Shown here piece after piece: positions 1-64,000 of a stretch of DNA of 64,000 bases. Origin of the DNA: a bacterium. Its GTDB lineage: Bacteria > Patescibacteriota > Minisyncoccia > Minisyncoccales > GWA2-46-15. The stretch spans positions 384,632 to 448,631 of the forward strand of contig JAUYAM010000002.1 of the NCBI GenBank assembly GCA_030693425.1, read 5' to 3'. Each line of letters starts with the position of its first letter. The first letter of the stretch is position 1. The notes below the pieces were generated by a model that saw only the letters and a program-made list of their open reading frames with translations, searched no databases and was not told the DNA's origin. The translations under genes and the position numbers were made by a program.

Positions 1-1
1 T

Positions 2-1051
2 GTTATCGCTTGGATTATCGGTACTTATTTCTTCCCCATATTCCCTGCCTACCCCTTTCTTCTCCCCAAGGGACCTAAAGGATCTGGTAAGACGCAATTT
101 CTCAACCTCCTGGAGCAACTTTGCTTTAATGCGATAAAGGCACGCCCAAGTTTACCCGCTCTTGGTGATACAGTTGATTCGCTTCGGGGGACCTATCTGA
201 TTGACCAGGCAGACTCTTTATGGCGGGAGAAAAACGAGGACCTTCTTGATATTCTTGCCGATTCATATAAGCGCAAGGGAGGCAAAAGAAGAATAATGAG
301 TCCCGACAAAAATAAGCGTGAGGTGTTGGAGTTTGAAACATATGGCCCGAAAGCCCTTGCGGCTATCCGGGAACTCCCAGAAGATTTACGAGACAGATTT
401 CTAACTATTCCTCTTATAAGAAGTGCTCAGAATTTTCCCGACCCGGATAATGAAGATGAGAATTGGAAAGAGATACGAGGCGGGATCTATAAGTTCCTTA
501 TTGAAAACCATCTATTAGCTTCCTCTACATGTTCAGTTTTAAAGACACAATACAAACTTAATCCAGAGGTGTTTGGTAGAACGCTGGAGTTATGGCTTCC
601 CCTAGAGACAATGCTGAAGTGCCTTGAGGCAGGAGAAGAAGAGGTAAAAGAGGCAAGGAGACGTTTTCTTTCGCAGTATCAATTTTCTGAATACGAACCA
701 TCAGAGTTTGAAAGAGAAGTAATAAAAGGGATTCTAAGTCGATTTCAAGATGGGGATACAGAAACAATACTTTCTCCAAAAAAAATTGGTGAGAATATGG
801 ACCCGGATGTTTTCCAATTTGGTGAACTCCCAATACGAAGAGCCGTAAAAGTAGGATGGGCTCTCAAGAATTTTAATCTCTTTTCGGAGAAGAGACCAAG
901 AACAAAAGAAGGGGTTCATTATCTTTTCGAGAAAAAAAGGGTTGAAAATATCTACAAGCGCTATTTTGCAGCAGAACCTACACTTCTTACACCAAGCGAG
1001 AAAAATAACTCAAATAGAGAGGAAGTGGAGGGTGTAGAAAATATAGTGTAA
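2..1051 (+). CDS. P-loop NTPase of the element (DUF3631/primase-helicase-associated type), 5' end cut by window edge
   Basis: Frame 2 is open from nt 2 with no stop. Walker A GPKGSGKT at 71-94; Walker B-like YLIDQAD. The ORF track only shows the part from Met at 296. Confidence 0.55.
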   Translation, partial: VIAWIIGTYFFPIFPAYPFLLPKGPKGSGKTQFLNLLEQLCFNAIKARPSLPALGDTVDSLRGTYLIDQADSLWREKNEDLLDILADSYKRKGGKRRIMSPDKNKREVLEFETYGPKALAAIRELPEDLRDRFLTIPLIRSAQNFPDPDNEDENWKEIRGGIYKFLIENHLLASSTCSVLKTQYKLNPEVFGRTLELWLPLETMLKCLEAGEEEVKEARRRFLSQYQFSEYEPSEFEREVIKGILSRFQDGDTETILSPKKIGENMDPDVFQFGELPIRRAVKVGWALKNFNLFSEKRPRTKEGVHYLFEKKRVENIYKRYFAAEPTLLTPSEKNNSNREEVEGVENIV

Positions 1052-1183
1052 GAGATTGGCAGTGTAGGATTTCTTACACCAGAAAACTCTTACACTCAAA
1101 ACCTACACTCCGTATTTAAACGGGAAAATAACGATAATGTAGAAGATGTAGTAGAGTTGTTTATAAACCAAGCCCTAAAGATC

Positions 1184-1852
1184 ATGTCCGAAATATCACA
1201 AAAACAATTAGAAGTTGGCAAGAAAAACTCAATACAAAATAAGTACACGCCTGAAGAGGCTAAGAACATGATCTTGAGTATGGCCCACGCGGAAGGAGAT
1301 TTGCATTATATGCTTCAAGAGTTAGGTAGTGATACTTTACCAAAGTTCCTTCACGGAAATGAAAAAGAGCAAAAAGAAGCAAGAGAAGTATTAAGTACAA
1401 AGGCCTTGGAGATAATGAGAGCGCTAGAGAATGATACTCACGTAGTTCTTATGGAGTCATTTAATCATGAATATCGGGGTTTGGCGAAAGAATTCAGCAC
1501 CAACTTAATAAAGGATTACAATTGCAATACGTACGCCGAAAAAGCACTGGCTGGAATTATTACCAATGCTTACATCAGAATTCTTGATAACTCACGGAGG
1601 TTAAATAATGATATAGGCGGTCCTGGCCTGCCGATCAATGACATCAAAACTAGGTATGTCGCCATGATAAGTAAGCAAATTGACCGAGCCAGCAGACAAT
1701 TTATTACAGCCTTAACAGTCCTTAATCAGATGAAGACCCCGCTTATTGAGGTAAACATTAAAGCCAAAACAGCATTCGTGTCTCAAAATCAGCAAGTCAA
1801 TCTGACTAATAATCAGGATATAAACCAAAATGAAAACGTTGAACCCAAATGA
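1184..1852 (+). CDS. Hypothetical protein of the integrated element
   Basis: Long ORF (track start 1157 is TTG; first ATG at 1184); no recognisable motif. Confidence 0.45.
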   Translation: MSEISQKQLEVGKKNSIQNKYTPEEAKNMILSMAHAEGDLHYMLQELGSDTLPKFLHGNEKEQKEAREVLSTKALEIMRALENDTHVVLMESFNHEYRGLAKEFSTNLIKDYNCNTYAEKALAGIITNAYIRILDNSRRLNNDIGGPGLPINDIKTRYVAMISKQIDRASRQFITALTVLNQMKTPLIEVNIKAKTAFVSQNQQVNLTNNQDINQNENVEPK

Positions 1853-2171
1853 TTTAGGAAAAAAATACTTGGTTGAAGAATGCCGGAGAATACGAATAGA
1901 AGATTTTTTGAAAGTCTATCGTAATAAATTGAAGGAGCTAATTTTGATTTCGGAATTAGAAATATCAGGAATAGAAACAGAATTAACTACTTCTAAAACT
2001 TGTTATAACGGCATTAGATTCTGGTTTAAGTGTCCTTTGTGCGGTAAACGATCGGGGGTTTTGCACGTTCATCCATTAACCAAGAATGTCGGGTGTCGAA
2101 AATGTTTGAATCTAGAATATAGAAAAAGAAGATATAAAGGAATGGTTGAAGGAAAATTGCTTGACTATTAG
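1830..2171 (+). CDS. Small zinc-ribbon protein (CxxC...CxxC), possible accessory factor of the recombinase
   Basis: CPLCGKRSG...VGCRKC four-cysteine motif; overlaps the upstream ORF end. Confidence 0.45.
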   Translation: MKTLNPNDLGKKYLVEECRRIRIEDFLKVYRNKLKELILISELEISGIETELTTSKTCYNGIRFWFKCPLCGKRSGVLHVHPLTKNVGCRKCLNLEYRKRRYKGMVEGKLLDY

Positions 2172-2191
2172 ATTTGGTTTATAATAAGGGT

Positions 2192-2313
2192 GTTGCCTAT
2201 ATTACAATGAAACCCGAAGTTTTTTATTGCTTCGTTGCCTTTAAGGGGCGGCTATTCTAATGAAGCAATCCTTCGGGAAAGTGTAATTAGGCAACGGTAG
2301 CCGTCCCTTTAAG
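2192..2313 (+). promoter_or_regulatory. Nested inverted repeats with pseudoknot potential immediately upstream of the serine recombinase start
   Basis: Stems 2192-2206/2282-2295 (14 bp, 1 bulge), 2213-2219/2271-2277 (7 bp), 2226-2233/2262-2269 (8 bp). Loop 2239-2254 is complementary to 2298-2313. Confidence 0.45.
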
Positions 2314-2318
2314 TTTTT

Positions 2319-3932
2319 ATGAAACAAGAAACCAACAAAATTAAATACTTTCTTTACGCCAGAAAGTCATCAGAGAGCGAAGATCGACAGGTGCAGTCCA
2401 TTGATGATCAGACAGACCGGCTAAAAAGATTAGCTCAAGATTTGGGTTTAAATATTAAGAAAATTTACATTGAGGCGAAGTCGGCAAAAAAACCAAACAA
2501 TCGTCCAATTTTTGATGAAATGATACAAAGGATTGAGAACGGCGAAGCCGAAGGTATTTTATGCTGGCAGATAAATCGCCTTTCTCGCAACCCTATTGAT
2601 AGCGGAAAACTTCAATGGCTGTTACAACAAGGCACATTAAAATCGCTTCAAACGATAGATAGACAATATCTTCCCGACGATAACGTTTTACTTTTTAGCG
2701 TAGAAAGCGGATCAGCAAATCAGTTTGTCTTGGATTTAAGCAAAAACACCAAACGAGGAATGTTGAGAAAATTGGAAAGTGGGTGGCAAACAGGAATAGC
2801 GCCGCTCGGCTATCTCAACGACAAGGAAAATAAAATTATCATCAAAGATCCGGAGCGTTTCAATCTTGTCCGCAAAATGTGGGACTTAATGCTTACCGGC
2901 AACTACACTGCTCCCAAAATTTTGGATATTGCCAACAATGATTGGGGTTTTAGGACAAGGAAGTTCAAACGGATCGGCGACTGTCCACTTTCACGAAGTG
3001 GGATTTATAAAATCTTTACGAGCTTATTTTATATCGGAATTATAGAAAATGCTGGGGTTCAATATGAAGGCAAGCACGATAAAATGATCACACTTGAAGA
3101 ATATGACCGAGTACAAATGCTTCTTGGCAGAAAGGGCAAACCAAGACCCAAACATCACGAGTTTGCTTTTACCGGTTCAATTCGTTGTGGCGTGTGCGGT
3201 TGTCTTTATACAGCCGAGACAAAGAAAAAGTTCATAAAAGAAACTGGTGAAATAAAAGAATACACCTATTATCATTGCACAAGGAAAACAACAAAAATTA
3301 AGTGCGATCAAAGAAAAAGTATTTCGGTTGATGATTTGGAGTTATCTATTGAGAAAGAAATAGAAAAATACACTATTTTGCCGGAATTTTTACAATGGGC
3401 GCTAGAAGGTTTGAACAAAAAAAATGACACCGAGATTGAAGACAGATCAAAGATTTATGAAATGCAACACAAAACCTTAACGGAAACACAAAAGGAGCTG
3501 GATGAGCTTACCAAAATGAGATACCGCCAGCTTATTGACGACGAAACTTTTATTAAAGAAAAAAACACACTTCAAAGTAGAATCTCCCAGCTTAAAGAAA
3601 ACTTGCGAGAAACAGAGACACGGGCCGATAAATGGTTGGAGCTTACTGAAAAAACTTTTAACTTTGCTACTTACGCCCGTAAAGCATTCATAACAGCCAA
3701 AGGAAAAGAAGGGTTAGAACTGAAGAAAGAAATCTTATTGGCATTAGGAAAAACGCCGATAATGAACGGCGGAAAGCTCCTTATTGAAGCAAATGAGTGG
3801 TTCGTACCTACTAATAATGATTATCCTGCGTTGGAAAAGGAATACATAGGGTTAGAACTGAACAAAATGCCCTTAAATAAAGCAAAAACAGAAGCTCTCG
3901 CCTCTGTTCGTGCACGTTGGCTCCGCAGGTAG
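2319..3932 (+). CDS. Large serine recombinase (resolvase domain + recombinase domain + zinc ribbon + coiled coil)
   Basis: N-terminal YARKSSESEDRQ..SIDDQ catalytic-Ser region, INRLSRN, CGVCG...YYHC zinc ribbon, C-terminal coiled-coil-like region; 537 aa. Confidence 0.9.
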   Translation: MKQETNKIKYFLYARKSSESEDRQVQSIDDQTDRLKRLAQDLGLNIKKIYIEAKSAKKPNNRPIFDEMIQRIENGEAEGILCWQINRLSRNPIDSGKLQWLLQQGTLKSLQTIDRQYLPDDNVLLFSVESGSANQFVLDLSKNTKRGMLRKLESGWQTGIAPLGYLNDKENKIIIKDPERFNLVRKMWDLMLTGNYTAPKILDIANNDWGFRTRKFKRIGDCPLSRSGIYKIFTSLFYIGIIENAGVQYEGKHDKMITLEEYDRVQMLLGRKGKPRPKHHEFAFTGSIRCGVCGCLYTAETKKKFIKETGEIKEYTYYHCTRKTTKIKCDQRKSISVDDLELSIEKEIEKYTILPEFLQWALEGLNKKNDTEIEDRSKIYEMQHKTLTETQKELDELTKMRYRQLIDDETFIKEKNTLQSRISQLKENLRETETRADKWLELTEKTFNFATYARKAFITAKGKEGLELKKEILLALGKTPIMNGGKLLIEANEWFVPTNNDYPALEKEYIGLELNKMPLNKAKTEALASVRARWLRR

Positions 3933-3992
3933 GATTCGAACCTACAACCCACTCCTTAACAGGGAGTCGCTCTACCGTTGAGCTACTGCGGA
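3918..3992 (-). tRNA. tRNA-Asn (anticodon GTT), CCA encoded
   Basis: Hand-folded cloverleaf: acceptor TCCGCAG/CTGCGGA, anticodon loop CTGTTAA, T-arm GTAGG-TTCGAAT-CCTAC. Confidence 0.9.
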
Positions 3993-4109
3993 ATGTTGTT
4001 AATTCTCAAAAGAACTTTCCATCTCTTTTATACAGTAATCCAAATCAGCGGTTTTGAAAAGCCCTGCTCAATACTAAATACCAGATACCAAATACTAAAT
4101 ACTTATAAA

Positions 4110-5312
4110 TCAGTAGCCTTTGAGCCTTTTTAAATTGCGGTGCTCCCGGATTCTTTCTAAGGATTTGGCTTCAATCTGGCGGATCCTCTCTCTGGTGACT
4201 CCAAATTCCTTGCCGATCTCTTCAAGCGTGTGATTGACCCCGTCTTTTAGGCCAAACCTCATCGCCAGGATCTTTTGCTCTCTCGGAGTCAGATCAACTA
4301 AAATGCTTTCCAGCCTTTCCCTTAATAAGGTTCTGGCCGCCATAATGTTGGGCGGGATTTCCTTTTGATCCTCGATGAACTCCGCCAAAATGCTGTCTTC
4401 ATCATCCTCGCCGACCGGAGTCTCCAGGGAAATCGTGTCCTGAGAAATCTTCATCAAATGATAGACTTTTCCCAAAGGAATGCCCATCTCGGCAGAAATC
4501 TCTTCTGCGATCGGCTCCCTGCCCAAGTCTTGAAGAAGCCTCTTTTTCGCCTTGGCGTACTTGGAAATAGTTTCGACCATGTGAACCGGAATCCTGATGG
4601 TTCTGGCCTGGTCGGCCAAGGCCCGGGTGATTGCCTGCCTGATCCACCAGGTGGCATAGGTCGAGAACTTATAGCCCTTTCTCCAGTCAAACTTCTCAAC
4701 TGCTCGGAATAACCCGAGATTGCCTTCCTGAATTAGATCGAGAAAAGTCAGATTCGGAGACCGGCCGATGTACTTTTTGGCGATGGAAACTACCAGCCTT
4801 AAATTAGCCTGGGCCAGCCTTTTTTTTGCTTCCTCGTCCCCTTTTTCGATCCTTTTGGCCAGTTCCTTTTCCTCGTCGGGAGTCAAGAAAGAAACTCTGC
4901 CGATCTCTTTCAGGTAAAGCTGGATCGGATCGGGCTTGGCCTCAAAAACCCTTTTTGTTTTGTCTTTGACTTTTCCCAGATCCAGAAACTCCTGGGATTC
5001 TTTCAAATCCAGGCCCTGGTCCTGAAGAGCCTGATAAAAAGCTTCCAGCCCCTTAACGTCCATTTCCACCCGGGGAAAGTAATGGAGGATCTCGTCATAA
5101 GTGACAAAGCCCCTTTCCTTGCCTTTGTTCAGAAGCTCGGAGACTTTCTCTTTGATAAAAACCTTGGCCGGCCGGCCGAGCCCGACCGCTTTTATTATTT
5201 TGGCCTTCCGCCTTTTTACCTTGGACAAGCGCTTTTTGGGCCCTTTCCTAGCTTTTTCAAAACGTTTTGGCTTTTTCTTGGCCATAATGGCCCGGCGATG
5301 TTTCTTTCTCAT
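4110..5312 (-). CDS. rpoD: RNA polymerase primary sigma factor (sigma-70 family)
   Basis: Region 2 [25 protein letters not shown] and region 4.2 [20 protein letters not shown]. Confidence 0.95.
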
Positions 5313-5322
5313 GTTTTGGGGT

Positions 5323-7083
5323 TTAAATCTCTGAAAGCTTTTTTGTTATTTGATGGAATTCCTTGACCAAAGAGCTGATTTTTTTGGCGTCTTTTTCGCT
5401 TTCGGCCGCCTTCAGCTCTTGGGAAAGCTTTTCCAGCTTTGATTTGATTTCCATGCTCTTAATCTCCCGCAAACAATCCTTAAAATCAATGCCCTGGTCC
5501 TTTTCGGAAATCTCCTCAAGCATCTCCGTCTTCAAAAAAAGATAATTCGCCTTATCCGAATCTTTTTGGTCGAGCTTTTTCATGGCCGCTTCATTATCCT
5601 CTGCTTCTTGGAAAACAGAGACGATCCTCCGGCAGTCTTCCGTCAAAAACTCAAGGTCCTCAACCGAAAGCTTGTCGCAGCTCTTCCGGCTCTTCATAAA
5701 AAGGGTGATCAGCCTCTCTTCGAGCAAGTCTCTCCTTGTCCTCTGGGGCAGGTTGATGATTTCTTCCGGCTCCAATCCCAGGACGTCTTCTTCGAGCCTT
5801 ACCTTGGCCATTTCCTCGGCCAAATCCTCTTCTCTGGCATTAATCTCTTTTGCCAGCCTCTGCAGCCAGAAAGTCTGCTCAATCTTATTGGGGATTTTCT
5901 TGATCACCGGCAGGATAATCCGGGAAATCTCTTTTTTGCCCTCGACCTTGCTCTTGTCGAACTTGGCTAAAGTGCTGTCAAAATAGAACTCAAGAATTGA
6001 TTTGGCTTCTTGAATCGCCTTTTCCCAGGCCTGAGGGATTTTAGCGATCAACTCGGCCGGATCTTTGCCTTCCGGCAGAACAATGACCTTAATATTGAAG
6101 CCTTGCGACAAAGCCAGGTCAATGCCCCTTTTGGTGGCCGAGTCGCCGGCGATGTCCATATCAAAAGAGATGTGAAGATTTTCAGTATATCTCCTCAAGA
6201 TCTTTAACTGCCAAGGGGTCAGGGCCGTGCCCGAAGAGGCCACGACATTGATAATTCCTGTCTGATGGGAAAGAATGGCGTCGGTGTAGCCCTCGACCAA
6301 GATGCAAAAGTCTTTCTTGCGAACCTCGACTTTGCCCTTGTCTAAGCCGTAAAGAGTGCGGCTCTTATCATAAAGCAGAGTGGCCGGAGTGTTGATGTAC
6401 TTGGCAATCTCCTTTTCGTCTTTCTTGGCAAAAACCCGGCCGCCAAAGCCGATCACCTGGGAATTAATGTCAAAAATGGGGAACATAATCCGGCCGCGAA
6501 AACGGTCGTAAAAACCGCCTGCATCTTTTTTGATCGCCAAACCCGCGTTTTCTATCTCTGGTTGTCCGTAACCGCGGCTGGCCAAAAAATCAATCAAACC
6601 CTGCCAGACATCAGGGCTGTAGCCCAAACGCCATTTCTTAATTGACTCTTCGGAAATGCTCCGGCCCAAAAGATATTTTCTCGCTTCAGCGCCAATGGTC
6701 TTGCCTTCTAATTGTTTTTCAAAAAACTGGCAGGCCAGTTCCAGAATCTCGTAAAGCCGGACTCTTGCCGTGGCCAATTCTTTTGACTCGGGATGAAATG
6801 GCTTTAATTCTACGCCCGCTTTTTGGGCAAGCAGACGCAAAGCGTCGCCGAATTCTATACCCTCTATTTTCATTACAAAATCAAAGATAGTGGTGCCAGA
6901 ACCGCATCCAAAACAATGCCAGATTTGACGGGCCGGAGAAACGAAAAACGACGGCGTTTTCTCGCTATGAAAAGGGCAGACCGCCCGCCAGTTCGCTCCT
7001 GTTTTTTGCAGCTTGATGTAGCTGGAAATCACCTCAACCACGTCCAGCCGCGATTTAATATCATCAATAGGAGAAGAAATCAT
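5323..7083 (-). CDS. dnaG: DNA primase
   Basis: CHC2 zinc finger [11 protein letters not shown]...HCFGCG; [16 protein letters not shown]...DMDIAGDSA. Confidence 0.95.
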
Positions 7084-7086
7084 TTT

Positions 7087-7569
7087 TTACAACTTATAAC
7101 CAAATTTTCTTAATAAGGATTTGCGGTTTTCTTTTTCTTCGTCGTTTTCCACGCCCAAAGGGGATCCACCGTCTATTACTCCCAAAATCCCATTTCCCTG
7201 CTCGGTTCTAGCCACTATTACTTCAACAGAATTAGCCGTGGCGCAAAAAATGCGGCAAATTTCCGAAACCTGCTTCAAACGGTTGAGAACGTTCACCGGA
7301 TAGACATTTTTAAGAAAAATCAAAAGTGAATGGCCGGCTCCCAGGTTTTTGGCGTTTTCCACCGCCAAATCAATCATTTCCTGGTCGGTGCCGGAAAAAC
7401 GGATTTTCCGGTCGCCCGACGACTCGCAAAAGGCCAATCCGAACTTGGCGCCGGGCACCGCCTCTGCCAAAGCCTCGTGAACATCCTCAACCGTCTTTAT
7501 AAAATGCGACTGGGCGAGGATAAAGTTAATTTCTGCCGGTTTTTTAATTTTGACAATTAGAGTTTCCAT
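7087..7569 (-). CDS. Adenosine-specific kinase-like protein (PF04008-type)
   Basis: About 160 aa; QSHFIKTVEDVHEAL..KFGLAFCESSG..GAGH..CATAN pattern recalled for this family. Confidence 0.5.
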   Translation of the reverse strand: METLIVKIKKPAEINFILAQSHFIKTVEDVHEALAEAVPGAKFGLAFCESSGDRKIRFSGTDQEMIDLAVENAKNLGAGHSLLIFLKNVYPVNVLNRLKQVSEICRIFCATANSVEVIVARTEQGNGILGVIDGGSPLGVENDEEKENRKSLLRKFGYKL

Positions 7570-7575
7570 AGTGCC

Positions 7576-8049
7576 TTAATTGTTATTCTTTAAAATTTCG
7601 TCAACTAATTTGATCTCGTCGGGAATGCCTTCAATTAAATCATAATCCTTTATTTTTTTATAAGCCACCCAGGCGTAATCCGCATTTTCGCTGTTAAGCG
7701 CCACTTCTCCGGACTTCCAAGGCGAGTAAAAACTTAAAGTTAGAACCGGAACCTTGTCGGGCCGGATAAACACCAAATCAAGCAAGTAATCAATCTTCCC
7801 CATTTCCACGCCGACTTCTTCCTTAACTTCGCGGCGCAAAGTGTTTTCTAAGGCGCGATACCAGATGCCGTTAGAAGTCGTGGGCGGAGTATGAATATAA
7901 TCATCTGCTTCCAATCCTCCCCCGGGCACGGTCCAGCGGTTAGGCCAAACTTTTTTCTCGGGCGAACGCTTAGTAATCAAAAACTTGCCGTCTTTATGAA
8001 TAATCGCGGTGACGACTACCCGATGAAGCTCAATATTCTGCGTTTCCAT
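7576..8049 (-). CDS. NUDIX hydrolase
   Basis: Nudix-box remnant LRREVKEEVGVE following GGGLE. Confidence 0.75.
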   Translation of the reverse strand: METQNIELHRVVVTAIIHKDGKFLITKRSPEKKVWPNRWTVPGGGLEADDYIHTPPTTSNGIWYRALENTLRREVKEEVGVEMGKIDYLLDLVFIRPDKVPVLTLSFYSPWKSGEVALNSENADYAWVAYKKIKDYDLIEGIPDEIKLVDEILKNNN

Positions 8050-8056
8050 AATATCT

Positions 8057-8533
8057 TTATGAGATAATTTTTTCCGCCGCTTGTTTTAATAATTCTTTAT
8101 CGTTCTCGTAAGCCAGGAGTTTTTGCGCCTCTCTGAAGCCAACCCACCTGGCTTCCTTGGTTTCCCAGCAAAAACCCTCGGCCAGGTCTTCAAGCCACTC
8201 CATCAGAAAATAGCTGACCGTTTTCTCAATCGTCTGGCCGGTTTCGTAATCTTTGAAAAAGAATTTGACTTCGGGCAGCGGCTTGACGATCTTTGCCCTG
8301 ACCCCGCCCTCCTCGGCGGTTTCCCTGAGAGCCGTTTCCTCTGGACTTTCGCCCTGTTCGGGCCAGCCTTTCGGAAAAGACCAGCCAAGGTTGCCTCGGT
8401 AGCCGCGGCTGCCTGTCGGCCGGCGAATCAGCCATAAAACCTCTCCCTCGGCTCGGCCTCGGGATGAAAGCTCGTCGCTTTCACTTCCTATCTTTTTATA
8501 TACGATGCCGCCAGCGGAAAATTCTCTCTTCAT
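8057..8533 (-). CDS. NUDIX hydrolase
   Basis: Canonical Nudix box GWPEQGESPEETALRETAEEGGV. Confidence 0.85.
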   Translation of the reverse strand: MKREFSAGGIVYKKIGSESDELSSRGRAEGEVLWLIRRPTGSRGYRGNLGWSFPKGWPEQGESPEETALRETAEEGGVRAKIVKPLPEVKFFFKDYETGQTIEKTVSYFLMEWLEDLAEGFCWETKEARWVGFREAQKLLAYENDKELLKQAAEKIIS

Positions 8534-9081
8534 GAATTCTCTTTATTTATCACCTCTTGCATCAGGTCGCCGTACTTTTTAGGCTCAATAAGGGCCCCTG
8601 GGGCAATCGAATTCAGCAAGCTCTGACATTCTTTTAAAGCCTCTGTTTTATCGTTATCTTCCCTGTCTGAATGCTCAATCTCAAGAAAAAGCCCAAGCCC
8701 GTCAACATCATCAAGGCAAATCTCAAAATCTTGATACCTATAAATCTCCCTTAGCTTGGAAACGACAAAGGCTTTTTTAAAATCAAGTTTTCCCAGGAAG
8801 TTTAAGCCGGCCTCCAGACTCGAAAGCGGAGAGCTGAATTCTAGGCCAGCCCCTGTCCGTCTGATCTCTTTGAATTCAACCGAAATCTTGTCGTTTCTTT
8901 CTCTGATGCGGGCAACAAAATGACCCTCGATGATTTTATGTTCTTCGTCTAAGTCTTTGGCTCTGCCGAAAATGTGATCGACCTGTTTTTCCGTTTTTAA
9001 AAGCTCTGCCTCCAGGCTTTTAAGCTGTCTTTTTACGGGTTCAAAATCTTGGACTTTGGCCCTTATCTCAACTTCAATCAT
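8530..9081 (-). CDS. CYTH-domain protein (class IV adenylate cyclase / triphosphatase type)
   Basis: N-terminal ExExK motif (MIEVEIRAK); size about 180 aa; 4-nt overlap with the downstream Nudix gene. Confidence 0.7.
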   Translation of the reverse strand: MIEVEIRAKVQDFEPVKRQLKSLEAELLKTEKQVDHIFGRAKDLDEEHKIIEGHFVARIRERNDKISVEFKEIRRTGAGLEFSSPLSSLEAGLNFLGKLDFKKAFVVSKLREIYRYQDFEICLDDVDGLGLFLEIEHSDREDNDKTEALKECQSLLNSIAPGALIEPKKYGDLMQEVINKENS

Positions 9082-9096
9082 AATTCCTATGGATAT

Positions 9097-10032
9097 TTAA
9101 GACTCCGAGGCAAGATTATAAATCAGGCCCCAGGCGATGTTAGCGTTGCTGGGAATAATATAGGAGCTGGGAAAATACTCGGCCATGGTGATGATATTGA
9201 GGAAAGCCTTATCAATGCCCCAGACATAACCTTTCTGAAAAGGAAACCTCTCTCCTCTTTCCCTGTAGTTCAAGGGGGTAATTTTTCTTATAAACTCTCC
9301 CAAGTATTTGGAATAAGTCAGATAAGGATGGGTTTTTGATTCCGGGTTTTCCTCCATCGGAATGCCCATCGCCTTCATTAAATCAATGATATTGGAAGAG
9401 CCGTAAATAAGCGGCAGGTCGCCAATGCCCCTGAGAGGCAAAAGCTGCTCAACTATATAGCAGCGCATTCTTTCAAGATCAGCTTTCGTGGTAAGGCTGG
9501 TTTCCTCGTGAGGATTAGTGGTGAAATTGTCGTGGAGGAATTGGGCTCCGGTTTGGATCAAATGTGCTTTTTTCAGTTCTTTCCTGTTGCCGACCAGAAT
9601 CTGGACCGAGCCGCCGCCCATGTCAACAATGGCATAATCTTTATCTGTCTCAAACCCGCTGATAACGCCCTTGAAAAACAATTTCGCTTCTTCGTCTTGA
9701 GAAATGTTCTCAACTTCAAATCCGGTTTCTTTTAAAATCCTGGCGATAATCTCTTCTTTATTTTTTGCCCGGCGCATCGCGTGAGTGGAGACGACCCTCA
9801 ATCCATCCACCTGATAATCCTTTAGCAACTGCTTGCAGTGAAGCAATTCCTGGATTGTTGCTTCAATATATTTTTCCTGAACCATGCCCTGATGCTCATC
9901 TAATCCCACGCCAAAACAAGTCAGCTCGTTGGAGAAATAAACCTGCCTGAAATCCCCGACGGCCGAAACCGAGGCAATCAGAAACTTTACCTTGAGCGTA
10001 CCAATGTCAATGACGGCGTAATTCTTTTTCAT
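9097..10032 (-). CDS. Ppx/GppA family phosphatase (exopolyphosphatase-like, ASKHA fold)
   Basis: Phosphate-1 AVIDIGTLKVK and phosphate-2 VDMGGGSVQ motifs. Confidence 0.8.
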   Translation of the reverse strand: MKKNYAVIDIGTLKVKFLIASVSAVGDFRQVYFSNELTCFGVGLDEHQGMVQEKYIEATIQELLHCKQLLKDYQVDGLRVVSTHAMRRAKNKEEIIARILKETGFEVENISQDEEAKLFFKGVISGFETDKDYAIVDMGGGSVQILVGNRKELKKAHLIQTGAQFLHDNFTTNPHEETSLTTKADLERMRCYIVEQLLPLRGIGDLPLIYGSSNIIDLMKAMGIPMEENPESKTHPYLTYSKYLGEFIRKITPLNYRERGERFPFQKGYVWGIDKAFLNIITMAEYFPSSYIIPSNANIAWGLIYNLASES

Positions 10033-10044
10033 GATTAAACCAGA

Positions 10045-10431
10045 TTAGGGAATGAGTTTTAAGCGCAGATTTTTAAAGTGTTTATCGAAACCGAAAACCG
10101 GTAAATCTAGTTTTTGAGCAAGGAAAATAACAGCCGCATCAACATAGTCAATTTGCCTCCCTATGTTTTTGTAGTGTTCCCATATCTGTTTTTCTTTTTC
10201 TTCATCAAAATGAACGATTTTGACAGCCTGAGAATTCCTTAGTTTATCAATAATCTTTATTGTCAGCTGCTTCCCCTCTCTGTGGTGCAATAAAGCAATC
10301 AATTCTTCAAGAACTGGATAGGGTAAAACTAAATAAGGCCGGCTATTCAAAAACTTCACCGCCAACTCGTGAAATTTATCTCGCTTCAAAACAAAAGCAT
10401 ACCAGCCGCTTGTATCTAAAACAGCTTCCAT
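10045..10431 (-). CDS. vapC: PIN-domain toxin (VapC-like)
   Basis: LDTSGW N-terminal acidic motif; about 128 aa; follows the RHH antitoxin with a 4-nt gap. Confidence 0.8.
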   Translation of the reverse strand: MEAVLDTSGWYAFVLKRDKFHELAVKFLNSRPYLVLPYPVLEELIALLHHREGKQLTIKIIDKLRNSQAVKIVHFDEEKEKQIWEHYKNIGRQIDYVDAAVIFLAQKLDLPVFGFDKHFKNLRLKLIP

Positions 10432-10435
10432 CTTG

Positions 10436-10711
10436 TTATTTTTTGTAGAGACGGCTAATATATTTGCTTATATTTTCTGACATATCCCGCGGGCCTCTCT
10501 TGATTATCCCCGCTAATCCCATCAAATCGTCCCAATCGTGCTTCTGGCTTTCCCTCTCGCTCATTGAAAAAACCTTCGCTCTTAAAGCGCCTCTGATGAC
10601 CGCTGCCATAGATAAACCTCTTTGCTTGGCAGTTTTTTTTAAGGCCGAATACATCTCTTCGGGCAAATAAATTTGCGTTCTCCTTGCGGAAATAGAATTA
10701 ACGTTTGCCAT
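10436..10711 (-). CDS. vapB: Ribbon-helix-helix antitoxin (VapB/CopG-like)
   Basis: RTQIYLPEEMYSALKKTAKQRGLSMAAVIRGAL RHH pattern. Confidence 0.75.
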   Translation of the reverse strand: MANVNSISARRTQIYLPEEMYSALKKTAKQRGLSMAAVIRGALRAKVFSMSERESQKHDWDDLMGLAGIIKRGPRDMSENISKYISRLYKK

Positions 10712-10717
10712 ACTTCC

Positions 10718-10746
10718 ACATTAATGTATATACAGTACTCTGTCAA
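10718..10746 (-). promoter_or_regulatory. Sigma-70-like promoter of vapBC; transcript predicted leaderless
   Basis: Minus strand TTGACA-17 nt-TAATGT; -10 ends 6 nt before the vapB ATG; palindrome TGTATATACA in the spacer. Confidence 0.55.
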
Positions 10747-10750
10747 CCCC

Positions 10751-10780
10751 ATGTACTGGTTCATGACATATGATACACTT
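10751..10780 (+). repeat. 30-nt box ATGTACTGGTTCATGACATATGATACACTT (copy 1 of 2)
   Basis: Identical 30-mer at 47070-47099. Confidence 0.85.
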
Positions 10781-10810
10781 AGCGCTTTAAAAAAGTCAGG
10801 CATAGGACGT

Positions 10811-10833
10811 GTGCTTAACCTGGTTAAGCAACT
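10811..10833. repeat. Palindrome GTGCTTAACC-T-GGTTAAGCAACT (GTTAAGCAACT box family)
   Basis: Same palindrome family at 47124-47148 and 47177-47201; half-site at 30024-30035. Confidence 0.8.
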
Positions 10834-10917
10834 AGTAAGAAAATGGAAAATAGTTAATAGAAAATAGAAATTTGAAATTAGTGACCATTTTCTAATATAA
10901 CCAATTTCTTGTAGTCC

Positions 10918-10936
10918 ATTGACGACTGTCGTCAAT
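10918..10936. repeat. Palindrome ATTGACGACTGTCGTCAAT (copy 1 of 2)
   Basis: TTGACGACTGTCGTCAA also at 21272-21288. Confidence 0.85.
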
Positions 10937-10953
10937 GAGAGCATAAGTCAATA

Positions 10954-11340
10954 TTAATTTCTTGCTGGGAAACCTCTAACAGTATCTCCCTTATCATCGT
11001 TAATGGCGTTCATGTCAATCAACAAAATATCTGTTAAGGCCCGCACCTCATGGTAAATATATGGGTCTATCTTAAACATGACTGGACTGGCACAGGTTTT
11101 CCTGAATTGTTCTCCGGTTTTCACATTCTTTAAGACAATCTGAAATTTACCGTCTATAATTACCATCGTTTCAGGATTTTTCATCCGGCTCTTACCCGTA
11201 TGAAAATGCCTACCGCTTACGCTTCCTTTTTTCCTTTTGGCCAAAAGTAACTTGGAAGAATTGCGGTTATCAAACTGAAAAGTCGATCCCCTGGCGTCTT
11301 TTTTAACCAGCTTTAGTTTGATTATTTCTACTCCTTCCAT
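10954..11340 (-). CDS. Cupin-fold protein (WxcM/FdtA-like)
   Basis: GRHFHTGKS...ETMVIIDGKF cupin-like motifs; 128 aa. Confidence 0.45.
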   Translation of the reverse strand: MEGVEIIKLKLVKKDARGSTFQFDNRNSSKLLLAKRKKGSVSGRHFHTGKSRMKNPETMVIIDGKFQIVLKNVKTGEQFRKTCASPVMFKIDPYIYHEVRALTDILLIDMNAINDDKGDTVRGFPARN

Positions 11341-11358
11341 AAATTAAAGATTTTAACA

Positions 11359-12138
11359 CTAAATCGGGTTAGGAATATCAATAAACTCGACCTTCAGGCG
11401 ATCTTTGAATCTCGCTTTAATCCTTCTGCCAAGCTCCTGGATTCCGAAAACCTCGGTGTTGTAGTGGCCGCAGACAAAATAATTAATGCCTGATTCTTTC
11501 ATTTTATGAGGAGAATCTTCGTGTGTTTCTCCACTGATAAAAAGCTCCACTCCTTGCTCCTCCATTGCCGCCACATTCTCAACATTCGGTTTAGCGCCGC
11601 CGGAAACAACGGCAATAGTTTTGATCGGTTTAGAATTAGCCAGAAACGCGGAAATCTCGTGATTAAAAATTTTAGCGCATTTGTTTTTAAGCGCGGCCGA
11701 AGATTGCGGTCTGGCAAATTTGGCGACGAAACCCCAACCCTCTCCCCAGAACTGACCGATAATTTTCGCCCCCAATCTTTTGATGATCGTGGCGTTATTG
11801 CCGATTTGCGGATGAGCATCCAAACAAAAATGAAAGCTGGCAATGGTTAAGTCGTTTTTGAAAATAAGCCGCAGCCTTTTCTGCGCCGAAAGCGAAAAGC
11901 GCGACTTGAAGACTCTCGGGTCAAAACCATGATGAAAAATGCAAAAATCTGCGCCGCGTTTCACCGCTTCTTTTAAGAACTCTTCGTTCAAGCTGGCGCC
12001 CAAGGCAACTCTGTTGACTTGCTCTTTGCCCAGAATCTGGACGCCGTTGGCGACTTCGTCAATCTTGGCCGCTTTTTCCAGCAGGCCCTTGCCAATGATT
12101 TGATAAATGAATTTTATTATTTCGTCGCGTTTGACCAT
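11359..12138 (-). CDS. Nif3-like dinuclear metal centre protein
   Basis: ADFCIFHHGF and CGHYNTE His motifs; about 260 aa. Confidence 0.8.
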   Translation of the reverse strand: MVKRDEIIKFIYQIIGKGLLEKAAKIDEVANGVQILGKEQVNRVALGASLNEEFLKEAVKRGADFCIFHHGFDPRVFKSRFSLSAQKRLRLIFKNDLTIASFHFCLDAHPQIGNNATIIKRLGAKIIGQFWGEGWGFVAKFARPQSSAALKNKCAKIFNHEISAFLANSKPIKTIAVVSGGAKPNVENVAAMEEQGVELFISGETHEDSPHKMKESGINYFVCGHYNTEVFGIQELGRRIKARFKDRLKVEFIDIPNPI

Positions 12139-12250
12139 CTTTTATGAGTTAATTTGCATAGTTTATAATACTCCGGATTTTCAACTTTGTCATATTTTTT
12201 CTCATAGAAAGTTTTGCGGATTTTTGCTAAAATGATCTATTCAACCGAAC

Positions 12251-12841
12251 ATGAAATACGTATTTTTCGACATCGATTTTACCCTTTTTGACTGCCGCAA
12301 GTTCGAAAGAATGGTTTTTGCAAAGCTTAAAAAAGATCTTTTTAGTTTTTCTCTTCGGGCGCTGAAAAAGGATTTGAAAGCTGCGCGGCATTTTATCACC
12401 ACCACGCCGGAAAAGATCGACGCCTCGCAGCTGACAGGTTCCTTTCTCGACCCCGCCTATTACCAAAAAGCTCTTTTCCCCGATGCTCTGCCGGCCCTGC
12501 AGGCTCTCAAAAATACGGCAAAGCTCGGCGCTTGGTCTGAAGCTAATCCCAAAAAACAGATGATAAAACTAAAGCTGTCCGGCCTGATAAACTTTTTTGA
12601 ACCCGAACTCCTTTACCTCTCGAGGCGGAAATTCAGGCTCGTAAAAAAGATCGTTGATTCCTGCGGCCTGGAAAACGTGATTTTTGTCGACAACAAGCCA
12701 AAACTGATCAAGAAGCTTTCTGGTCTTGGAATCCAATCGTTCCTGATAGACCGTTTTAACACACAACCGGCAAAGGTCCCGACCATAAGAACCCTTGCTT
12801 CCCTGCCGGACCTGCCTATCCTATTCTCGGAAAAGAAATGA
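12251..12841 (+). CDS. HAD-superfamily hydrolase
   Basis: Motif I FFDIDFTLFD. Confidence 0.7.
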   Translation: MKYVFFDIDFTLFDCRKFERMVFAKLKKDLFSFSLRALKKDLKAARHFITTTPEKIDASQLTGSFLDPAYYQKALFPDALPALQALKNTAKLGAWSEANPKKQMIKLKLSGLINFFEPELLYLSRRKFRLVKKIVDSCGLENVIFVDNKPKLIKKLSGLGIQSFLIDRFNTQPAKVPTIRTLASLPDLPILFSEKK

Positions 12842-13607
12842 CGTCTTTTGAAAACAGATAGTAGCCGGCCACGATCGCTCCGTAATGCAAAAAATAGTAG
12901 GCGGCGGCCAAAGAAAGAGTGGTTTTGCTTGATAAAAGGAGAATTCCGCAAGCCAGCCAGACGGAAAGACCGATTAAGCGCAGCCAGCGGCCAAGGCCGC
13001 TTTTTTTGTAATCTGGTTCTTCGTGGTCAACCTTGAGAGTCAGGCAGGAAAACAATCCCATCCAAATCATCAAAAGAATCGGCCAGAAATCAAGAATCCT
13101 GCCGCCGGCGAGAAAAAGGCCCAAGGCGAATTTGGCCGGATGGGTTATGCTGGTGACAAAATAGGCTAGAAACAAATTTATTCTTTTGAGAACCAGGGTG
13201 TGTAGGACGTTGGCGATCAGAAAGAAAAACCAAAACCACAGAGCCTGCCTCAAAAACAGCCAAGTCGCCAGAAAAGAGGCGGTAATGAGAAGGACAATCG
13301 CTGCCATGGCTGTCTTTTCCCCGATCAGACCGCGGGCAAAAACCCGGTCGTTTTTTAAACCATTTTTCTTGTCCTCCTCTGCATCGAAATAATTGTTAAA
13401 GCCGTACAAGCCGCAATAAAGAAGGAAAAAGAAAATCAGCCAGGCTTTTAGAAAAAGCAGGGTGTCGGGAAGGCCAAAATCTGCGCCTTTGACCACCAGC
13501 ATGCCAATCAAAACATGGACAAAGTTAAGCGCCCTATGGACGCGAAGAAACTTCAATAGATTTACGACTTTGACTGTAGAAAGGCTTTTCACTTTAAGTT
13601 GCGGCAA
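12816..13607 (-). CDS. UbiA-family prenyltransferase
   Basis: NNYFDAEEDKKN (NxxxDxxxD); multi-TM. Confidence 0.75.
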   Translation of the reverse strand: MPQLKVKSLSTVKVVNLLKFLRVHRALNFVHVLIGMLVVKGADFGLPDTLLFLKAWLIFFFLLYCGLYGFNNYFDAEEDKKNGLKNDRVFARGLIGEKTAMAAIVLLITASFLATWLFLRQALWFWFFFLIANVLHTLVLKRINLFLAYFVTSITHPAKFALGLFLAGGRILDFWPILLMIWMGLFSCLTLKVDHEEPDYKKSGLGRWLRLIGLSVWLACGILLLSSKTTLSLAAAYYFLHYGAIVAGYYLFSKDVISFPRIG

Positions 13608-14766
13608 GGAAATAATTCTTGAGCCGGGAAATCTGCCAGATCAAAACCGTGTTCAGAGTCAGAATAACGACGAAAATCAAGATCAAAGCGTTGCCTCCCA
13701 GAAAAATCCCGCCCATAATCGCCACCAAAGAAGCGCCTAAGATAGTGACAATATTATCCATGGCCACGCCCACGACCGCGTCTCCCAAACGGCCCTTAGG
13801 ATTAACGGAAAAATTATGGATGACAATCATTTCGCCCAAGCAACCGATGACGCCGGCTAAAACTCCGGCGATGACAAAAGGAATGCCGGTTATTTCACAA
13901 AAAACCTCAATCGCTCTGACCATACTCTCGGCCACAAATAGTATAGTCGCTCCCGCTGCCAATAAACTAGACCAAAGCGTGAAAGCTGACCTGTGCCGGT
14001 AATAATTTTCCTCCTCCTCACTTTTAGAATCTGTCCGCCTCTTGTTTTTGCGGAAACGATAAAGCACAAACACGGCCAGAGCGAAAACCGCAAAGCCGAC
14101 CGGCTTTATCAGCTGGTAAAGGTCGCCGGCAAAACCAGGGGGCGGATTTTTAATCTGGCCGAATAAAACCATGCTCATGGCCACGACCGCGGTCAAAAGA
14201 GTCAGGGCGTTGGAAACATCTATGGCAACGTCAAACTCGGCTAGACTCGGCTTTAAATGGTGTTGATTTATGGGCAAGACGCTTCCGCCTTTTTTGGAAA
14301 AAGGAAACATTAAAACCGCATTATTTTGGGCGTTGGCCAGATTCTGCCTGAAAATGCACCAGGCCGCGTGCCCGATGTTATAAATATTAGATCCAAAAGT
14401 GGTAGCCGCGGCAATGATGGCAAAATTGACCGCCCGGGCATAATCAGTGTTCTTGAGGCGCAGACTCACCAAAGCGGCGATCACGCCCAAGACCATGTCC
14501 GGGAAAGCGGTGCCGAACGACTGTAAGAGCCCGCCTGCCAGCTTGGTTTTTTCCGAAAGCACCTCGGTTGTCTCTTCAATGACTTTGGCCGTGCCCCTCA
14601 AAACAAAAGCGCTGCCCGCTCCCAAGATTATTATGACGGCGGCCAGCTTCACGAAAAAGTTGTCGTAAGCAAAAAATCCGACAAAGACAAATCTCAAAAC
14701 AAGGGCGGCCGCGGCCAAAGAAGTAATGTATAAAAATCTGTTAGTTTTCATCCTATTTCCTTTCAA
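13594..14766 (-). CDS. Polytopic membrane protein, cation/Ca2+ exchanger-like
   Basis: About 10 predicted TM segments; GTAFPDM alpha-repeat-like motif. Confidence 0.4.
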   Translation of the reverse strand: MKGNRMKTNRFLYITSLAAAALVLRFVFVGFFAYDNFFVKLAAVIIILGAGSAFVLRGTAKVIEETTEVLSEKTKLAGGLLQSFGTAFPDMVLGVIAALVSLRLKNTDYARAVNFAIIAAATTFGSNIYNIGHAAWCIFRQNLANAQNNAVLMFPFSKKGGSVLPINQHHLKPSLAEFDVAIDVSNALTLLTAVVAMSMVLFGQIKNPPPGFAGDLYQLIKPVGFAVFALAVFVLYRFRKNKRRTDSKSEEEENYYRHRSAFTLWSSLLAAGATILFVAESMVRAIEVFCEITGIPFVIAGVLAGVIGCLGEMIVIHNFSVNPKGRLGDAVVGVAMDNIVTILGASLVAIMGGIFLGGNALILIFVVILTLNTVLIWQISRLKNYFLAAT

Positions 14767-15676
14767 AATGCTCTTTTAAATATAGGGCTAAAACCTTCCT
14801 GAAAATCAATTTTTCAGTTATGGCAACGTTATTCTTAAACTCTACGCCGGAAACTGCTTTCAGTAAATCTCGGGTTTTCGCTTCCCCGCAGACAAAAATA
14901 TCAATTAATTTTTCCAAATCAATAATTACAAGGAAAATAAAATCTGTTTTCAATTTATTTTTAAGCTCTGCGAGCTTATCAATAATTTCTTGTTCACGAT
15001 CTCGCACCAAAACCTCCCCGTTAACAATCTCTAACTGGGCGATAACGACTTTTCTGCCGGCAAACTCAAATTGCTTCAAATCGTTTTCAATCGCCCGCCC
15101 CAGTTTTTCTCCGACCAAATCCGACTTCGCCAAAAATACCTCTTGGAGAAAACTTTTTGGAAAATCGCATTTCCCTTTCAGCCATTCAAAAATGTCTTTG
15201 TCTCGCTGGATAGCGTCGGGCGCCTGAAAATTAATAGTGTGATAAACGATTGCCGCAGAGAGTAATTTGGCCGCCTCGCTGGAAATCTCAACGCCGCTTT
15301 TGGCGATTTTTTCCGCGACCAACGTCGCCGAAGCGCCGATTGTCTCCACCAAAAACTTGGCGTTGGGAAAAGTGGTAAAATCATTAACTTGGCGATGATC
15401 AATTACCTCAATCACTTTCTGCGGATCGATGTTTTTATCCAACCGTTTCAAATCACTGACGTCAACCAAAACAATTTGCTCAAAATCGCCATAATTCTCC
15501 AAAGACGAAGGCAAATTAATTCCGAATTTTTGGGCAGCGAATTTCACTTCTGTCTGATACTCGCCGAAAAAGCCCGCTGTAGCGGGTTTTCCGGTTTTAT
15601 TCAAAAATTCGGCATAGGCAATCGCCGCAGAAAATCCGTCCAAATCGGGATTAATATAAGTGGTGACTAAAATCAT
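14753..15676 (-). CDS. DHH/DHHA2 family phosphoesterase (family II pyrophosphatase-like)
   Basis: NPDLDGFSAAIAY, VLVDVSD, IDHRQ motifs. Confidence 0.7.
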   Translation of the reverse strand: MILVTTYINPDLDGFSAAIAYAEFLNKTGKPATAGFFGEYQTEVKFAAQKFGINLPSSLENYGDFEQIVLVDVSDLKRLDKNIDPQKVIEVIDHRQVNDFTTFPNAKFLVETIGASATLVAEKIAKSGVEISSEAAKLLSAAIVYHTINFQAPDAIQRDKDIFEWLKGKCDFPKSFLQEVFLAKSDLVGEKLGRAIENDLKQFEFAGRKVVIAQLEIVNGEVLVRDREQEIIDKLAELKNKLKTDFIFLVIIDLEKLIDIFVCGEAKTRDLLKAVSGVEFKNNVAITEKLIFRKVLALYLKEHFERK

Positions 15677-15677
15677 T

Positions 15678-16223
15678 TTATTCTAAGTTATACTCCCAGC
15701 CGGGTTGCCGCGCCTTTCTTTTTCTCCAATCCTCGGTAAACGCCTGCTCCCAAGTCTTATTTTTTAACAAAACATCTAAGGCGAGCTGCGGGGCTTTGTG
15801 GGCGACAATGGCAATGGTCTTACCGTCATAATTTTCTTTCAGAAAATTGAGAAAATCAGCCAGCCGGCTTTTAACGTCTTCATAACTTTCGCCTGCGGGA
15901 AACTTTTCAACAATGCATTTCTCCTGCATCGGTTCGACAATCGTTGACGGTTTAGCATTATAATCGCCATAATTGCACTCTCGCAACCTTTTGTCTTGAA
16001 CAATCGGCGCCGTCCCCTCAAAAGTCAATCTTGCCGACTCAACCGCTCTTTTCAGATCAGAACAAAAGACAACATCAAAACGCCTATCTTTAATTTTATC
16101 TTTCAAATCAATCGATTGCCGAACTCCCAATTCGGAAAGCTCAACATCATACCAACCCGAAGAAATACCCTTTTCATTGTCCGTCGTCGTTCCATGAACG
16201 AAATAAATAAGCTTAACCGCCAT
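15678..16223 (-). CDS. Histidine phosphatase superfamily protein (RHG variant VHG)
   Basis: FVHGTTTDN, CSDLKRAVESA, VAHKAP motifs. Confidence 0.6.
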   Translation of the reverse strand: MAVKLIYFVHGTTTDNEKGISSGWYDVELSELGVRQSIDLKDKIKDRRFDVVFCSDLKRAVESARLTFEGTAPIVQDKRLRECNYGDYNAKPSTIVEPMQEKCIVEKFPAGESYEDVKSRLADFLNFLKENYDGKTIAIVAHKAPQLALDVLLKNKTWEQAFTEDWRKRKARQPGWEYNLE

Positions 16224-16800
16224 AAGTTTTACGAATTATTCTTTTATGATATACAGCGCCCGTGAGTAAAACACCAATTAAAAAAAGATAGATATTAAAA
16301 GCGTATTCCGAAAACATCCAATTTTTTACCGCTATCAAGCCGGTCAAAGCGCTGAAGGCGCTTGTCAAATAAATAAGGCCTGACTCTGTTTCCGGACGTT
16401 GCCAGGCTTTAATTAAAGTCGGCATCCCGGCGAAAGCATCGCTGACAATAGCAAAAACAATGGCGATATTTGGATTTTTGGTAATAGCCCATAAAACTAA
16501 AGCCAAAATTGAGAAAAGGCCGCAGATATAATCAAATATTTGAAGTTTCCAATAAGCGTTTGGGTTAACAAAAGAAACTAGAAATATTATTAAAGGAAAA
16601 AAACCGGCTGTGAAAACCGGCAAAATGGCCCAACCAACGCCGTCAGAAAGACCGGCGGCAAAAGCAATCAAAGGAGCGACGGCCCACATCAGCCAAGTGA
16701 TTCTATTCGGCTTTGTCCGGCCGGCCAAAGTTCCTTTTATATAGGCCAAAGCACCAAACAAAGTGGCGGCAGCGCCGACAAAAACTAGGTATTGAAACAT
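16213..16800 (-). CDS. Integral membrane protein, unknown function
   Basis: About 6 hydrophobic segments; no motif recognised. Confidence 0.5.
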   Translation of the reverse strand: MFQYLVFVGAAATLFGALAYIKGTLAGRTKPNRITWLMWAVAPLIAFAAGLSDGVGWAILPVFTAGFFPLIIFLVSFVNPNAYWKLQIFDYICGLFSILALVLWAITKNPNIAIVFAIVSDAFAGMPTLIKAWQRPETESGLIYLTSAFSALTGLIAVKNWMFSEYAFNIYLFLIGVLLTGAVYHKRIIRKTYGG

Positions 16801-16824
16801 ATTAGCCTGTGACTGCTAAAGATT

Positions 16825-18516
16825 TTAATCGCCAGACCCAATGGTCAAGGAATTGTTAGATTTAGACGCCTCAAGGATCTCGTTGTTGGGATCTAAAAGA
16901 AACTCGATCTTTTTTGGCGCGGCTGGAAAAGTCGTTCGGTAAAAAACAGTGGCTGTTTCGCCGGCTTTTAAGCCCGGTAATCTTCCGGAAACTTGAGATA
17001 TGTAATCTGCCAGCCAGTAATATTTAAACTCTTGGATAGAAGCCGGACCCCGATTAACAACCTTAGCAGCATAAACAACGCTGTCACCCGCCTTGAGGGA
17101 CGTTTTAGGATTTCTATCAATAGAAAGGACTTGCCAATCAAGAACCGGAACGGCAAAAGCAGAAACTGTCAAAGATTTCTCGGCGGCCAAACCGCCCCTT
17201 TCCGCCCTCGCCCAAAGTAAATACGTGCCCAAGACAGAATAATCGCAAATATCAGAAATTATTATTGAATCCTCGGACGCTTTGGGAAAAACCTTGTCCC
17301 AAATGCCGTCTGAAGCGCAATCGAGCTTGTAAGTGATCGGGCCAACGGTATTCCCGGAAACAACCAGGCTGACATCTGCTCCGTTTAAAGGAATCTGCCC
17401 TGCCAATCCCTCTTGCCAAGCCTGGCCGTCCAAAGCGGCTTTCAAATCTAGAAAAAGCGTCGGCAAGGGCAAAACCTCGACTTCAACCATGGCTTCGTCT
17501 GAACCGCCCAGGCCGGCGCAAGTCAGCTTGAATTTCTTTGAGCTGGTCAGATTTTTAATTATTTCAGATCCCGAAACCCCTTTGTCGCCGCTCCAATCTC
17601 CCGAAGCAAGACAGCTTGTTGAGTCGGCAGTATTCCAGGAAAGAGTGACAGAATTATTGTAGTTCACCGTAATCGGGCCCCTTGAGTCGTTCACTCTCAG
17701 GTTCAGGGCCGGAGAAAAGGAAACGCCAAACCTCCGTAAGGCATAATCGCCAGCCAGAGAGCCGTTTTCAGCCCTTAATCGCCAATGATAAATCATGTCT
17801 CCCGAGAGCAGGCCGGGCGAAACTTCATAAGAAAGCTGGTTTAATGGCAACAATACATTAATCAAGGGGCTGGAAAAATCACTGTTGTCGTCAAGCTGGA
17901 GGCGGTATCCTTTGTTGTCGGGACATCCCCGGCCCCAGGAAGAAGGCGGACCCCAGGCGAGATCAAAAGAAAGGGGTAGACTGATAGCATTGTCTGCGGG
18001 CAGAGAAAGCGAGGGCGCAGAAGGAGAAAGCAAAACGCAAGCTCCAGCTGGCAAAGCAGCGTTCTTTTTCAAAAGCTTATTGAGCTTTGCCAAAGTCAAA
18101 TCATCAACCACGCCGCTTCCCTTAGACAATCCTTGGAGAGTCAAAATCTCATCGGCATATTTTTGCTGGAAGGCTGCCACTCCCTGCCGGGTGCCTTGGC
18201 CAAAATAGCCAGTGACAAAGCATTTTTTGCAGAAAAACCCTTCCTCTTTTAAAATAAGCTGCAGATTAACAATTTCTTGGCCGTAGTCGCCGATTTTTAA
18301 ACCGCCGGTAAAAACAAAATCAGGCGGAATCCCGCTTCTGCCATTCTGCCTGGCAATCTTAACTTGAGCATCAACAATCTGTTTCTTTAAAAGCGCGAGT
18401 TGTTTCTCGAAATCTTCGGTATCTGTAGCCAAAGCCTGGCCAGCTGCGCCCAAAAAAAGAGTTGAAAGAATAATAACGATTAAGCTGATTTGTTTTGCGG
18501 AAAGTTTATGAACCAT
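16825..18516 (-). CDS. Secreted protein: signal peptide, coiled coil, peptidoglycan-binding-like domain, Ig/CARDB-like C-terminus
   Basis: Start moved to MVHKLSAKQISLIVIIL (signal peptide) behind TATAAT. PG_binding_1-like GQEIVNLQLILKEEGFF..TGYFGQGT..AFQQKY. Confidence 0.75.
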   Translation of the reverse strand: MVHKLSAKQISLIVIILSTLFLGAAGQALATDTEDFEKQLALLKKQIVDAQVKIARQNGRSGIPPDFVFTGGLKIGDYGQEIVNLQLILKEEGFFCKKCFVTGYFGQGTRQGVAAFQQKYADEILTLQGLSKGSGVVDDLTLAKLNKLLKKNAALPAGACVLLSPSAPSLSLPADNAISLPLSFDLAWGPPSSWGRGCPDNKGYRLQLDDNSDFSSPLINVLLPLNQLSYEVSPGLLSGDMIYHWRLRAENGSLAGDYALRRFGVSFSPALNLRVNDSRGPITVNYNNSVTLSWNTADSTSCLASGDWSGDKGVSGSEIIKNLTSSKKFKLTCAGLGGSDEAMVEVEVLPLPTLFLDLKAALDGQAWQEGLAGQIPLNGADVSLVVSGNTVGPITYKLDCASDGIWDKVFPKASEDSIIISDICDYSVLGTYLLWARAERGGLAAEKSLTVSAFAVPVLDWQVLSIDRNPKTSLKAGDSVVYAAKVVNRGPASIQEFKYYWLADYISQVSGRLPGLKAGETATVFYRTTFPAAPKKIEFLLDPNNEILEASKSNNSLTIGSGD

Positions 18517-18562
18517 TGTTTGATTATAGCAGAACAAAAGACTGAGGCAAAAACAACAGATC

Positions 18563-18586
18563 AAAAAAATCGCCTTTCTGGCGATC
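18563..18586 (-). terminator. Junction module copy 1 (CGCC-AGAAA-GGCG hairpin + T-run)
   Basis: Minus strand GATCGCCAGAAAGGCGATTTTTTTGA; family also at 20313-20355, 24066-24131, 28151-28214, 37512-37557. Confidence 0.6.
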
Positions 18587-18609
18587 TTGATAACTAAAAA
18601 CGCTGGTTT

Positions 18610-19227
18610 TTACAGTTTTATTTGACCGATCGCTTTTTTGAAAAACTCTTCCATTTTCGCCTTGCCGATTTTCTCTCCCAAAAAGATAATCTCCGTGTCT
18701 TTGATATCTTTCAAATAAACCAGCTGTTCCAAAAACAATCTTGGCTCGAATTCTCTTCCATACTTTTTTTGACAGATATCAATTAACTTCGGCAATGTTA
18801 AATGTTTTCCCTTTAGGATAAAATAGAGGTCAACATAGTCTTTCTTCGTTGCTCTTCTTCCTAAAACGTATGCTTTGATAGCAGCGATCTCTTGCACAGA
18901 AAACAATTTTACGCCGTTATGCTCTTTCAGTTTGAAAATGATAGGAAAGGAATATTTGACAAAAGTTAAGTGAATACCGTTAAGAACCGCCGTCAACTGC
19001 TCCGGGTTGTTAACTATAATTTCCCTTTTATAATCTTTAAACGCTTTCTCTACTTCTTGAAGTAATCCTGGCGGTATTTTCTTATCGGAAAAAAAATCAA
19101 AATCTATTGAAAGGCGATGGCCAATTTGCAAAGCCAAAGCAGTGCCACCGGCAAGACAATATTCAGGAAAGTTCTTTAATCTCTCAAAGATTCTTTTTTG
19201 CTCTGATGTAATCGCTTCGAGATGCAT
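18610..19227 (-). CDS. Nucleotidyltransferase AbiEii/AbiGii-like toxin family protein
   Basis: GGTALALQIGHRLSIDFDFF motif typical of the family. Confidence 0.7.
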   Translation of the reverse strand: MHLEAITSEQKRIFERLKNFPEYCLAGGTALALQIGHRLSIDFDFFSDKKIPPGLLQEVEKAFKDYKREIIVNNPEQLTAVLNGIHLTFVKYSFPIIFKLKEHNGVKLFSVQEIAAIKAYVLGRRATKKDYVDLYFILKGKHLTLPKLIDICQKKYGREFEPRLFLEQLVYLKDIKDTEIIFLGEKIGKAKMEEFFKKAIGQIKL

Positions 19228-19504
19228 ATCTTAACTTATTAATTTTCAAAAGCAATTTTATCAATTTTAAAACCCGCGGCATAAAAGCGCTTTCGGGAAT
19301 CTCTTGGACAATTTCTTTAACCGTCTCCTTGCCATAATGCCTAACTAACCATTGCCAATGGCGCCAGCCGCCGTAATTAACAACCTGCAAAATAATCTCT
19401 TTTTTGTATTCCTCGAGGTCAATGACGCCGGGGTCCTGAATCCACCAAAAAAAGCGGCGAAAATCGGGTAAAGGTTTATTTTGTTCTGAAAATACCTTAG
19501 TCAT
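19184..19504 (-). CDS. Small protein overlapping the AbiEii-like gene by 44 nt (candidate cognate antitoxin)
   Basis: Position and overlap only; no motif recognised. Confidence 0.4.
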   Translation of the reverse strand: MTKVFSEQNKPLPDFRRFFWWIQDPGVIDLEEYKKEIILQVVNYGGWRHWQWLVRHYGKETVKEIVQEIPESAFMPRVLKLIKLLLKINKLRYASRSDYIRAKKNL

Positions 19505-19580
19505 ATTTATATTTTAACATAAAATTAGCGAAACGACAACTTCAAAACCGCTGCTCTGGCGGCTTTTGAACGCACTTCCC

Positions 19581-20315
19581 TCAAGTTATTTCAATCTCTC
19601 TGAAAACTGTTTTCATAGAAACGTTCTCCCTCGGGGCAGAAATATCTTTCTGGGGAATCAAGAATACTTTCCTGATTAAATTAACAATTTGGTGGATATC
19701 TTCAAGTTTTTGCTCCAACTCCAGACCTTTCGCAGAAAAGTTCACAGGCAGGTTTAAGTCAACGGGAATATCTTTGTCAATGTGTATTTTCTTGTTCGGG
19801 TCTATATTCAGCATGTCTTTTAAAGGAATTTCCATATCTATCTTGAAATTATCATCAATGGGAATATCCAAGCTGACCGGCACTTTTACAGATACGGGGA
19901 TATCCATATCCAAGGAAAAAGGAACTTCAATCGGATAAATGCCGTAAAAAGGAACATTTATGTTTACAGTAACTTTTTGGTCCCCTTTTACGGGAACTTT
20001 GGTATTTACCTCAAATTCTTTTTCAATATGAAAGGTTTTGTTTATAGGAACATACTGATCTATTTTAACCGTCTGGGGCAGAATTTCATTCAAATCAATA
20101 ATGTCTTTTAAAAACATATCCAGTTTAATGGGTATGATTTGGTTAATAGCAATGTTTGCTGAAATTCCGGGGTCAATTAAAGAAGATATTTGTTTGTCTA
20201 TTGAGTCGCAAATAAAAGAAACCTGGCGCCTGACATAGAAAAATCCGCCTCCTATTACCAATAGAACCACTATGCCAATAATAACGGATAATAATGACAG
20301 TGATTTTAAGTTCAT
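19581..20315 (-). CDS. N-terminally anchored repeat protein (DIPV/PV-rich), intact paralog
   Basis: One TM then repeated ..VPV..DIPV.. units; close paralog at 30056-30691. Confidence 0.65.
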   Translation of the reverse strand: MNLKSLSLLSVIIGIVVLLVIGGGFFYVRRQVSFICDSIDKQISSLIDPGISANIAINQIIPIKLDMFLKDIIDLNEILPQTVKIDQYVPINKTFHIEKEFEVNTKVPVKGDQKVTVNINVPFYGIYPIEVPFSLDMDIPVSVKVPVSLDIPIDDNFKIDMEIPLKDMLNIDPNKKIHIDKDIPVDLNLPVNFSAKGLELEQKLEDIHQIVNLIRKVFLIPQKDISAPRENVSMKTVFREIEIT

Positions 20316-20355
20316 ATAGATTATTCTATCAAAAACTCGTTTTTCCGGCGACTTT
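20313..20355 (-). promoter_or_regulatory. Junction module copy 2 (degenerate) with leaderless -10
   Basis: Minus strand GAAAGTCGCCGGAAAAACGAGTTTTTGATAGAATAATCTAT-ATG. Confidence 0.5.
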
Positions 20356-20439
20356 CAATCATAGGCGTTTGTGCTAGGCTAAGCCTCGCACAACATACAT
20401 ACATACCATCTATCATCCAATTTTTACAATACCATATTT

Positions 20440-20483
20440 AAAAATAAAGAGGCCTCTCGGGAACCGAAATTCCTAAGAGGCCT
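20440..20483 (-). terminator. Intrinsic terminator after the 182-aa ORF
   Basis: Stem AGGCCTCT/AGAGGCCT (20476-20483 / 20450-20457) followed by CTTTATTTTT on the minus strand. Confidence 0.65.
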
Positions 20484-20501
20484 ACGATCGAGAGGGTCAA
20501 A

Positions 20502-21050
20502 CTACTTGCGCTGACGCACCAGCCGGCCACGGGAATCCCAGTCGCACCCAAGCAAGAAGAAGTTCAGATCACACATCCCGCCGCGCCAACAGAGGTAAGG
20601 CACGTAGAGGTTGTCATCTGGGTGGCGCCAAACCGTTCCGGCAAAGATGAGACAGAACTTCTGCCATTCTGCCGGAATCTCATTGTGATGTTCCAACAGA
20701 TACTCGGCATGACGCTGGCCGAGATTAGCGCCAAGCTCTTTGGCACGCCTGCGTACCTCCTCGCTGGAGATATACTTCTCGTTCTTTCCCAGAAAAGAGA
20801 CGAGTTCCAAGTTGGCGATGGCAATAGGCCAAGGCAATTGTGCATTCTCGATGACATCCCATCCACTCTTGGCCAGATCGCGAGAGAAAGCAGGAGTGCC
20901 ACCGAAACAACCCTCGATAGCCTTTTGTAGATGGAGCTTAAGCTCCTCCGGGTCGAATGGATAACCATTCGGTTGCCGGAGCTGACGCTTAATCTCCAAC
21001 AGTTGGCCATCTAATCCATAATACTGACCGCCTGTGACAATTGTTGCCAT
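20502..21050 (-). CDS. Hypothetical protein, compositionally foreign (GC-rich, strong SD)
   Basis: Visibly GC-richer than its AT-rich flanks; GGAAGGAGG Shine-Dalgarno, unlike neighbouring leaderless genes. Confidence 0.65.
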   Translation of the reverse strand: MATIVTGGQYYGLDGQLLEIKRQLRQPNGYPFDPEELKLHLQKAIEGCFGGTPAFSRDLAKSGWDVIENAQLPWPIAIANLELVSFLGKNEKYISSEEVRRRAKELGANLGQRHAEYLLEHHNEIPAEWQKFCLIFAGTVWRHPDDNLYVPYLCWRGGMCDLNFFLLGCDWDSRGRLVRQRK

Positions 21051-21215
21051 GACGATCCTCCTTCCGTTCTTGCTGGCTTTAAAATTTAAGAGGTTTCCTC
21101 ACCAGCAAATACTATTTATAATAGACACTAAAATATTAAATCTGTCAATAGTAATATTAATATAGAACAACCGAGGCCTCTCGGTTTCTTGCATTTCAAG
21201 ACACGGAAGTGGCTC

Positions 21216-21260
21216 ATAAAAAATGTTGACTGCGGGCTGACTCGGTCTAGAACCTGCCCC
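21216..21260 (-). repeat. tRNA-trailer-like motif copy R6 with tRNA-3'-half-like extension
   Basis: Minus strand GGTTCTAGACCGAGTCAGCCCGCAGTCAACATTTTTTAT. Confidence 0.8.
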
Positions 21261-21271
21261 AATGTCTGTCG

Positions 21272-21288
21272 TTGACGACTGTCGTCAA
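21272..21288. repeat. Palindrome TTGACGACTGTCGTCAA (copy 2), inside a 35-nt insertion (21265-21299)
   Basis: The insertion is absent from the paralogous sequence at 29964-30020. Confidence 0.8.
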
Positions 21289-21395
21289 TTGTTATTATAG
21301 CGTATTTTAAGAGGTTTTTGGGCCTTGGCCAGTGTCTCGTTTGAGGTGTCTCGGTCCTCCTCCGCCAAGGCTTCGGAAGGATAAATCGGGGCGTT

Positions 21396-21441
21396 TATTC
21401 GAGAAATGAGTCACGGAAAAAGGTATTTTAGCGTGTCTCAT
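21396..21441 (-). repeat. ATGAGACAC hairpin family, copy A1 (overlaps mltG stop codon)
   Basis: Minus strand ATGAGACAC-N18-GTGACTCAT. Confidence 0.7.
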
Positions 21442-22400
21442 TTTAAGTATTCTTCGATGTTTTGCAGGTGCTCTTCGTAAGTTTTGGCAAGATGAATTTG
21501 TCCCTCGCTATCGTGCAAATAATAGAGATATTCGCTATCTTCCGAGTTGATCACCGCATTAATTGCCGCCAATCCCGGGTTGCAGATGGGCGAGGGCGGC
21601 CGTCCCTTGTGGATATAGGTATTATACGGCGAATCAAACTTATAATCCTCCGGTTTTATGGCCGGCCACCAATTTTCCGGATCTCCTAACGCATATTGCA
21701 CGGTTGCGTCTATTTGGAATGGCATGTCTTTTAGCCACCTGTTCCAGATTACTCCGGCGATAATCGGCATCTCCTCATCGTTGGCGGCTTCTCTCTGCAC
21801 TAACGAAGCTAAAACTATCAAAGTGTCGTTTCTTATATCTTTTTCTGCAGCTTTTTTAAAGAGATCGGCAGTCTTTTCATTGAATTGGCTTTCCATTCTC
21901 TTTGCGACATCCCCGCCTGTAAAATCCAAATCCAGAAGATAAGTATCCGGAAAACTGTAGCCCTCGCGAATATTCAAAAGAAATTCGGCTTTTGCCGTAT
22001 TGCTCCAGTTAAGCTTCTCCTGCAATTTTTCTGCGATTTCCGCCGCTCTTAATCCTTCGGGTATCGCTACCCATTTCTGATACGGATGGTTGATCAATAC
22101 CTCTGCCAACTGCCAAGCGTTCATGGCTTTGGAAACTATGTATCCGCCCGGCTCTATTTTTCCTTGCCACTCCTTTTTTCTTAGTACGTAATTAAATGCC
22201 CACTCGCTTCTGATATAGCCCTGGCTTTTAAGTTTCGGGGTAAGATCTGCTTCGGCGGTGGTTAGATTAATAACGATTCTTTCTTTCTCCGTTGTTTTTT
22301 GCGGCGCCGCAAACTGCCTTTGATAGACGAAAAAGGCGACACCGGATGCCGCCGCAATTATCGTTACAGCGATGGTTGCAATTATTTTATTTCTGCCCAT
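21438..22400 (-). CDS. mltG: Endolytic murein transglycosylase MltG (YceG-like)
   Basis: N-terminal TM; LASLVQREA and PPSPICNPG motifs. Confidence 0.85.
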   Translation of the reverse strand: MGRNKIIATIAVTIIAAASGVAFFVYQRQFAAPQKTTEKERIVINLTTAEADLTPKLKSQGYIRSEWAFNYVLRKKEWQGKIEPGGYIVSKAMNAWQLAEVLINHPYQKWVAIPEGLRAAEIAEKLQEKLNWSNTAKAEFLLNIREGYSFPDTYLLDLDFTGGDVAKRMESQFNEKTADLFKKAAEKDIRNDTLIVLASLVQREAANDEEMPIIAGVIWNRWLKDMPFQIDATVQYALGDPENWWPAIKPEDYKFDSPYNTYIHKGRPPSPICNPGLAAINAVINSEDSEYLYYLHDSEGQIHLAKTYEEHLQNIEEYLK

Positions 22401-22437
22401 GAAGAAATTAATCTGTTTTTCTTGATTTTAGCGCAAA

Positions 22438-22482
22438 ATGAGACAAATGAGACACGGAAGCGGGGTTTTGGTAGTGTCTCAT
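22438..22482 (-). repeat. ATGAGACAC hairpin family, copy A2
   Basis: Minus strand ATGAGACAC-N18-GTGTCTCAT-TTGTCTCATTTTGCGCTAAAAT. Confidence 0.8.
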
Positions 22483-22484
22483 TA

Positions 22485-23666
22485 TCACACAAGACTGTGC
22501 TTTTGAGCAAACTTATCTATCCTATCAAAAGCCTCGTGAATTAACTTGGCATCTGCGGCAAAGGACATCCGCAAATGGTTTTTGCCGGCCGGCCCCATGC
22601 TATCTCCGGGAATTGTAATCACCTTGGCTTCATCAACCAGCCTCTTGGCAAAATCAAGAGCTGGCATATCAAAACCGACTATTCTTGGGAAAGCATAATA
22701 TGCTCCATCGGGCCAGGAAAATGCAAACAGTTTGGGCAATCTTTCTAATCTCTCACAAATTGCCTGTCTTGATTCGGTAAACTTCGTTTTGAAATAACTG
22801 ATTGCTTCTTCGCCACGAGGATCAGATAGAGCGGCGATGGAGGCGACGATGGAAGGCGTTGATGGACTAATGCTGAAATAGGTATGGACGTCGTTGATCT
22901 TTGAGATAATCTCGGCGTTGGCATAAACATAGCCGATTCTCCAGCCGGTCATGGCAAACTCTTTGGAAAAGCTCTTGCAGACAATGAGGTTGTTTCTCAA
23001 TTCCGGAATCTGCAGCGGGCTGAATAATTCTTTGCCATAAGTTAAAAAGTCGTAGGCCTCGTCGAGAACAAGGATTAAATTGTTCTTCAAAATAATGTCT
23101 GACAACCTCCTAATTTCTGCCTCACTCAAAACCGTTCCGGTCGGGTTATTTGGATTGGTCAGAATGACCATTCTTGTCTTTGGGGTGATCGCTTTTTCCA
23201 GTCTTCCTAAATCGATGGACCAATTATTATTCTCGTCGTAGGAAACAAAGACCGGTTTGGCTTGGGCCAAACGAATCTGCGAAAGATGAAGAGGATAACT
23301 CGGATCAAAGTAAATAACTTCATCGTCTTTTTCCAAAAAAGCCATGATGGCTGAAAACAGTCCTCCGATTCCGCCCACGGTGAGATAAGTTTCTTCCAGT
23401 TTTGGCGCAAAACCATGTTTTCTCTCAACCTTTTTAATTATCAGTGTTTTCAATTCGTTTTCAATCTTAGGCAAAGAGTATTGGCCGATTGTCGGATCAG
23501 ACTTTGATCTCACGTGAAGATAATCATAAATAAACTGGGGTGTCGGAAAAAGCGGCGTCCCCTGGCCGAGAGAAATAACATCCGGATATTTTGCCGCATA
23601 TCGCATCATTGCGCCGATACCGGCATTGGGCACATTTTGCACTCGCTGAGTGAATTTATAGTCCAT
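22485..23666 (-). CDS. Class I/II PLP-dependent aminotransferase
   Basis: NPNNPTG and SFSKEFAMTGWRIGY (PLP lysine) motifs. Confidence 0.9.
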   Translation of the reverse strand: MDYKFTQRVQNVPNAGIGAMMRYAAKYPDVISLGQGTPLFPTPQFIYDYLHVRSKSDPTIGQYSLPKIENELKTLIIKKVERKHGFAPKLEETYLTVGGIGGLFSAIMAFLEKDDEVIYFDPSYPLHLSQIRLAQAKPVFVSYDENNNWSIDLGRLEKAITPKTRMVILTNPNNPTGTVLSEAEIRRLSDIILKNNLILVLDEAYDFLTYGKELFSPLQIPELRNNLIVCKSFSKEFAMTGWRIGYVYANAEIISKINDVHTYFSISPSTPSIVASIAALSDPRGEEAISYFKTKFTESRQAICERLERLPKLFAFSWPDGAYYAFPRIVGFDMPALDFAKRLVDEAKVITIPGDSMGPAGKNHLRMSFAADAKLIHEAFDRIDKFAQKHSLV

Positions 23667-23684
23667 GTTTAATTTTATAATATC

Positions 23685-24068
23685 TTAACCTTCTAAAACC
23701 GACTTTAGCTTCTCCAAGATTGCGATTTCAAATGGTTCTTCAATTTCCCCCTTATCAACCCATTCATAGTATTCAAGCTCTGTTATTGCATCATCTATTG
23801 TCTTATACGTATACCTTGCGTGATAGTTTCCATCTCTTGATGTCAATTCAAACATTTCGTTTTCCTTAAAACCAGTCATAACACATTCTGACCATTTACC
23901 GCTTCTGTTTTGATTTCTGTAAATAGTCCCCACTTTAACCGGCCACTCATTAGTTTCCTCCTTAACAAAAGAGTCTATCCAGAGCGGAGTATTGGCTGGA
24001 TTAAGCGGAAAGGCGAATGCTTCTTGAATCGGTTTTTTGATTTGAATAGCAAGCTTGTTCTCTTTCAT
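23685..24068 (-). CDS. SRPBCC/START-like small protein
   Basis: About 127 aa; pattern of a helix-grip fold family; weak. Confidence 0.4.
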
Positions 24069-24131
24069 ATTTATTCACTTTATCAAAAAAGCCTGCCTAC
24101 CGGTAGGCAGGCGCCTTTCTGGCGACTTTTT
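24066..24131 (-). terminator. Junction module copy 3: GCCTGCC palindrome terminator + leaderless -10
   Basis: Minus strand AAAGTCGCCAGAAAGGCGC-CTGCCTACCGGTAGGCAGGC-TTTTTTGATAAAGTGAATAAAT-ATG; 11-bp perfect stem at 24091-24112. Confidence 0.7.
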
Positions 24132-24223
24132 AAAATCAATACATCTCGGTCTCTCACGTTTCGAGGCGCCGAAAGCGACTCATAGCGAGTAGAATACTTG
24201 ATATGTCGGGTGTTCCGCCCGCT

Positions 24224-24315
24224 ATAAAAAACGCTGATGGCGCCATGTACCACGTGGGGTACACGGCAGCCATGAACCCTACGTGGTTCATGGCGGGCTG
24301 ACTCGGTCTAGAACC
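24224..24315 (-). repeat. tRNA-trailer-like motif copy R5, split by a 51-nt double-hairpin insertion
   Basis: GGTTCTAGACCGAGTCAGCCCG (24315-24294), insertion 24243-24293 (stem CCATGAACC/GGTTCATGG), then CCATCAGCGTTTTTTAT. Confidence 0.7.
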
Positions 24316-27300
24316 GATTCTCAGATAGATATTCTTTCCATTCTCGGATTTTTTCGACAAGTCTTAAAGCGAAGGTGGAGACATTTGACGTCAAACTCTT
24401 TATCGCCTTAAATTCGCTCTCGCCACTAGCTGGCGGAGGGGCTACCGGTAACGGAAGTGGAGGCGGCAGAAAGCCGGTTCTTTGTTCGTCGTGATGTATA
24501 GTGGGCCAGAACATCGTGTCGGGATTGTACGCAGCAGACAAATCCCAAACATACAAAGAACCTCTTATCTTTATGTCATTTTTTACGGTGTCAAAATCCC
24601 AGTCGGAACTGGCAATCAACTCCACTTTCTTATCTTTGTCAACGTCGGCAATGGTCGCTGACGCCTCGGCCCATTCCTCAATCCCTAAAGGAGTGCCTCT
24701 CATCAATTGAAAATCCGTATCGCGCCAGGCGTATAAACCTCCCCCGCCACCAGAAAACCATTCTCCGGCTGTAGCCAAAATATCCGATTTTCCGTTCCCG
24801 CTGACGTCACCCATGATTGTCGAACGCCAATTGCCAAAAGAAGTTGCCTGGGGCGAACCGGAAAAAAGCTTACCGTCGTGATGAAAAAGATATGTCATAT
24901 ATTTACTTTCCCCGTGCTCGTAACGGCTGATGCCGATTTCCAAGTCGTTGTCGCCGTCAAGGTCTCCAAGAGAAGGCGAACCAATGAAATTAAATCCCTT
25001 CATTTGCGGCCAGCCAGGCAAAAGGTTCCCGGTTTTGTCAAAGACATAGACTCCGCCAGAATCCGGAGATTCATCATAATAACCCCGCGCCGAAGCAATC
25101 ACTATCTCGCTTAAGCCGTCCCCGTTTAAATCGCTGACTGACGGGCCAGAGTTTATTATGAGGCCGTGGATAGTAACGGGCCAGCCCGACAGCAAGGTGC
25201 CGTCTCGGTTAAATATCCTGATCTCGCTATTGTTGAGACTATTTTTAGGATCAGCTACTACTATTTCCAAATCCGGGTCATCGTCAAAATTCCCCACTGC
25301 CGGACCCGGTCCGCCGACATAGTCATAATAATTCTTATCCGGCAAAAGCCACTGAGCGATAATCTTTCCATTGTAATCAAGTACTGTCATTTTTCTCCCG
25401 CGCCCTTCATCGGGCTTAATAACTATTTCTTGCAGGCCATCGCCATTTAAATCAGCTGTTAGCATATAAAATCTGCTGACTCTGGACATTGCCAAGGATA
25501 TGGGTTGCTGCAATGGTTGACCATTAGATCCAAGAATATAAAGCCAAGGAGAATCATATTCTCCATTATTCACAAGAATAACAATTTCCTTCGCGCCGTC
25601 GTTATTAATATCTCCTATAAGAGGGTTCTCCGCTGTAAAGCCCCCACTAGCGCCCACAACGCTGAATCCGAATGACCAAAGAAGAGCTCCGTCGTACTTA
25701 TAGACATATATCTTGGGCGGATTTCCGTTTTTTAGAACTACTATTTCCTGGAAACCGTCGCCGTTAATGTCGCTGACCGCCGGTTCCAAAAAACCTCCCC
25801 AGTAATAACAATTACCCCCGCACTGTTCTTCTGGCACTTCCTCCCAGTTCACTCTTTTAGGCCAGCCTTTTTTCAACATTTTATCTAAGTAAACTCGTAA
25901 CACTTCCTCTTCGGCACCGCCGCTATAACTCAAAACAGCCTTGAGGGAATATCCGCCGGTCGGCAAACTCGTGGTATTCCAAACTTGGCCCGCAATCCGA
26001 GTCCAGACGGAAGCACCCGGCTTTAAATAGCTCCAGGATAAAGAATAGGCTTCGCTGAGATACACTTGTGCCTTAAGCTTAATTGAATCCCCGCTCCTTA
26101 TCACATCGGAACTGAGAGGAAAGAGAATATCCCACTTATTAACCTCAAAATAGCCGTAATCAAGGAAACTTTGGCCAGATTTGTCTTTGGCCGCCAGTTT
26201 TAAAATATATTTTCCGTCGGGAATTAAGTTAAGATTAAGCACATAGGATATCTTGAAATTAGGGGGAATCGGCGCGGTTGCCAAAACAATGAATTTTGAC
26301 GGATCGTAAGGGACAAGAGGAGCGTAGGAAATAGTGTAATTTTGAAGGTTTCCACCCTTGGCAAGGCCGCTGATGTTAATCGTGCCCCTCTTTTTGGTGG
26401 AAATAGGATTCAGTTTGACAATCGGCGGATATTTAGATTGAACCGCCTTTAGAACGTCGATTCTGCCCAGTCCTTGTTCGACGGGATGCAACAAAATATC
26501 TAAAGCAGTATTTCTCAAGGCATATTTTATATACAAAGGTTTCCAGGTAGGATGTTTCTGTTTTATCAGAGCCGCGGCGCCGGCAACGTGCGGAGTGGCC
26601 ATTGAAGTGCCGCTGATGGCAATATGTTTAGAATCCAGGCACTCTGCTTCTGGCAACCAGTCGTCCCACTGGGCAGCGCAGATATCAACTCCGGGCGCGA
26701 CAATATCTGGCTTCATAATAGATTTATTTTCCCAAAATACCGGCCCTTGAGAACTAAAATAAGAGGTGCCGTCTTGCTTGTCTGCGGCGCCGACAGTAAT
26801 GGCTTGCTTGGCTGTGCCAGGAGAACCAATAGTCGCAAAACCGCCGCTATTGCCCGCTGCCACGGCTGCTACTACTCCGGCGCCTACTGCATTGTCCACT
26901 GCCCGGGAAAGAGGATCATCAGGATTTCCTTCGGAAGCGCCCAAGCTAAGATTAATGACGTCTAAATGGTCTGACAAATTTCCGTCTTGATTCGGGTCCA
27001 TTGCCATTTCTATGCCCGCAATAACCCAGTCAAAATAGCCCGAGCCAAACTCGTCAAGAACTTTGTAAGCGTAAAGATTGGCGTCAGGCGCCACTCCTTT
27101 TAAGGCGCCTTTGCCAGCGGCAATGGCAGCCACGTGAGTGCCGTGCCCCATGTCGTCCATGGGATCTGCGTCATTATTGACAAAGTCATAGCCGCCAAGA
27201 ACCTTGCATCTTGCCCCCAAGCAGCCCCCCAATTCCCTGTTGGCATAGTCAACGCCGGTGTCAATGATGCCGATTGTTACCCCTTGGCCAGTGATTGAAC

Positions 27301-28054
27301 GCCCTTGTTGGTCTTTAAGTTTCCAAACCTTGTCAGCTTTGATCAAGGGCACGGAATCATATAAAAAAGCTTTGACTTTGTAGTTGGGGGAAACCTTATA
27401 ACCCTTGTTTTCTATTTTTTTTACCTCTTCGCCTGAAAGCTGGTCAACGCTCACGCCGTTGATGGCAACAGCAAATTTGTTCTTGACGCTGGCTTTGGGC
27501 GCCAAGAACTTAATCACGGACTCTGCCTGAATCTGCTCTTTTTTAATGAGGGCTGACTGGACAGAAAGCAAAGCTCTGGTGTTTTTGTCTTCCGATCCGA
27601 TGATATCGTTTATCTGCTTTTGCAAGGACTCCTTTTCTTTTTCAGTGACAGCTCTGTCCAAAGACTCTTCAAGGGAAAAAGTTTTCAGCCCTACGGCCTC
27701 TTCCCGCTCTGCCTTGACGGCTGCCAAGGGCTTTTCCTTAAACTCAATGATGTAACCCTTAAATTCCTCTACTTGTATTTCATATTTTTCCGACAGGTCT
27801 TTGGACAAAAACAACTCGTCGCCCAAAACCATGTCTGGCTGGCCATAACCCAGTAATGTTTTTTGGCCGTCAGGGCCTTTTAAAAAGATCCGCGATACTT
27901 CTTCTTGACTAACGCCAGAAGAAGCAGCCTCGTCTTGACTCAAGGCAAAAAATTCTTTGCCGTCTCTGATAAACCCGGAAGCCGACGGAACAAAACCGGA
28001 AAGCAAGAGGAAAACCAGGGAGGCAAAAGCAATAGACTTTTTGAGGTTTGTCAT
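24308..28054 (-). CDS. Giant secreted subtilase (S8) fused to FG-GAP/VCBS-type beta-propeller repeats
   Basis: Signal peptide; catalytic IIDTGVDY / HGTHVAAIAAG / GTSMATPHVAGAAAL; at least 8 repeats of D.NGDG..EIV type. Confidence 0.9.
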   Translation of the reverse strand: MTNLKKSIAFASLVFLLLSGFVPSASGFIRDGKEFFALSQDEAASSGVSQEEVSRIFLKGPDGQKTLLGYGQPDMVLGDELFLSKDLSEKYEIQVEEFKGYIIEFKEKPLAAVKAEREEAVGLKTFSLEESLDRAVTEKEKESLQKQINDIIGSEDKNTRALLSVQSALIKKEQIQAESVIKFLAPKASVKNKFAVAINGVSVDQLSGEEVKKIENKGYKVSPNYKVKAFLYDSVPLIKADKVWKLKDQQGRSITGQGVTIGIIDTGVDYANRELGGCLGARCKVLGGYDFVNNDADPMDDMGHGTHVAAIAAGKGALKGVAPDANLYAYKVLDEFGSGYFDWVIAGIEMAMDPNQDGNLSDHLDVINLSLGASEGNPDDPLSRAVDNAVGAGVVAAVAAGNSGGFATIGSPGTAKQAITVGAADKQDGTSYFSSQGPVFWENKSIMKPDIVAPGVDICAAQWDDWLPEAECLDSKHIAISGTSMATPHVAGAAALIKQKHPTWKPLYIKYALRNTALDILLHPVEQGLGRIDVLKAVQSKYPPIVKLNPISTKKRGTINISGLAKGGNLQNYTISYAPLVPYDPSKFIVLATAPIPPNFKISYVLNLNLIPDGKYILKLAAKDKSGQSFLDYGYFEVNKWDILFPLSSDVIRSGDSIKLKAQVYLSEAYSLSWSYLKPGASVWTRIAGQVWNTTSLPTGGYSLKAVLSYSGGAEEEVLRVYLDKMLKKGWPKRVNWEEVPEEQCGGNCYYWGGFLEPAVSDINGDGFQEIVVLKNGNPPKIYVYKYDGALLWSFGFSVVGASGGFTAENPLIGDINNDGAKEIVILVNNGEYDSPWLYILGSNGQPLQQPISLAMSRVSRFYMLTADLNGDGLQEIVIKPDEGRGRKMTVLDYNGKIIAQWLLPDKNYYDYVGGPGPAVGNFDDDPDLEIVVADPKNSLNNSEIRIFNRDGTLLSGWPVTIHGLIINSGPSVSDLNGDGLSEIVIASARGYYDESPDSGGVYVFDKTGNLLPGWPQMKGFNFIGSPSLGDLDGDNDLEIGISRYEHGESKYMTYLFHHDGKLFSGSPQATSFGNWRSTIMGDVSGNGKSDILATAGEWFSGGGGGLYAWRDTDFQLMRGTPLGIEEWAEASATIADVDKDKKVELIASSDWDFDTVKNDIKIRGSLYVWDLSAAYNPDTMFWPTIHHDEQRTGFLPPPLPLPVAPPPASGESEFKAIKSLTSNVSTFALRLVEKIREWKEYLSENRF

Positions 28055-28150
28055 GTTTTTAAAAGGTTAATTTGTATTTACGGAGCGAAAACGCAGTTTT
28101 CTGCCCTTAGTTTATCTTAACCAATAGTACAAAAAATACAAGAAAAAACC

Positions 28151-28214
28151 AAAAAAGCCTGCCTACCGCCTGCCTGCCGGCAGGCAGGGTAGGCAGGCGC
28201 CTTTCTGGCGACTT
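28151..28214 (-). terminator. Junction module copy 4 with expanded GCCTGCC palindrome
   Basis: About 21-bp stem at 28157-28198 (GCCTGCCTACCGCCTGCCTGCC/GGCAGGCAGG-GTAGGCAGGC), flanked by GCGCCTTTCTGGCGAC and a T-run on the minus strand. Confidence 0.7.
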
Positions 28215-28325
28215 TAGAAACTTTTTCATCTCTCGATCCTTCAATAAATTCAGGTCTTCGGCTCAGGCTCGAAGAGATGGTGAACCATTCGGCCCCGAGC
28301 TCATGGCCGAGGGGCTCGCCGAACC

Positions 28326-28367
28326 ATAAAAAATGTTGGCTGCGGTGCGTATTTGAAAAAATCCGAA
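28326..28367 (-). repeat. tRNA-trailer-like motif copy R4 fused to TTTTCAAATACGCACCGC box
   Basis: Minus strand TTCGGATTTTTTCAAATACGCACCGCAGCCAACATTTTTTAT; the box recurs at 32496-32520 and 35131-35152. Confidence 0.75.
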
Positions 28368-28440
28368 TCCTTTTTTCTATAGCTTTGCTAAATCAGTTCT
28401 TTAATTAACTTTTCCTTGATTTCCGCCCCGAGAGCATAAC

Positions 28441-29544
28441 TCACCTAGACATCATTTTTAATCCGTATTCCAGAACGGACTGGATATCGGGATTAAGAAC
28501 GTCCGGCTCATAAATCTCAAGATACTTGATAACTTTCCCTTTTTCGTTCGGTTTCAACCCCTTGTCTATTGATAGTTTCAAGGCCCTGGCTGGAGAATCC
28601 GGGTTTCCCATCTTCTCAGGATTCCTAGTGGCCGACGTTGACATCTGAAAGCCGGTAACGATCTGGCCGCTATGGCTCCTGACTATGTCGTAGCCGGCAC
28701 CGTCATCATCTTTGCCGGCGTTTAAGCCGCTGGTCTGTAGAGAAAACTGGCGGGGATAGTTAAGGCCTAAATTAATGACTTGTTCACGGGTCTTTGAACG
28801 CTCCTGGTTATCAATCTCGCCCTTTTCATTGATCGGCAAGCCCGGATAAAGGGCTAAGGAAAAATGCTGGTTTGGGAATATTTCTGCGTATTGGCTAAAA
28901 ACCTGTTCCCAGGCGCTGATGTATTTTGAAGGCCGATAGCCATGAAGCAGCCACTTTTGAAGATCTTCCTCGGCGTTGGGAAGGGACATTTCAGCTGAAA
29001 CCGAAGTCGGGCCGGCAACGGCGATGGCAACGAATTCTTGCTTTTCGCCGTAACGCCGGCTCACCTCCGCCAGGAAGCTGAACCAGCGGTCAAGATAAGT
29101 CTTGTCCCAAGGCATGGGCAATTTTTCATATTTGCCAGCGCCTTGACCGTACTTCCTATAGAATTTGTCATTTTCTGTTCCTCGTAAAGCCCATTCAGGG
29201 GTTTCGAACCCGGGAATAAGGATGAAACGGACCGATTTTCCATTAGCAGCCGCTTTCTCAAAAACCGTATCAAGCTTTTCCCAATTAAAGCTATTATCAA
29301 TCAGCTCAATCTCTTTCCATCCAACCCTAAAGCTCAAACCGGAAATAAAAGGATTGCTATAAGTTTTATCGTCAAAGACGTCGGTCTCTTTAACAGCGAA
29401 GATGCCGCTAAACTCTGGTTTAGGGCCTGCCGGAGAGGAAGAGGGAAAGTCACTGGTTGCGGGCAGAACCGGCAAATAGTTTCTGATCACCAAACCAATG
29501 ACGACAATAACCAATATCGCCAAGGTTATTAATAACGGCTTCAT
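28441..29544 (-). CDS. Membrane-anchored extracytoplasmic protein, TIM-barrel glycosidase-like (weak)
   Basis: Start moved to MKPLLITLAILVIVV (TM); WKEIE..FNWEKLD..FETPEWA pattern. Confidence 0.4.
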   Translation of the reverse strand: MKPLLITLAILVIVVIGLVIRNYLPVLPATSDFPSSSPAGPKPEFSGIFAVKETDVFDDKTYSNPFISGLSFRVGWKEIELIDNSFNWEKLDTVFEKAAANGKSVRFILIPGFETPEWALRGTENDKFYRKYGQGAGKYEKLPMPWDKTYLDRWFSFLAEVSRRYGEKQEFVAIAVAGPTSVSAEMSLPNAEEDLQKWLLHGYRPSKYISAWEQVFSQYAEIFPNQHFSLALYPGLPINEKGEIDNQERSKTREQVINLGLNYPRQFSLQTSGLNAGKDDDGAGYDIVRSHSGQIVTGFQMSTSATRNPEKMGNPDSPARALKLSIDKGLKPNEKGKVIKYLEIYEPDVLNPDIQSVLEYGLKMMSR

Positions 29545-29566
29545 GAAAAAAGCGTTTGTAGTCACT

Positions 29567-29911
29567 TTATTCTTCGCACTCGCTTTCGCAGGCAAAAAGC
29601 TCTATGGGATCTTCGCTAAAATCCTTCCAGCAATTTTCGAAGCAGGATTTGCAGCTGCTGAATTCGGCGGTCTCAACCAGCTGGCATTCTCCGGCCACAA
29701 CCCGGCAGCTGGCGTATTGGCGACAAATATCGCCAGGAGCATATTCAAAGGTGCAAAATTCCGGGGCTTTCGGACCGCAACTTATCTCTAATCCATGGCA
29801 GTTTTCTATGACGCACTGCGAGCTTTTATGGTCCTTCGACAGATTTGAATAAATCAGCGACCAGATGCTGACAACGGCTAATATGCCGACTGCCAAAAGA
29901 CCGTAAAACAA
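29567..29911 (-). CDS. Small N-terminally anchored cysteine-rich protein (14 Cys)
   Basis: TM then CVIENCHGLEISCGP..CTFE..CRQYASC..CQL..CKSCFENC..CESEC. Confidence 0.55.
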   Translation of the reverse strand: MFYGLLAVGILAVVSIWSLIYSNLSKDHKSSQCVIENCHGLEISCGPKAPEFCTFEYAPGDICRQYASCRVVAGECQLVETAEFSSCKSCFENCWKDFSEDPIELFACESECEE

Positions 29912-29963
29912 CTTTTTATTTTTAATTATATTTTATGTCTTTAATTTTTTAATGATATTTCTT

Positions 29964-30009
29964 TGGGCTGGCTCGACTCAAAGCCTGCCCCAATGGCGTA
30001 TTTTAAAGG
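29964..30009 (-). repeat. Degenerate relative of the R6 tRNA-3'-half-like sequence
   Basis: Minus strand CCCTTTAAAATACGCCATTGGGGCAGGCTTTGAGTCGAGCCAGCCC aligns with 21233-21316 except for the 35-nt insertion. Confidence 0.6.
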
Positions 30010-30055
30010 GTTTTTCGCCTTTTTAGTTAAGCAACTAATATCCCGAAGCAGAAAT

Positions 30056-30691
30056 TTATTTTTGAGGGATTAAAAATATCTTCCTGACCAAATTAACGAT
30101 GCGTTGGATATCTCCAAGTTTTTGCTCCAACCCCAGACCTTTGGCAGAAAAATTCACCGGCACGCTTAAGTCAACAGGAATGTCTTTGTCAATGCGTATT
30201 TTTTTGTCCGGGTCTATATTGAGCATGTCTTTTAAGGGAATTTCCATATCTACCTTAAAATTGTCGTTGATAGGAATATCCAAGCTGACCGGCACTTTTA
30301 CAGATACGGGGATATCCATATCCAAGGAAAAAGGAACTTCAATCGGATAAATGCCGTAAAAAGGAACATTTATGTTTACAGTAACTTTTTGATCCCCTTT
30401 TACGGGAACTCTGGTATTTACCTCAAATTCTTTTTCAATGTGGAAAGTTTTATTTATGGGGACATACTGGTCTATTTTGACTGTCTGGGGCAGAATTTCA
30501 TTCAAATCAATGATGTCTTTCAAAAACATATCCAGCTTAATGGGCATGGTTTGGTTTATGGCAATGTTGGCTGAAATCCCGGGGTCAATCAAAGAGGATA
30601 TTTGCTTATCCATTGAGTCGCAGATAAGAGAAACTTGGCGCCTGACATAGAAAAATCCGCCTCCTATCGCCAGCAAAACAACTGCGGCCAT
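30056..30691 (-). pseudogene. Decaying paralog of 19581-20315 (start codon ATG>ATA, premature TAA)
   Basis: Nucleotide alignment by eye: ATAAACTCAAAATCA vs ATGAACTTAAAATCA at the 5' end. AAATAAATTTCTGC vs AAAGATATTTCTGC at the 3' end. A 211-aa ORF from an internal Met remains. Confidence 0.55.
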
Positions 30692-30855
30692 AATCGCGGC
30701 CGATAATGGTAATGATTTTGAGTTTATGGAATTGGAATTATTTGATAACTATCTTCAGTATATCATATTGTCCAAAAAGGACTTTCTTTTTGTTTAATAC
30801 CGGGCGTTATAAAAAAGGTACCTGACCCCTTTTACCTTCCTTCGGGTGGAAAAAC

Positions 30856-31623
30856 TCAAATTTTATTGTGCACAAGAATCAAAGTATTTCCGACAACCAC
30901 AAAATAATTATGTGGAAACGATGTTTGGAGATTATAAACGCTTAAAGGAATCGATATATTTGTCTTTTCTAAATTATATATTTTAACATCATTCTCGCCA
31001 TATCCAACCATTTTCTCGCCTAAGTTTAATTCTCTAACTCGTTTCCAAGTTAAAGATCCGTCTATATTTCTTACGGCGATAGGATGTTCGGAGGTAACGC
31101 CCAATACATCGTTAATCAAATAATAATCACTTGTCATTCTTGCTCGGTATTTTTGCACCGTGGATATGACGTACTTATCATCTTTATAGTCATAGCCTAT
31201 TATCTTATCACCAACTTTTAGATTTTCGATTGATTGGACACCGTTGGGTGTCAGCACTTTTGTTTCTTCGACAAAACTTCCTCCAGATGGAAAGGAATAC
31301 CACATGACTGTAGCATATGAGTAGAAAATTATGCCCACAATGAAAAGTGCGGATAAGATAAGACTAAATATTCTAAATTTAAACTTATATTCTTGAGTAA
31401 TAAATTTCGAAGCTAAAAAACCCACCCAAAAGGCGATTGGGAACCAAATAATTGCGAGCAAAATAAAGCCTTGAATCTCTGTTATCCATATCCCGTAATA
31501 TTGTCGGATTGAAGTCGTCAGGAAGTATAACAAGTCGAACAAGAAAAAAGTTAAAACCGTTGTTAGTATTGATGTTCCAACAACAACAAGGGGGTTCTTA
31601 AGATTTGTGGTTATATTTTTCAT
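30856..31623 (-). CDS. Four-TM membrane protein with C-terminal Hint (intein-like) domain
   Basis: Block B VTSEHPI; VYNLQTSFPHNYFVV; terminal LILVHN-KI; N-terminal KVLTPNGVQSIENLKVGDKI without the usual Cys. Confidence 0.75.
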   Translation of the reverse strand: MKNITTNLKNPLVVVGTSILTTVLTFFLFDLLYFLTTSIRQYYGIWITEIQGFILLAIIWFPIAFWVGFLASKFITQEYKFKFRIFSLILSALFIVGIIFYSYATVMWYSFPSGGSFVEETKVLTPNGVQSIENLKVGDKIIGYDYKDDKYVISTVQKYRARMTSDYYLINDVLGVTSEHPIAVRNIDGSLTWKRVRELNLGEKMVGYGENDVKIYNLEKTNISIPLSVYNLQTSFPHNYFVVVGNTLILVHNKI

Positions 31624-31717
31624 AATTTTAGTTCGATTAATTTATTAATATTATTCTAACAATTCTTCAATTGAAACGCCGAGAGCTTTGATAATTTTGA
31701 GGTAAGTCGGTCTCTCG

Positions 31718-31762
31718 ATAAAAAATGCTGACTGCGGGGATAATCTCCGGTACTTTGAACCG
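31718..31762 (-). repeat. tRNA-trailer-like motif copy R3 with T-arm-like hairpin
   Basis: Minus strand CGGTTCAAAGTACCGGAGATTATCCCCGCAGTCAGCATTTTTTAT. Confidence 0.8.
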
Positions 31763-31868
31763 AAAAAATGACTCAAATTTCAAGGATGTTGATAAGAGTA
31801 TATACGAATTAAGGGCTATGTTCAAACAACGTCCTGAATGGTTTGAAATTAATATTAACCCCGAGAGT

Positions 31869-32483
31869 TTAACATACGCTTTTTAACTCAAGTAAAGAAA
31901 TAATTTTTGGTGTGTAATTATATTTGTTTTCTCTATCAATTAATATTGCTTCAAAACCTACTCCCTTGGCTCCCATAATGTCTTGGTCTAAAGAATCTCC
32001 AATCATAAGCACTTTGCTTGGCTTTACTTGCATGCCGCGTACTGCCAGTTGAAAAATTTTAGGGTCGGGCTTCATAAACCCTGCTTCGAAGGAGAAAATT
32101 TCTCTATCGAAATAATGTCTTAAATCCAACCTTCTCACCTGCTCTCTTGTTATTGGTGGGGAATTGGTTATCAAGACTAATTTTTTGCCTTTTTCTTTTA
32201 AGTAGCCTAAGACATCTTTTGTCTCTGGATACAGTTTAGAGCTAGAGTTGATAAGCCAGTCCTTGATAGATGTTAGCTCTTCTTCTGTTGTAAATATTTC
32301 CTTATCTACACGTACGAGAAATTTATCCAAAGAGGAATCTTCGGTATGCCACCGGACAAAAAGTTCTTTTAGTTTTTTGAATCGTTCTGATCCGAGCTTT
32401 TCTTCTAAACGTTTTCCAACGTTCTCTATGTCTTCAAGAAAAGCAATCGTATTCCAGAGATCAAATAATATAACTTTATACAT
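31869..32483 (-). CDS. HAD-superfamily hydrolase
   Basis: Start moved to MYKVILFDLWNT (motif I); ITNSP and GDSLDQD motifs; the track's 56-aa N-terminal extension runs through the GC-rich non-coding island. Confidence 0.8.
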   Translation of the reverse strand: MYKVILFDLWNTIAFLEDIENVGKRLEEKLGSERFKKLKELFVRWHTEDSSLDKFLVRVDKEIFTTEEELTSIKDWLINSSSKLYPETKDVLGYLKEKGKKLVLITNSPPITREQVRRLDLRHYFDREIFSFEAGFMKPDPKIFQLAVRGMQVKPSKVLMIGDSLDQDIMGAKGVGFEAILIDRENKYNYTPKIISLLELKSVC

Positions 32484-32495
32484 ACATATTTTGGG

Positions 32496-32870
32496 GCGGT
32501 GTGTATTTGAAAATATCCGAACCGAACTGGCTGGGCCCCGCCTGCGTTGACTCGGCCTTCGTAGCCACTCTCGCCTCGCCAGAGCCTTCGGCGGAGCGCG
32601 GGTCGGCGAAGGAGGCAACTTCGGCGGGCAGGTCGGCGGGCGGCCCCGCAACTATCTCGCTTCGCTCGAAGTGCGGGGTAAAAATTCCCCCTAGCCCCCT
32701 GGAGTTTACCCCGCATAATCCCGAAGGGATTTGTGCGGGACCCGCCTCGCCTTGCCTGCCCGACCGAAGCAGTGCGTAGGCGGGAAGCGGAAGCGGAAAG
32801 AACGATTTCAAGTTTTTCGTTCCGCTTTTAGCGGAACTCCGAGCTTTGCTCGGTTTGGCGGCAAATTTCC
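32496..32870 (-). ncRNA. GC-rich hairpin-dense island Y (candidate structured RNA; function unknown)
   Basis: Visibly GC-rich vs flanks. 11-bp perfect stem 32672-32682/32705-32715; hairpins ATCCC-GAA-GGGAT, CCGAGC-TTT-GCTCGG, CCGC-TTTTA-GCGG; several CCCCGC/GCGGGG segments. Strand assignment tentative. Confidence 0.3.
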
Positions 32871-32875
32871 TATCT

Positions 32876-33007
32876 TTTATCTGCTATTAAAATAACAAAT
32901 TTACAATTTAATGTATATGGAGGATTTGCTGCTTCAAAATCCTCTATAACTTCTGATTCATACATTTGTGCTTGATAATTTCGAAAAAGGTTTTTTAGAA
33001 CCCTTTT
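32876..33007 (-). repeat. Perfect 132-bp duplicate of the methyltransferase gene 3' end (copy without the rest of the gene)
   Basis: Identical by eye to 35313-35444. Confidence 0.9.
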
Positions 33008-33010
33008 GTG

Positions 33011-33032
33011 GACGGGGGACGTTTCACTTTTA
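33011..33032. repeat. REP-like element, orientation a (GACGGGGGACGTTTCACTTTT)
   Basis: Reverse complement matches AAAAG(A/T)GAAACGTCCCC at 33738-33790. Confidence 0.75.
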
Positions 33033-33041
33033 AACAGAGTT

Positions 33042-33692
33042 TTAGTCATTTTTAATGTGTTGGCTTAATTTCCTTTCTATCTTTCTTTTCTCCATATATT
33101 TTTGACTATTGCTTCCCCATATCTCCTCACTATATGTTTTTTTAATTATCTGAGAGATAGTTAGTTTTTGATAGTTTATCTGCCTTTCTTTCTTGTCTTT
33201 TCCTAATCCTTGATAAAAGGAATCATCTGTTAAAAGTTCGTTTTCTTTTCCTTGGGCATAATAACCATAGCTTGAATAAGGATATTCTTGAGGTTTTTTT
33301 GTGATATTGGCTCTTACTGGATTTAATTCAATATATTTTCCACATTGAATAAAATATTCATCTTTTCCTACTGGCTTGTTTTTAAATCTGTTTTGCCAAA
33401 AGTGTCCTGTCCAGCCATACTTTTTCCTAAAATAATGATAATAGGAAAGATTTAGTTTTTTCATTAAAACAGAAAAATCTGTAGATTTATTGGTTTGGAT
33501 TAGAAGATGGACGTGATTTGGCATTAAACAATAATGATAAAGATCAAAAGGATGTTCTTTTTTATATTTTTTAATCAAGTTTAGAAAATACAAATAATCT
33601 TCTTTTTCTCTAAAGATTACATTTTTATTGTTTCCTCTTGTTATTATATGATAGCAAGATTGAAATAAAAGAAAACGAGGTAGCCTTGGCAT
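33042..33692 (-). CDS. REP-associated tyrosine transposase (RAYT; IS200/Y1 transposase-like)
   Basis: CYHIITRGNN...; HUH motif MPNHVHLLI; about 216 aa; flanked by inverted REP-like sequences. Confidence 0.85.
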   Translation of the reverse strand: MPRLPRFLLFQSCYHIITRGNNKNVIFREKEDYLYFLNLIKKYKKEHPFDLYHYCLMPNHVHLLIQTNKSTDFSVLMKKLNLSYYHYFRKKYGWTGHFWQNRFKNKPVGKDEYFIQCGKYIELNPVRANITKKPQEYPYSSYGYYAQGKENELLTDDSFYQGLGKDKKERQINYQKLTISQIIKKTYSEEIWGSNSQKYMEKRKIERKLSQHIKND

Positions 33693-33737
33693 TGTTTAAT
33701 TCTAACATGGATTAACTAAAATGACTAACTTCTTATT

Positions 33738-33802
33738 CAAAAGAGAAACGTCCCCTTTTAACGCCAAAAGAGAAACGTCCCCTTTTAACGTCCCCTTTTA
33801 AC
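33738..33802. repeat. Tandem REP-like repeats, orientation b (2.5 x about 26 nt)
   Basis: CAAAAGAGAAACGTCCCCTTTTAACG twice, then TCCCCTTTTAAC. Confidence 0.85.
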
Positions 33803-33870
33803 TTTTAACCTTCGGGTGAGGGGTTGACCATGGAGAATAGATTAAATATTTGATGAGTCTCGGCCTCTCG

Positions 33871-33889
33871 ATAAAAAATGCTGACTATG
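33871..33889 (-). repeat. tRNA-trailer-like motif copy R2 (5' part diverged)
   Basis: Minus strand CATAGTCAGCATTTTTTATCGAGAGGCCGA. Confidence 0.7.
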
Positions 33890-33924
33890 AAACGTACAAA
33901 TTGCTACGCAATTTTACGTTCCAG

Positions 33925-33973
33925 CCACGTTGAACGTAAGATTTTGCAAAGCAAAATCGACGTTCTTACGTGG
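33925..33973. repeat. 49-nt imperfect palindrome rich in ACGT boxes (REP-related cluster)
   Basis: CCACGT-TGAACGTAAGATTTTGC-AAA-GCAAAATCGACGTTCTTACGTGG. Confidence 0.65.
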
Positions 33974-34025
33974 CGGAGAACTATTTACAGTGTTATAACC
34001 TATTTTACGTTGAGAACTGTGTGTA

Positions 34026-35090
34026 TTAATCGGTGATCCAATATATATCTACAGGACTATTTTGTTTATAATTATAGTTACTTAAGATTCTTGCCCTGTT
34101 TCCCGTAGCCATATCAAGCAATTCAACCGTAATTCGGTACGGACCTCCACAATCTATATCCCATGGCAGACAACTCGTATCTCCTAATAAGAGATATTTA
34201 CCATCTGGAGATGCTGCAAGCGCATCGATACCAAATTTTTGTTTCTTCGGATATGTTTGTATTATTTCCTTTTTGTTTATGTTATAAATTCGAATCACAT
34301 CCCGTCCTGATTGAGTATTCCAATTTGGAATATAGATATACGCAATTGTTTCGCTATTAAGCACCTGGAATCTATCTACATAGTCTAATCCTTGCAATCG
34401 AAGAATTTCTTTTGAAGAAACATTCAACTTATACAAAAATCCGTAAATTCTAATAAGCACATTGTTTTCATCAAGCCAATCTAAAACACTTCTGTGTTTC
34501 CAATGATAGAAAGAAAAATCATCACACTCGCTCTTAGGACGACCACCGATTTTACAAATTTCCTGAATGTTGGATGCGAGATCTACGTGAGTTGTAGTGT
34601 CATCGTGCGTGTTAATAACCTCTATGTTTTGTTGGGATAAAAGTGCAATCTGTTCTCCATTTTTAGAAAAACTTATGACATAGCCGGGAACATTTTTTTG
34701 AGTATCTTCATACCTTAAAAGAAATGTCTTACTGATGTTGCCTTGCGAGTCGCTTACAATGAGTTTCGGATCTGGCAATACACCCTTATAGCCCAAGACT
34801 TTTCTGTCTGCAGTCACTATAGCCTGATGCTGACCATCTCTGGAAAATATTCGTTCGGATACGACAAACCTATTCTCATCTATTGTTGGTTGTGTTAATG
34901 CGCTCTTGATAACTGACTGTTTAGCGATATCCAGCCATCCATCTATAAGATAAATCTTGGAATTTATGCCAGTATTGAACTGTCTGATTGTGTGCTGTTG
35001 CAGTATTTTATTACCAATGGAAAAAAATGTTACGATCAGAATAACTATCAATGCATACCGTAGAGTTTTTGAGGTCAATGCAGTTTTCAC
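34026..35090 (-). CDS. N-terminally anchored beta-propeller-like protein (TolB/PD40-like, weak)
   Basis: GTG start behind TATAAT; TM; SPDGKYLLLGD-type repeat. Confidence 0.45.
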   Translation of the reverse strand: MKTALTSKTLRYALIVILIVTFFSIGNKILQQHTIRQFNTGINSKIYLIDGWLDIAKQSVIKSALTQPTIDENRFVVSERIFSRDGQHQAIVTADRKVLGYKGVLPDPKLIVSDSQGNISKTFLLRYEDTQKNVPGYVISFSKNGEQIALLSQQNIEVINTHDDTTTHVDLASNIQEICKIGGRPKSECDDFSFYHWKHRSVLDWLDENNVLIRIYGFLYKLNVSSKEILRLQGLDYVDRFQVLNSETIAYIYIPNWNTQSGRDVIRIYNINKKEIIQTYPKKQKFGIDALAASPDGKYLLLGDTSCLPWDIDCGGPYRITVELLDMATGNRARILSNYNYKQNSPVDIYWITD

Positions 35091-35130
35091 GCCATTAAAT
35101 CATACCATATTATAGAATAGCGATCAAAGT

Positions 35131-35305
35131 GTGGTGTGCGTTCGAAAAAATCTTTACCCTGTACTTCTACTTCGGGGGACGATTTTCCACCTTCACTAAA
35201 GTTTCGGCGGACAGGCAAGTCTTTCCCTGCCCCGTACCGAATTCATTCTGGTGCGGGGTTTGCTTTGCCCTCCGTAGTTTTTACAAAGGATGGGGCGGCA
35301 AATTC
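35131..35305 (-). ncRNA. GC-rich island X, shorter relative of island Y (candidate structured RNA)
   Basis: Shares both ends with Y (GTGTG..TTCGAAAAAATC and GGCGGCAAATT). 9-bp stem CCCCGTACC/GGTGCGGGG; contains REP-like CGGGGGACGATTTTCCAC. Confidence 0.3.
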
Positions 35306-35306
35306 T

Positions 35307-35987
35307 TTATTCTTTATCTGCTATTAAAATAACAAATTTACAATTTAATGTATATGGAGGATTTGCTGCTTCAAAATCCTCTATAACTTCTGATTCATAC
35401 ATTTGTGCTTGATAATTTCGAAAAAGGTTTTTTAGAACCCTTTTTGCATCATTTAAAGTATAAAGGGGTTCTTTGCCAAATATAATTAATTTTCCATTTA
35501 GAGAAGTTCTTTTTATGTCTGTTGCAAAATCAATTATTACTCTTCCGTTTGGTTTAAGAATCCTATCAATTTCAAAAATTATTTGTCGTAAAACTTCTTT
35601 TGGAAAAAGATGTAAGGTACCCGTGCAAAAAATGCCATCAAATAGACCGTCTTCGAATGGAAATTTCTTGGTCATATCGAAAGCTTTCGTATTTAATTTT
35701 TTCCTATATTCCTTTGGAGTATTGTGCCACAATTTACTAAGGGCACTTTCATCAATATCGGTAACGACAACAAAATCGGCTTTTTTTAATAGATTCAAAT
35801 TATAGCGACCATCGCCAGCGGCGAGATTTAACCATTTGCCATGAATTTCAATCTTCCCCAAGAGTTCCATGGTATCTTTATCGCCAGTTCCCCAAATTGA
35901 AGTTTTAGCCGTTTCAAAATAATTAACTCCTTCGGTAAAGATATACTTATCTTCTTTTGGCTTATGGGGTCTTATTATTTTTTCCAT
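35307..35987 (-). CDS. Class I SAM-dependent methyltransferase
   Basis: Motif I WLNLAAGDGRY; post-I VVTDID. Confidence 0.8.
   Translation of the reverse strand: MEKIIRPHKPKEDKYIFTEGVNYFETAKTSIWGTGDKDTMELLGKIEIHGKWLNLAAGDGRYNLNLLKKADFVVVTDIDESALSKLWHNTPKEYRKKLNTKAFDMTKKFPFEDGLFDGIFCTGTLHLFPKEVLRQIIFEIDRILKPNGRVIIDFATDIKRTSLNGKLIIFGKEPLYTLNDAKRVLKNLFRNYQAQMYESEVIEDFEAANPPYTLNCKFVILIADKE
35313..35444 (-). repeat. 132-bp segment (3' end of the methyltransferase CDS) duplicated perfectly at 32876-33007
   Basis: Direct repeats bracket the RAYT/beta-propeller segment. Confidence 0.9.
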
Positions 35988-36009
35988 AAAGGTTTTTTAC
36001 AGAGGTTTT

Positions 36010-36063
36010 TACAGAGGTCAGACCTCTGTAAATTTTCAATTGTGGGAGGTCGGACCTCCCACA
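36010..36063. repeat. Two adjacent perfect hairpins sharing a GAGGTC-N-GACCTC core
   Basis: TACAGAGGTCAGACCTCTGTA (36010-36030) and TGTGGGAGGTCGGACCTCCCACA (36041-36063). Confidence 0.8.
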
Positions 36064-36086
36064 TTTTTATCTCGGTCGGGACTATT

Positions 36087-36132
36087 TTAAGCAAAAATGA
36101 GACAAATGAGACACAGAAACAGGATTTTTGGT
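36087..36132 (-). repeat. ATGAGACAC hairpin family, copy A3
   Basis: Minus strand ATGAGACAT-N18-GTGTCTCAT-TTGTCTCATTTTTGCTTAAAAT; close match to A2. Confidence 0.8.
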
Positions 36133-36186
36133 AATGTCTCATCATCTCGAAACAAGTTGCGCCGTGCTAAACCTCACATATATGGT

Positions 36187-36987
36187 TTAGCCCTCAATCA
36201 ATAAAGCCATTACCTTCTTCAAAACCTTTTTGAATTTTAAGGTATGCATCCAACGAGTAGGCGGTACGCCTACTAAAAGTATTGTGTTCGTATAATTAGC
36301 GAATAATTTTCCTTGCAAGGCCCTTTTTAAATTATATGGCCTATTGTCCTTCTCCAATAGCCCGTTGTACGCATCTTTCTGGAACGCGATAATACTTCCT
36401 TTTTGTTTGATAAATCGTTCTATGACTTTTCGCACCCGTTGTCTCTCTGCGCTGGCTAATTGGTCAAATGCTTTTTTGCCGAACAAACGCCGCAGCCCCA
36501 TGACCCCTGACCATTTTGGATCGCTGGCAGGACTAGGAAACGTAAAAAATACTTCCATCCCCACAACAAAAAGAGAGTCGTATTTTAGATTGAAAAAATT
36601 AGATTTGAATAAATCATTATCATCGCCTCCCCGTGGAGATATATTAATAATTCCAAGTTCCCTCATGACTTTCCAGAACCGATGTTCTCTGCCATTTCCC
36701 TCGAAAGCAAAATATATATCGGCCAATACGCTATGAGGAGCGGGATTGCCGAATAAAAATAAGATTTTGGGTTTATGGTCAGATAATTTTGGAATCCACG
36801 ATTTGTGCAAATAAACCAGTTTGTCTTGTTTCCTTTCTATAACTTTTCCCAAAAAGCGATCTGCCTTAAAAAACTCGTTATAACGATTCCAGAATTTCTT
36901 CAAGTCATCTTTTTGGTATATCTGCGACAAATCAATCTCGCATACAAATTGCCCCCTAGAAGTGTTTTTATAACGAAAAAAGTTCAT
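36187..36987 (-). CDS. Hypothetical protein, uracil-DNA-glycosylase-superfamily-like (weak)
   Basis: LFLFGNPAPHS (motif A-like) and FTFPSPAS (HPSP-like motif B with F for H). Confidence 0.35.
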   Translation of the reverse strand: MNFFRYKNTSRGQFVCEIDLSQIYQKDDLKKFWNRYNEFFKADRFLGKVIERKQDKLVYLHKSWIPKLSDHKPKILFLFGNPAPHSVLADIYFAFEGNGREHRFWKVMRELGIINISPRGGDDNDLFKSNFFNLKYDSLFVVGMEVFFTFPSPASDPKWSGVMGLRRLFGKKAFDQLASAERQRVRKVIERFIKQKGSIIAFQKDAYNGLLEKDNRPYNLKRALQGKLFANYTNTILLVGVPPTRWMHTLKFKKVLKKVMALLIEG

Positions 36988-37034
36988 GAAAAAATCTCAT
37001 CTAGATCGATTTTAAACTTTTCTGAAGACAGCTC

Positions 37035-37514
37035 TCAGAAAGTTTTTATTCCTTCCATTCTCTCGCCCAGCGTTCTATCGGGAATATATACCAGCGCATC
37101 CACGCCTTTGATTTCGATCATTTCGTAATCCTTTTTAAGTATTAACGTAAAATTACCGCTACTCCGCAAGTATTTTTCTTTAAACTGCTGGTAATCCTTG
37201 ATTTTAAAATCCGGGGCGCCCCTTTGCGGCCTCGTTGCGTCTGGTTTCCTGATTTTTATCAGCGATAAAATTCCCGCTGGCGTTTTTATCGGTTCCTTCA
37301 ATAGAAATGTTCTGCCTGTCCTAATAGTCTCTTTATCCACTTCCTCGCCTATGCTCTCAGCGGCAAGCTCCAAATCCTTGTACTCGTTTTCGTCTTTGGA
37401 AAAGATTGCGACGTAATCAATAACCGCTTCCTTTTCATCGGTATTGTTCTTAATAGCAGACAAACCCTGTTCAACTAAATAACACACAATTTTTTCTAAT
37501 TCGCTTTTGTTCAT
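37035..37514 (-). CDS. Hypothetical protein
   Basis: 159-aa ORF directly behind junction module copy 5; no motif recognised. Confidence 0.5.
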   Translation of the reverse strand: MNKSELEKIVCYLVEQGLSAIKNNTDEKEAVIDYVAIFSKDENEYKDLELAAESIGEEVDKETIRTGRTFLLKEPIKTPAGILSLIKIRKPDATRPQRGAPDFKIKDYQQFKEKYLRSSGNFTLILKKDYEMIEIKGVDALVYIPDRTLGERMEGIKTF

Positions 37515-37557
37515 ATATTCATTTTATCAAAAAAGCGCCTTTCTGGCGACTTTAAAA
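37512..37557 (-). promoter_or_regulatory. Junction module copy 5 (terminator hairpin + extended -10, leaderless)
   Basis: Minus strand AAAGTCGCCAGAAAGGCGCTTTTTTGATAAAATGAATAT-ATG. Confidence 0.65.
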
Positions 37558-37670
37558 TTATAGCACCTGCTAAAAGAAGGCAGCGTATCAGACAAACGCG
37601 AATTACTGGCGAATTTACGGAGTAGGTTGAATTACAAGGATAAAAAAATTACCCTGATTGAGGAATAAGG

Positions 37671-37708
37671 AAAACAGAAAGAGCGATATAAATCGCTCTT
37701 TCTGTTTT
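37671..37708 (-). terminator. Strong intrinsic (bidirectional-looking) terminator
   Basis: ACAGAAAGAGCGAT-loop-ATCGCTCTTTCTGT, flanked by an A-run and a T-run. Confidence 0.8.
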
Positions 37709-37765
37709 AATCTTTTATCAAAGCAGTCGGGTCGCCACTCGCTCACGGCTAATCAGACCGCGCCG

Positions 37766-37785
37766 ATAAAAAAATGTTGTCTGCG
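37766..37785 (-). repeat. tRNA-trailer-like motif copy R1
   Basis: Minus strand CAGGTTCGCAGACAACATTTTTTTATCGGCG, starting 18 nt after the S8 peptidase stop. Confidence 0.8.
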
Positions 37786-37802
37786 AACCTGGTAACGGTT
37801 AG

Positions 37803-39146
37803 TTAGGGAGTTGGATAAAGGAGGGCGTTATAAACATTAATTCGGCCGTAACCAAAGTAGTTATCTTGGCCCAGAGTTCCTAAATCACTGGCCGTGGCTT
37901 CAATAATATTTCTTACCGCATTTTTATCGCGAGTAGCATCTTGAGCGAAAAGCAATCCAGCCAAACCAGCAACTTGAGGAGCAGCCATCGAAGTGCCTGA
38001 ACCAACATCATAATGGCGAGCACGACCATTTACGGTTCCAATATAGAATTTATAGCTGGGGAAGGTAGAAAAAATATTCTCTCCAGGAGCCGCCACATCT
38101 ACTTGAGGACCTACGCTGCTAAAGCTGGCGATATCATCCTTATAATTAGTAGCCGAAACTGCGATGACGTTTTCATAGGCAGCAGGATAGATCACTGCGC
38201 CGCCATTGTTATTTCCAGCGGCGGCGACTATCAGTACTCCTTTCCCCCAAGCATAATTGACTGCATCTCTTATAGTCTGAGAATCACCGCTACCTAAACT
38301 TAAATTGATTACTTTAGCCCCGTTATCTACCGCATATCTAATTCCCTTGGCTTCATCGGAGGTAAAACCTATTCCCGAATCGCTTAAAACTTTAACCACC
38401 ATAATTTTGATATTATCGGGAAAAGCAACTCCAGCTATCCCTTTGCCATTATTAGTAACGGCAGCGGCAATTCCTGAAACATGAGTGCCATGGCCGTATC
38501 CGTCGTGAGGCTTATTATTTCTTTTAGCAAAATTCCAACCCCAAGTATCATCAATAAAACCATTCCCATCGTCATCTTTTTTATTGCCGGCAATTTCAAG
38601 TTCATTTATCCAGATTTTACTTTTTAAATCTAGGTGAGTTTCATCAATGCCTGAATCAACAATGGCAATAACTGTAGTAGCCCAATTATAGTTAGAAAAT
38701 TCACTCCAAGCTTCATCCCAATCAACATCAGCATCATTAGTACCAGCTCCTATTAATTTACTTGAATTAATTGGTGAATCTGGATTTCCTGAACCCTTAT
38801 AAATCGTTTGAGCAATATTATTTAATGCCCACTGATTAGTATAAGCAGTGTCATTTGAACCTAAAGGATAAACGTAATAATCTGGTTCAACATAGACCAC
38901 ATCGGGTCTTGTTTGATATTCTTTAACTTTCTCCATAACCTTTCCTTCAGGTACCGCAATCACTCTGAAAGGTTCTTTGTCTGCCTTAAATTTAACAATC
39001 ACTCTATCTGGAGCATACTTAGCTTGGTTATCGTTATTCGCTTTGCCGGTTGAAAAATCAGAAAACGCCATTATGTTAACAGTAAGAACCAAGCTGATTA
39101 TTATTACCAGTGAGAATAATGTGATAAAAAGTTTTTTCCTAATCAT
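37803..39146 (-). CDS. Secreted S8 subtilisin-family serine peptidase
   Basis: Signal/TM; AIVDSGID, HGTHVSGIAAA, GTSMAAPQVAGLAGLL. Confidence 0.9.
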   Translation of the reverse strand: MIRKKLFITLFSLVIIISLVLTVNIMAFSDFSTGKANNDNQAKYAPDRVIVKFKADKEPFRVIAVPEGKVMEKVKEYQTRPDVVYVEPDYYVYPLGSNDTAYTNQWALNNIAQTIYKGSGNPDSPINSSKLIGAGTNDADVDWDEAWSEFSNYNWATTVIAIVDSGIDETHLDLKSKIWINELEIAGNKKDDDGNGFIDDTWGWNFAKRNNKPHDGYGHGTHVSGIAAAVTNNGKGIAGVAFPDNIKIMVVKVLSDSGIGFTSDEAKGIRYAVDNGAKVINLSLGSGDSQTIRDAVNYAWGKGVLIVAAAGNNNGGAVIYPAAYENVIAVSATNYKDDIASFSSVGPQVDVAAPGENIFSTFPSYKFYIGTVNGRARHYDVGSGTSMAAPQVAGLAGLLFAQDATRDKNAVRNIIEATASDLGTLGQDNYFGYGRINVYNALLYPTP

Positions 39147-39324
39147 ATTTAATTAAAGAGTTAAATTTTAAATTTTTCGACATTTTGGTTTACCTATTTT
39201 AAAGATAAATCAATCTATGCCGACTGTCAAGCCAAAATAAAAACTCGTCTATGCGCTGTCTGTCCCGAACAAAATTCGAACCACTCGGGTCGCTGACCAC
39301 TCGCGATCACTCGGGTCATGCCGA

Positions 39325-39344
39325 TAAAAAGTTGTCAATGCGGA
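39325..39344 (-). repeat. tRNA-trailer motif copy R0 (the actual 3' trailer of tRNA-Ser)
   Basis: Minus strand ..CCTTCCG-CATTGACAACTTTTTATCGGC. Confidence 0.8.
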
Positions 39345-39425
39345 AGGGGTGGGATTCGAACCCACGGACCCCGTGAGGAGCATGGTTCTCCAAACCATTC
39401 CATTTGACCGCTCTGGCACCCTTCC
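39341..39425 (-). tRNA. tRNA-Ser (anticodon GGA), long variable arm, CCA not encoded
   Basis: Acceptor GGAAGGG/CCCTTCC, anticodon stem ATGGT/ACCAT with loop TTGGAGA, T-arm GTGGG-TTCGAAT-CCCAC. Confidence 0.9.
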
Positions 39426-39430
39426 TAGAT

Positions 39431-39874
39431 TTAAACTTCTTCTTTTGTTTCCTTTTTTATAATCAACCAATGGTACAGGTAAAGCGGCAGGCCAACCAAG
39501 ATCATCGCCAAAGACTGAGAAATCTCTCTTTGCCTTTGCTGGGCTAAATAATCAAATTTGCTTTCTTGCTCCTGCCAGTTTTTATAGTCTTTCAGCCAAT
39601 CGGCAATCTCTTGTTTTTGCTCCAAAGTCAGATCGCATTTATCCTGGCATTTTTCAATTGTCGAAACCAAATTTTCTTCTGTCATTGTCTTGCCATCAGG
39701 TAAGAAAGAAATCACCGGCGGCTTGAGATTATAGTTTAATTCCTGGTCTGCCTTGGTAAAAATAAAAGCTTTTAAGGCAAGGTTTGTCAGCTTTACCGCG
39801 CCTATGGTTATTAATACCAAACCGATTAGGGCAAAAAGATAAAGATAAATTGTTCGGATTAAAGGTTGTTTCAT
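39431..39874 (-). CDS. Membrane protein, unknown function
   Basis: Two terminal TM segments flanking a soluble region; no motif recognised. Confidence 0.5.
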   Translation of the reverse strand: MKQPLIRTIYLYLFALIGLVLITIGAVKLTNLALKAFIFTKADQELNYNLKPPVISFLPDGKTMTEENLVSTIEKCQDKCDLTLEQKQEIADWLKDYKNWQEQESKFDYLAQQRQREISQSLAMILVGLPLYLYHWLIIKKETKEEV

Positions 39875-39876
39875 AT

Positions 39877-40773
39877 TTAAACGCTCATCTGACTCAAGGC
39901 TCTGATTCTTTCCTCGATTGGCGGGTGCGTAGAAAACAATTTCACCAGCCAGCTTGTTGTCTGTTTGCCGCGAAACGGACTGGCAATAAAAAGATGGGCG
40001 GTTGAGTCGCTGGCAACCCGCAAAGGCGACTGATCCCGGCTGATCTTTTCCAAAGCGCTGGCAAGACCTTCGGGATAACGGGTGAGCAAAACTCCGGAGG
40101 CGTCGGCCAAAAACTCCCTTTTTCTGGAAATCGCCAACTGAATCAAGGCGGCGGCAATCGGAGCGAGAATGACGGCGACAAAACCAATTAGCGCCAAGAT
40201 GCCGCCAGCACGGTTGTTGTTATCCCTCTTCCCGCCGCCAAAACGACCTATTCTGAAAAACATATTTGCCAGCATAGAAATAATGCCGACCAAAATCACG
40301 GTCACGGTCATCACCAAAGAATCGCGGTTGCCAATATGCGACAACTCGTGCGCTAGGACGCCCTCTAATTCCGGTTTATCCAACTTTTCCAAAAGTCCCC
40401 TAGTAACCACTATTGCCGCGTGTTTAGGATCTCTGCCCGTGGCAAAAGCATTGGGCTGGCTTTCTTCAAGCAGATAAAACTTGGGAAGAGGTAGGCCGGA
40501 AGCAATAGTCAGGTTTTCCAGTATATGGTACAGCTCCGGGTTTTCCTGATGGCTGACTGGCTTTGCCCGAGTTATGGCCAGAATAATTTTGTCAGAATAC
40601 CAGTAGCTCAAAATACTCTGCAAAACACTAAACCCCACCGCAAAATACAAGATGCTTTGATTGCCGTAATAATAGCTGAAAAACCAGCCCAGAGCGATTA
40701 TTAGAACCAAAAACGATCCCAGCAGAATCCAGGTTTTGCGGACATTCGCGCCGGCAAAAGTATAAGTAGTCAT
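39877..40773 (-). CDS. htpX: M48 zinc metalloprotease HtpX
   Basis: HELSHIGNRD HExxH motif; 4 TM; STHPPIEERI C-terminal motif. Confidence 0.9.
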   Translation of the reverse strand: MTTYTFAGANVRKTWILLGSFLVLIIALGWFFSYYYGNQSILYFAVGFSVLQSILSYWYSDKIILAITRAKPVSHQENPELYHILENLTIASGLPLPKFYLLEESQPNAFATGRDPKHAAIVVTRGLLEKLDKPELEGVLAHELSHIGNRDSLVMTVTVILVGIISMLANMFFRIGRFGGGKRDNNNRAGGILALIGFVAVILAPIAAALIQLAISRKREFLADASGVLLTRYPEGLASALEKISRDQSPLRVASDSTAHLFIASPFRGKQTTSWLVKLFSTHPPIEERIRALSQMSV

Positions 40774-40779
40774 ACGACT

Positions 40780-41334
40780 TTAAAACTTGACGCTGACTGG
40801 CTGTTTTTCGGCCTCAGAAGCGGTTTCAAAGAACTCGGGAGCCTTGAAACCGAAAGCTCCAGCGACCAAATTACTCGGGAATGTCTGGACGGCAATACTC
40901 ATGTCCCGAATATTGGCGTTGTAAAACCTCCTCGAAGCCTGGATTTTGTCTTCGGTGTCGGTTAATTCGCTCTGAAGCTTGGTAAAACTTTCAACCGCTC
41001 TTAATTGCGGATAGTTTTCTGCCACGGCAAACAAAGATTTTAAGGTCTGGGAAAGCATGTTTTCGGCTTCAGCGTGCTCTTTCATGGTCTTGGCTCCCAT
41101 GGCTGCGGTCCTGGCCTGGGTGACTTTTTCAAAGACTCCGGATTCGTGGGCGGCGTATCCTTTGACCGTTTCCACTAAATTGGGAATCAGGTCATACCTT
41201 CTTTTTAGCTGGACTTCGATGTCAGACCAGGCTTCTTTGACTCTCTGCCTCAAAACGACCAATTTGTTGTAGGCGAAAACCAGCCAGATTACCAGAACGG
41301 CTAAAACTAACAAAGCGATTTGTAAAGGAAACAT
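40780..41334 (-). CDS. lemA: LemA family protein
   Basis: N-terminal TM; RRYDLIPNLVETVKGYA..E and AENYPQLRA motifs. Confidence 0.85.
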   Translation of the reverse strand: MFPLQIALLVLAVLVIWLVFAYNKLVVLRQRVKEAWSDIEVQLKRRYDLIPNLVETVKGYAAHESGVFEKVTQARTAAMGAKTMKEHAEAENMLSQTLKSLFAVAENYPQLRAVESFTKLQSELTDTEDKIQASRRFYNANIRDMSIAVQTFPSNLVAGAFGFKAPEFFETASEAEKQPVSVKF

Positions 41335-41428
41335 ATTTAAAAGTTTAAGTTGTTAATGCTAAAGAGTCGACTTTTCTCTTTCATCTTACCAGAAAAAACC
41401 GGCTTGGCAACTGAAAGTCGCTGAAAAT

Positions 41429-41461
41429 GAAGACGGAGGAGACCCGGTCTCCTCCGTCTTC
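41429..41461 (-). terminator. Intrinsic terminator after groEL
   Basis: 16-bp arms GAAGACGGAGGAGACC/GGTCTCCTCCGTCTTC followed by ATTTTC on the minus strand. Confidence 0.8.
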
Positions 41462-41506
41462 CGGTTATCAGTTATAGGTTATTGGTTATCGGTTATTGGT
41501 CGGTCA

Positions 41507-43144
<1,638 letters not shown>

Positions 43145-43186
43145 TTAGAAATTAGAATAATTAGGTTAATTAGAAATTTCGCGATT

Positions 43187-43477
43187 TTATTCTATTATCG
43201 CCAGTATGTCCTCCTCTTTGGCGATGAGATATTCCTTCCCTTCAATCTTAAATTCATTGGGGCCGTATTTGGTGAACAAAACCTTGTCGCCGACTTTGAC
43301 GTGAAGGGGAATGACCTTGCCTGAAGCGACAGTCCGGCCCGGGCCGACGGCAATAATTTTGCCTTGTTCCGGCCTTTCTTTTTCGGCAGACTCGGGCAAA
43401 ATGATCCCGGCCTTGGTTTTCTCCTCATAAGGAAGAGGTTCGATTAAAACGCGGTCTGACAATGGCTTGATAGTCAT
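43187..43477 (-). CDS. groS: Co-chaperonin GroES
   Basis: IKPLSDRVLIE..AGIILPES..G.V.AVGPG pattern; 96 aa. Confidence 0.95.
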   Translation of the reverse strand: MTIKPLSDRVLIEPLPYEEKTKAGIILPESAEKERPEQGKIIAVGPGRTVASGKVIPLHVKVGDKVLFTKYGPNEFKIEGKEYLIAKEEDILAIIE

Positions 43478-43506
43478 AGTAATTAAGTGGTTAAGTGAAT
43501 AAGTGA

Positions 43507-43533
43507 TTAGCAGTTAATGGTTTTGATTGCTAA
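43507..43533 (-). promoter_or_regulatory. Degenerate CIRCE-like inverted repeat at the groESL transcription start
   Basis: TTAGCAGTT-N9-GATTGCTAA vs consensus TTAGCACTC-N9-GAGTGCTAA; TATAAT (minus) at 43541-43546. Confidence 0.5.
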
Positions 43534-43645
43534 TTTCATCATTATAGATTCTATGGAAGGAAAAAGAACGTGTCAAGGGGTTGACAAAAATAGGAATGAA
43601 TGCTTTAAATTGGTTAAACCCAAACCACCAGAAAGGATGGTAAAA

Positions 43646-43882
43646 ATGAGACAAGCTACCGTGATCAAAATAAAAAACGTAAAGTACATTGCTGGCCTCG
43701 ATGAAGCCGTGCGATCCCTCGGGCTAGTACTGGTAGCCGATGAAACGCACCAGAAAACATTCTTCATCACGGAGGACGGCCGATGGCCGGTCCTGCGCCC
43801 AGAGTTTCACGAGGCCCTCCGCAGAATTGAAGGCGTCACCAAGGTCGAAACGACCAAGGTGATAATCGCAATTGCTCATTAG
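43646..43882 (+). CDS. Small hypothetical protein, GC-rich, with its own promoter and SD
   Basis: TTGACA (43581-43586)-17 nt-TTTAAA, AAAGGA SD 8 nt before the ATG; the only plus-strand ORF in this block. Confidence 0.4.
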   Translation: MRQATVIKIKNVKYIAGLDEAVRSLGLVLVADETHQKTFFITEDGRWPVLRPEFHEALRRIEGVTKVETTKVIIAIAH

Positions 43883-43995
43883 ACAGAACACAACGTCGAA
43901 AACTTGCCTCGGCCAAAGACCAGTAAGGTCAACGGCCAGAGGCGAGTTTTATTATATCCCGCCGAATACCCTGCGTTCTTAGCGCAGGGTCGGTT

Positions 43996-46851
43996 TCATT
44001 TTCCAAGAACGTTTTTTAAATACTCTCCGGTATAGCTCCTTTTGCTTTTGATAATCTCTAAGGGCGTTCCTTCGGCTACTATATATCCTCCCTCGTCTCC
44101 TCCTTCTGGTCCTAAATCTATCACATAATCTGCATTTTTCACTACGTCTAATTCATGTTCTATACAAATCACGGTATTGCCTCGATTAACCAATTCTTTT
44201 AAAACATATAAGAGTTTTTTGATGTCATCGGGGTGGAGACCGGTAGTTGGTTCATCTAAAATATATAGGCTCTTGCCGGTAGCTTTTTTGGAAAGTTCAG
44301 CTGCTAATTTTACCCGCTGGGCCTCTCCGCCAGAAAGAGAAACTGCCGGCTGGCCCAATTCAATATAGCCCAAACCGACATTATTCAGGGTCTTCAGCTT
44401 CTGAACCAATGCCGGAATGTTCTTGAAAAAGCCTAGGGCTTCCTCGATTGTCATTTCCAAGACTTGAGCGATGTTCTTGCCGCGAGCCTCGCCGGCAGGA
44501 ATATATTCTACCGCCAGGGTTTCCTGATTAAACCTTTTACCCTTACATTCCTGGCATTCCTGATAAACGTCCGGCAAAAAGTACATCTCGATTTTGATCT
44601 CGCCTTGGCCTTCGCAAGCCTCGCACCTCCCCCCTTTGACGTTAAAGCTGAACCTGCCCGGCCGATAACCCTTTATTCTGGCTTCTCTAGTTTTGGAAAA
44701 AAGATCCCTGATATGGGAAAAGGCTCCGCTATAGGTTGCCGGATTGGATCTGGGAGTCCGGCCTATCGGCGACTGGTCAACCAGAACCACTTTATCGAGA
44801 TGCTCCAATCCCAAAATTATCTGGTGCTTCCCCGGTTCTTCCTTGGCTCGGTAAAACTTTTTCATCAAAGCTTTAGCTAAAATATCGTTCATCAAAGAGC
44901 TTTTCCCAGAACCAGAAACGCCAGTAATGCAAACAAATCTCCCTAAAGGAATTTTCACATCAATGCTTTTCAGGTTGTGCTCTTTTGCACCTTTTATCAC
45001 CAAATTTTTTTGTTCTTGTTTAACTTGTTTAACCCCTGAGGTTAAACATTTTGAAATCTCAACTGTTTTCCTGCCAGCCAAATAGTCCCCGGTTAAGGTT
45101 TTGCTTTTTAAAAGCTGTTTTGGCGTGCCCGAAAAAACAACCTTACCGCCGTGCTTGCCGGCTCCAGGGCCAATATCAATTATCCAATCTGCTGCCTCAA
45201 TTGCTTGTTTGCTGTGCTCTACTATTATGATAGTGTTTCCTAAATCCCTTAATTTTTTCAGGGCCCGGATAAGTCTTTGCTGGTCTCTGACGTGCAAGCC
45301 AACCGAAGGCTCGTCAAGAATGTAGAGAACGCCTGTCAGCTGGCTGCCCAGCTGGGTTGCCAATCTTATCCTCTGCTCTTCTCCCCCGGCCAGGGTAGAA
45401 GCCTTTCTGGACAAAGACAGATAATCAAGGCCAACGTCAATGAGAAACTGGAGTCTGTTCAAGATTTCTTTTAAAATCGGCTGGGAAACTTTTTTCTGCC
45501 GCAAAGTCAACGATTTCTTTAAAAGAAGGTTTTCAAAAAGCTTCCGGCAGTCGGCAATGCTCATGTCCACGGCCTTGTCAATTGAAAGGCCCGAAACCGT
45601 GACAGCCAGAGCTTCTGGTTTCAGTCTTTTTTCCTGACATTCTTCGCAAAGCCTTTCCGCCATATACTGTCCGATTTCAGCTCGAGCGTAGTCTGAATCG
45701 GTCTGATGATACCTTCTCTCCAGCCAAGGAATAACTCCTTCCATGTTCTTGTCTCCGTAAAGAATGCTCTTGACTGCCTCTTTTGAGAGTTCTTTCACGG
45801 GTATATCTAAAGGAACTTTGTGCTTTTCCGAGAGATTTTGAAGCCGCCGCCAGAAAAACCCCTGCCTGCCGGTTTTATGTGAAGCGTGGGCCCAGGGAAA
45901 AATCGCCCCTTCTCCCAGAGTCAGATTTGGATTAGGAATGACCAGTTTCGGATCTACCTCAAGCCTTTCCCCCAAACCCTGGCAAGCCGGACAGGCGCCG
46001 TAAGGAGAATTGAAGGAGAAAAGACGAGGCTCGATTTCAGGCAACGATACTCCGCATTCCTCGCAGGCAAAGTGCTCGCTGAAAATCAGGTCCTCATTTT
46101 CGGATTTTGCACTTTGCGGTTTGCGCTTTACGCTAACAATCGCTACCCCTTTTCCGAGCTTTAAGGCCGTTTCCAAAGAATCCACCAGCCTGGATTTGTC
46201 TAAACTTTTGTCAATCACCAATCTGTCAACAACAACTTCAATGTCATGCTTTCTTTTCCCGTCAAGGGCTTTTCCCAAAGCTTCTTCGATCCTGTAAACA
46301 ATGCCGTCAATCCTGACCCTGACAAAACCGGCTCTTTTAATTTCTTCCAAAACGCCTGAGTGCTCGCCTTTTTTGCTCCTGATGACCGGCCCCAAAATCA
46401 TGATCTCTGTTCTTTTAGGCAGCCGGTAAACTTGTAAAGCTATCTGGTCAATCGTCTGCCTGCCTACTTTTTTGCCGCACTTTGGGCAATGAGGCTCTCC
46501 GGCTCTGGCGAATAAAAGCCTCAAATAATCATATATCTCGGTGATGGTGCCGACAGTAGATCTCGGGTTATGGCTTGCTTTTCTCTGGTCAATAGCAATA
46601 GCCGGGGAAATCCCTTCAATCTTGTCAACGTCGGGCTTTTGCAAAACACCCAAAAACTGTCTGGCATAGGCAGACAGAGATTCTAAATACCTTCTTTGCC
46701 CCTCGGCGTAAAGAGTGTCGAAAGCCAGAGAGCTTTTTCCGGAGCCGGAAAGTCCGGTAATGACCACCAATTTATTCTTGGGAATATCAACGTCAATATT
46801 CTGCAAGTTATGCACCCTCGCCCCGCGAATTTTAATGAAGTTTTCCGGCAT
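43996..46851 (-). CDS. uvrA: Excinuclease ABC subunit A
   Basis: Two ABC modules ([14 protein letters not shown].., [10 protein letters not shown]..), zinc fingers CPKCGK and CEACEGQG. Confidence 0.97.
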
Positions 46852-46872
46852 TTATTGATGAGTTTAAGTCAA

Positions 46873-47022
46873 GCCCCGTAGGAAATGGGATATTTTCCGT
46901 ACTCAGATTGATTGCCTGACGATTCCAGATAACCAGGCTTAGAAATGAAGAAAGGGTTTTTGAAGAGAAAATATCCCGCTCATTCTGTTGACCACGAAAA
47001 CCCCTATGATTTCCTACGGGGC
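46873..47022 (-). ncRNA. Structured 5' leader of uvrA (long-range helices; candidate cis-regulatory RNA)
   Basis: Perfect 14-bp pairing 46873-46886/47009-47022 and perfect 11-bp pairing 46887-46897/46967-46977; lies between a consensus promoter and the uvrA ATG. Confidence 0.45.
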
Positions 47023-47036
47023 AAGGCAATAGGCGC

Positions 47037-47065
47037 ATTATACCTTAATTTTAAAAGCTTTTCAA
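47037..47065 (-). promoter_or_regulatory. Near-consensus sigma-70 promoter directed toward uvrA
   Basis: Minus strand TTGAAA-17 nt-TATAAT. Confidence 0.65.
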
Positions 47066-47069
47066 TATT

Positions 47070-47099
47070 ATGTACTGGTTCATGACATATGATACACTT
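47070..47099 (+). repeat. 30-nt box ATGTACTGGTTCATGACATATGATACACTT (copy 2 of 2)
   Basis: Identical to 10751-10780. Confidence 0.85.
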
Positions 47100-47123
47100 T
47101 GGCGATCCGAGCTGTTACCTGGT

Positions 47124-47226
47124 AGTTGCTTAACCCGGCTAAGCAACTCCAAGTAAACCAACAGTAGTTGCTTAATAGTTGCTTAACCCGGTTAAGCAAC
47201 TCTAGGCAACTCCGGTCAAGTAACTC
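47124..47226. repeat. Array of AGTTGCTTAAC / GTTAAGCAACT boxes (two palindromes plus extra half-sites)
   Basis: 47124-47148 (one mismatch), 47166-47176 half-site, perfect 24/25-nt palindrome at 47177-47201, degenerate boxes at 47205-47213 and 47218-47226. Confidence 0.8.
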
Positions 47227-47263
47227 AAATGATAAACAGAGTTGAAAATGATGCGAAATTGAT

Positions 47264-47289
47264 CTTGTGCGAAGCCCGGCTTCGCACAA
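47264..47289. repeat. Perfect hairpin TTGTGCGAAGC-CCG-GCTTCGCACAA
   Basis: 11-bp stem; related hairpin TTGTGC.AGGC/GCCT.GCACAA at 20369-20393. Confidence 0.7.
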
Positions 47290-47332
47290 ACACTCGGCGG
47301 CGCTTACCTTAAGTGATATAATTGATTAAGAA

Positions 47333-48331
47333 ATGACTCGGCTAACTTTTGCCAAAATCTTCGCTTTTCTTGTTTGCTTAACCCTGATTTTAATTGGAAT
47401 GTTTTTTGTTTTAAAACCGGCTGTTTTTGATTTCCGGGCATCAACAACTCCCGCGCCGGAGCCGGAAAAACCGATTATCCTTTTATTCGCCGGTGACATC
47501 ATGCTCGACCGAGGCGTGGAATACATGGTCGGAAAATACGGAGAAAACGATTTTTCTTTCCCTTTTCTGAAAATTTCAGAAAGAACCAGGCAAGCCGATC
47601 TGGCTATTGCCAACCTTGAAAGCCAAATTTCAGACAAAGGCGAAAAACAAGGCTCTATTTATTCTTTCCGGGCAGAGCCTGGAGCCATTGAAGGGTTAAA
47701 GCTGTCCGGCTTTGACATTTTGTCTCTGGCCAACAACCACAGTTTTGACTACGGTAAAGAGGCTCTTCAAGACAGCCTGAACCGACTGATTGACGTCGGG
47801 ATTTCTCCGCTCGGGGCTGGAACCGAAAGCCAGGCTTTTTCCCCGACAATCAAAACAGTCGATAAAACCAAATTTGCCTTTTTTGCCTACGCAGACGAAA
47901 GCCCGTCTTCTTGGAAAGCCAAAGGTGAGAGCTTTGGTATCGCCTCAATCTCAAAAGAAAATCTCGAAAGGATAAAACAAGATATCAAGCTGGCAAAAGA
48001 ATTGGCAGACCTGGTCATTGTCTCTTTCCACTGGGGAGAAGAATATGCCAAAGAGCCCAGCCAGCATCAAAAGGATCTGGCAAAAACAGTCATTGACGCC
48101 GGAGCAGACCTGGTTGTCGGCTCCCACCCTCACGTCATCCAAAGCTCGGAAACATACAATGGCCGTTATATCTTTTACAGTTTAGGGAATTTTGTCTTTG
48201 ACCAGGGTTTTTCTGAAGAAACTCTTGAAGGAGAAATTCTCGAAGTCACTATCCAGGACAAAAAGATTAAAAAAGTCTCCCCAACTAAGATAAAGATTAA
48301 TGAGTTTTTCCAGCCGGAAATTGCGCTATAG
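47333..48331 (+). CDS. CapA/PgsA-family metallophosphatase-like protein (poly-gamma-glutamate synthesis type)
   Basis: FAGDIMLDRG, NLESQI, LANNHSFDYG, GSHPHV motifs; extended -10 TGATATAAT upstream. Confidence 0.8.
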   Translation: MTRLTFAKIFAFLVCLTLILIGMFFVLKPAVFDFRASTTPAPEPEKPIILLFAGDIMLDRGVEYMVGKYGENDFSFPFLKISERTRQADLAIANLESQISDKGEKQGSIYSFRAEPGAIEGLKLSGFDILSLANNHSFDYGKEALQDSLNRLIDVGISPLGAGTESQAFSPTIKTVDKTKFAFFAYADESPSSWKAKGESFGIASISKENLERIKQDIKLAKELADLVIVSFHWGEEYAKEPSQHQKDLAKTVIDAGADLVVGSHPHVIQSSETYNGRYIFYSLGNFVFDQGFSEETLEGEILEVTIQDKKIKKVSPTKIKINEFFQPEIAL

Positions 48332-48380
48332 CAAGCAGTATGCTCGATATATCGAATCCTATTCGCTATAATATAAGAAT

Positions 48381-50735
48381 ATGAAAAAACCGCTTAAAAT
48401 CATCCTCTTGGCAGCCTTAATCTCTCTTGTTTTTGCCGGCGGCCTGCCTTGGGCTCAAGCTGAATATCCGGAAAATATCAAAAGGCTTTTGGAGCAGATA
48501 ATTGACTTAAAAGCCCAGATTGCCAGGCTCCAGGTCCAGCTCATCCAGCTTCAGGGAAAAATCCCTTCTTACGAGAACGTGCCGGCCGGCTTTGCTTTTA
48601 GCAAAGATTTGAAATCCCAAGACTACAGCGATGAAGTCAAGCACCTCCAGACAATCCTTAAAAAAGAAGGTTTTTTCTGCCAGAAATGTCAGACCACCGG
48701 CTATTTCGGCTACTGGACCGAAACAGCGGTCAAGGCTTTTCAGGAAAAATACGCTTCAGAAATCCTGAACCTCACCGGCCAGGCAAAAGGATCGGGCATA
48801 GTCGACAAAGCCACCCAGGCAAAGCTAAATTCGCTTTTAGTTTCAACGGCAAAAAACCCTTTGACTCCTTCGCCTAGCCCATCTCCCTCGCCTTCTCCCA
48901 GCCCTTCGGTTTCGCCATCGCCGTCAGCGTCGCCTTCTCCCAGCCCGTCATTGTCGCCGTCGCCCTCGCCAACTGTCTTTAACTTTGATTTATCTGTCAG
49001 TCCGCCCTCATACTCTGCCAGCCAGGGAACACAGACAACAACCAATGTTTATGCGGTTTCCAACACCGGCCACAGCTATCCGGTTTCTTTTTCCGTCACC
49101 GGTTTGCCGAACAATGTCACCTCTTCTTTCTCTTCAATCAGCTGCTACTTGAATTGTTCCTCGGTTTTATCGATTTCCACCTCTTCTTCAACGCCAGCCG
49201 GCGCTTATCCTATTTCTATTATTGGAACCGCCAATAACTTAACGAGAAGTGCCGTTTTTTCTTTAACCGTCACCACCGCTATTTCCGCTCCCCAGGCAAC
49301 GACCAACGAAGCAAGCAGCGTCCAGATCAGCCAGGCTCAGTTAAACGGGAACATTGTTTCTTTTGGGGGAACTAGCCCGGCTTGGATCTGGTTCGAATGG
49401 GGGCCAACGATCGCTTACGGCAATGCCACCGTCTGGAAAGAGATAACGAGTCCGGCCTCTTTTTCTGAAACAATTGCTAACCTGATTCCCGGCACCACCT
49501 ACCATTTTAGGGCGGCAATCCGCACTACTGCCGGCGGCACTGCCTACGGCCAAAAGCAGACTTTCAGCACCCTGCCCGCTCCCGCCATTGATCTGAAGGC
49601 AAACAGTTCTGACGGCCCGATCACCATTTCCTACAACGCTAGCGCCAATCTTTCCTGGGCTTCAACCGGTGTTACCAGCTGCACTGCCTCGGGCGGCTGG
49701 TCGGGAACTAAAGCAATTCAAGGGTCAGAAAACACCGGCGCCCTAACCAACTCAAAAACATACACCCTCACCTGCTCTTCTACTGCCGGTCAGGCGTCGG
49801 ACTCGGTCACTATCAATGTTCTACCCCAACCCACCCCGGTCAGCCCAAAAGTCTATCTTTTGATTTTTAACCCCGTCATTGAATCTGAGGGGAATAAAAA
49901 GCTGACTGTTTTTAAGGGTTGGAACGACCCTGACCAATTAAGCCAACAGTATATCCAGGACGTCAAACAAGCTTCTGCCAATCTTGCCAACTACCAGATT
50001 TCCGAAAGGCTGGAAGCAGATGCCATTTTCCGCCTCAAAGACGGCTATCAGTATACCGACGAGTCTTATCTTCAGTGCCTGAACAACAACTCTACTTGCC
50101 ATACTCCTTGGGAAGTTGACTACAATTTAATTCTCAGTACTTATAACATCTGTGAAAAACTGAACAGCGGCCTTATTGACGAACTCTGGCTTTTCGGCGG
50201 ACCGTGGTTCGGATACTACGAGTCTAGATTAGCCGGACCAGGAGCTTTTTGGTACAACTCCCCGCCCCTGACCGGCACTACCTGCAATAAGCTCCTGCCG
50301 ATTATGGGCTTTAATTACGAAAGAGGAGTGTCGGAAATGCTCGAGGACCTCGGCCACCGAACAGAATCAACAATGTGGCACGTCTACGGCTCGTGGAATA
50401 ACACCCTGTCTGACCACGCCTGGAATATTTATACTCATTACGATAAAACTACGCCGGGCCAGGCTCGCTGCGGCAACGTCCATTACGCCCCGAATAGCCA
50501 ATCGGATTACGATTGGAGCAATGCCGGTTATGTCGATTCTTACTGCGGCGACTGGTATAATTACCCCAACTTGATTGGCGCAAGGCAAAACATTAATTGC
50601 TCGGCTTGGAACTGCGATTCTCGCAGTTACCACAAGTGGTGGCTAAGCCACCTGCCCCGCGCCTCCGGAACCAGCTCGGGCAAGCTCAACAACTGGTGGA
50701 AATATATCGCCGATTACAATAATATTTCTCAATAG
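48381..50735 (+). CDS. Secreted surface protein: signal peptide, coiled coil, PG-binding-like domain, SP-rich linker, Ig/Fn-like domains, unknown C-terminal domain
   Basis: LKAQIARLQVQLIQLQ coiled coil; DEVKHLQTILKKEGFF..TGYFGYWT..AFQEKY. Confidence 0.8.
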   Translation: MKKPLKIILLAALISLVFAGGLPWAQAEYPENIKRLLEQIIDLKAQIARLQVQLIQLQGKIPSYENVPAGFAFSKDLKSQDYSDEVKHLQTILKKEGFFCQKCQTTGYFGYWTETAVKAFQEKYASEILNLTGQAKGSGIVDKATQAKLNSLLVSTAKNPLTPSPSPSPSPSPSPSVSPSPSASPSPSPSLSPSPSPTVFNFDLSVSPPSYSASQGTQTTTNVYAVSNTGHSYPVSFSVTGLPNNVTSSFSSISCYLNCSSVLSISTSSSTPAGAYPISIIGTANNLTRSAVFSLTVTTAISAPQATTNEASSVQISQAQLNGNIVSFGGTSPAWIWFEWGPTIAYGNATVWKEITSPASFSETIANLIPGTTYHFRAAIRTTAGGTAYGQKQTFSTLPAPAIDLKANSSDGPITISYNASANLSWASTGVTSCTASGGWSGTKAIQGSENTGALTNSKTYTLTCSSTAGQASDSVTINVLPQPTPVSPKVYLLIFNPVIESEGNKKLTVFKGWNDPDQLSQQYIQDVKQASANLANYQISERLEADAIFRLKDGYQYTDESYLQCLNNNSTCHTPWEVDYNLILSTYNICEKLNSGLIDELWLFGGPWFGYYESRLAGPGAFWYNSPPLTGTTCNKLLPIMGFNYERGVSEMLEDLGHRTESTMWHVYGSWNNTLSDHAWNIYTHYDKTTPGQARCGNVHYAPNSQSDYDWSNAGYVDSYCGDWYNYPNLIGARQNINCSAWNCDSRSYHKWWLSHLPRASGTSSGKLNNWWKYIADYNNISQ
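48866..48972 (+). repeat. Coding low-complexity Ser-Pro repeat (linker)
   Basis: Translates to PSPSPSPSPSPSPSVSPSPSASPSPSPSLSPSPSP. Confidence 0.9.
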
Positions 50736-50825
50736 CCAAAACCTTCTCCTTAATACCCGTAATTGACATTATTGGCCGGGGGGGTATATTGAGGGCAGAA
50801 GAGCATAATAAATTAAGCTTAAAAT

Positions 50826-53800
50826 ATGGCAAAACGAATCTCAAAAATCGTTTTTATCCTAATAATCTCGGGGGTTTTTAGTTTAGCTGTAAGCCCCTCT
50901 TTGGCACGGGCAATTACAAGCCAAGAGATTTTAGATCAAATAGCACAACTTCAAGCCCAAATTGTTGCTTTGCAGCAGCAATTACAGCAATTGCCAGGCA
51001 CAACTGCGGTTTGGTGCCACGATTTTAATACTAATTTAAAATATGGTGATGCTGGCGGTACGGAAGTTGATGCTCTTCATGTTGCTCTGGAAAAACAAGG
51101 GTTCGACATCAATGAAGACGAATTTGCCAATAACGTATTTGGCGAATACACCGCTTCAGCTGTGGTTGGCTTTCAGGTAAAATACTCTTCAGAAATATTG
51201 ACGCCTTTGGGGTTGAAATACGGCACTGGCTTTGTCGGCAAGGCAACCAGAGAAAAACTGAACAAGCTTTATGGCTGTATTCTCCCGCCAACAACGAGAC
51301 CTTTATATCAAGTGGAGGTATTTAATGAGATGGGAGATTGGAGTAAGACATTGACGCGCGGCACAAAATACACTTTTGTCGGGAAAATCTCTAATGGGAA
51401 GCCGAATTCGCAGATACTCTTTTACCTTCAAAGACCAGACGGGACAATGGAATATAATGGTTTATTTGACTGGCCGCCGGGCTGTTCGGTTGGAGAAGGT
51501 TGCGGTGGTTCACGATTTTCTACTGACGCCAACGGCAACTTCAAGCAAACTATCACGGAAGTTATCCCAAACAACACTCAAACCGGCACCTGGATTTCCT
51601 GGGTGACCGTCGCGGGAAGTATGTCTAATAGGCTATATCATTCTGTAGTTGCTACCGCCGGTCCTTCTATTACCATTCTCTCTCCCAACGGCGGGGAGAA
51701 TTGGGTGATAGGCAAAACCTACTCAATCGTTTGGGAATCGTCAGGTCTAACACCCTCTGATAAAATTTTAATCTCTGCCGTAAGTTCTACGGGGTGGGAA
51801 GGCCACATTGCCTACAATATCCCAGGCAACTTAGGGTTATATTATTGGGCGATTCCGTCTAATTTTGCAGCCGGTTCCTACAAAATTAAACTTGATGCCT
51901 GTAAGCCCACTGGAGAATGCTATTCTGATTTGAGCGATAATTATTTCAGCATTGTTTCAACAGCTACAGGTTCTCTCTACCTTTCTACTTCTCCTGATAC
52001 GCCGCCTGCGCAGAAGATTATAAAAGGAGTCAGCACCACTTTGTTAAAAGCAAAATTCACTGCCAGCAACGTTGAGGATATAAGAATCAATGGTTTTGAT
52101 ATTTATCCGTTTCTGGCGTCAGAGAGTCGCCCAGTGCCGGTCGGGGATGTCGTCAAGTTCAAACTTTACGACGGCGCAGTCCAAATCGGCCTTCCTTGGT
52201 ATTCGCCAAACTCGTCTGGATATGTTGCGGTTACTAATCTCAATTGGGTTATTTCTAAGAATGCGTCAAAAATACTGACGGTCAAAGCCGAAGCATCTTT
52301 AAACAGCACTACCACCGCTTTTAAGCTAGTGATAAATAGCGAAGCTTTGTCTGCCACCGGCCTAAGCTCCAACTCCGCTGTTCAAAAAAGTGGCAGCGCT
52401 GTTGGAAGCGTGATGACTATTATCGGAAATGAAGCAAGTATTACCGTTCTCTCCCCCAACGGCGGAGAGAAATGGATAAAAGGAACGACACAGGCGATCA
52501 AGTGGCAGGACAACACGCCAATTTCGTTATGCGCAACTGGAGCTGGAGCGTCTTGCGTGTCTCCCGCGCCAAAATACTATGACATTAAGTTATTCACCTA
52601 CTATCCGCCGTGCACCGAGACTATTTGCCCCATGAATGTGGTTGCGCCGTCGTATACGATTGCAAAGAGCGTATCCGGTTCTTTATATAGCTGGCCGGTG
52701 GGCAAGGTTTTGGACACAAACAATACTGCTCCCGACGGCTCATACACCATTCAGGTTTGTCAAATCAATTCTACAATCTGCGACTCAAGCAATAGCTACT
52801 TCAAGATTGTAAGCACGGGTGCAAATAATCCCCCTGTTATCAGCGGAATCCCTGCCATACCCTCAGATATCAAAGTCGGCCAATCCGTCTCGTTCAGTTG
52901 GAGCGCGACCGATGCTGATGGCGACAATCTTTCCTGGTCAGTCTCGTGGGGAGACGGAACCGGAATAGCAGAAGTATGCGTGTTGCCCAATCCGCAAAAC
53001 AAACAAGGCTGGACTTTCAAAGCGTCTCATGCCTGGGCAAACGCGGGAACATACACGGTGAAGGCAACAGTAAATGACTGCCGAGGCGGAAGCGCTAATC
53101 ACACGTTCAATGTAACTGTGGGAAGTAATGTTCAGCCTTTCGTTACTGTTATCTCACCAAACGGCGGGGAAACTTTTATAAAAGGGGTGTCTTACACCAT
53201 TAAATGGTCATCAAGCGGTTTTGCTTCAGGCGCCTGGGCCCAGATTCAGCTTCGAAAAGCTGAAAGTCCAGATCAAATAGTAAAAGTTATTGTCACTTCT
53301 ATGCCGATGTCGGCCGGGAGTTATGATTGGACAATTCCTTCTGATGTTCCTGACGGCAAGTATCTTATTTGGATGACTGGCCCAGCGCCGTCTCTGATAG
53401 ACTTCAGCGACGCGCCGTTCAGCATTGTTTCTTCTCCCACTCCTTCCATCACCGTTCTTTCTCCCAACGGAGGGGAACAGTGGAGAGTGGGAAATACCTA
53501 TTCAATCATTTGGGAATCGTCGGGCCTAACACCTTCTGATAATATTTTAATTTCTGCCGTAAGTTCTGCAGGGCAAGAATTCCACATTGCTTATAATATC
53601 GCGGGTAATTTAGGATTATATTATTGGGCGATCCCGTCTAATTTCACAGCCGGTTCCTACAAAATTAAAGTTGAGGGCTGTAAATCTGCTGGGGCGTGCT
53701 ATTCTGATTTGAGCGACAATTATTTCAGCATTACTGCGGCAATAGCCAAGCCTTCCATCACCGTCCTTTCCCCCAATGGCGGGGAGGAATTCAACATCGG

Positions 53801-55013
53801 ATCGCCGATGACAATCAAGTGGCAAAATATTAATTACCGTAACAGCGTTGTTAATATTTTCCTTTACAGAAGCAATAAAATTCCTGGCGACCTGGACTAC
53901 AATTACGTGGCGCAGATCGGAAACTTGGGCCAGCCGAACGACGGCATGGAAACATGGATTATCCCTTCATCAATCCCTCCCAGCGATAACTACTTTATAA
54001 GGGTCAATCTAGACGTCCAAGATCCCCAGACCGGATTTGATATGGTTGACGACAGCAACGCCCCCTTTAGCATTGTTTCTTCTATCGCCTGTACTGATTC
54101 AGACGGCGGAGAAAACTATTACACAAGAGCAAAAGCTACCGGTCTATATGCTAGTTCAGTCCAAACTGGTTGGATTTTTGGCGAGGATCCCAACAAAGCC
54201 AGTTCCCGGCGCGATGAAACGTTAAACTACAGCATATACTACGATCATTGCTTTGACAGCGCGACGTCAAACCAACTAAACGAAGGGTATTGCAACGCGG
54301 ATGGGAAATTAGCCTCCTCCGGTTATCAATGCCCTTTTGGTTGCCAGGACGGCGTTTGCAAACAAGCGGTTAAGTTTCCCGATCTCGCGGCGCCAGCCGG
54401 TCTGACCGTTACGCCCGACCGCCGCTTGGTGAATCAAGAAATCCTTATCACTTTCAAGATGATAAATCAGGGTGAAGCCACAGCTTCGCCGGCAGTGTAC
54501 ATGTATACTAAACAGGCGGACGGATTCAGCAGCATCCATCAATCTAATACCTGCACCAATTCAACCGTCTTACAACCGGGAGAAGGATGTTTGGCGGCAT
54601 ATGTTTTTAAATTCCCGACTCCCGGCATGAAACAAATAGAGGTTAAGCTGGATCCCTCAAATCAATTAAAGGAACCCAATGAAAATAATAACGTCTTCGG
54701 CATAGGTTTTGAGGTAGTAGAAAGCCCGGTGTTTTCCAATCTTTCTGCCGACCTTTCTTCTGATAAAGCATCTTTCAATTTCAGTTTCTCGGAAACATCA
54801 AGCCTATACCGAATTGATATGTCAATACTGCCGGATATGTCCTGGGGCACCTACCTAGACTTTACCTGGGGCGAAAAATCCCCTCTTACTCACGATAGCC
54901 CCCAAGCGCGCTGGGACCAATATCGCTGCGGCCAAACGCTTTACTGGAGAGTTTACAGCTCCGGTAGAGGCGACCAAAGCCCGATTCAAAAAGCGATTGT
55001 CAATTGCCTATAA
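50826..55013 (+). CDS. Giant secreted surface protein (1395 aa): coiled coil, PG-binding-like domain, multiple SPNGGE-type Ig-like repeats, PKD-like domain, CARDB-like C-terminus
   Basis: Signal peptide; QLQAQIVALQQQLQQL; at least 5 repeats starting I(T/S)(V/I)LSPNGGE; PKD-like WSATDADGDNLSWSVSWGDG. Confidence 0.85.
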   Translation: MAKRISKIVFILIISGVFSLAVSPSLARAITSQEILDQIAQLQAQIVALQQQLQQLPGTTAVWCHDFNTNLKYGDAGGTEVDALHVALEKQGFDINEDEFANNVFGEYTASAVVGFQVKYSSEILTPLGLKYGTGFVGKATREKLNKLYGCILPPTTRPLYQVEVFNEMGDWSKTLTRGTKYTFVGKISNGKPNSQILFYLQRPDGTMEYNGLFDWPPGCSVGEGCGGSRFSTDANGNFKQTITEVIPNNTQTGTWISWVTVAGSMSNRLYHSVVATAGPSITILSPNGGENWVIGKTYSIVWESSGLTPSDKILISAVSSTGWEGHIAYNIPGNLGLYYWAIPSNFAAGSYKIKLDACKPTGECYSDLSDNYFSIVSTATGSLYLSTSPDTPPAQKIIKGVSTTLLKAKFTASNVEDIRINGFDIYPFLASESRPVPVGDVVKFKLYDGAVQIGLPWYSPNSSGYVAVTNLNWVISKNASKILTVKAEASLNSTTTAFKLVINSEALSATGLSSNSAVQKSGSAVGSVMTIIGNEASITVLSPNGGEKWIKGTTQAIKWQDNTPISLCATGAGASCVSPAPKYYDIKLFTYYPPCTETICPMNVVAPSYTIAKSVSGSLYSWPVGKVLDTNNTAPDGSYTIQVCQINSTICDSSNSYFKIVSTGANNPPVISGIPAIPSDIKVGQSVSFSWSATDADGDNLSWSVSWGDGTGIAEVCVLPNPQNKQGWTFKASHAWANAGTYTVKATVNDCRGGSANHTFNVTVGSNVQPFVTVISPNGGETFIKGVSYTIKWSSSGFASGAWAQIQLRKAESPDQIVKVIVTSMPMSAGSYDWTIPSDVPDGKYLIWMTGPAPSLIDFSDAPFSIVSSPTPSITVLSPNGGEQWRVGNTYSIIWESSGLTPSDNILISAVSSAGQEFHIAYNIAGNLGLYYWAIPSNFTAGSYKIKVEGCKSAGACYSDLSDNYFSITAAIAKPSITVLSPNGGEEFNIGSPMTIKWQNINYRNSVVNIFLYRSNKIPGDLDYNYVAQIGNLGQPNDGMETWIIPSSIPPSDNYFIRVNLDVQDPQTGFDMVDDSNAPFSIVSSIACTDSDGGENYYTRAKATGLYASSVQTGWIFGEDPNKASSRRDETLNYSIYYDHCFDSATSNQLNEGYCNADGKLASSGYQCPFGCQDGVCKQAVKFPDLAAPAGLTVTPDRRLVNQEILITFKMINQGEATASPAVYMYTKQADGFSSIHQSNTCTNSTVLQPGEGCLAAYVFKFPTPGMKQIEVKLDPSNQLKEPNENNNVFGIGFEVVESPVFSNLSADLSSDKASFNFSFSETSSLYRIDMSILPDMSWGTYLDFTWGEKSPLTHDSPQARWDQYRCGQTLYWRVYSSGRGDQSPIQKAIVNCL

Positions 55014-55071
55014 GGCGCGGGTTAAAAACATCCTGGGAAAAGGTAAAACCTAAAGCTGAAATGGGTTTAAA

Positions 55072-56358
55072 ATGACAAGATTTCTTTTCCTTAAACCCGC
55101 GAGAATAAAAACCTTGCCAAAAAGCTCTGGCGTTTATCAATTCCGCTCAAGCGAGAACGAAATTTTATACATCGGCAAGGCCGTCAACCTCAAAAGAAGA
55201 GTCCGCGACCACTTCCGCAAAGCCAATCTCAAAGACAAGCTCTTGGCCGATCTGACAGAAAAGGTCGGCTACTTTCAAACTGGCTCGGAAATCGAAGCTT
55301 TGATTTTGGAGGCAAATTTGATCAAAAGATATTTGCCGAAATACAACGTCATGTGGCGCGACGGCAAAAACTATCTTTATGTCGGCTTTGCCAAAGAAGA
55401 ACTGCCAAGAATTTTTATAACGCACCAGCCAGACGCGACCGCCAGCAAGCTCAAAACTCAAAACGCAAAGCGCAAAGCCACAGCTCAAAACTTAAAACTT
55501 ATTGGACCATTTATAGACGGTAAATCTCTCAAAATCGCCCTACGACTTTTGCGCCGGGTTTTTCCCTATTATGTCTCCGGAAAACACGCTTCAAAGCCTT
55601 GCCAAGGCTGCCTTATCGGGCTCTGCCCGGGGCCGAATCCTGATGTCAGAGAATACCGCAAGAATATCAGAAACCTGGCCGCAGTCCTTAAGGGAAAAGG
55701 AGCCAAGATCCTTAAGGACTTAAAAAAAGGGATGGTTGAGGCGGCCGAAATCCAAAACTTTGAAAAAGCGGCCAGGATCAGGGATCAAATTATGGCCTTG
55801 GAAACGATCTTTGCTCATAGTAAAACCCTCGCCGCTCCACAACCAGACGCCTCAAAGATCCTTCAGAAAATCTTAAAATCTAAAAAACCTATCTCCAAGA
55901 TCGAAGCCTACGATATCTCCAATATCCAGGGCCAGGAAGCAACCGGTTCGATGGTCAGCTTTGCCGACGGAAAACCAGACAAAAGTTTTTACCGAAGATT
56001 TAAGATAAAGATTTCCGGAGGGCCAAACGACGTTGCCATGATCAAAGAGGTCTTGAAAAGAAGGCTGAATCATCCCGAGTGGCCTTATCCAGATTTAATC
56101 TTAATCGACGGCGGAAAACCCCAGCTCAACGCGGCGATAGCTTCTAAATCAGAAATCCTGAATGCCAAAGACATTAGAATAATTGCATTAGCCAAGAGGA
56201 AAAACGAACTCTTTATTGAGGGCCGGAAATCAGTCCTTCTGCTCAAAAGCCTACCCAGGCCGATTTTCAATCTGGTCTTGCAGTTAAGAGACGAAGCCCA
56301 CCGCTTTGCCCGAAACTACCACTTGAAATTGAGGCGAAAGAAATTCTTGAGTATTTAA
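55072..56358 (+). CDS. uvrC: Excinuclease ABC subunit C, short form without C-terminal (HhH)2
   Basis: GIY-YIG GVYQFRSSENEILYIGKA; UVR motif FEKAARIRDQIMALE; endonuclease region IEAYDISN..ILIDGGKPQ; only 428 aa. Confidence 0.85.
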   Translation: MTRFLFLKPARIKTLPKSSGVYQFRSSENEILYIGKAVNLKRRVRDHFRKANLKDKLLADLTEKVGYFQTGSEIEALILEANLIKRYLPKYNVMWRDGKNYLYVGFAKEELPRIFITHQPDATASKLKTQNAKRKATAQNLKLIGPFIDGKSLKIALRLLRRVFPYYVSGKHASKPCQGCLIGLCPGPNPDVREYRKNIRNLAAVLKGKGAKILKDLKKGMVEAAEIQNFEKAARIRDQIMALETIFAHSKTLAAPQPDASKILQKILKSKKPISKIEAYDISNIQGQEATGSMVSFADGKPDKSFYRRFKIKISGGPNDVAMIKEVLKRRLNHPEWPYPDLILIDGGKPQLNAAIASKSEILNAKDIRIIALAKRKNELFIEGRKSVLLLKSLPRPIFNLVLQLRDEAHRFARNYHLKLRRKKFLSI

Positions 56359-56395
56359 CATTGACCGCCGACTATTTTCTTGCTATTATTAAGCA

Positions 56396-56743
56396 ATGTG
56401 GAACCTAATTTTGAGAGTAGCCGGATCCACTGCCGGCATCTGGTTAGCCGACAGATATATTAACGGAGTTCAGGTTTCAGGCGACTGGAAAACTCTTTTG
56501 ATTATTGGCGCCGTCCTGGGCGCGGTCAATTTCTTTTTAAAGCCTTTACTGAATGCTATCGCCCTGCCCCTGAAAATATTGACCCTCGGCCTTTTTAGCC
56601 TGATAATCAATATGGTTCTGGTCTGGCTGGTTGACATCGCCTTCACCGAACTGGTCATTACCGGCCTGATTCCTCTTTTTTGGACAACAGCCATTGTCTG
56701 GCTGGTGAACTACGTCTTGCAAAAGTGGCTGCCCGGGGAGTGA
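56396..56743 (+). CDS. Phage-holin-4/DUF360 family small membrane protein
   Basis: 115 aa, 3-4 TM; LGAVNFFLKPLL..LTLGLFSL pattern. Confidence 0.6.
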   Translation: MWNLILRVAGSTAGIWLADRYINGVQVSGDWKTLLIIGAVLGAVNFFLKPLLNAIALPLKILTLGLFSLIINMVLVWLVDIAFTELVITGLIPLFWTTAIVWLVNYVLQKWLPGE

Positions 56744-56777
56744 AAACTCGAATGGTCGCTGCGATTTCGCCGCGCGA

Positions 56778-56817
56778 CCCGTCCCGCTGGAAGCGGGACG
56801 GGATCAAAGATTTTTTC
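56778..56817 (+). terminator. Intrinsic terminator
   Basis: CCCGTCCCGC-TGGAA-GCGGGACGGG then ..GATTTTTT. Confidence 0.7.
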
Positions 56818-56854
56818 GAGTTTCTACTACCCAGTGCCGGACAAATAAAATCTC

Positions 56855-57106
56855 ATGGATCTCTCAAACATCCTCGGATTAATTTCCCAACTTAAACCTT
56901 ATCTGCCGGCGGCGCAGATTGTCGTCGCCCTGCTTTTGATTATCCTGATCCTGCTTCAGCCAAGAGGGGAAGCTTTGGGATCTGCTTTCGGCCAGAGCTT
57001 TGCCACTGTTGGAAAATTGCGGGGAGCTTCAAAAAGCATATTTTGGTTCACTATTGTTCTCGGCGTCATTTTCATCCTGCTCGCCTTGCTAAATCTTGTC
57101 GTTTAA
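56855..57106 (+). CDS. secG: Preprotein translocase subunit SecG
   Basis: 83 aa, two TM; LLQPRGEALGSAFG motif. Confidence 0.7.
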   Translation: MDLSNILGLISQLKPYLPAAQIVVALLLIILILLQPRGEALGSAFGQSFATVGKLRGASKSIFWFTIVLGVIFILLALLNLVV

Positions 57107-59133
57107 TGTCTCTCCTACTTTCCTCTGCGAAAGGGAGATTAAAAAGGTTTCTCGAAAATCTTCCTTCTAGGAGGCAATGCCAAAAGTTTTTTGAAGTCTT
57201 GAGCAAAGAGGAAAAAAAATATTTTCTGGCTTTTTTGGTTTTGTTTGCAGCCTCTCTAGTTTTCTTGTCTCTTGATTTTTACTTTAAGGGCACCGAAATC
57301 AAGCCCGCTTTCGGCGGCACTTTTTCCGAAGGGGTCTTAGGCCAGCCGAGGTTCATCAACCCGATCCTGGCGGCAGTCAATGACGTTGATCGCGACCTGA
57401 CAGAACTGGTTTTTGCCGGACTGATGAAATATTCTTCCCAAGGAGAAATAGTTCCCGACTTGGTTGAAACTTATGAAATAAGGGAGAACGATAAAATCTG
57501 GGATCTGACTTTGAAAAAAGATTTAGTTTTCCAGGACGGCTCCTCTCTGACCGCAGACGACGTCATTTTCACCATCAAAACCATCCAAAACCCTGACTAC
57601 AAAAGCCCTTTGAGGGCGAACTGGCTGGGCATTGAAGTGGAAAGGATTTCCGACTTAAGAATCCGCTTCAAGCTGAAAAACAGCTACCCTGCTTTCCTGG
57701 AAACCCTGACTCTAAAAATCATGCCGAAAAAGGTCTGGGAAGGGATTTCTCCGGATAACTTCCCTTTGGCGATCTTCAATCTAAAACCAGTCGGTTCCGG
57801 GCCATACCGGGTCGCCGAAATTCTCCAGGAAAAGAGCGAAACCGGCCGGATCAAATCATTAGCTCTAGACGTCAATCCCAAATATTACGGCAAAATCCCG
57901 AATATTAAAGAGATTATTTTTGTTTTCTTTGAGGAGGAAAAAGACTTGGCGAAAGCGGCCAAAAGCAAAGAAATCCAGGCTTTCATCCTTCCTTCTCTGA
58001 AAGACAAGGACCTTCTGGAGAAAAAAGGGTTTTTAAGCCATGCTTTCAGCCTGCCGAGATACTTTGCTGTTTTCTTTAATCAGAAGAGCTTCCCGCCCCT
58101 CGCAGACAAAAACATCAGGACGGCCCTGAATTACGCCACCAACAAAAGAGAGATAATCAATGAAGTTTTGTTCGGCAACGGCCGGATTACCGATTCGCCC
58201 CTTCTGCCAGCTCTTTTCAATTTTGCCGAACCGAAGACCATTTTCAAGTTCAGCCTCAAGAAAGCCAACGACATCCTGGACAAAACCGGTTTCAAATTGG
58301 ATCCTCAAACCCAGATCCGCCAGAAAACAGTCGACAGAAAACCCTCTTTCCAGTTCAAAAGCAACCTTTCCAAGGGATCTCAGGGCGTCGAAGTCAAAGA
58401 GCTCCAAAAATGCCTGGCCCGGGACTCTGAAGTTTACCCTGAAGGAGAAGTTACCGGCGTCTTTGGCGACAAAACCAAGCAGGCTGTCATCAAGTTCCAG
58501 GAAAAATACCGTCAGGAGGTTCTTGCCCCTTCCAATCTTGAAAACGGCAACGGTGAAGTCGGCTTGGTGACGCGGAAAAAGCTGAATGACTGGTGTTTCG
58601 GCCCGAGCCAGGAAACTCTCCAGCTGAAATTCTCTTTGCTGACCGTTGACGACCCGACTCTTCTGAAAGCTGCGGAAATTCTTAAAAACCAATGGGCCAA
58701 AGCCGGAATCAGCCTGGATATAAAAAGCTTCAGTTTTTCCCAGCTGAGTTCCGAATTCTTGAAATCAAGGAATTATAACAGCCTTTTGTTCGGCGAGGTC
58801 CTCGGGCTGACTCTTGACCTTTTCCCTTTTTGGCATTCTTCCCAGGAAAAAGACCCCGGTTTGAACCTTGCCCTTTACAAAAACCAGGGCGCTGACAAAC
58901 TTCTCGAGCAGGCCCGCCAGACTTTTGACGAAGATTTGAGAAAACAAAAACTGGAAGAATTCCAGGAAATCCTGCTCAAAGACGCGCCCGCCGTCTTCCT
59001 TTACCAGCCGGATTTTCTTTACATAGCTTTGCCAAAAATCAACGGAATCAAAGCAGGCATAATCGCCGATCCCTCAAAAAGGTTTGTCGACGTTGAAAAT
59101 TGGCATATAAAGATAAAAAGGGCATGGAAATGA
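57106..59133 (+). CDS. ABC transporter family-5 substrate-binding protein (peptide/nickel type) with an inserted PG-binding-like domain
   Basis: Start moved to the ATG overlapping the secG stop (TAATG); FQDGSSLTADDVIFT; insertion at 58375-58593 resembles the PG_binding_1-like module. Confidence 0.8.
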   Translation: MSLLLSSAKGRLKRFLENLPSRRQCQKFFEVLSKEEKKYFLAFLVLFAASLVFLSLDFYFKGTEIKPAFGGTFSEGVLGQPRFINPILAAVNDVDRDLTELVFAGLMKYSSQGEIVPDLVETYEIRENDKIWDLTLKKDLVFQDGSSLTADDVIFTIKTIQNPDYKSPLRANWLGIEVERISDLRIRFKLKNSYPAFLETLTLKIMPKKVWEGISPDNFPLAIFNLKPVGSGPYRVAEILQEKSETGRIKSLALDVNPKYYGKIPNIKEIIFVFFEEEKDLAKAAKSKEIQAFILPSLKDKDLLEKKGFLSHAFSLPRYFAVFFNQKSFPPLADKNIRTALNYATNKREIINEVLFGNGRITDSPLLPALFNFAEPKTIFKFSLKKANDILDKTGFKLDPQTQIRQKTVDRKPSFQFKSNLSKGSQGVEVKELQKCLARDSEVYPEGEVTGVFGDKTKQAVIKFQEKYRQEVLAPSNLENGNGEVGLVTRKKLNDWCFGPSQETLQLKFSLLTVDDPTLLKAAEILKNQWAKAGISLDIKSFSFSQLSSEFLKSRNYNSLLFGEVLGLTLDLFPFWHSSQEKDPGLNLALYKNQGADKLLEQARQTFDEDLRKQKLEEFQEILLKDAPAVFLYQPDFLYIALPKINGIKAGIIADPSKRFVDVENWHIKIKRAWK

Positions 59134-59705
59134 AGACAAAATCAAGGGAAATCCGCCTGGTCAAAGATCTTAAAGATATTCTTTTTGACAAAGACTGGGC
59201 CAAATCGGCCAAAGATTTCAAAGTCTATCAGGTCAGCCGAGGAATGAAATACAGAAAAGACGGTTTGAGATACGACCAAACCGTTATTTTCCCAAAGCTC
59301 TTGGGGAAGGAATATCCGAAAACCAAAGGCCACGAGCATCCCAAAGAATACGTAGAACTGATCGAAGTTCTGCAGGGGCAAGCAATCTTTCTTCTCCAAA
59401 ACGATCAAGGAAATAAGGTCAAAGACGCCTATTTTATCAGGGCCAAAAAGGGCCAGGCCATAATCTCGCCCAGGGGTTATTCCCATACCACTATTAATAC
59501 CTCGGGAAAGATTTTGAAAATCGGCACCTGGATTGAAGACGTTTCCGAAAGCGACTACCATAATATCAAAAGGCTCAAGGGCTTTTGCTACTATTGCACT
59601 CTCTCCGGCTGGAAAAAGAACAAAAACTACAAAAGAGTTCCCAAGCTAAAAGAGAAAAAGCCTTTGAAATCATTTCCCAAAAACCTTGATTTTCTAAACT
59701 GTTAA
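59124..59705 (+). CDS. Cupin-type glucose-6-phosphate isomerase-like protein
   Basis: TKGHEHPKEYVELIEVLQGQAIFLLQ cupin metal motif; about 190 aa. Confidence 0.55.
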   Translation: MEMKTKSREIRLVKDLKDILFDKDWAKSAKDFKVYQVSRGMKYRKDGLRYDQTVIFPKLLGKEYPKTKGHEHPKEYVELIEVLQGQAIFLLQNDQGNKVKDAYFIRAKKGQAIISPRGYSHTTINTSGKILKIGTWIEDVSESDYHNIKRLKGFCYYCTLSGWKKNKNYKRVPKLKEKKPLKSFPKNLDFLNC

Positions 59706-59771
59706 ACGCGGGCATGGCGAAACTTAGCAGACCCCGAAGGACATTCGTGACTACGGGGCAAGTGCGTAGTT

Positions 59772-59854
59772 CGCCCAGGTGGTGAAACCGGAAGACACGC
59801 TAGCTTCAGGAGCTAGTGCCTAAAAAGCATGCGGGTTCGAATCCCGCCCTGGGC
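59772..59854 (+). tRNA. tRNA-Leu (anticodon CAG), long variable arm, CCA not encoded
   Basis: Acceptor GCCCAGG/CCTGGGC, anticodon stem CTAGC/GCTAG with loop TTCAGGA, T-arm GCGGG-TTCGAAT-CCCGC. Confidence 0.9.
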
Positions 59855-59984
59855 ACAAAAAATCTAGAGGCCTGCCCCGTAGCTCTGCCGAAGGTAGAGA
59901 TTTGGGGCTTCCTTCTCGCCCACTTTACTAACTCTAATCTATTGTTTTCGTTATAATAAGTTTTAATTAAGACAGTTTAACGTT

Positions 59985-61697
59985 ATGGAAAAACATTATT
60001 ACACGCGCCAGACATCGCCCGCCTCTAGAGAGCAAGCTCTGCGCCTCATTCCTTTAGGGGGATTGGGCGAAGTCGGCAGAAATATGATGCTCCTGGAATA
60101 CGGAGAAAAGATCTTAATCATTGATATGGGATTGAGGTTCCCCGAAGAAACCATGCCCGGGGTCGACTACATCATTCCCAATATCGAGTACCTCAAAGAC
60201 AAAACCAAGAACGTTGTCGGCGCGGTCTTTACCCACGGCCACTACGATCACATCGGCGCCGTCCCCTATCTGGTCAGGGTCATCAACCCCCGCCTGCCGC
60301 TCTTTGCCAGTCCATTGACCAAAGGCATTATCATCAAAAGGCAGGGAGAGTTTCCTGACAGCCAAAAGCTGGACATTACCGAAGTCAGAGACGGCTCAAG
60401 AATTGTTTTGGGCCCCTTTAAGATTGAATTCGTGATGATGAATCATAACATTCCTGACAGCCTGGCGATTTTTATCTCAACCCCCGTCGGCAATCTCTTT
60501 TACACCTCTGACTTCAAGTTCGATTCCGACCCCATCTACGCCAAGCCGACCAGCTTCAAAAGGCTCAGGGAAATCGGCTCAAGGAGGATTCTCCTTCTGC
60601 TTTCAGACTCTACCGGCGCTGAAGAACCGGGCCATTCACTTTCGGAAAAAGAGATCTTCAAAAACCTAGAAGAAATCTTCAAAATGGCCAAGGGCAGAAT
60701 TATTGCCGCCACCTTTGCCTCTTTGATCAACCGGCTCCAGCAGCTGATCACTATTTCAGAAAAATACGGAAGAAAAGTCATTATCGAGGGTTACTCAATG
60801 AGGACCAATTTAGAGATCGCCAAAGCCCTGGGATACATCAAGACGAAAAAGGGCACCGTTATAAAAGCCAAAGACGTTGACAGTTACCCTGACGACAAAA
60901 TCACCATTCTTTGCACCGGCAGCCAGGGAGAAGGATCGGCGGTCTTAATGAGGATTGCTAATAAAGAGCATAAGTCCCTGAGAATCAAGAAAGGAGACGG
61001 AGTTATTTTTTCTTCTTCAACAGTGCCAGGCAACGAACGCCAGGTCCAGAACCTCAAGGACGAATTCTTCCGCCAGGGAGCTAAAGTTTTCCACTACGGC
61101 ATGATGGACATCCACGCCGGCGGCCATGCCCAGCAGGAAGAGCTCAAAGAAATGATCAGAATTATGAACCCAAGATTCTTTTTGCCGATTCACGGCCAAG
61201 TCTCAATGCTGGTTTCCCACTTGGAACTGGCCAGAGAAATGGGTATTGCAGAAAAGAATTCCTTGATGGCCGAAACCGGCAAAGTGATCGGCCTGACTTC
61301 GCGGGAAATCTGGCTCGAGAAAAAAGAAGTGCCTTCTGACTACATCATGGTCGACGGCCTGGGGATAGGAGACGTCGGCGAAGTGGTTTTGAGGGACCGG
61401 CAGGTTCTGGCCAAAGACGGCATGTTTGTCATCATCGCCACCATCGACAGGAAAACCGGCCAGGTCCAAGGCTCTCCCGACATCATCTCCAGAGGCTTTG
61501 TCTACCTAAGAGAATCAAAAGAGCTTTTAAGAGACACCAGGAAAAAGGTTATCGGCATTATCAACAGGACGGCCGGATCCGGAGGAGCGGTCAACTGGAC
61601 CTACGTCAAAGAAGAAATCAAGAACAAAGTTGGCGACTTTTTGTACCAGCAGACCCAGAGAAGGCCGATGATTTTGCCAGTCGTGATTGAAGTTTAA
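59985..61697 (+). CDS. rnj: Ribonuclease J (metallo-beta-lactamase/beta-CASP)
   Basis: FTHGHYDHIGAVPYL; DFKFD; HASGH-like AGGHAQQEE; 570 aa. Confidence 0.9.
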   Translation: MEKHYYTRQTSPASREQALRLIPLGGLGEVGRNMMLLEYGEKILIIDMGLRFPEETMPGVDYIIPNIEYLKDKTKNVVGAVFTHGHYDHIGAVPYLVRVINPRLPLFASPLTKGIIIKRQGEFPDSQKLDITEVRDGSRIVLGPFKIEFVMMNHNIPDSLAIFISTPVGNLFYTSDFKFDSDPIYAKPTSFKRLREIGSRRILLLLSDSTGAEEPGHSLSEKEIFKNLEEIFKMAKGRIIAATFASLINRLQQLITISEKYGRKVIIEGYSMRTNLEIAKALGYIKTKKGTVIKAKDVDSYPDDKITILCTGSQGEGSAVLMRIANKEHKSLRIKKGDGVIFSSSTVPGNERQVQNLKDEFFRQGAKVFHYGMMDIHAGGHAQQEELKEMIRIMNPRFFLPIHGQVSMLVSHLELAREMGIAEKNSLMAETGKVIGLTSREIWLEKKEVPSDYIMVDGLGIGDVGEVVLRDRQVLAKDGMFVIIATIDRKTGQVQGSPDIISRGFVYLRESKELLRDTRKKVIGIINRTAGSGGAVNWTYVKEEIKNKVGDFLYQQTQRRPMILPVVIEV

Positions 61698-61730
61698 CTC
61701 CAATTTTTCTCGTTGTTTTTCGTCGAACAC

Positions 61731-61780
61731 TTGACAGCCTATTGTCTTTGCTATATCATACTAGTATACTAGTGTCTAGT
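61731..61780 (+). promoter_or_regulatory. Promoter plus TrpR-type CTAG operator of the trpR-like gene
   Basis: TTGACA-17 nt-TATCAT, followed immediately by the perfect palindrome ACTAGTATACTAGT (61760-61773) and a third CTAG at 61777. Confidence 0.6.
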
Positions 61781-61802
61781 AATATAACGATAAAACAGGA
61801 TT

Positions 61803-62054
61803 ATGAACTGGACTTATGTCGATGAATTAATAGAATGCCTACTTCGCCTCAAAACGCGAAAAGACACAAAAGATTTCTTGATGGGCATTTTGACGCCCAA
61901 AGAGCTGCAAGAAATTCCTACTCGATTACAGATTGTCAAAATGCTCAAACGCCGTATCCCCCAATACCAGATTGCCGAAAAATTAAAAGTAGGCGTAGGC
62001 ACTATCACTCGGGGATCAAACGAGATAAAAAAAGGAAGGTTTAAACAAATATGA
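61803..62054 (+). CDS. TrpR-like / YerC-YecD family DNA-binding protein
   Basis: 83 aa; LTPKELQEIPTRLQIVKML..PQYQIAEKLKVGVGTITRGSNE HTH pattern of the Trp_repressor family. Confidence 0.75.
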   Translation: MNWTYVDELIECLLRLKTRKDTKDFLMGILTPKELQEIPTRLQIVKMLKRRIPQYQIAEKLKVGVGTITRGSNEIKKGRFKQI

Positions 62055-62128
62055 AGTATTTAATAATACGAATAACAAACAATTGGTCTTGGGCCCTACC
62101 CTTTTCGGCAAGGCCAAGTTTTGATTAA
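62051..62128 (+). CDS. 25-codon mini-ORF MKYLIIRITNNWSWALPFSARPSFD (candidate Trp-codon leader peptide, or peptide precursor)
   Basis: ATGA overlap with the trpR-like stop. Trp codons at 62084-62086 and 62090-62092 lie inside the first of three mutually exclusive helices. Confidence 0.3.
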   Translation: MKYLIIRITNNWSWALPFSARPSFD

Positions 62129-62147
62129 GTAATATACTGGTTTTCAA

Positions 62148-62178
62148 ACCGCCTTGGTCTTGCCAAGACGGTTTTTTG
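62148..62178 (+). terminator. Intrinsic terminator / attenuator between the trpR-like gene and the radical SAM gene
   Basis: ACCGCCTTGG-TCTTG-CCAAGACGGT (9 bp + 1 mismatch) followed by TTTTTTG. Confidence 0.7.
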
Positions 62179-62247
62179 TTTGAAAAAAGACAACGAGGTG
62201 GTCGCTGTCTTTCACAGACAAAAAGCACATTAGAAAAGGAGTCAAAA

Positions 62248-63417
62248 ATGAACAGTAAAGGTTTTTACGGCGGCAATCCTTTCCGAGAACATGGCCAAGG
62301 TAAATTTCAAAGCTTTGCTCTGGAAATTGCGGCCGGCTGCAATTTACAATGCGGTAATTGCTACCGCCGACCGCACCCGAAAAGGATGGGATTGATGCCC
62401 AACGAATTCGTCGAAAGAATGATCGGCGAAGCTAAAGAGGCCGGCTTTGCCGAAATCGTTCTCATCGGTGGCGAGCCCACGCTCCATCCGTCTCTGCCAA
62501 AGTTCGTCAATTGGGTTCTCGAGCAAGGGCTAACGCCCATTGTTTGCACCAACGGTTGGCGCCTGGCAGATAAGCATTACTGCGAACAAATAGCCCTGCC
62601 TAATACCACAATTGTTCTGCACGGTTTGGTGCCGCTACCAGAACAAGGAATGGACCGGCATGTAGGCATATCGGGTTACACCGAAAAACTCCGAGCCGCT
62701 TACAAAAACCTGGATACTTTGCGCTCAAAGGGAATCACCATTGTTGCTGAAGCCGTGGTTATCAAACCTTTTCTCCCTTACCTGCTCCGGTTTCACCAGT
62801 GGTGCCGCCAAAACGACTATATCCCTTTCATTGAGCTGAATCGCCGCGGCAACGACGGTCGGCCAAATGACCTTTCCGCCTCGCCGGAAAAAGTCGCCTC
62901 TCTTTTCCAGCAACTCCAGAAATGGGACGAAAAGCACGCACCAGAACTGACCGACAAAATCCTCACGCCGCCGGCCTACGGCACCAAATGCACAATGACC
63001 ATCACGGGATTACACGTCAAAAATTTCGGTAATGACGATTATTCGGGAGTATACTCGTGCTGCGCCCAGACGGTCAGGCATGGCGACCTGCGACAACAAT
63101 CACTAGCCGAAATCTTGGCCAATCAGGGAATGGAGGTTTTCAAGAACCAAGACGAATGGATTGTCGGCCCTTGTCGCAGTTGTCAGTATTATTCGGTCTG
63201 CCGCGGCGGCTGCCGGGGAGAAGCGACTCTGACCTTTGGTTGCCCTCGCGCCTCTTGCCCAAGCTGCTGGCACATTCCCGCTGAGATTCGCCGTGACCCA
63301 TACAGAATGACACCCCGTGAGTATCCGCCGATGTCTGGTCCAGGGTCAGCGATCGCCCAATGTGATAACTGCCCGCTCCAGGGCAATTCCGGCTGCGGCC
63401 TGCTCAAGAAAAGATGA
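62248..63417 (+). CDS. Radical SAM enzyme with SPASM/twitch-type C-terminal Cys clusters
   Basis: Start moved to MNSKG behind AAAGGAG; CNLQCGNCY (CX3CX2C); CRSCQYYSVCRGGCRGE; extra CPSC and CDNC..GC motifs. Confidence 0.85.
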   Translation: MNSKGFYGGNPFREHGQGKFQSFALEIAAGCNLQCGNCYRRPHPKRMGLMPNEFVERMIGEAKEAGFAEIVLIGGEPTLHPSLPKFVNWVLEQGLTPIVCTNGWRLADKHYCEQIALPNTTIVLHGLVPLPEQGMDRHVGISGYTEKLRAAYKNLDTLRSKGITIVAEAVVIKPFLPYLLRFHQWCRQNDYIPFIELNRRGNDGRPNDLSASPEKVASLFQQLQKWDEKHAPELTDKILTPPAYGTKCTMTITGLHVKNFGNDDYSGVYSCCAQTVRHGDLRQQSLAEILANQGMEVFKNQDEWIVGPCRSCQYYSVCRGGCRGEATLTFGCPRASCPSCWHIPAEIRRDPYRMTPREYPPMSGPGSAIAQCDNCPLQGNSGCGLLKKR

Positions 63418-63421
63418 AAAA

Positions 63422-63452
63422 GCAGGAGCAAGAAACCACCGCTTGCTCCTGC
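63422..63452 (+). terminator. Intrinsic terminator after the radical SAM gene
   Basis: GCAGGAGCAAG-loop-CTTGCTCCTGC followed by CTTATTTCC. Confidence 0.6.
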
Positions 63453-63493
63453 CTTATTTCCTGGTCCCGATTAAAAATTAAATTCAGAAAGAC

Positions 63494-64000
63494 ATGAAAA
63501 CAACAATTATGCAATTTAAGAAAGCGCTGAAAATCGGAAGCGAGATCTTGGGCGTGTTTGTGCAAAAAACGGCGCCCGCTAAAACCAAACATTATCGCGA
63601 TACAGCCTGCACGGCTTTAGCCCGAGCCTTTTTGAACAGAAAAACAACTTTCTTTGGTTTAAAGAATCATCCTCAACTCTGCCCGGGAGCAGACTATTTT
63701 TTCGGGATGGCGGGAATAAAAACCGAAGAGATCGCAAAAGTATATGTTAAAAAAGAACGGGTGTTTAAAAACAAAAATATCTGTAAAAAGTTTCTCGCAG
63801 CCATTCCGCAACCGCCATTCTTCCTGAAAAAAGGGGTTATTGTCATCAAACCGCTCCAGACAAGGGATAAGCCGGCAATCGTCGTTCTTTTGATTAATCC
63901 CGGCCAAGCCAGTCGCATTCTCGGTCTTTTGAATTTTGACCAATACAACCCGCTGGAAATCCTACCAAACCAGCCGAGCTGCATCTCTCTGTTTGCGCCG
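63494..64000 (+). CDS. DUF169-family protein, 3' end beyond window
   Basis: My own translation gives an ORF open to the window edge (not in the track): MKTTIMQFKKAL..ACTALARAF..CPGADYFFGM..LINPGQASRILG. Confidence 0.55.
   Translation, partial: MKTTIMQFKKALKIGSEILGVFVQKTAPAKTKHYRDTACTALARAFLNRKTTFFGLKNHPQLCPGADYFFGMAGIKTEEIAKVYVKKERVFKNKNICKKFLAAIPQPPFFLKKGVIVIKPLQTRDKPAIVVLLINPGQASRILGLLNFDQYNPLEILPNQPSCISLFAP

Follow-up and report, generated by a model that had tools for sequence, protein, structure and literature searches.

The locus, from a member of the Patescibacteria, contains a RAYT-like transposase unit and one passenger gene bracketed by two identical 3′ ends of a methyltransferase (MTase) gene. 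It lies within a 64-kb stretch of DNA, termed the window. The features are, by position in the window and strand:

32500-32867 (−): element A, a GC-rich (61%), stop-codon-following element downstream of the truncated MTase copy; starts GAAATTTGCCGCC, ends ...TTTTCAAATACACACC
32868-32875 (−): T_r, the terminus of the truncated copy, ...AAA AGA TAG (K-R-stop), from sequence comparison
32876-33007 (−): R′, a 5′-truncated copy of MTase codons 182-225
33008-33014 (+): GTGGACG, a 7-nt partial IS-terminus repeat between R′ and the right terminal repeat, read from the sequence
33015-33052 (+): right-end (gene-distal) terminal inverted repeat, GGGGACGTTTCAC..., from an inverted repeat search
33042-33692 (−): TIRYT / RAYT-like Y1 HUH transposase gene, 216 aa, from motifs, family profiles and structure alignment
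33699-33727 (−): promoter-like site in the left end, just upstream of the transposase ATG (TAGTCA, 17-nt spacer, TG-TAGAAT)
33718-33755 (−): left-end terminal inverted repeat, pairing with 33015-33052
33756-33802 (−): left-terminus 'stutter', two partial copies in tandem, with AAAA before each
33860-33886 (−): conserved intergenic motif GTCAGCATTTTTTATCGAGAGGCCGAG
33907-33990 (−): strongly folding palindromic element behind the beta-propeller stop codon
34026-35090 (−): passenger gene encoding a beta-propeller protein with a membrane anchor (354 aa); an orphan, with two homologues in all
35125-35304 (−): island X, of the same stop-codon-following family as element A (AGAATTTGCCGCC ... GGGTAAAGATTTTTTCGAA), attached to the complete MTase gene
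35307-35987 (−): class I SAM methyltransferase gene, 226 aa, with its sole AAAAGGG at nt 544, the breakpoint
35313-35444 (−): R, the repeat copy within the complete MTase gene, from the repeat search and base-by-base comparison

A reading made earlier from the sequence only had reported a perfect 132-bp duplication of about the last 44 codons of a methyltransferase. Base-by-base comparison of 32876-33007 with 35313-35444 gives 132 identities over 132 nt, self-BLAST of the window recovers the pair at E=5e-67, and the perfect core corresponds to nt 544-675 of the MTase gene, codons 182-225 of 226. The repeat search of the window aligns a longer stretch, 32857-33007 with 35294-35444 (151 nt, 97%). 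The extra 19 nt were rejected as part of the duplication since they comprise 8 essentially unrelated bases and the 11-nt motif GGCGGCAAATT, which is found after many stop codons in related genomes. The copy at 32876 had been described as having no gene attached; a fortuitous 59-aa ORF, starting inside the IS end, does cover it.

Of the ORFs of 60 aa or more that the repeats enclose, only the transposase gene and the beta-propeller ORF have a family match or homologues, and a search of ORFs and protein families revealed no other recombinase between or beside the repeats. That the segment encloses a passenger gene is borne out. The passenger protein has an N-terminal transmembrane helix, and its predicted structure (pLDDT 72, pTM 0.70) best matches WD40-type propellers, consistent with the fold proposed previously. 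Members of the element A family also lie behind the stop codons of unrelated genes at loci L009, L010 and L017. The REP-like copy placed earlier in island X is not significant, as 25 of 1374 window tiles match the right end equally well. The motif GTCAGCATTTTTTATCGAGAGGCCGAG, initially labelled a tRNA-trailer motif, recurs in the window at 31707-31733 and again in L015. The palindrome at 33925-33973 folds as anticipated (−25.3 kcal/mol, z=−7.8), and the element around it shares ACGTTCAACGTKGCTGGAACG with the post-MTase element of L012.

The transposase and the ends of its unit

The transposase ORF is intact and, as previously assigned, RAYT-like, matching Pfam Y1_Tnp at 2.4e-18 and NCBIfam REP_Tyr_transpos at 80.4 bits (cutoff 80). 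It carries NHVH at residue 59, FWQ at 98 (WQ at 99-100) and YIELNP at 120; His60, His62, Tyr120 and the WQ pair are invariant in 22/22 relatives aligned. Its sole PDB relative is E. coli TnpAREP (4ER8), with which the HUH motif aligns. The catalytic tyrosine, to which the earlier assignment had been tied, can also be placed: Tyr120 aligns with catalytic Tyr115 of 4ER8. A tail of about 75 residues past the Y motif is conserved in relatives, and Pfam identifies no HTH family in it at E≤0.01. The relatives number more than 1300, mostly in Patescibacteria.

The inverted flanks reported earlier are terminal inverted repeats (TIRs) of 38 nt, 79% complementary, and are perfect over 38/38 positions in L029. 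They begin GGGGACG, and the same ends, with the head GGGGACG[GT]TTC conserved, occur in 12 genome loci across Patescibacteria and one Omnitrophota. The 2.5 tandem units noted at 33738-33802 were recovered by the repeat search (families D4 and D8), and partial stutter copies outside the ends are found in all relatives. The ATTAGTCATTTT box of the promoter-like site is conserved in relatives, which suggests that 33699-33727 may act as the transposase promoter.

Three naming schemes apply to such units and we treat them as equivalent: TIRtron/TIRYT, TnpAY1 subclass 2.1 and RAYT group 1 (PMC3733652, PMC6006769, PMC5581495). In the parts of these papers drawn on here, TIRYT genes lie between TIRs headed by GGGGWSAS (Di Nocera et al. 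2013, PMC3733652), subclass 2.1 has the signatures NHVH, WQ/WE and YIELNP (Quentin et al. 2018, PMC6006769, Table 1) and group 1 is the most IS-like group (Bertels et al. 2017, PMC5581495); a C-terminal extension with an HTH-like domain and a median length of 238 aa are given for the TIRYT class. Judged by its sequence, the unit at 33008-33802 is an insertion-sequence-like TIRtron of the TIRYT class (TnpAY1 subclass 2.1, Bertels group 1). It shares the NHVH, WQ and YIELNP motifs, a protein of 216 aa with a tail past the core of about 120 aa, long GGGG-headed TIRs and the lack of REP hairpins. It differs in the attached passenger gene and duplicated gene end, and in the head, where GGGGACGT agrees with GGGGWSAS at 6/8 positions and the GGGGACGG of relatives at 7/8. 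Patescibacteria are not listed as TIRYT hosts in the same parts of the three papers, which likewise make no mention of identical units in different contexts or of partial tandem end copies, and a full-text literature search returned no paper on RAYTs in Patescibacteria.

The sequence-only reading had instead recognised a REPtron. REPtrons (Nunvar 2010, PMC2817692; TnpAREP, 4ER8) do belong to the same protein superfamily and have inverted sequences on either side of the gene. However, the long TIRs with a GGGGWSAS-like head and the NHVH/YIELNP protein do not fit that layout, and the flanks here are non-palindromic, have no GTAG head and are not dispersed in the 64-kb window. Nor are they REP-like in folding: neither flank forms a hairpin on either strand (z from −0.5 to +0.8 against shuffles). 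All three copies of GGGGACGTTTC in the 64 kb, allowing up to one mismatch, are at the transposase gene's own ends, and solo terminus copies in the window number zero. Over 228 kb, comprising the window and the loci, 46 of 49 copies of the terminus motif have a TIRYT gene no more than 200 nt away. The IS200/IS605 family (IS608, ISDra2; 'peel and paste') has in common HUH/Tyr chemistry and a joint at a short specific sequence, but there the motif is Y...Q rather than Y...NP, the termini are two different subterminal hairpins rather than inverted repeats, and the transpos_IS200 model scores the protein at 24.6 bits, below its cutoff of 55.

Relatives display IS-like mobility. L006 and L007, whose flanks are unrelated, agree at 100% from position −78 relative to the ATG as far as the contig end, and L002 equals L003 over a stretch that opens at −72 and closes 27 nt beyond the stop codon. 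Identical units in unrelated contexts indicate that the unit behaves as an insertion sequence. This holds for the relatives; the window has a single copy in 64 kb. Not every member is visibly mobile, as the homologue P0019 is found in the same context in 24 contigs.

The joint between transposon end and gene fragment

R′ begins 7 nt from the right, gene-distal terminus of the unit, and the breakpoint is the only AAAAGGG in the 681-nt MTase gene. On the MTase strand this heptamer has a frequency of 23 per 64 kb. It is also the sequence before the left end and before each of the two stutter copies there. By analogy with IS608 and TnpAREP, the MTase AAAAGGG may have served as a 'pseudo-end' for the transposase. 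A parallel is found in a Microgenomates contig (L033), where a direct repeat of about 190 nt, 88% identical, brackets a TIRYT and one orphan ORF. That repeat consists of the last 31 codons and downstream region of a hexapeptide-transferase gene, and 7 nt separate the end of the gene fragment from the IS terminus. The L033 breakpoint is not an AAAAGG-type site once protein-level homology is counted, and the fragment abuts the other IS end than in the MTase locus.

A target-site duplication was rejected as the source of the 132-bp repeat; such duplications are short (2-15 bp), and here just one copy abuts an IS end, with 1.5 kb separating the other from the left end. We agree with the earlier judgement that 132 bp is far too long.

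Could the layout be a product of assembly? The true configuration might be element A, R and the MTase gene uninterrupted, with IS, beta-propeller gene, X and R on a 2,437-bp circle or tandem array of their own, or else two strain haplotypes. In either case the contig would have threaded the molecules together through the 132-bp repeat. An independent Logan unitig (L001, SRR13727538, 2365 nt) equals window 32978-35342 exactly and stops 30 nt (k−1) inside each repeat copy. The unitig therefore attests both inner junctions in the reads, but not the order of the pieces; its ends imply that the de Bruijn graph does not distinguish the two configurations. In vivo, too, such a circle would be released by perfect direct repeats of 132 bp. 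Against this, the contig is 453 kb long and paired reads or a k=141 assembly could span a 132-bp repeat, and L033, with the same layout and repeats that have diverged to 88%, cannot be an assembly artefact, collapsed or mis-threaded. The junction of the right end with R would in any case be real and require the same transposase-made joint. We consider misassembly very unlikely.

R′ and R run into different natural MTase termini, then into different GC-rich stop-codon-following elements. The complete gene ends K-E-stop, with TAA, like its closest homologue, and its end is that of L020 (93% at the amino acid level) as far as GCCGCC. T_r differs from this terminus at 5/8 positions; the same K-R-stop ending is seen in the MTase allele L021, and the first 67 nt of element A match the flank behind the MTase gene in L010 at 62/67 positions. 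The copy at 32876 thus has its own natural terminus (K-R-stop, TAG) and a Daviesbacteria post-MTase flank, contrary to the suggestion that the neighbouring gene end was simply copied afresh.

That suggestion formed part of a scheme in which REPs are spread by the RAYT of a REPtron and the 132 bp are a new duplicate of neighbour-gene sequence, made at a nicked IS end through replication or template switching; the allele before the event would have had the right end directly followed by AGATAGGAAATTTGCCGCC. Perfect identity suits a fresh copy, the 132-nt patch ends in A-runs (AAAA / AAA) that are possible microhomology, and short templated duplications do occur at IS ends, as the partial tandem copies there in all relatives show. 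Nevertheless, with flanks neither palindromic nor dispersed, and with AGA TAG GAAATTTGCCGCC plus element A behind the patch, a natural terminus and flank unexpected in unrelated DNA, the scheme appears highly improbable. The perfect identity, taken earlier as a sign of a very recent event, is not proof alone, since MTase alleles of different metagenomes have 100%-identical blocks beside 85% blocks. Such blocks make it plausible that a donor and a recipient had an identical R. Many unrelated contexts contain the MTase gene along with its conserved upstream hairpins and its downstream motif, and taken with the mosaic alleles this suggests that the gene itself is mobile or recombinogenic.

Proposed integration of a circle at the methyltransferase gene

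The reading that we judge best, with a probability of roughly 45%, is that a circle composed of an MTase 3′ piece, the passenger and the IS integrated at an MTase gene. In the donor, the unit would lie downstream of an MTase gene, island X and the beta-propeller gene. The transposase would cut its own gene-distal end and the MTase-internal AAAAGGG, which mimics the border of its other end, and would join both cuts as HUH enzymes do in forming circle junctions; in the IS608 circle junction, too, one end is joined to the border of the other. A 2,437-nt circle would be released, bearing the last 44 MTase codons and stop, X, the beta-propeller gene and the IS. It would then enter an MTase gene with a different tail (K-R-stop, element A): the 132-nt stretch could have supported a single homologous crossover, or the transposase could have inserted the circle at AAAAGGG. 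Either route would give an intact MTase gene, with resident 5′ part and carried 3′ end, followed by X, passenger and IS, while the resident 3′ end would be displaced and joined to the IS terminus. The repeat would then represent carried homology, like attL/attR of gene-restoring elements. Of the mechanisms offered by the sequence-only reading, recombination is a good candidate; the 132 bp as a fresh copy of the neighbouring gene is not.

The circle junction is known only as the chromosomal joint. Searches did not find an 'empty site' allele, with the MTase gene then K-R-stop and element A, nor, among the loci searched, the donor arrangement. Further points against the circle are that 132 nt of identity beside a tail differing at 5/8 positions requires a very close donor or later gene conversion, that the L033 breakpoint is at a non-AAAAGG-type site, abutting the other IS end, and that P0019 keeps one context in 24 contigs.

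The two natural tails would also be expected if the arrangement were the relic of a second MTase copy. Two MTase genes, with elements X and A, would have flanked the beta-propeller gene and IS, and an IS-adjacent deletion from the right end to the downstream AAAAGGG would have left the last 44 codons, the identity over 132 nt being due to recent gene duplication or homogenisation by gene conversion. Here too the joint is an IS end fused to an end-like site. The many unrelated contexts and mosaic alleles of the MTase gene are in keeping with this, as is an IS-adjacent 754-nt presence/absence variant between L002 and L003. However, tandem paralogues would be needed at two unrelated loci, MTase and, in L033, hexapeptide transferase; none of the fetched loci has two complete MTase copies, and gene conversion must halt exactly one codon before the stop. 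Such a history is possible but rather unlikely.

The proposed circle integration has precedents. Campbell-type integration, as in gene-restoring elements or the single crossover of a suicide plasmid, similarly yields an intact gene, the insert and a 5′-truncated direct repeat of a length set by the carried homology. The differences are that no tyrosine or serine integrase is present, the HUH transposase being the sole DNA enzyme on the insert, and that the carried fragment is bordered on one side by the terminus of that transposase. In IS91/ISCR one-ended mobilisation, an HUH element similarly takes adjacent DNA by way of one true end and a surrogate site, but these are Y2 rolling-circle enzymes of another family and their cargo is not bracketed by a duplicated gene end. 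An insert with a duplicated gene end is what circle integration ordinarily produces rather than a novel kind of system, and the locus looks like a piece of DNA inserted together with a spare copy of a gene end, its transposase unit being of a known type.

RAYT-class enzymes are usually described as single-copy, domesticated genes, and to our knowledge activity has been demonstrated solely for REP-cleaving members. The sharp-edged identical copies in different contexts, the partial tandem end copies and a gene end fused to a terminus in two lineages point to current DNA cutting and joining in small, repeat-poor genomes by a TIR-flanked, RAYT-class branch with more than 1300 relatives in, mostly, Patescibacteria. 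Perfect repeats of 100-150 bp around such units are a potential source of assembly ambiguity in these genomes. Both unit ends and the MTase AAAAGGG site provide concrete substrates for biochemistry. A broader proposition, which we regard as doubtful, is that Patescibacteria TIRYT units are active transposons that capture adjacent genes, using a true end and an end-like site in the adjacent gene, with the captured 3′ gene piece directing a non-destructive return, in other cells, to that gene, which is widely shared. If true, this would be homing-like cargo transfer by a RAYT-class enzyme, seen twice independently, at the MTase gene here and at the hexapeptide-transferase gene in L033.

The transposase, its class and its termini

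The features discussed are as follows.
32500-32867: element A, beyond the truncated repeat copy
32876-33007: 5'-truncated second copy of the methyltransferase (MTase) gene end
33008-33802: insertion sequence (IS) unit, with its right end distal to the gene and its left end on the promoter side
33042-33692, minus strand: Y1/HUH RAYT-like transposase (TIRYT) gene
33925-33973: palindrome
34026-35090, minus strand: beta-propeller passenger gene
35125-35304: island X, beyond the complete MTase gene
35307-35987, minus strand: complete MTase gene, with the repeat copy at 35313-35444

The product of 33042-33692 matches Pfam Y1_Tnp (2.4e-18) and scores 80.4 bits with NCBIfam REP_Tyr_transpos (cutoff 80); the IS200 model is not reached (24.6 bits, cutoff 55). 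The sole relative of known structure is E. coli TnpAREP (PDB code 4ER8). The HUH histidines align and the catalytic tyrosine on which the sequence-only reading depended is present, Tyr120 lying opposite Y115. His60, His62, Trp99, Gln100 and Tyr120 are invariant in 22 relatives. Quentin et al. (2018, PMC6006769) give NHVH, WQ and YIELNP as signatures of TnpAY1 subclass 2.1, which they equate with the TIRYT genes described by Di Nocera et al. (2013, PMC3733652). The latter are RAYT-like genes whose flanks, instead of REPs, are long terminal inverted repeats sharing GGGGWSAS, the whole forming 'TIRtrons'. A further paper (PMC5581495) places the class as Bertels' group 1, the most IS-like among RAYT groups. 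The window unit shares both the three motifs and the inverted, GGGG-headed flanks, and is a previously unreported member of this described class in a new host phylum. In a full-text literature search for RAYTs in Patescibacteria all 26 hits were on unrelated subjects, and among viral contigs neither the transposase nor the MTase had a relative.

The ends form a 38-nt inverted repeat (33015-33052 and 33718-33755, 79%) headed by GGGGACGT. The unit had been taken for a REPtron, a RAYT between inverted REPs. The Y1/HUH gene and the inverted flanks stand, but neither strand of the flanks showed hairpin folding (z from -0.5 to +0.8) and the 64-kb window has no copy of the terminus motif away from the gene's own ends. 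We therefore label the unit a TIRtron; unlike the hairpin-forming REPs of a REPtron, its flanks are long terminal inverted repeats. Over 228 kb, comprising the window and the collected loci, 46 of 49 termini are within 200 nt of a TIRYT gene. Two of the three strays are solo right ends (L024:1296-1333 and L031:16-51), 1.7 and 2.1 kb upstream of a TIRYT gene and oriented like the genuine right end; either remnants or the borders of larger units could account for them. Within the left end of the window unit is a promoter-like site, TAGTCA, a 17-nt spacer and TG-TAGAAT.

At nearly every locus short tandem 'stutter' copies lie outside both ends, comprising the last 4-25 nt of the element with up to about 13 nt of flank (L002-L008, L023-L034, L037), for example CCGTCCCCTAAAGGGTCCTGTC CGTCCCCTAAAGGGTCCTGT CCCCTAAAGGGTCCTAC in L030. 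The '2.5 tandem REP-like units' noted at 33738-33802 exist, but their sequence identifies them as partial copies of the left terminus rather than REPs, and GTGGACG at 33008-33014 is likewise a stutter copy. These copies are a family-wide footprint, of which we found no mention in the parts of the TIRYT and RAYT papers that we consulted. The REP-like copy reported in island X, considered here as a solo right end, is not significant: 25 of 1374 control tiles align to the right end equally well, and its box GAAAATCGTCC fits the GAAATCGTCC box of an element family that follows stop codons as well. Short direct repeats at the IS ends were rejected as target duplications, since xAAAGGG matches in the window and L030 only; most TIRYT loci have just an A-rich base or two ahead of GGGG.

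More than 1300 homologues of the transposase (57-81% identity, approximately 210-216 residues) occur, mainly in Patescibacteria. Twelve species-representative genomes (Saccharibacteria, Gottesman-, Woese- and Nealsonbacteria, CPR2, Microgenomates and one Omnitrophota) share inverted GGGGACG[GT]TTC ends, some 60-65 nt ahead of the ATG and 10-60 nt past the stop codon. L006 and L007, contigs from different samples, match at 100% over everything from 78 nt ahead of the ATG up to the contig end and are unrelated beyond; between L002 and L003 the identical stretch begins at -72 and extends 27 nt past the stop. These limits mark a mobile unit of about 750 bp with sharp borders, and the unit borders are the break-off point of many contigs. 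Mobility is not universal in the family, as the homologue P0019 occupies one single context in 24 contigs. In L002 and L003 the same unit adjoins the same downstream region and the upstream flanks differ; a 754-nt segment with a Germane-domain gene is present in one of the two only (L002:860-1613 against L003:1724-1734), an IS-adjacent structural variant.

The repeated methyltransferase gene end

A repeat search of the window aligned 32857-33007 with 35294-35444 (151 nt, 97%), and self-BLAST recovered the repeat (E=5e-67). Base-by-base comparison bears out the perfect 132-bp duplication first noticed: 32876-33007 is identical to 35313-35444. In the class I SAM MTase gene this core spans nt 544-675, from codon 182 to codon 225 of 226. 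The remaining 19 nt consist of eight bases, five differing between copies, and the 11-mer GGCGGCAAATT. In related contigs this 11-mer directly follows the stop codons of numerous different genes; the extension, a ubiquitous motif plus unrelated bases, was therefore left out of the duplication.

The copies end differently. In gene orientation (minus strand) the complete MTase finishes ...GAT AAA GAA TAA AGAATTTGCCGCC and runs on into island X; this is the end of its closest homologue (L020, 93% amino acid identity), identical up to and including GCCGCC. The truncated copy finishes ...GAT AAA AGA TAG GAAATTTGCCGCC, that is K-R-stop, as in the allele L021, and runs into element A, the first 67 nt of which match the post-MTase flank in a Daviesbacteria contig (L010) at 62 positions. 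With distinct natural tails, K-E-stop and X against K-R-stop and A, both copies are bona fide MTase 3' ends of differing histories, and the truncated one is no bare 132-nt patch set in foreign DNA. It is this natural tail, with the flank beyond it, that makes a template switch at a nicked IS end, copying 132 nt, a most improbable origin, although perfect identity and A-run microhomologies would fit.

MTase alleles from unrelated metagenomes are mosaic. In comparisons with L020 and L021, stretches of about 85% identity are interspersed with 48-nt blocks that reach 98-100%, third codon positions included. Two alleles with an identical 132 nt but different tails are therefore plausible, and the perfect identity, itself correct, is on its own no proof of the very recent rearrangement drawn from it. 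An unlikely alternative, though the strongest of those considered, is that two MTase copies were present, an IS-adjacent deletion took the 5' part of the second, and identity came through gene conversion or recent duplication. Homologues of 81-93% identity are all in unrelated contexts and, in those examined, none has a TIRYT or beta-propeller gene alongside, so neither donor nor ancestral arrangement is reconstructed. An exact search of JGI metagenome contigs did not find the junction of K-R-stop with element A expected of an empty-site allele, and a degenerate 32-nt pattern from inside the repeat matched only two contigs, both among the known loci.

A Logan unitig (L001, run SRR13727538, 2365 nt) is identical to window 32978-35342, so both inner junctions are present in the reads; it stops exactly 30 nt within each repeat copy. 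In a k=31 graph, element A, repeat, insert, repeat and MTase in series are indistinguishable from an insert-free chromosome plus a 2,437-bp circle. That the contig mis-threads such a chromosome with a 2.4-kb circle, or with a second haplotype, we regard as improbable.

Island X and element A belong to one family of GC-rich, hairpin-rich elements, which start with AGAATTTGCCGCC a few bases from the stop codons of unrelated genes, often continue with AAAGAAAAACTTGAAATCGTCCTTTCCGCTTC and end with GGGTAAAGATTTTTTCAAATACACACC. Members, conserved across Patescibacteria contigs, lie at window 32500-32867 and 35125-35304, L009:898, 2020 and 4505, L010:5183, 5945 and 6684, and L017:126. The family has no Rfam match, and a scan of 32.3-36.2 kb against Rfam gave nothing meaningful; a 3' UTR RNA, a terminator module or a mobile cassette border are possible roles.

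The MTase itself (window 35307-36075; L009-L021) occurs in both Patescibacteria and DPANN archaea (Nano-, Aenigm- and Woesearchaeota, Diapherotrites), at 60-93% identity. Across unrelated contexts it keeps its non-coding flanks, an upstream hairpin TTTACAGAGGTCTGACCTCTGTAAAAACC and downstream AGAATTTGCCGCC, and it resembles a cassette that moves horizontally. Two perfect hairpins, TGTGGGAGGTCGGACCTCCCACA and TTTACAGAGGTCAGACCTCTGTAAA (36041-36063 and 36008-36032), separate it from a 266-residue reading frame and recur in Patescibacteria contigs, upstream of the MTase in L012-L019 and at about 130-160 in L015.

The passenger and the surrounding region

The passenger encodes a 354-residue protein; a transmembrane helix lies at its N terminus, and a WD40-like propeller is predicted (model pLDDT 72, pTM 0.70; the top PDB matches are all propellers). 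Its only two homologues, at 44-49% identity, are in a different context. This gene has a stop-codon-following element of its own, with the palindrome at 33925-33973 as its core; a box in it recurs in the element behind the MTase gene of L012.

The closest relatives of the transposase and MTase proteins are from Patescibacteria, and both are encoded on a 453-kb MAG contig; the window also carries DUF5671, GroEL, UvrA, LemA and M48 genes. Low GC content (0.32-0.41 against 0.44-0.49) marks a 9.4-kb stretch, 30000-39425, that abuts tRNA-Ser(gga) (39340-39425) at its 3' end. Encoded there are, besides the TIRYT and the MTase, a Hint/intein-C protein, a HAD hydrolase, an S8 peptidase and two unknown proteins. 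A genomic island integrated at the tRNA was considered and rejected: the low GC fits, but there is no integrase among the reading frames scanned. The Hint protein (30856-31623) is a 255-residue membrane protein with a C-terminal Hint/intein C-terminal splicing motif (PT-HINT 5.8e-08). The motif GTCA[GA]CATTTTTTATCGAGAG[GA]CCGAG occurs at 31707-31733 and 33860-33886, in looser form at 39321-39339 beside the tRNA 3' end, and at about 180-215 in L015; in the window and L015 it is some 75-190 nt upstream of the next gene start and may be a lineage-specific promoter or terminator box. A direct repeat (19636-20255 and 30048-30667; 620 nt, 90%), with one copy at the edge of the low-GC region, holds paralogous reading frames of 244 and 211 residues without a Pfam family. 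Dispersed repeats pair 22425-22486 with 36084-36146 (64 nt, 84%), 10751-10780 with 47070-47099 (30 nt, perfect) and 24102-24129 with 28188-28215 (28 nt, perfect).

The right-end joint and the origin of the insert

The truncated copy starts 7 nt off the right terminus, ...AAACGTCCCC CGTCCAC | AAAAGGGTTC.... The 681-nt MTase gene contains a single AAAAGGG, and its position, nt 544, coincides exactly with the breakpoint; on that strand the heptamer has a frequency of 23 per 64 kb. The same seven bases stand before the left end and before every one of its stutter copies (GTT|AAAAGGGGACG). In IS608-type HUH single-strand transposons the circle junction results from joining of the right-end 3'-OH to the left end's 5' border. 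By analogy, a right end joined to a look-alike of the left border would be the trace expected of a surrogate-end event.

The best explanation, to which we assign a probability of roughly 0.45, is circle formation followed by integration. A circle of MTase 3' piece, island X, beta-propeller gene and IS would have formed in a donor when the right end was joined to the AAAAGGG site. It would then have entered an MTase gene with the K-R-stop/element A tail, by one of two routes: one crossover within the 132 nt common to both, or insertion by the transposase at that AAAAGGG site. The outcome would be an intact gene, the insert and then a 5'-truncated fragment, the repeat being carried homology; this is the textbook result for a circle carrying a gene's 3' end. 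The sequence-only reading had proposed a replicative or template-switch event, or recombination, moving a passenger gene; recombination persists here as one of the two entry routes. The insert with its duplicated gene end is then an ordinary product of circle integration. Under all four explanations the joint of right end and MTase fragment is real and probably transposase-made.

An independent second case is found in a Microgenomates contig (L033, JALHWS010000179). Here a hexapeptide-repeat transferase gene (4454-5047, minus strand) contributes its last 31 codons, together with the region downstream, to a direct repeat of about 190 nt (2758-2931 and 4367-4552; 88% over the best 116 nt). The copies bracket left end, TIRYT and right end together with one 160-residue orphan reading frame, and the gene fragment stops 7 nt short of the IS terminus. 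As in the window, the order runs from fragment through IS and passenger to full gene; the orientation of the IS is opposite, so that the fragment adjoins the left end. Since these copies have diverged, the layout is no assembly artefact. A stretch at the L033 breakpoint first taken as an AAAAGG site with a partial left-end copy proved to be gene-homologous on translation (VTKDVAP against VTKNISP), which removes AAAAGG as a general breakpoint and leaves the end-mimic argument to be carried by the window alone.

It is doubtful, on our assessment, that capture of gene ends serves TIRYT units as a route for homing of cargo. For specialists the interest lies in the evidence that a RAYT-class enzyme is active today in small genomes, in the partial tandem copies at the termini, and in the fusion, seen twice, of a terminus to the 3' end of a neighbouring gene.

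Follow-up and report, generated by a model that had tools for sequence, protein, structure and literature searches.

The long paired element in the leader of uvrA is very probably one copy of a ~148-bp non-autonomous DNA transposon (MITE) that ends in 13-bp terminal inverted repeats (CCCCGTAGGAAAT) and is flanked by a 4-bp target-site duplication; the MITE family to which it belongs is, or recently was, active in Parcubacteria (CPR/Patescibacteria). The structure in the leader is a property of the transposon and not an evolved device for the control of uvrA. The initial annotation of the window (the whole 64-kb stretch of DNA analysed here) had put forward such a device, a leader RNA acting on translation or stability, and had offered as its alternative a miniature element with a right arm interrupted by ~31 nt; the alternative is the one borne out, by terminal repeats, target-site duplications, multiple copies, nesting and empty sites. 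The features of the locus, in window coordinates, are as follows.

43996 to 46851, minus strand: uvrA, an ORF of 951 aa, the gene whose 5'UTR took the insertion
47037 to 47065, minus strand: sigma-70-type promoter TTGAAA-17-TATAAT, the native uvrA promoter (11/12 positions match)
46874 to 47021, minus strand (the family sense strand): the whole MITE copy, 148 bp, recovered by profile and covariance model and aligned with 37 other copies
46870 to 46873: target-site duplication copy 1, CAAG on the plus strand and CTTG on the minus strand, read from the sequence
47022 to 47025: target-site duplication copy 2, CAAG on the plus strand, read from the sequence
47009 to 47021, minus strand: 5' terminal inverted repeat CCCCGTAGGAAAT, 13 bp
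46874 to 46886, minus strand: 3' terminal inverted repeat ATTTCCTACGGGG, 13 bp
46966 to 46977, minus strand: 5' strand of helix P2, GGGATATTTTCT (the 11-bp helix of the initial annotation)
46887 to 46898, minus strand: 3' strand of helix P2 and right subterminal block, GGAAAATATCCC
46997 to 47005, minus strand: 5' strand of helix Pa, AGGGGTTTT
46952 to 46960, minus strand: 3' strand of helix Pa, AAAACCCTT

The promoter facing uvrA was found where it had been described (47065 to 47037, minus strand), and so was the geometry of the leader, in which the outer arm ends 21-22 nt from the uvrA ATG. The MITE lies 15 nt past the -10 box and is housed in the 5'UTR in the usual sense orientation of the family, co-directional with uvrA, and its insertion has moved the promoter to a distance of ~150 bp from the start codon. 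The sole ORF across the copy (68 aa, 46832 to 47038) begins within the -10 box and had no match in a Pfam search. The strand switch near 47 kb was also considered as a replication origin, a reading that is unsupported, as the GC skew keeps its sign there.

A repeat search recovered both of the inverted repeats that had been reported, the outer one of 14 nt (46873-46886 with 47009-47022) and the inner one of 11 nt (46887-46897 with 46967-46977), each at 100% identity. The outer helix stands for 13 of its 14 bp; the remaining pair, G46873-C47022, is formed by the last base of one CAAG copy and the first base of the other and is thus made by the target-site duplication, so that the true terminal repeat is 13 bp long. 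The window copy scored 103.8 bits with the family profile (nhmmer) and 109.3 bits (E 3e-19) with the covariance model R1, for which it was the single match in the 64-kb window, and neither the 25-nt arm nor the 13-nt terminal repeat had a second occurrence within the 64 kb. The presence of multiple copies was seen in contigs of other hosts. The identity of the window copy to every sampled copy is at most 65%, and its own terminal repeats, duplication and helices are perfect; its P2 helix, for instance, reads GGG/CCC where most copies read AAA/TTT. To judge from these sequence comparisons, an unsampled subfamily is its most likely source, although selection on this particular copy could alternatively account for divergence combined with perfect repeats.

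The family was recovered by scanning the JGI/ENA metagenome collection with the arm pair CCGTAGGAAAT-N(105-135)-ATTTCCTACGG, which returned 74 metagenomic loci, mostly from groundwater and sediment. None of the 74 carries UvrA by tblastn. The initial annotation had held that arms at many unrelated loci would speak against a leader RNA, and it is at many unrelated loci that they occur. Viral contigs searched with two patterns gave 0 matches, and the 18-mer arm gave three chance matches (Actinomycetales and Clostridia) in a genome contig collection that does not contain the genome of the window. Three hits of the scan were whole-contig palindromes, which are assembly artefacts (L013, L027 and L030), and two were unrelated sequences (L021 and L028); these were set aside as false positives. 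With a family profile built from clear homologues, profile and covariance-model searches identified 56 full-length copies, of which ~44 are distinct in their flanks. Sense-strand copies scored 100-150 bits with R1, compared to ~40-55 bits for the opposite strand. Several contigs of 5-12 kb hold 2-3 copies each (L048, L077, L019, L043, L045, L015 and L029). The insertions occupy gaps that include secD|secF, ftsA|ftsZ and dnaG|rpoD, and the neighbours assigned by Pfam comprise SecF, sigma-70 (RpoD), FtsZ, ribosomal proteins L13 and S2, a 5'-3' exonuclease, a radical-SAM/TRAM (MiaB-like) protein, a class-I (Trp/Tyr) tRNA synthetase and a response regulator. One of the hosts has a SecD that is nearest to proteins of Parcubacteria, Nealsonbacteria and Wildermuthbacteria.

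The family was compared with the defining properties of MITEs as summarised in PMC10969869 and PMC2229807. Its copies are 146-153 bp long, within the size criterion of ~50-500 bp, and have no coding capacity. With the element boundaries set at CCCCGTAGG ... CCTACGGGG, an exact 4-bp flanking direct repeat is present in 34/44 copies; the duplicated sequence varies (TATG, TAAA, TAAG, CATG, CTTG, CGAG, TGAA, TTGA, TATA), with ~30 of the 34 fitting TAWR. Empty sites were found for two junctions of one host contig (L019), secD|secF and DUF8128|TrwB-like, both of which are filled in that contig and empty, with a single TATG, in its relatives L086, L087, L089 and L090. The filled secD|secF site reads ...AAGAAT-TATG-[element]-TATG-AATATTCCC... 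and the empty one, in L086, ...AAGAATTATGAATATTCCC..., and the DUF8128|TrwB-like junction of L019 holds two tandem elements with three copies of TATG. The syntenic relatives with empty sites have SecD proteins 79-81% identical, and 75 kb of their sequence contained no copy of the element. A variable 4-bp duplication together with a single copy at the empty site is the signature of staggered-cut insertion by a DDE transposase, whereas enzymes of the IS200/IS605 type, RAYT enzymes and attC recombination do not produce such duplications. Copies at different loci can be 95-99% identical (e.g. L067 and L046). The two insertions at ftsA|ftsZ (L050 and L067) are 80% identical to each other and each is nearer to copies at other loci, so they are independent insertions. 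One copy of type A is nested in a ~345-bp element that has the same terminal repeats (L032), and further length classes (~115, 131 and 215 bp) share these repeats and mostly have 4-bp duplications. Inverted arm pairs 0.7-3 kb apart were absent from the fetched loci, in which no transposase-bearing parent was found.

An exact look-up of the UvrA protein returned a single sequence, an identical Logan contig, and its closest database relatives, 73-77% identical, come from MAGs labelled 'Patescibacteria group', 'Candidatus Nealsonbacteria' and others. We compared seven related uvrA loci, a comparison of upstream regions that the initial annotation had also proposed. Five of the seven (L005, L007, L008, L009 and L010/L011, with UvrA 76-77% identical) are without the element and have TTGA(A/G/T)-spacer-TATAAT followed by only 7-12 nt to the start codon. 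In L006 (GCA_030704795.1), a homologous element abuts the uvrA ATG in the same orientation as that in the window. Given that five of the seven loci are empty and one is filled, uvrA is ancestrally near-leaderless and a minority of lineages carry the element as an insertion. The L006 and window copies are 62% identical and the L006 copy is nearer to copies at other loci, from which the two uvrA insertions look to be independent; the sequences suggest that they probably are. Their left flanks share ATTGCC(T/A)TG, and the duplications differ (CTTG in the window, ATG in L006).

An alignment of 38 copies shows how the family is laid out. Between the terminal repeats come first the left subterminal block (GGGNTTTYCGTGG), next the internal block (AAAATATTTTC ... 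AAAANCCC), then a variable A-rich segment and last the right subterminal block (AACCACGGAAAATATTTA). The most conserved module is the block ACGGAAAATATTTA with the terminal repeat, which is common to other families too. Columns 1-11 of the 13 in the terminal repeat are invariant in 38/38 copies and columns 12-13 nearly so, and 98.8% of cells in CCCCGTAGGAAAT / ATTTCCTACGGGG pair across the 38 copies. Two further helices are found in every copy, with many compensating variants. In P2, which corresponds to the 11-bp helix and extends that observation to the whole family with Watson-Crick pairs only, the internal AAATATTTTC pairs with the right subterminal GAAAATATTT, and a one-base deletion is compensated. 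In Pa, GGGNTTTY pairs with RAAANCCC; its strands (46997-47005 with 46952-46960) lie in what had been described as a 31-nt bulge and a 70-nt interior. Complementarity of Pa is kept through 17 sequence variants, among them GAGA/TCTC, GGAA/TTCC and AATGG/CCATT, and one position shows all four Watson-Crick pairs. Cognate strands outpaired non-cognate strands in 5000/5000 permutations, and column-wise covariation counts exceeded those of shuffles. Pa and P2 are mutually crossing, i.e. they have the topology of a pseudoknot, and two single copies carry mirror-image changes in both terminal repeats. The further helix TTTTCGTGG/CCACGGAAAA, a competing helix in the RNAalifold consensus, showed no covariation and was taken to extend the imperfect terminal repeat.

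That this pairing is not accidental, as had been argued from its length, is best seen from the homologues elsewhere; besides these, the uvrA leader folds on the transcript strand with -54.7 kcal/mol (z -2.87), a value matched by 1/200 shuffles. In the minimum-energy fold of the window copy, a competing inner helix of GGGGUUUUCGUG with ACGGAAAAUAUCCC replaces the 11-bp P2 helix, and the last ~22-30 nt of the leader, including the AUG, are predicted to be unpaired. Across the family, Watson-Crick pairs fill 1199 of 1242 helix cells (96.5%; 6 gapped cells are left out of 1248), the sense strand has 9 G-U pairs, which is no excess over the 11 A-C cells, and the antisense strand folds slightly better than the sense strand (-41.7 versus -38.9 kcal/mol). 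An RNA structure specific to the sense strand was rejected on these grounds. Watson-Crick-only pairing, the missing G-U excess and antisense folding as good as that of the sense strand indicate that the constraint is on complementarity in DNA and not in RNA, and they point to helices held at the DNA level, for which end sites of a transposase, a single-strand DNA intermediate or quasi-palindrome correction are candidate causes. An Rfam scan, which the initial annotation had suggested, matched no family in the window or in eight family loci at gathering or permissive thresholds; the matches to miRNA and RNase P were spurious and fell on generic hairpins.

Insertions are strongly biased in orientation and position. 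In 22/44 copies the next gene opens with an in-frame ATG that lies 1 nt past the 3' end of the element (duplication NATG), a placement seen at no fewer than 14 different genes, and at no fewer than five loci (at least 5) the TAA of the upstream gene forms the first three bases of the duplication. Mirrored cases, with an antisense copy at a start codon or the equivalent at a stop codon, were absent among the 44 copies. Pfam alignments begin at residues 1-11 of the downstream proteins, which shows that the abutting ATGs are real starts. As read from the sequences of the copies, the duplicated ATG opens a short uORF extending into the 5' arm. The hosts have almost no Shine-Dalgarno motifs, and in many of their genes a -10-like box precedes the ATG by 8-12 nt; an insertion at the start codon of such near-leaderless genes therefore parts the gene from its initiation context. 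Despite this, copies persist inside essential operons. Two sources of the bias within the element were considered and rejected. An internal promoter is one of them, as the window and ~1/3 of copies have CGGGAT or CGAAAT in place of the conserved P2 motif TAAAAT, and no conserved -35/-10 pair was found in either orientation (5/44 have any at a common position). The other is an antisense terminator, for which 18/44 copies had only weak 5-bp stems containing G-U pairs, with their T-tails in the flanking DNA. The bias could come from an asymmetric target preference (~30/34 TAWR) combined with very short spacers, or it could come from selection for or against an expression effect that depends on orientation. 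Strong bias, start-codon placement and compensated helices are atypical of passively decaying MITEs.

A cis-regulatory RNA dedicated to uvrA and located in its leader, such as a riboswitch, a thermometer or an SOS-like attenuator gating the start region, would fit a site between a strong promoter and the ATG, a stable fold with a competing alternative helix and the same-orientation copy at a second uvrA locus (L006). It is nevertheless exceedingly improbable, since the element is missing from five of the seven related uvrA loci and has homologues at dozens of loci other than uvrA, where target-site duplications and empty sites accompany it; Rfam offered no match, G-U pairs are not enriched on the transcript strand, and the L006 and window copies, at 62% identity, are apparently independent insertions. 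A very improbable reading is that of a REPIN/REP-like or attC-like palindrome moved by an enzyme acting on single-stranded DNA (an HUH/RAYT transposase or an integron-type integrase) instead of a DDE transposase. The GTAG in the terminal repeat (CCCC-GTAG-GAAAT), hairpin complementarity kept by compensating and even mirror-image changes, Watson-Crick-only pairing of the kind that DNA hairpins would give, and an orientation bias with arrays between co-directional genes would all suit it. The variable 4-bp duplications and the single copy at empty sites argue against it, as do ends (CCCCGTAGG ... CCTACGGGG) that are unlike the attC cores RYYYAAC / GTTRRRY, the lack of a RAYT or integrase gene adjoining copies in the loci examined and, for attC, neighbours that are core housekeeping operons and not cassettes.

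It is also conceivable, though unlikely, that the MITE family has been exapted at the level of RNA or expression, with sense copies helping the downstream gene by means of a processing site that yields a leaderless mRNA, an A-rich standby region free of structure, a weak promoter or coupling through the uORF. Such a role would explain the persistence of copies inside essential operons (secD-secF, ftsA-ftsZ and dnaG-rpoD), and it is consistent with the ATG-abutting copies (22/44) and the stop-abutting ones (at least five loci) being without mirrored cases, with the same gene boundary having been hit independently in different lineages, with a host nearly without Shine-Dalgarno motifs in which a -10 box precedes many ATGs by 8-12 nt, and with the short uORF that runs from the duplicated ATG into the 5' arm. 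Against this, there is no conserved -35/-10 pair in either orientation, the antisense terminator-like sites are weak, sense RNA is no stabler than antisense RNA and its pairs are Watson-Crick only, the bias would follow equally from an asymmetric target preference or from the purging of harmful antisense insertions, and close relatives manage without the element. We likewise give only a slim chance to the stronger proposal that the family is a mobile expression module of sense-only, start-codon copies in which the hairpin or its processing gates the real start codon, and of which the uvrA copy is a working example; were this true, the crossing compensated helices would be a single-strand structure serving either transposition or this function.

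The preferred reading, a MITE with duplicated target sites, can be set beside several known families of small repeats. The Correia elements (CREE/NEMIS) of Neisseria are non-coding, ~100-160 bp long and have terminal repeats and duplications; they are intergenic, often lie just upstream of genes and are co-transcribed with them, and their hairpin in the mRNA alters expression via promoters, IHF and the binding or cleavage of RNase III (PMC2649163; PMC2229807). Like them, the present family is a small non-coding element with terminal repeats and a target-site duplication that is dispersed upstream of genes. The sequences are unrelated, however, and where the terminal repeats of Correia elements span 26 bp and their duplication is TA, the repeats here are of 13 bp, the duplication of 4 bp and the host a member of the CPR, with no evident promoter or IHF site. 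The ERIC/IRU elements of enterobacteria and yersiniae are ~127-bp imperfect palindromes in transcribed intergenic regions, with an effect on mRNA that depends on orientation (PMC3049150). They differ from the present family in sequence and hosts, and here the bias is nearly absolute and copies abut start or stop codons. The pneumococcal BOX, RUP and SPRITE repeats are small, mobilised in trans by the transposases of insertion sequences, co-transcribed and dependent on context for their effects (PMC3049150). Their architecture differs from that described here, BOX being modular and SPRITE terminator-like. To our knowledge, neither a 4-bp duplication nor placement at start codons has been reported for them. 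REP/REPIN sequences, mobilised by RAYT, resemble our family in being extragenic palindromes with GTAG in the arm and preserved hairpin complementarity. They are shorter, lack target-site duplications and have 5' GTAG hairpins and a linked RAYT gene, in contrast to the variable 4-bp duplication and empty sites seen here and the absence of RAYT among the called genes of the loci. The CCCCG... ends and the 4-bp duplication are reminiscent of the ISfinder family IS1380, the ends of which begin with CC and which makes 4-5-bp duplications, and by this resemblance an element of that family may be the parent.

The terminal repeats and the duplication suggest that the element would be mobilised in trans by the DDE-type transposase of some insertion sequence. 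At uvrA, it landed in a short 5'UTR, where 15 nt separate it from the -10 box and 22 nt from the ATG, and uvrA would now be co-transcribed with it from the native upstream promoter. A long hairpin may form in the leader from the terminal repeats, alone or together with P2, and with a start region predicted to be single-stranded the expression of uvrA would be tolerated and perhaps modulated. By analogy with Correia and ERIC elements, the hairpin could change the stability of the mRNA or be a substrate of RNase III.

Our literature search found no paper that links MITEs with Patescibacteria, and none that has the arm sequence in such a setting. The family is new, the kind of element is known, and the literature found for this group of hosts makes no mention of MITEs. 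Its recognition removes a candidate riboregulator of nucleotide-excision repair from the annotation, and the profile together with the diagnostic ends (CCCCGTAGGAAAT ... ATTTCCTACGGGG and a 4-bp duplication) can be used to mask the repeat in CPR assemblies. It also means that the ultra-small, tightly packed genomes of Parcubacteria do carry active MITEs, with insertions in gaps of a few nucleotides within essential operons (secDF, ftsAZ, dnaG-rpoD and ribosomal protein genes) and with the start codon duplicated in the process. The orientation bias and the compensated helices make this family a testable case of whether such insertions are tolerated or are used for expression in hosts where Shine-Dalgarno initiation is scarce.

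The same gene boundary is, to judge from sequence comparison, struck independently in different lineages, between ftsA and ftsZ and probably also in the uvrA leader. The two ftsA|ftsZ copies of the MITE (L050, 1447-1595; L067, 2739-2890) share 80% identity with each other vs 95-99% with copies elsewhere, and the uvrA-leader copies of the window and of the related uvrA locus L006 are 62% identical. Independent insertions at shared boundaries point to hot spots or to very few permissive sites.

Mirror-image substitutions across both terminal repeats were found within single copies (L048, 2867-3013; L045, 4132-4279), GTAAG/CTTAC in one copy and GAAGC/..CTTC in the other, and in L048 the conserved internal helix Pa has another compensated variant, GGGCTTT/AAAGCCC. 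The terminal repeats of the type-A MITE are also those of a second, longer non-autonomous family of approximately 345 bp, detected in L019 (5725-5910) and L032 (324-815). L032 shows nesting, a type-A copy with the duplication TAAA lying inside the ~345-bp element, and in L019 the longer element is represented by its 3' part only, in tandem with a type-A copy, an arrangement that gives three TATG repeats in a row.

Three metagenome contigs that match the two-arm pattern (L013, L027 and L030) are palindromic about their midpoints, with mutually reverse-complementary flanks; they are probably assembly artefacts, their match to the pattern arising by construction. A hairpin of approximately 135 nt in L076 (1046-1180) gives a score against a miRNA model whichever strand is read and may represent a further palindromic repeat family of the same genomes. 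In the related uvrA locus L008, a 402-aa ORF (2992-4200) on the strand opposite uvrA overlaps the 3' end of that gene by ~50 nt and gives faint HTH and LAGLIDADG matches. The Parcubacteria relatives have, upstream of secD, an extended stretch whose only called genes are LAGLIDADG homing-endonuclease ORFs:

L086, 3757-9999
L087, 4181-9207
L090, 1-2696

Intron-bearing rRNA genes are known in CPR, and this stretch probably represents one of them. The 9-mer CCGTAGGAA occurs in it once.

Within the window, further features are the following, of which the palindromes and their half-site (segment 47114-47201) belong to the divergent uvrA/PGA_cap intergenic region:

47124-47148 and 47177-47201, two copies of the 25-bp palindrome AGTTGCTTAACCCGG(C/T)TAAGCAACT
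47166-47175, additional palindrome half-site
47264-47290, G+C-rich hairpin TTGTGCGAAGCCCGGCTTCGCACAA, separating the palindromes from the divergent gene
39340-39425, tRNA-Ser (GGA), called by ARAGORN and missing from the Rfam scan at the gathering threshold

Measured from the uvrA -35 box, the palindrome copies lie 60-140 bp upstream, the full 25-bp sequence does not recur within the 64-kb window, and the pair may be an operator for an unknown regulator. The hairpin is followed by no T-run on either strand, and Rfam returned only a spurious miRNA match for it.

Between 4110 and 46851 every ORF of 150 aa or longer is on the minus strand, with two exceptions (12251..12841, and an opposite-strand ORF nested within 41507..43141), and from 47333 onward (47333-63417) the plus strand carries nearly all of them, the exception being an overlapping minus-strand ORF (58033..58692). 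AT skew changes sign at this switch; a replication origin there is unsupported, because GC skew stays negative on both sides.

A Shine-Dalgarno motif within 20 nt of the start was present in only 8 of the 45 long ORFs of the whole window, so that the host is largely without such motifs, and many window genes have a -10-like box just 8-12 nt before the ATG (e.g., 47314-47335, 48360-48383 and 19581-20330), in the forms TATAAT, TAAAAT or the extended TGATATAAT (the last at 47314-47322). The scarcity of these motifs, together with -10-like boxes so close to the ATG, suggests that leaderless or near-leaderless mRNAs are widespread in this host.
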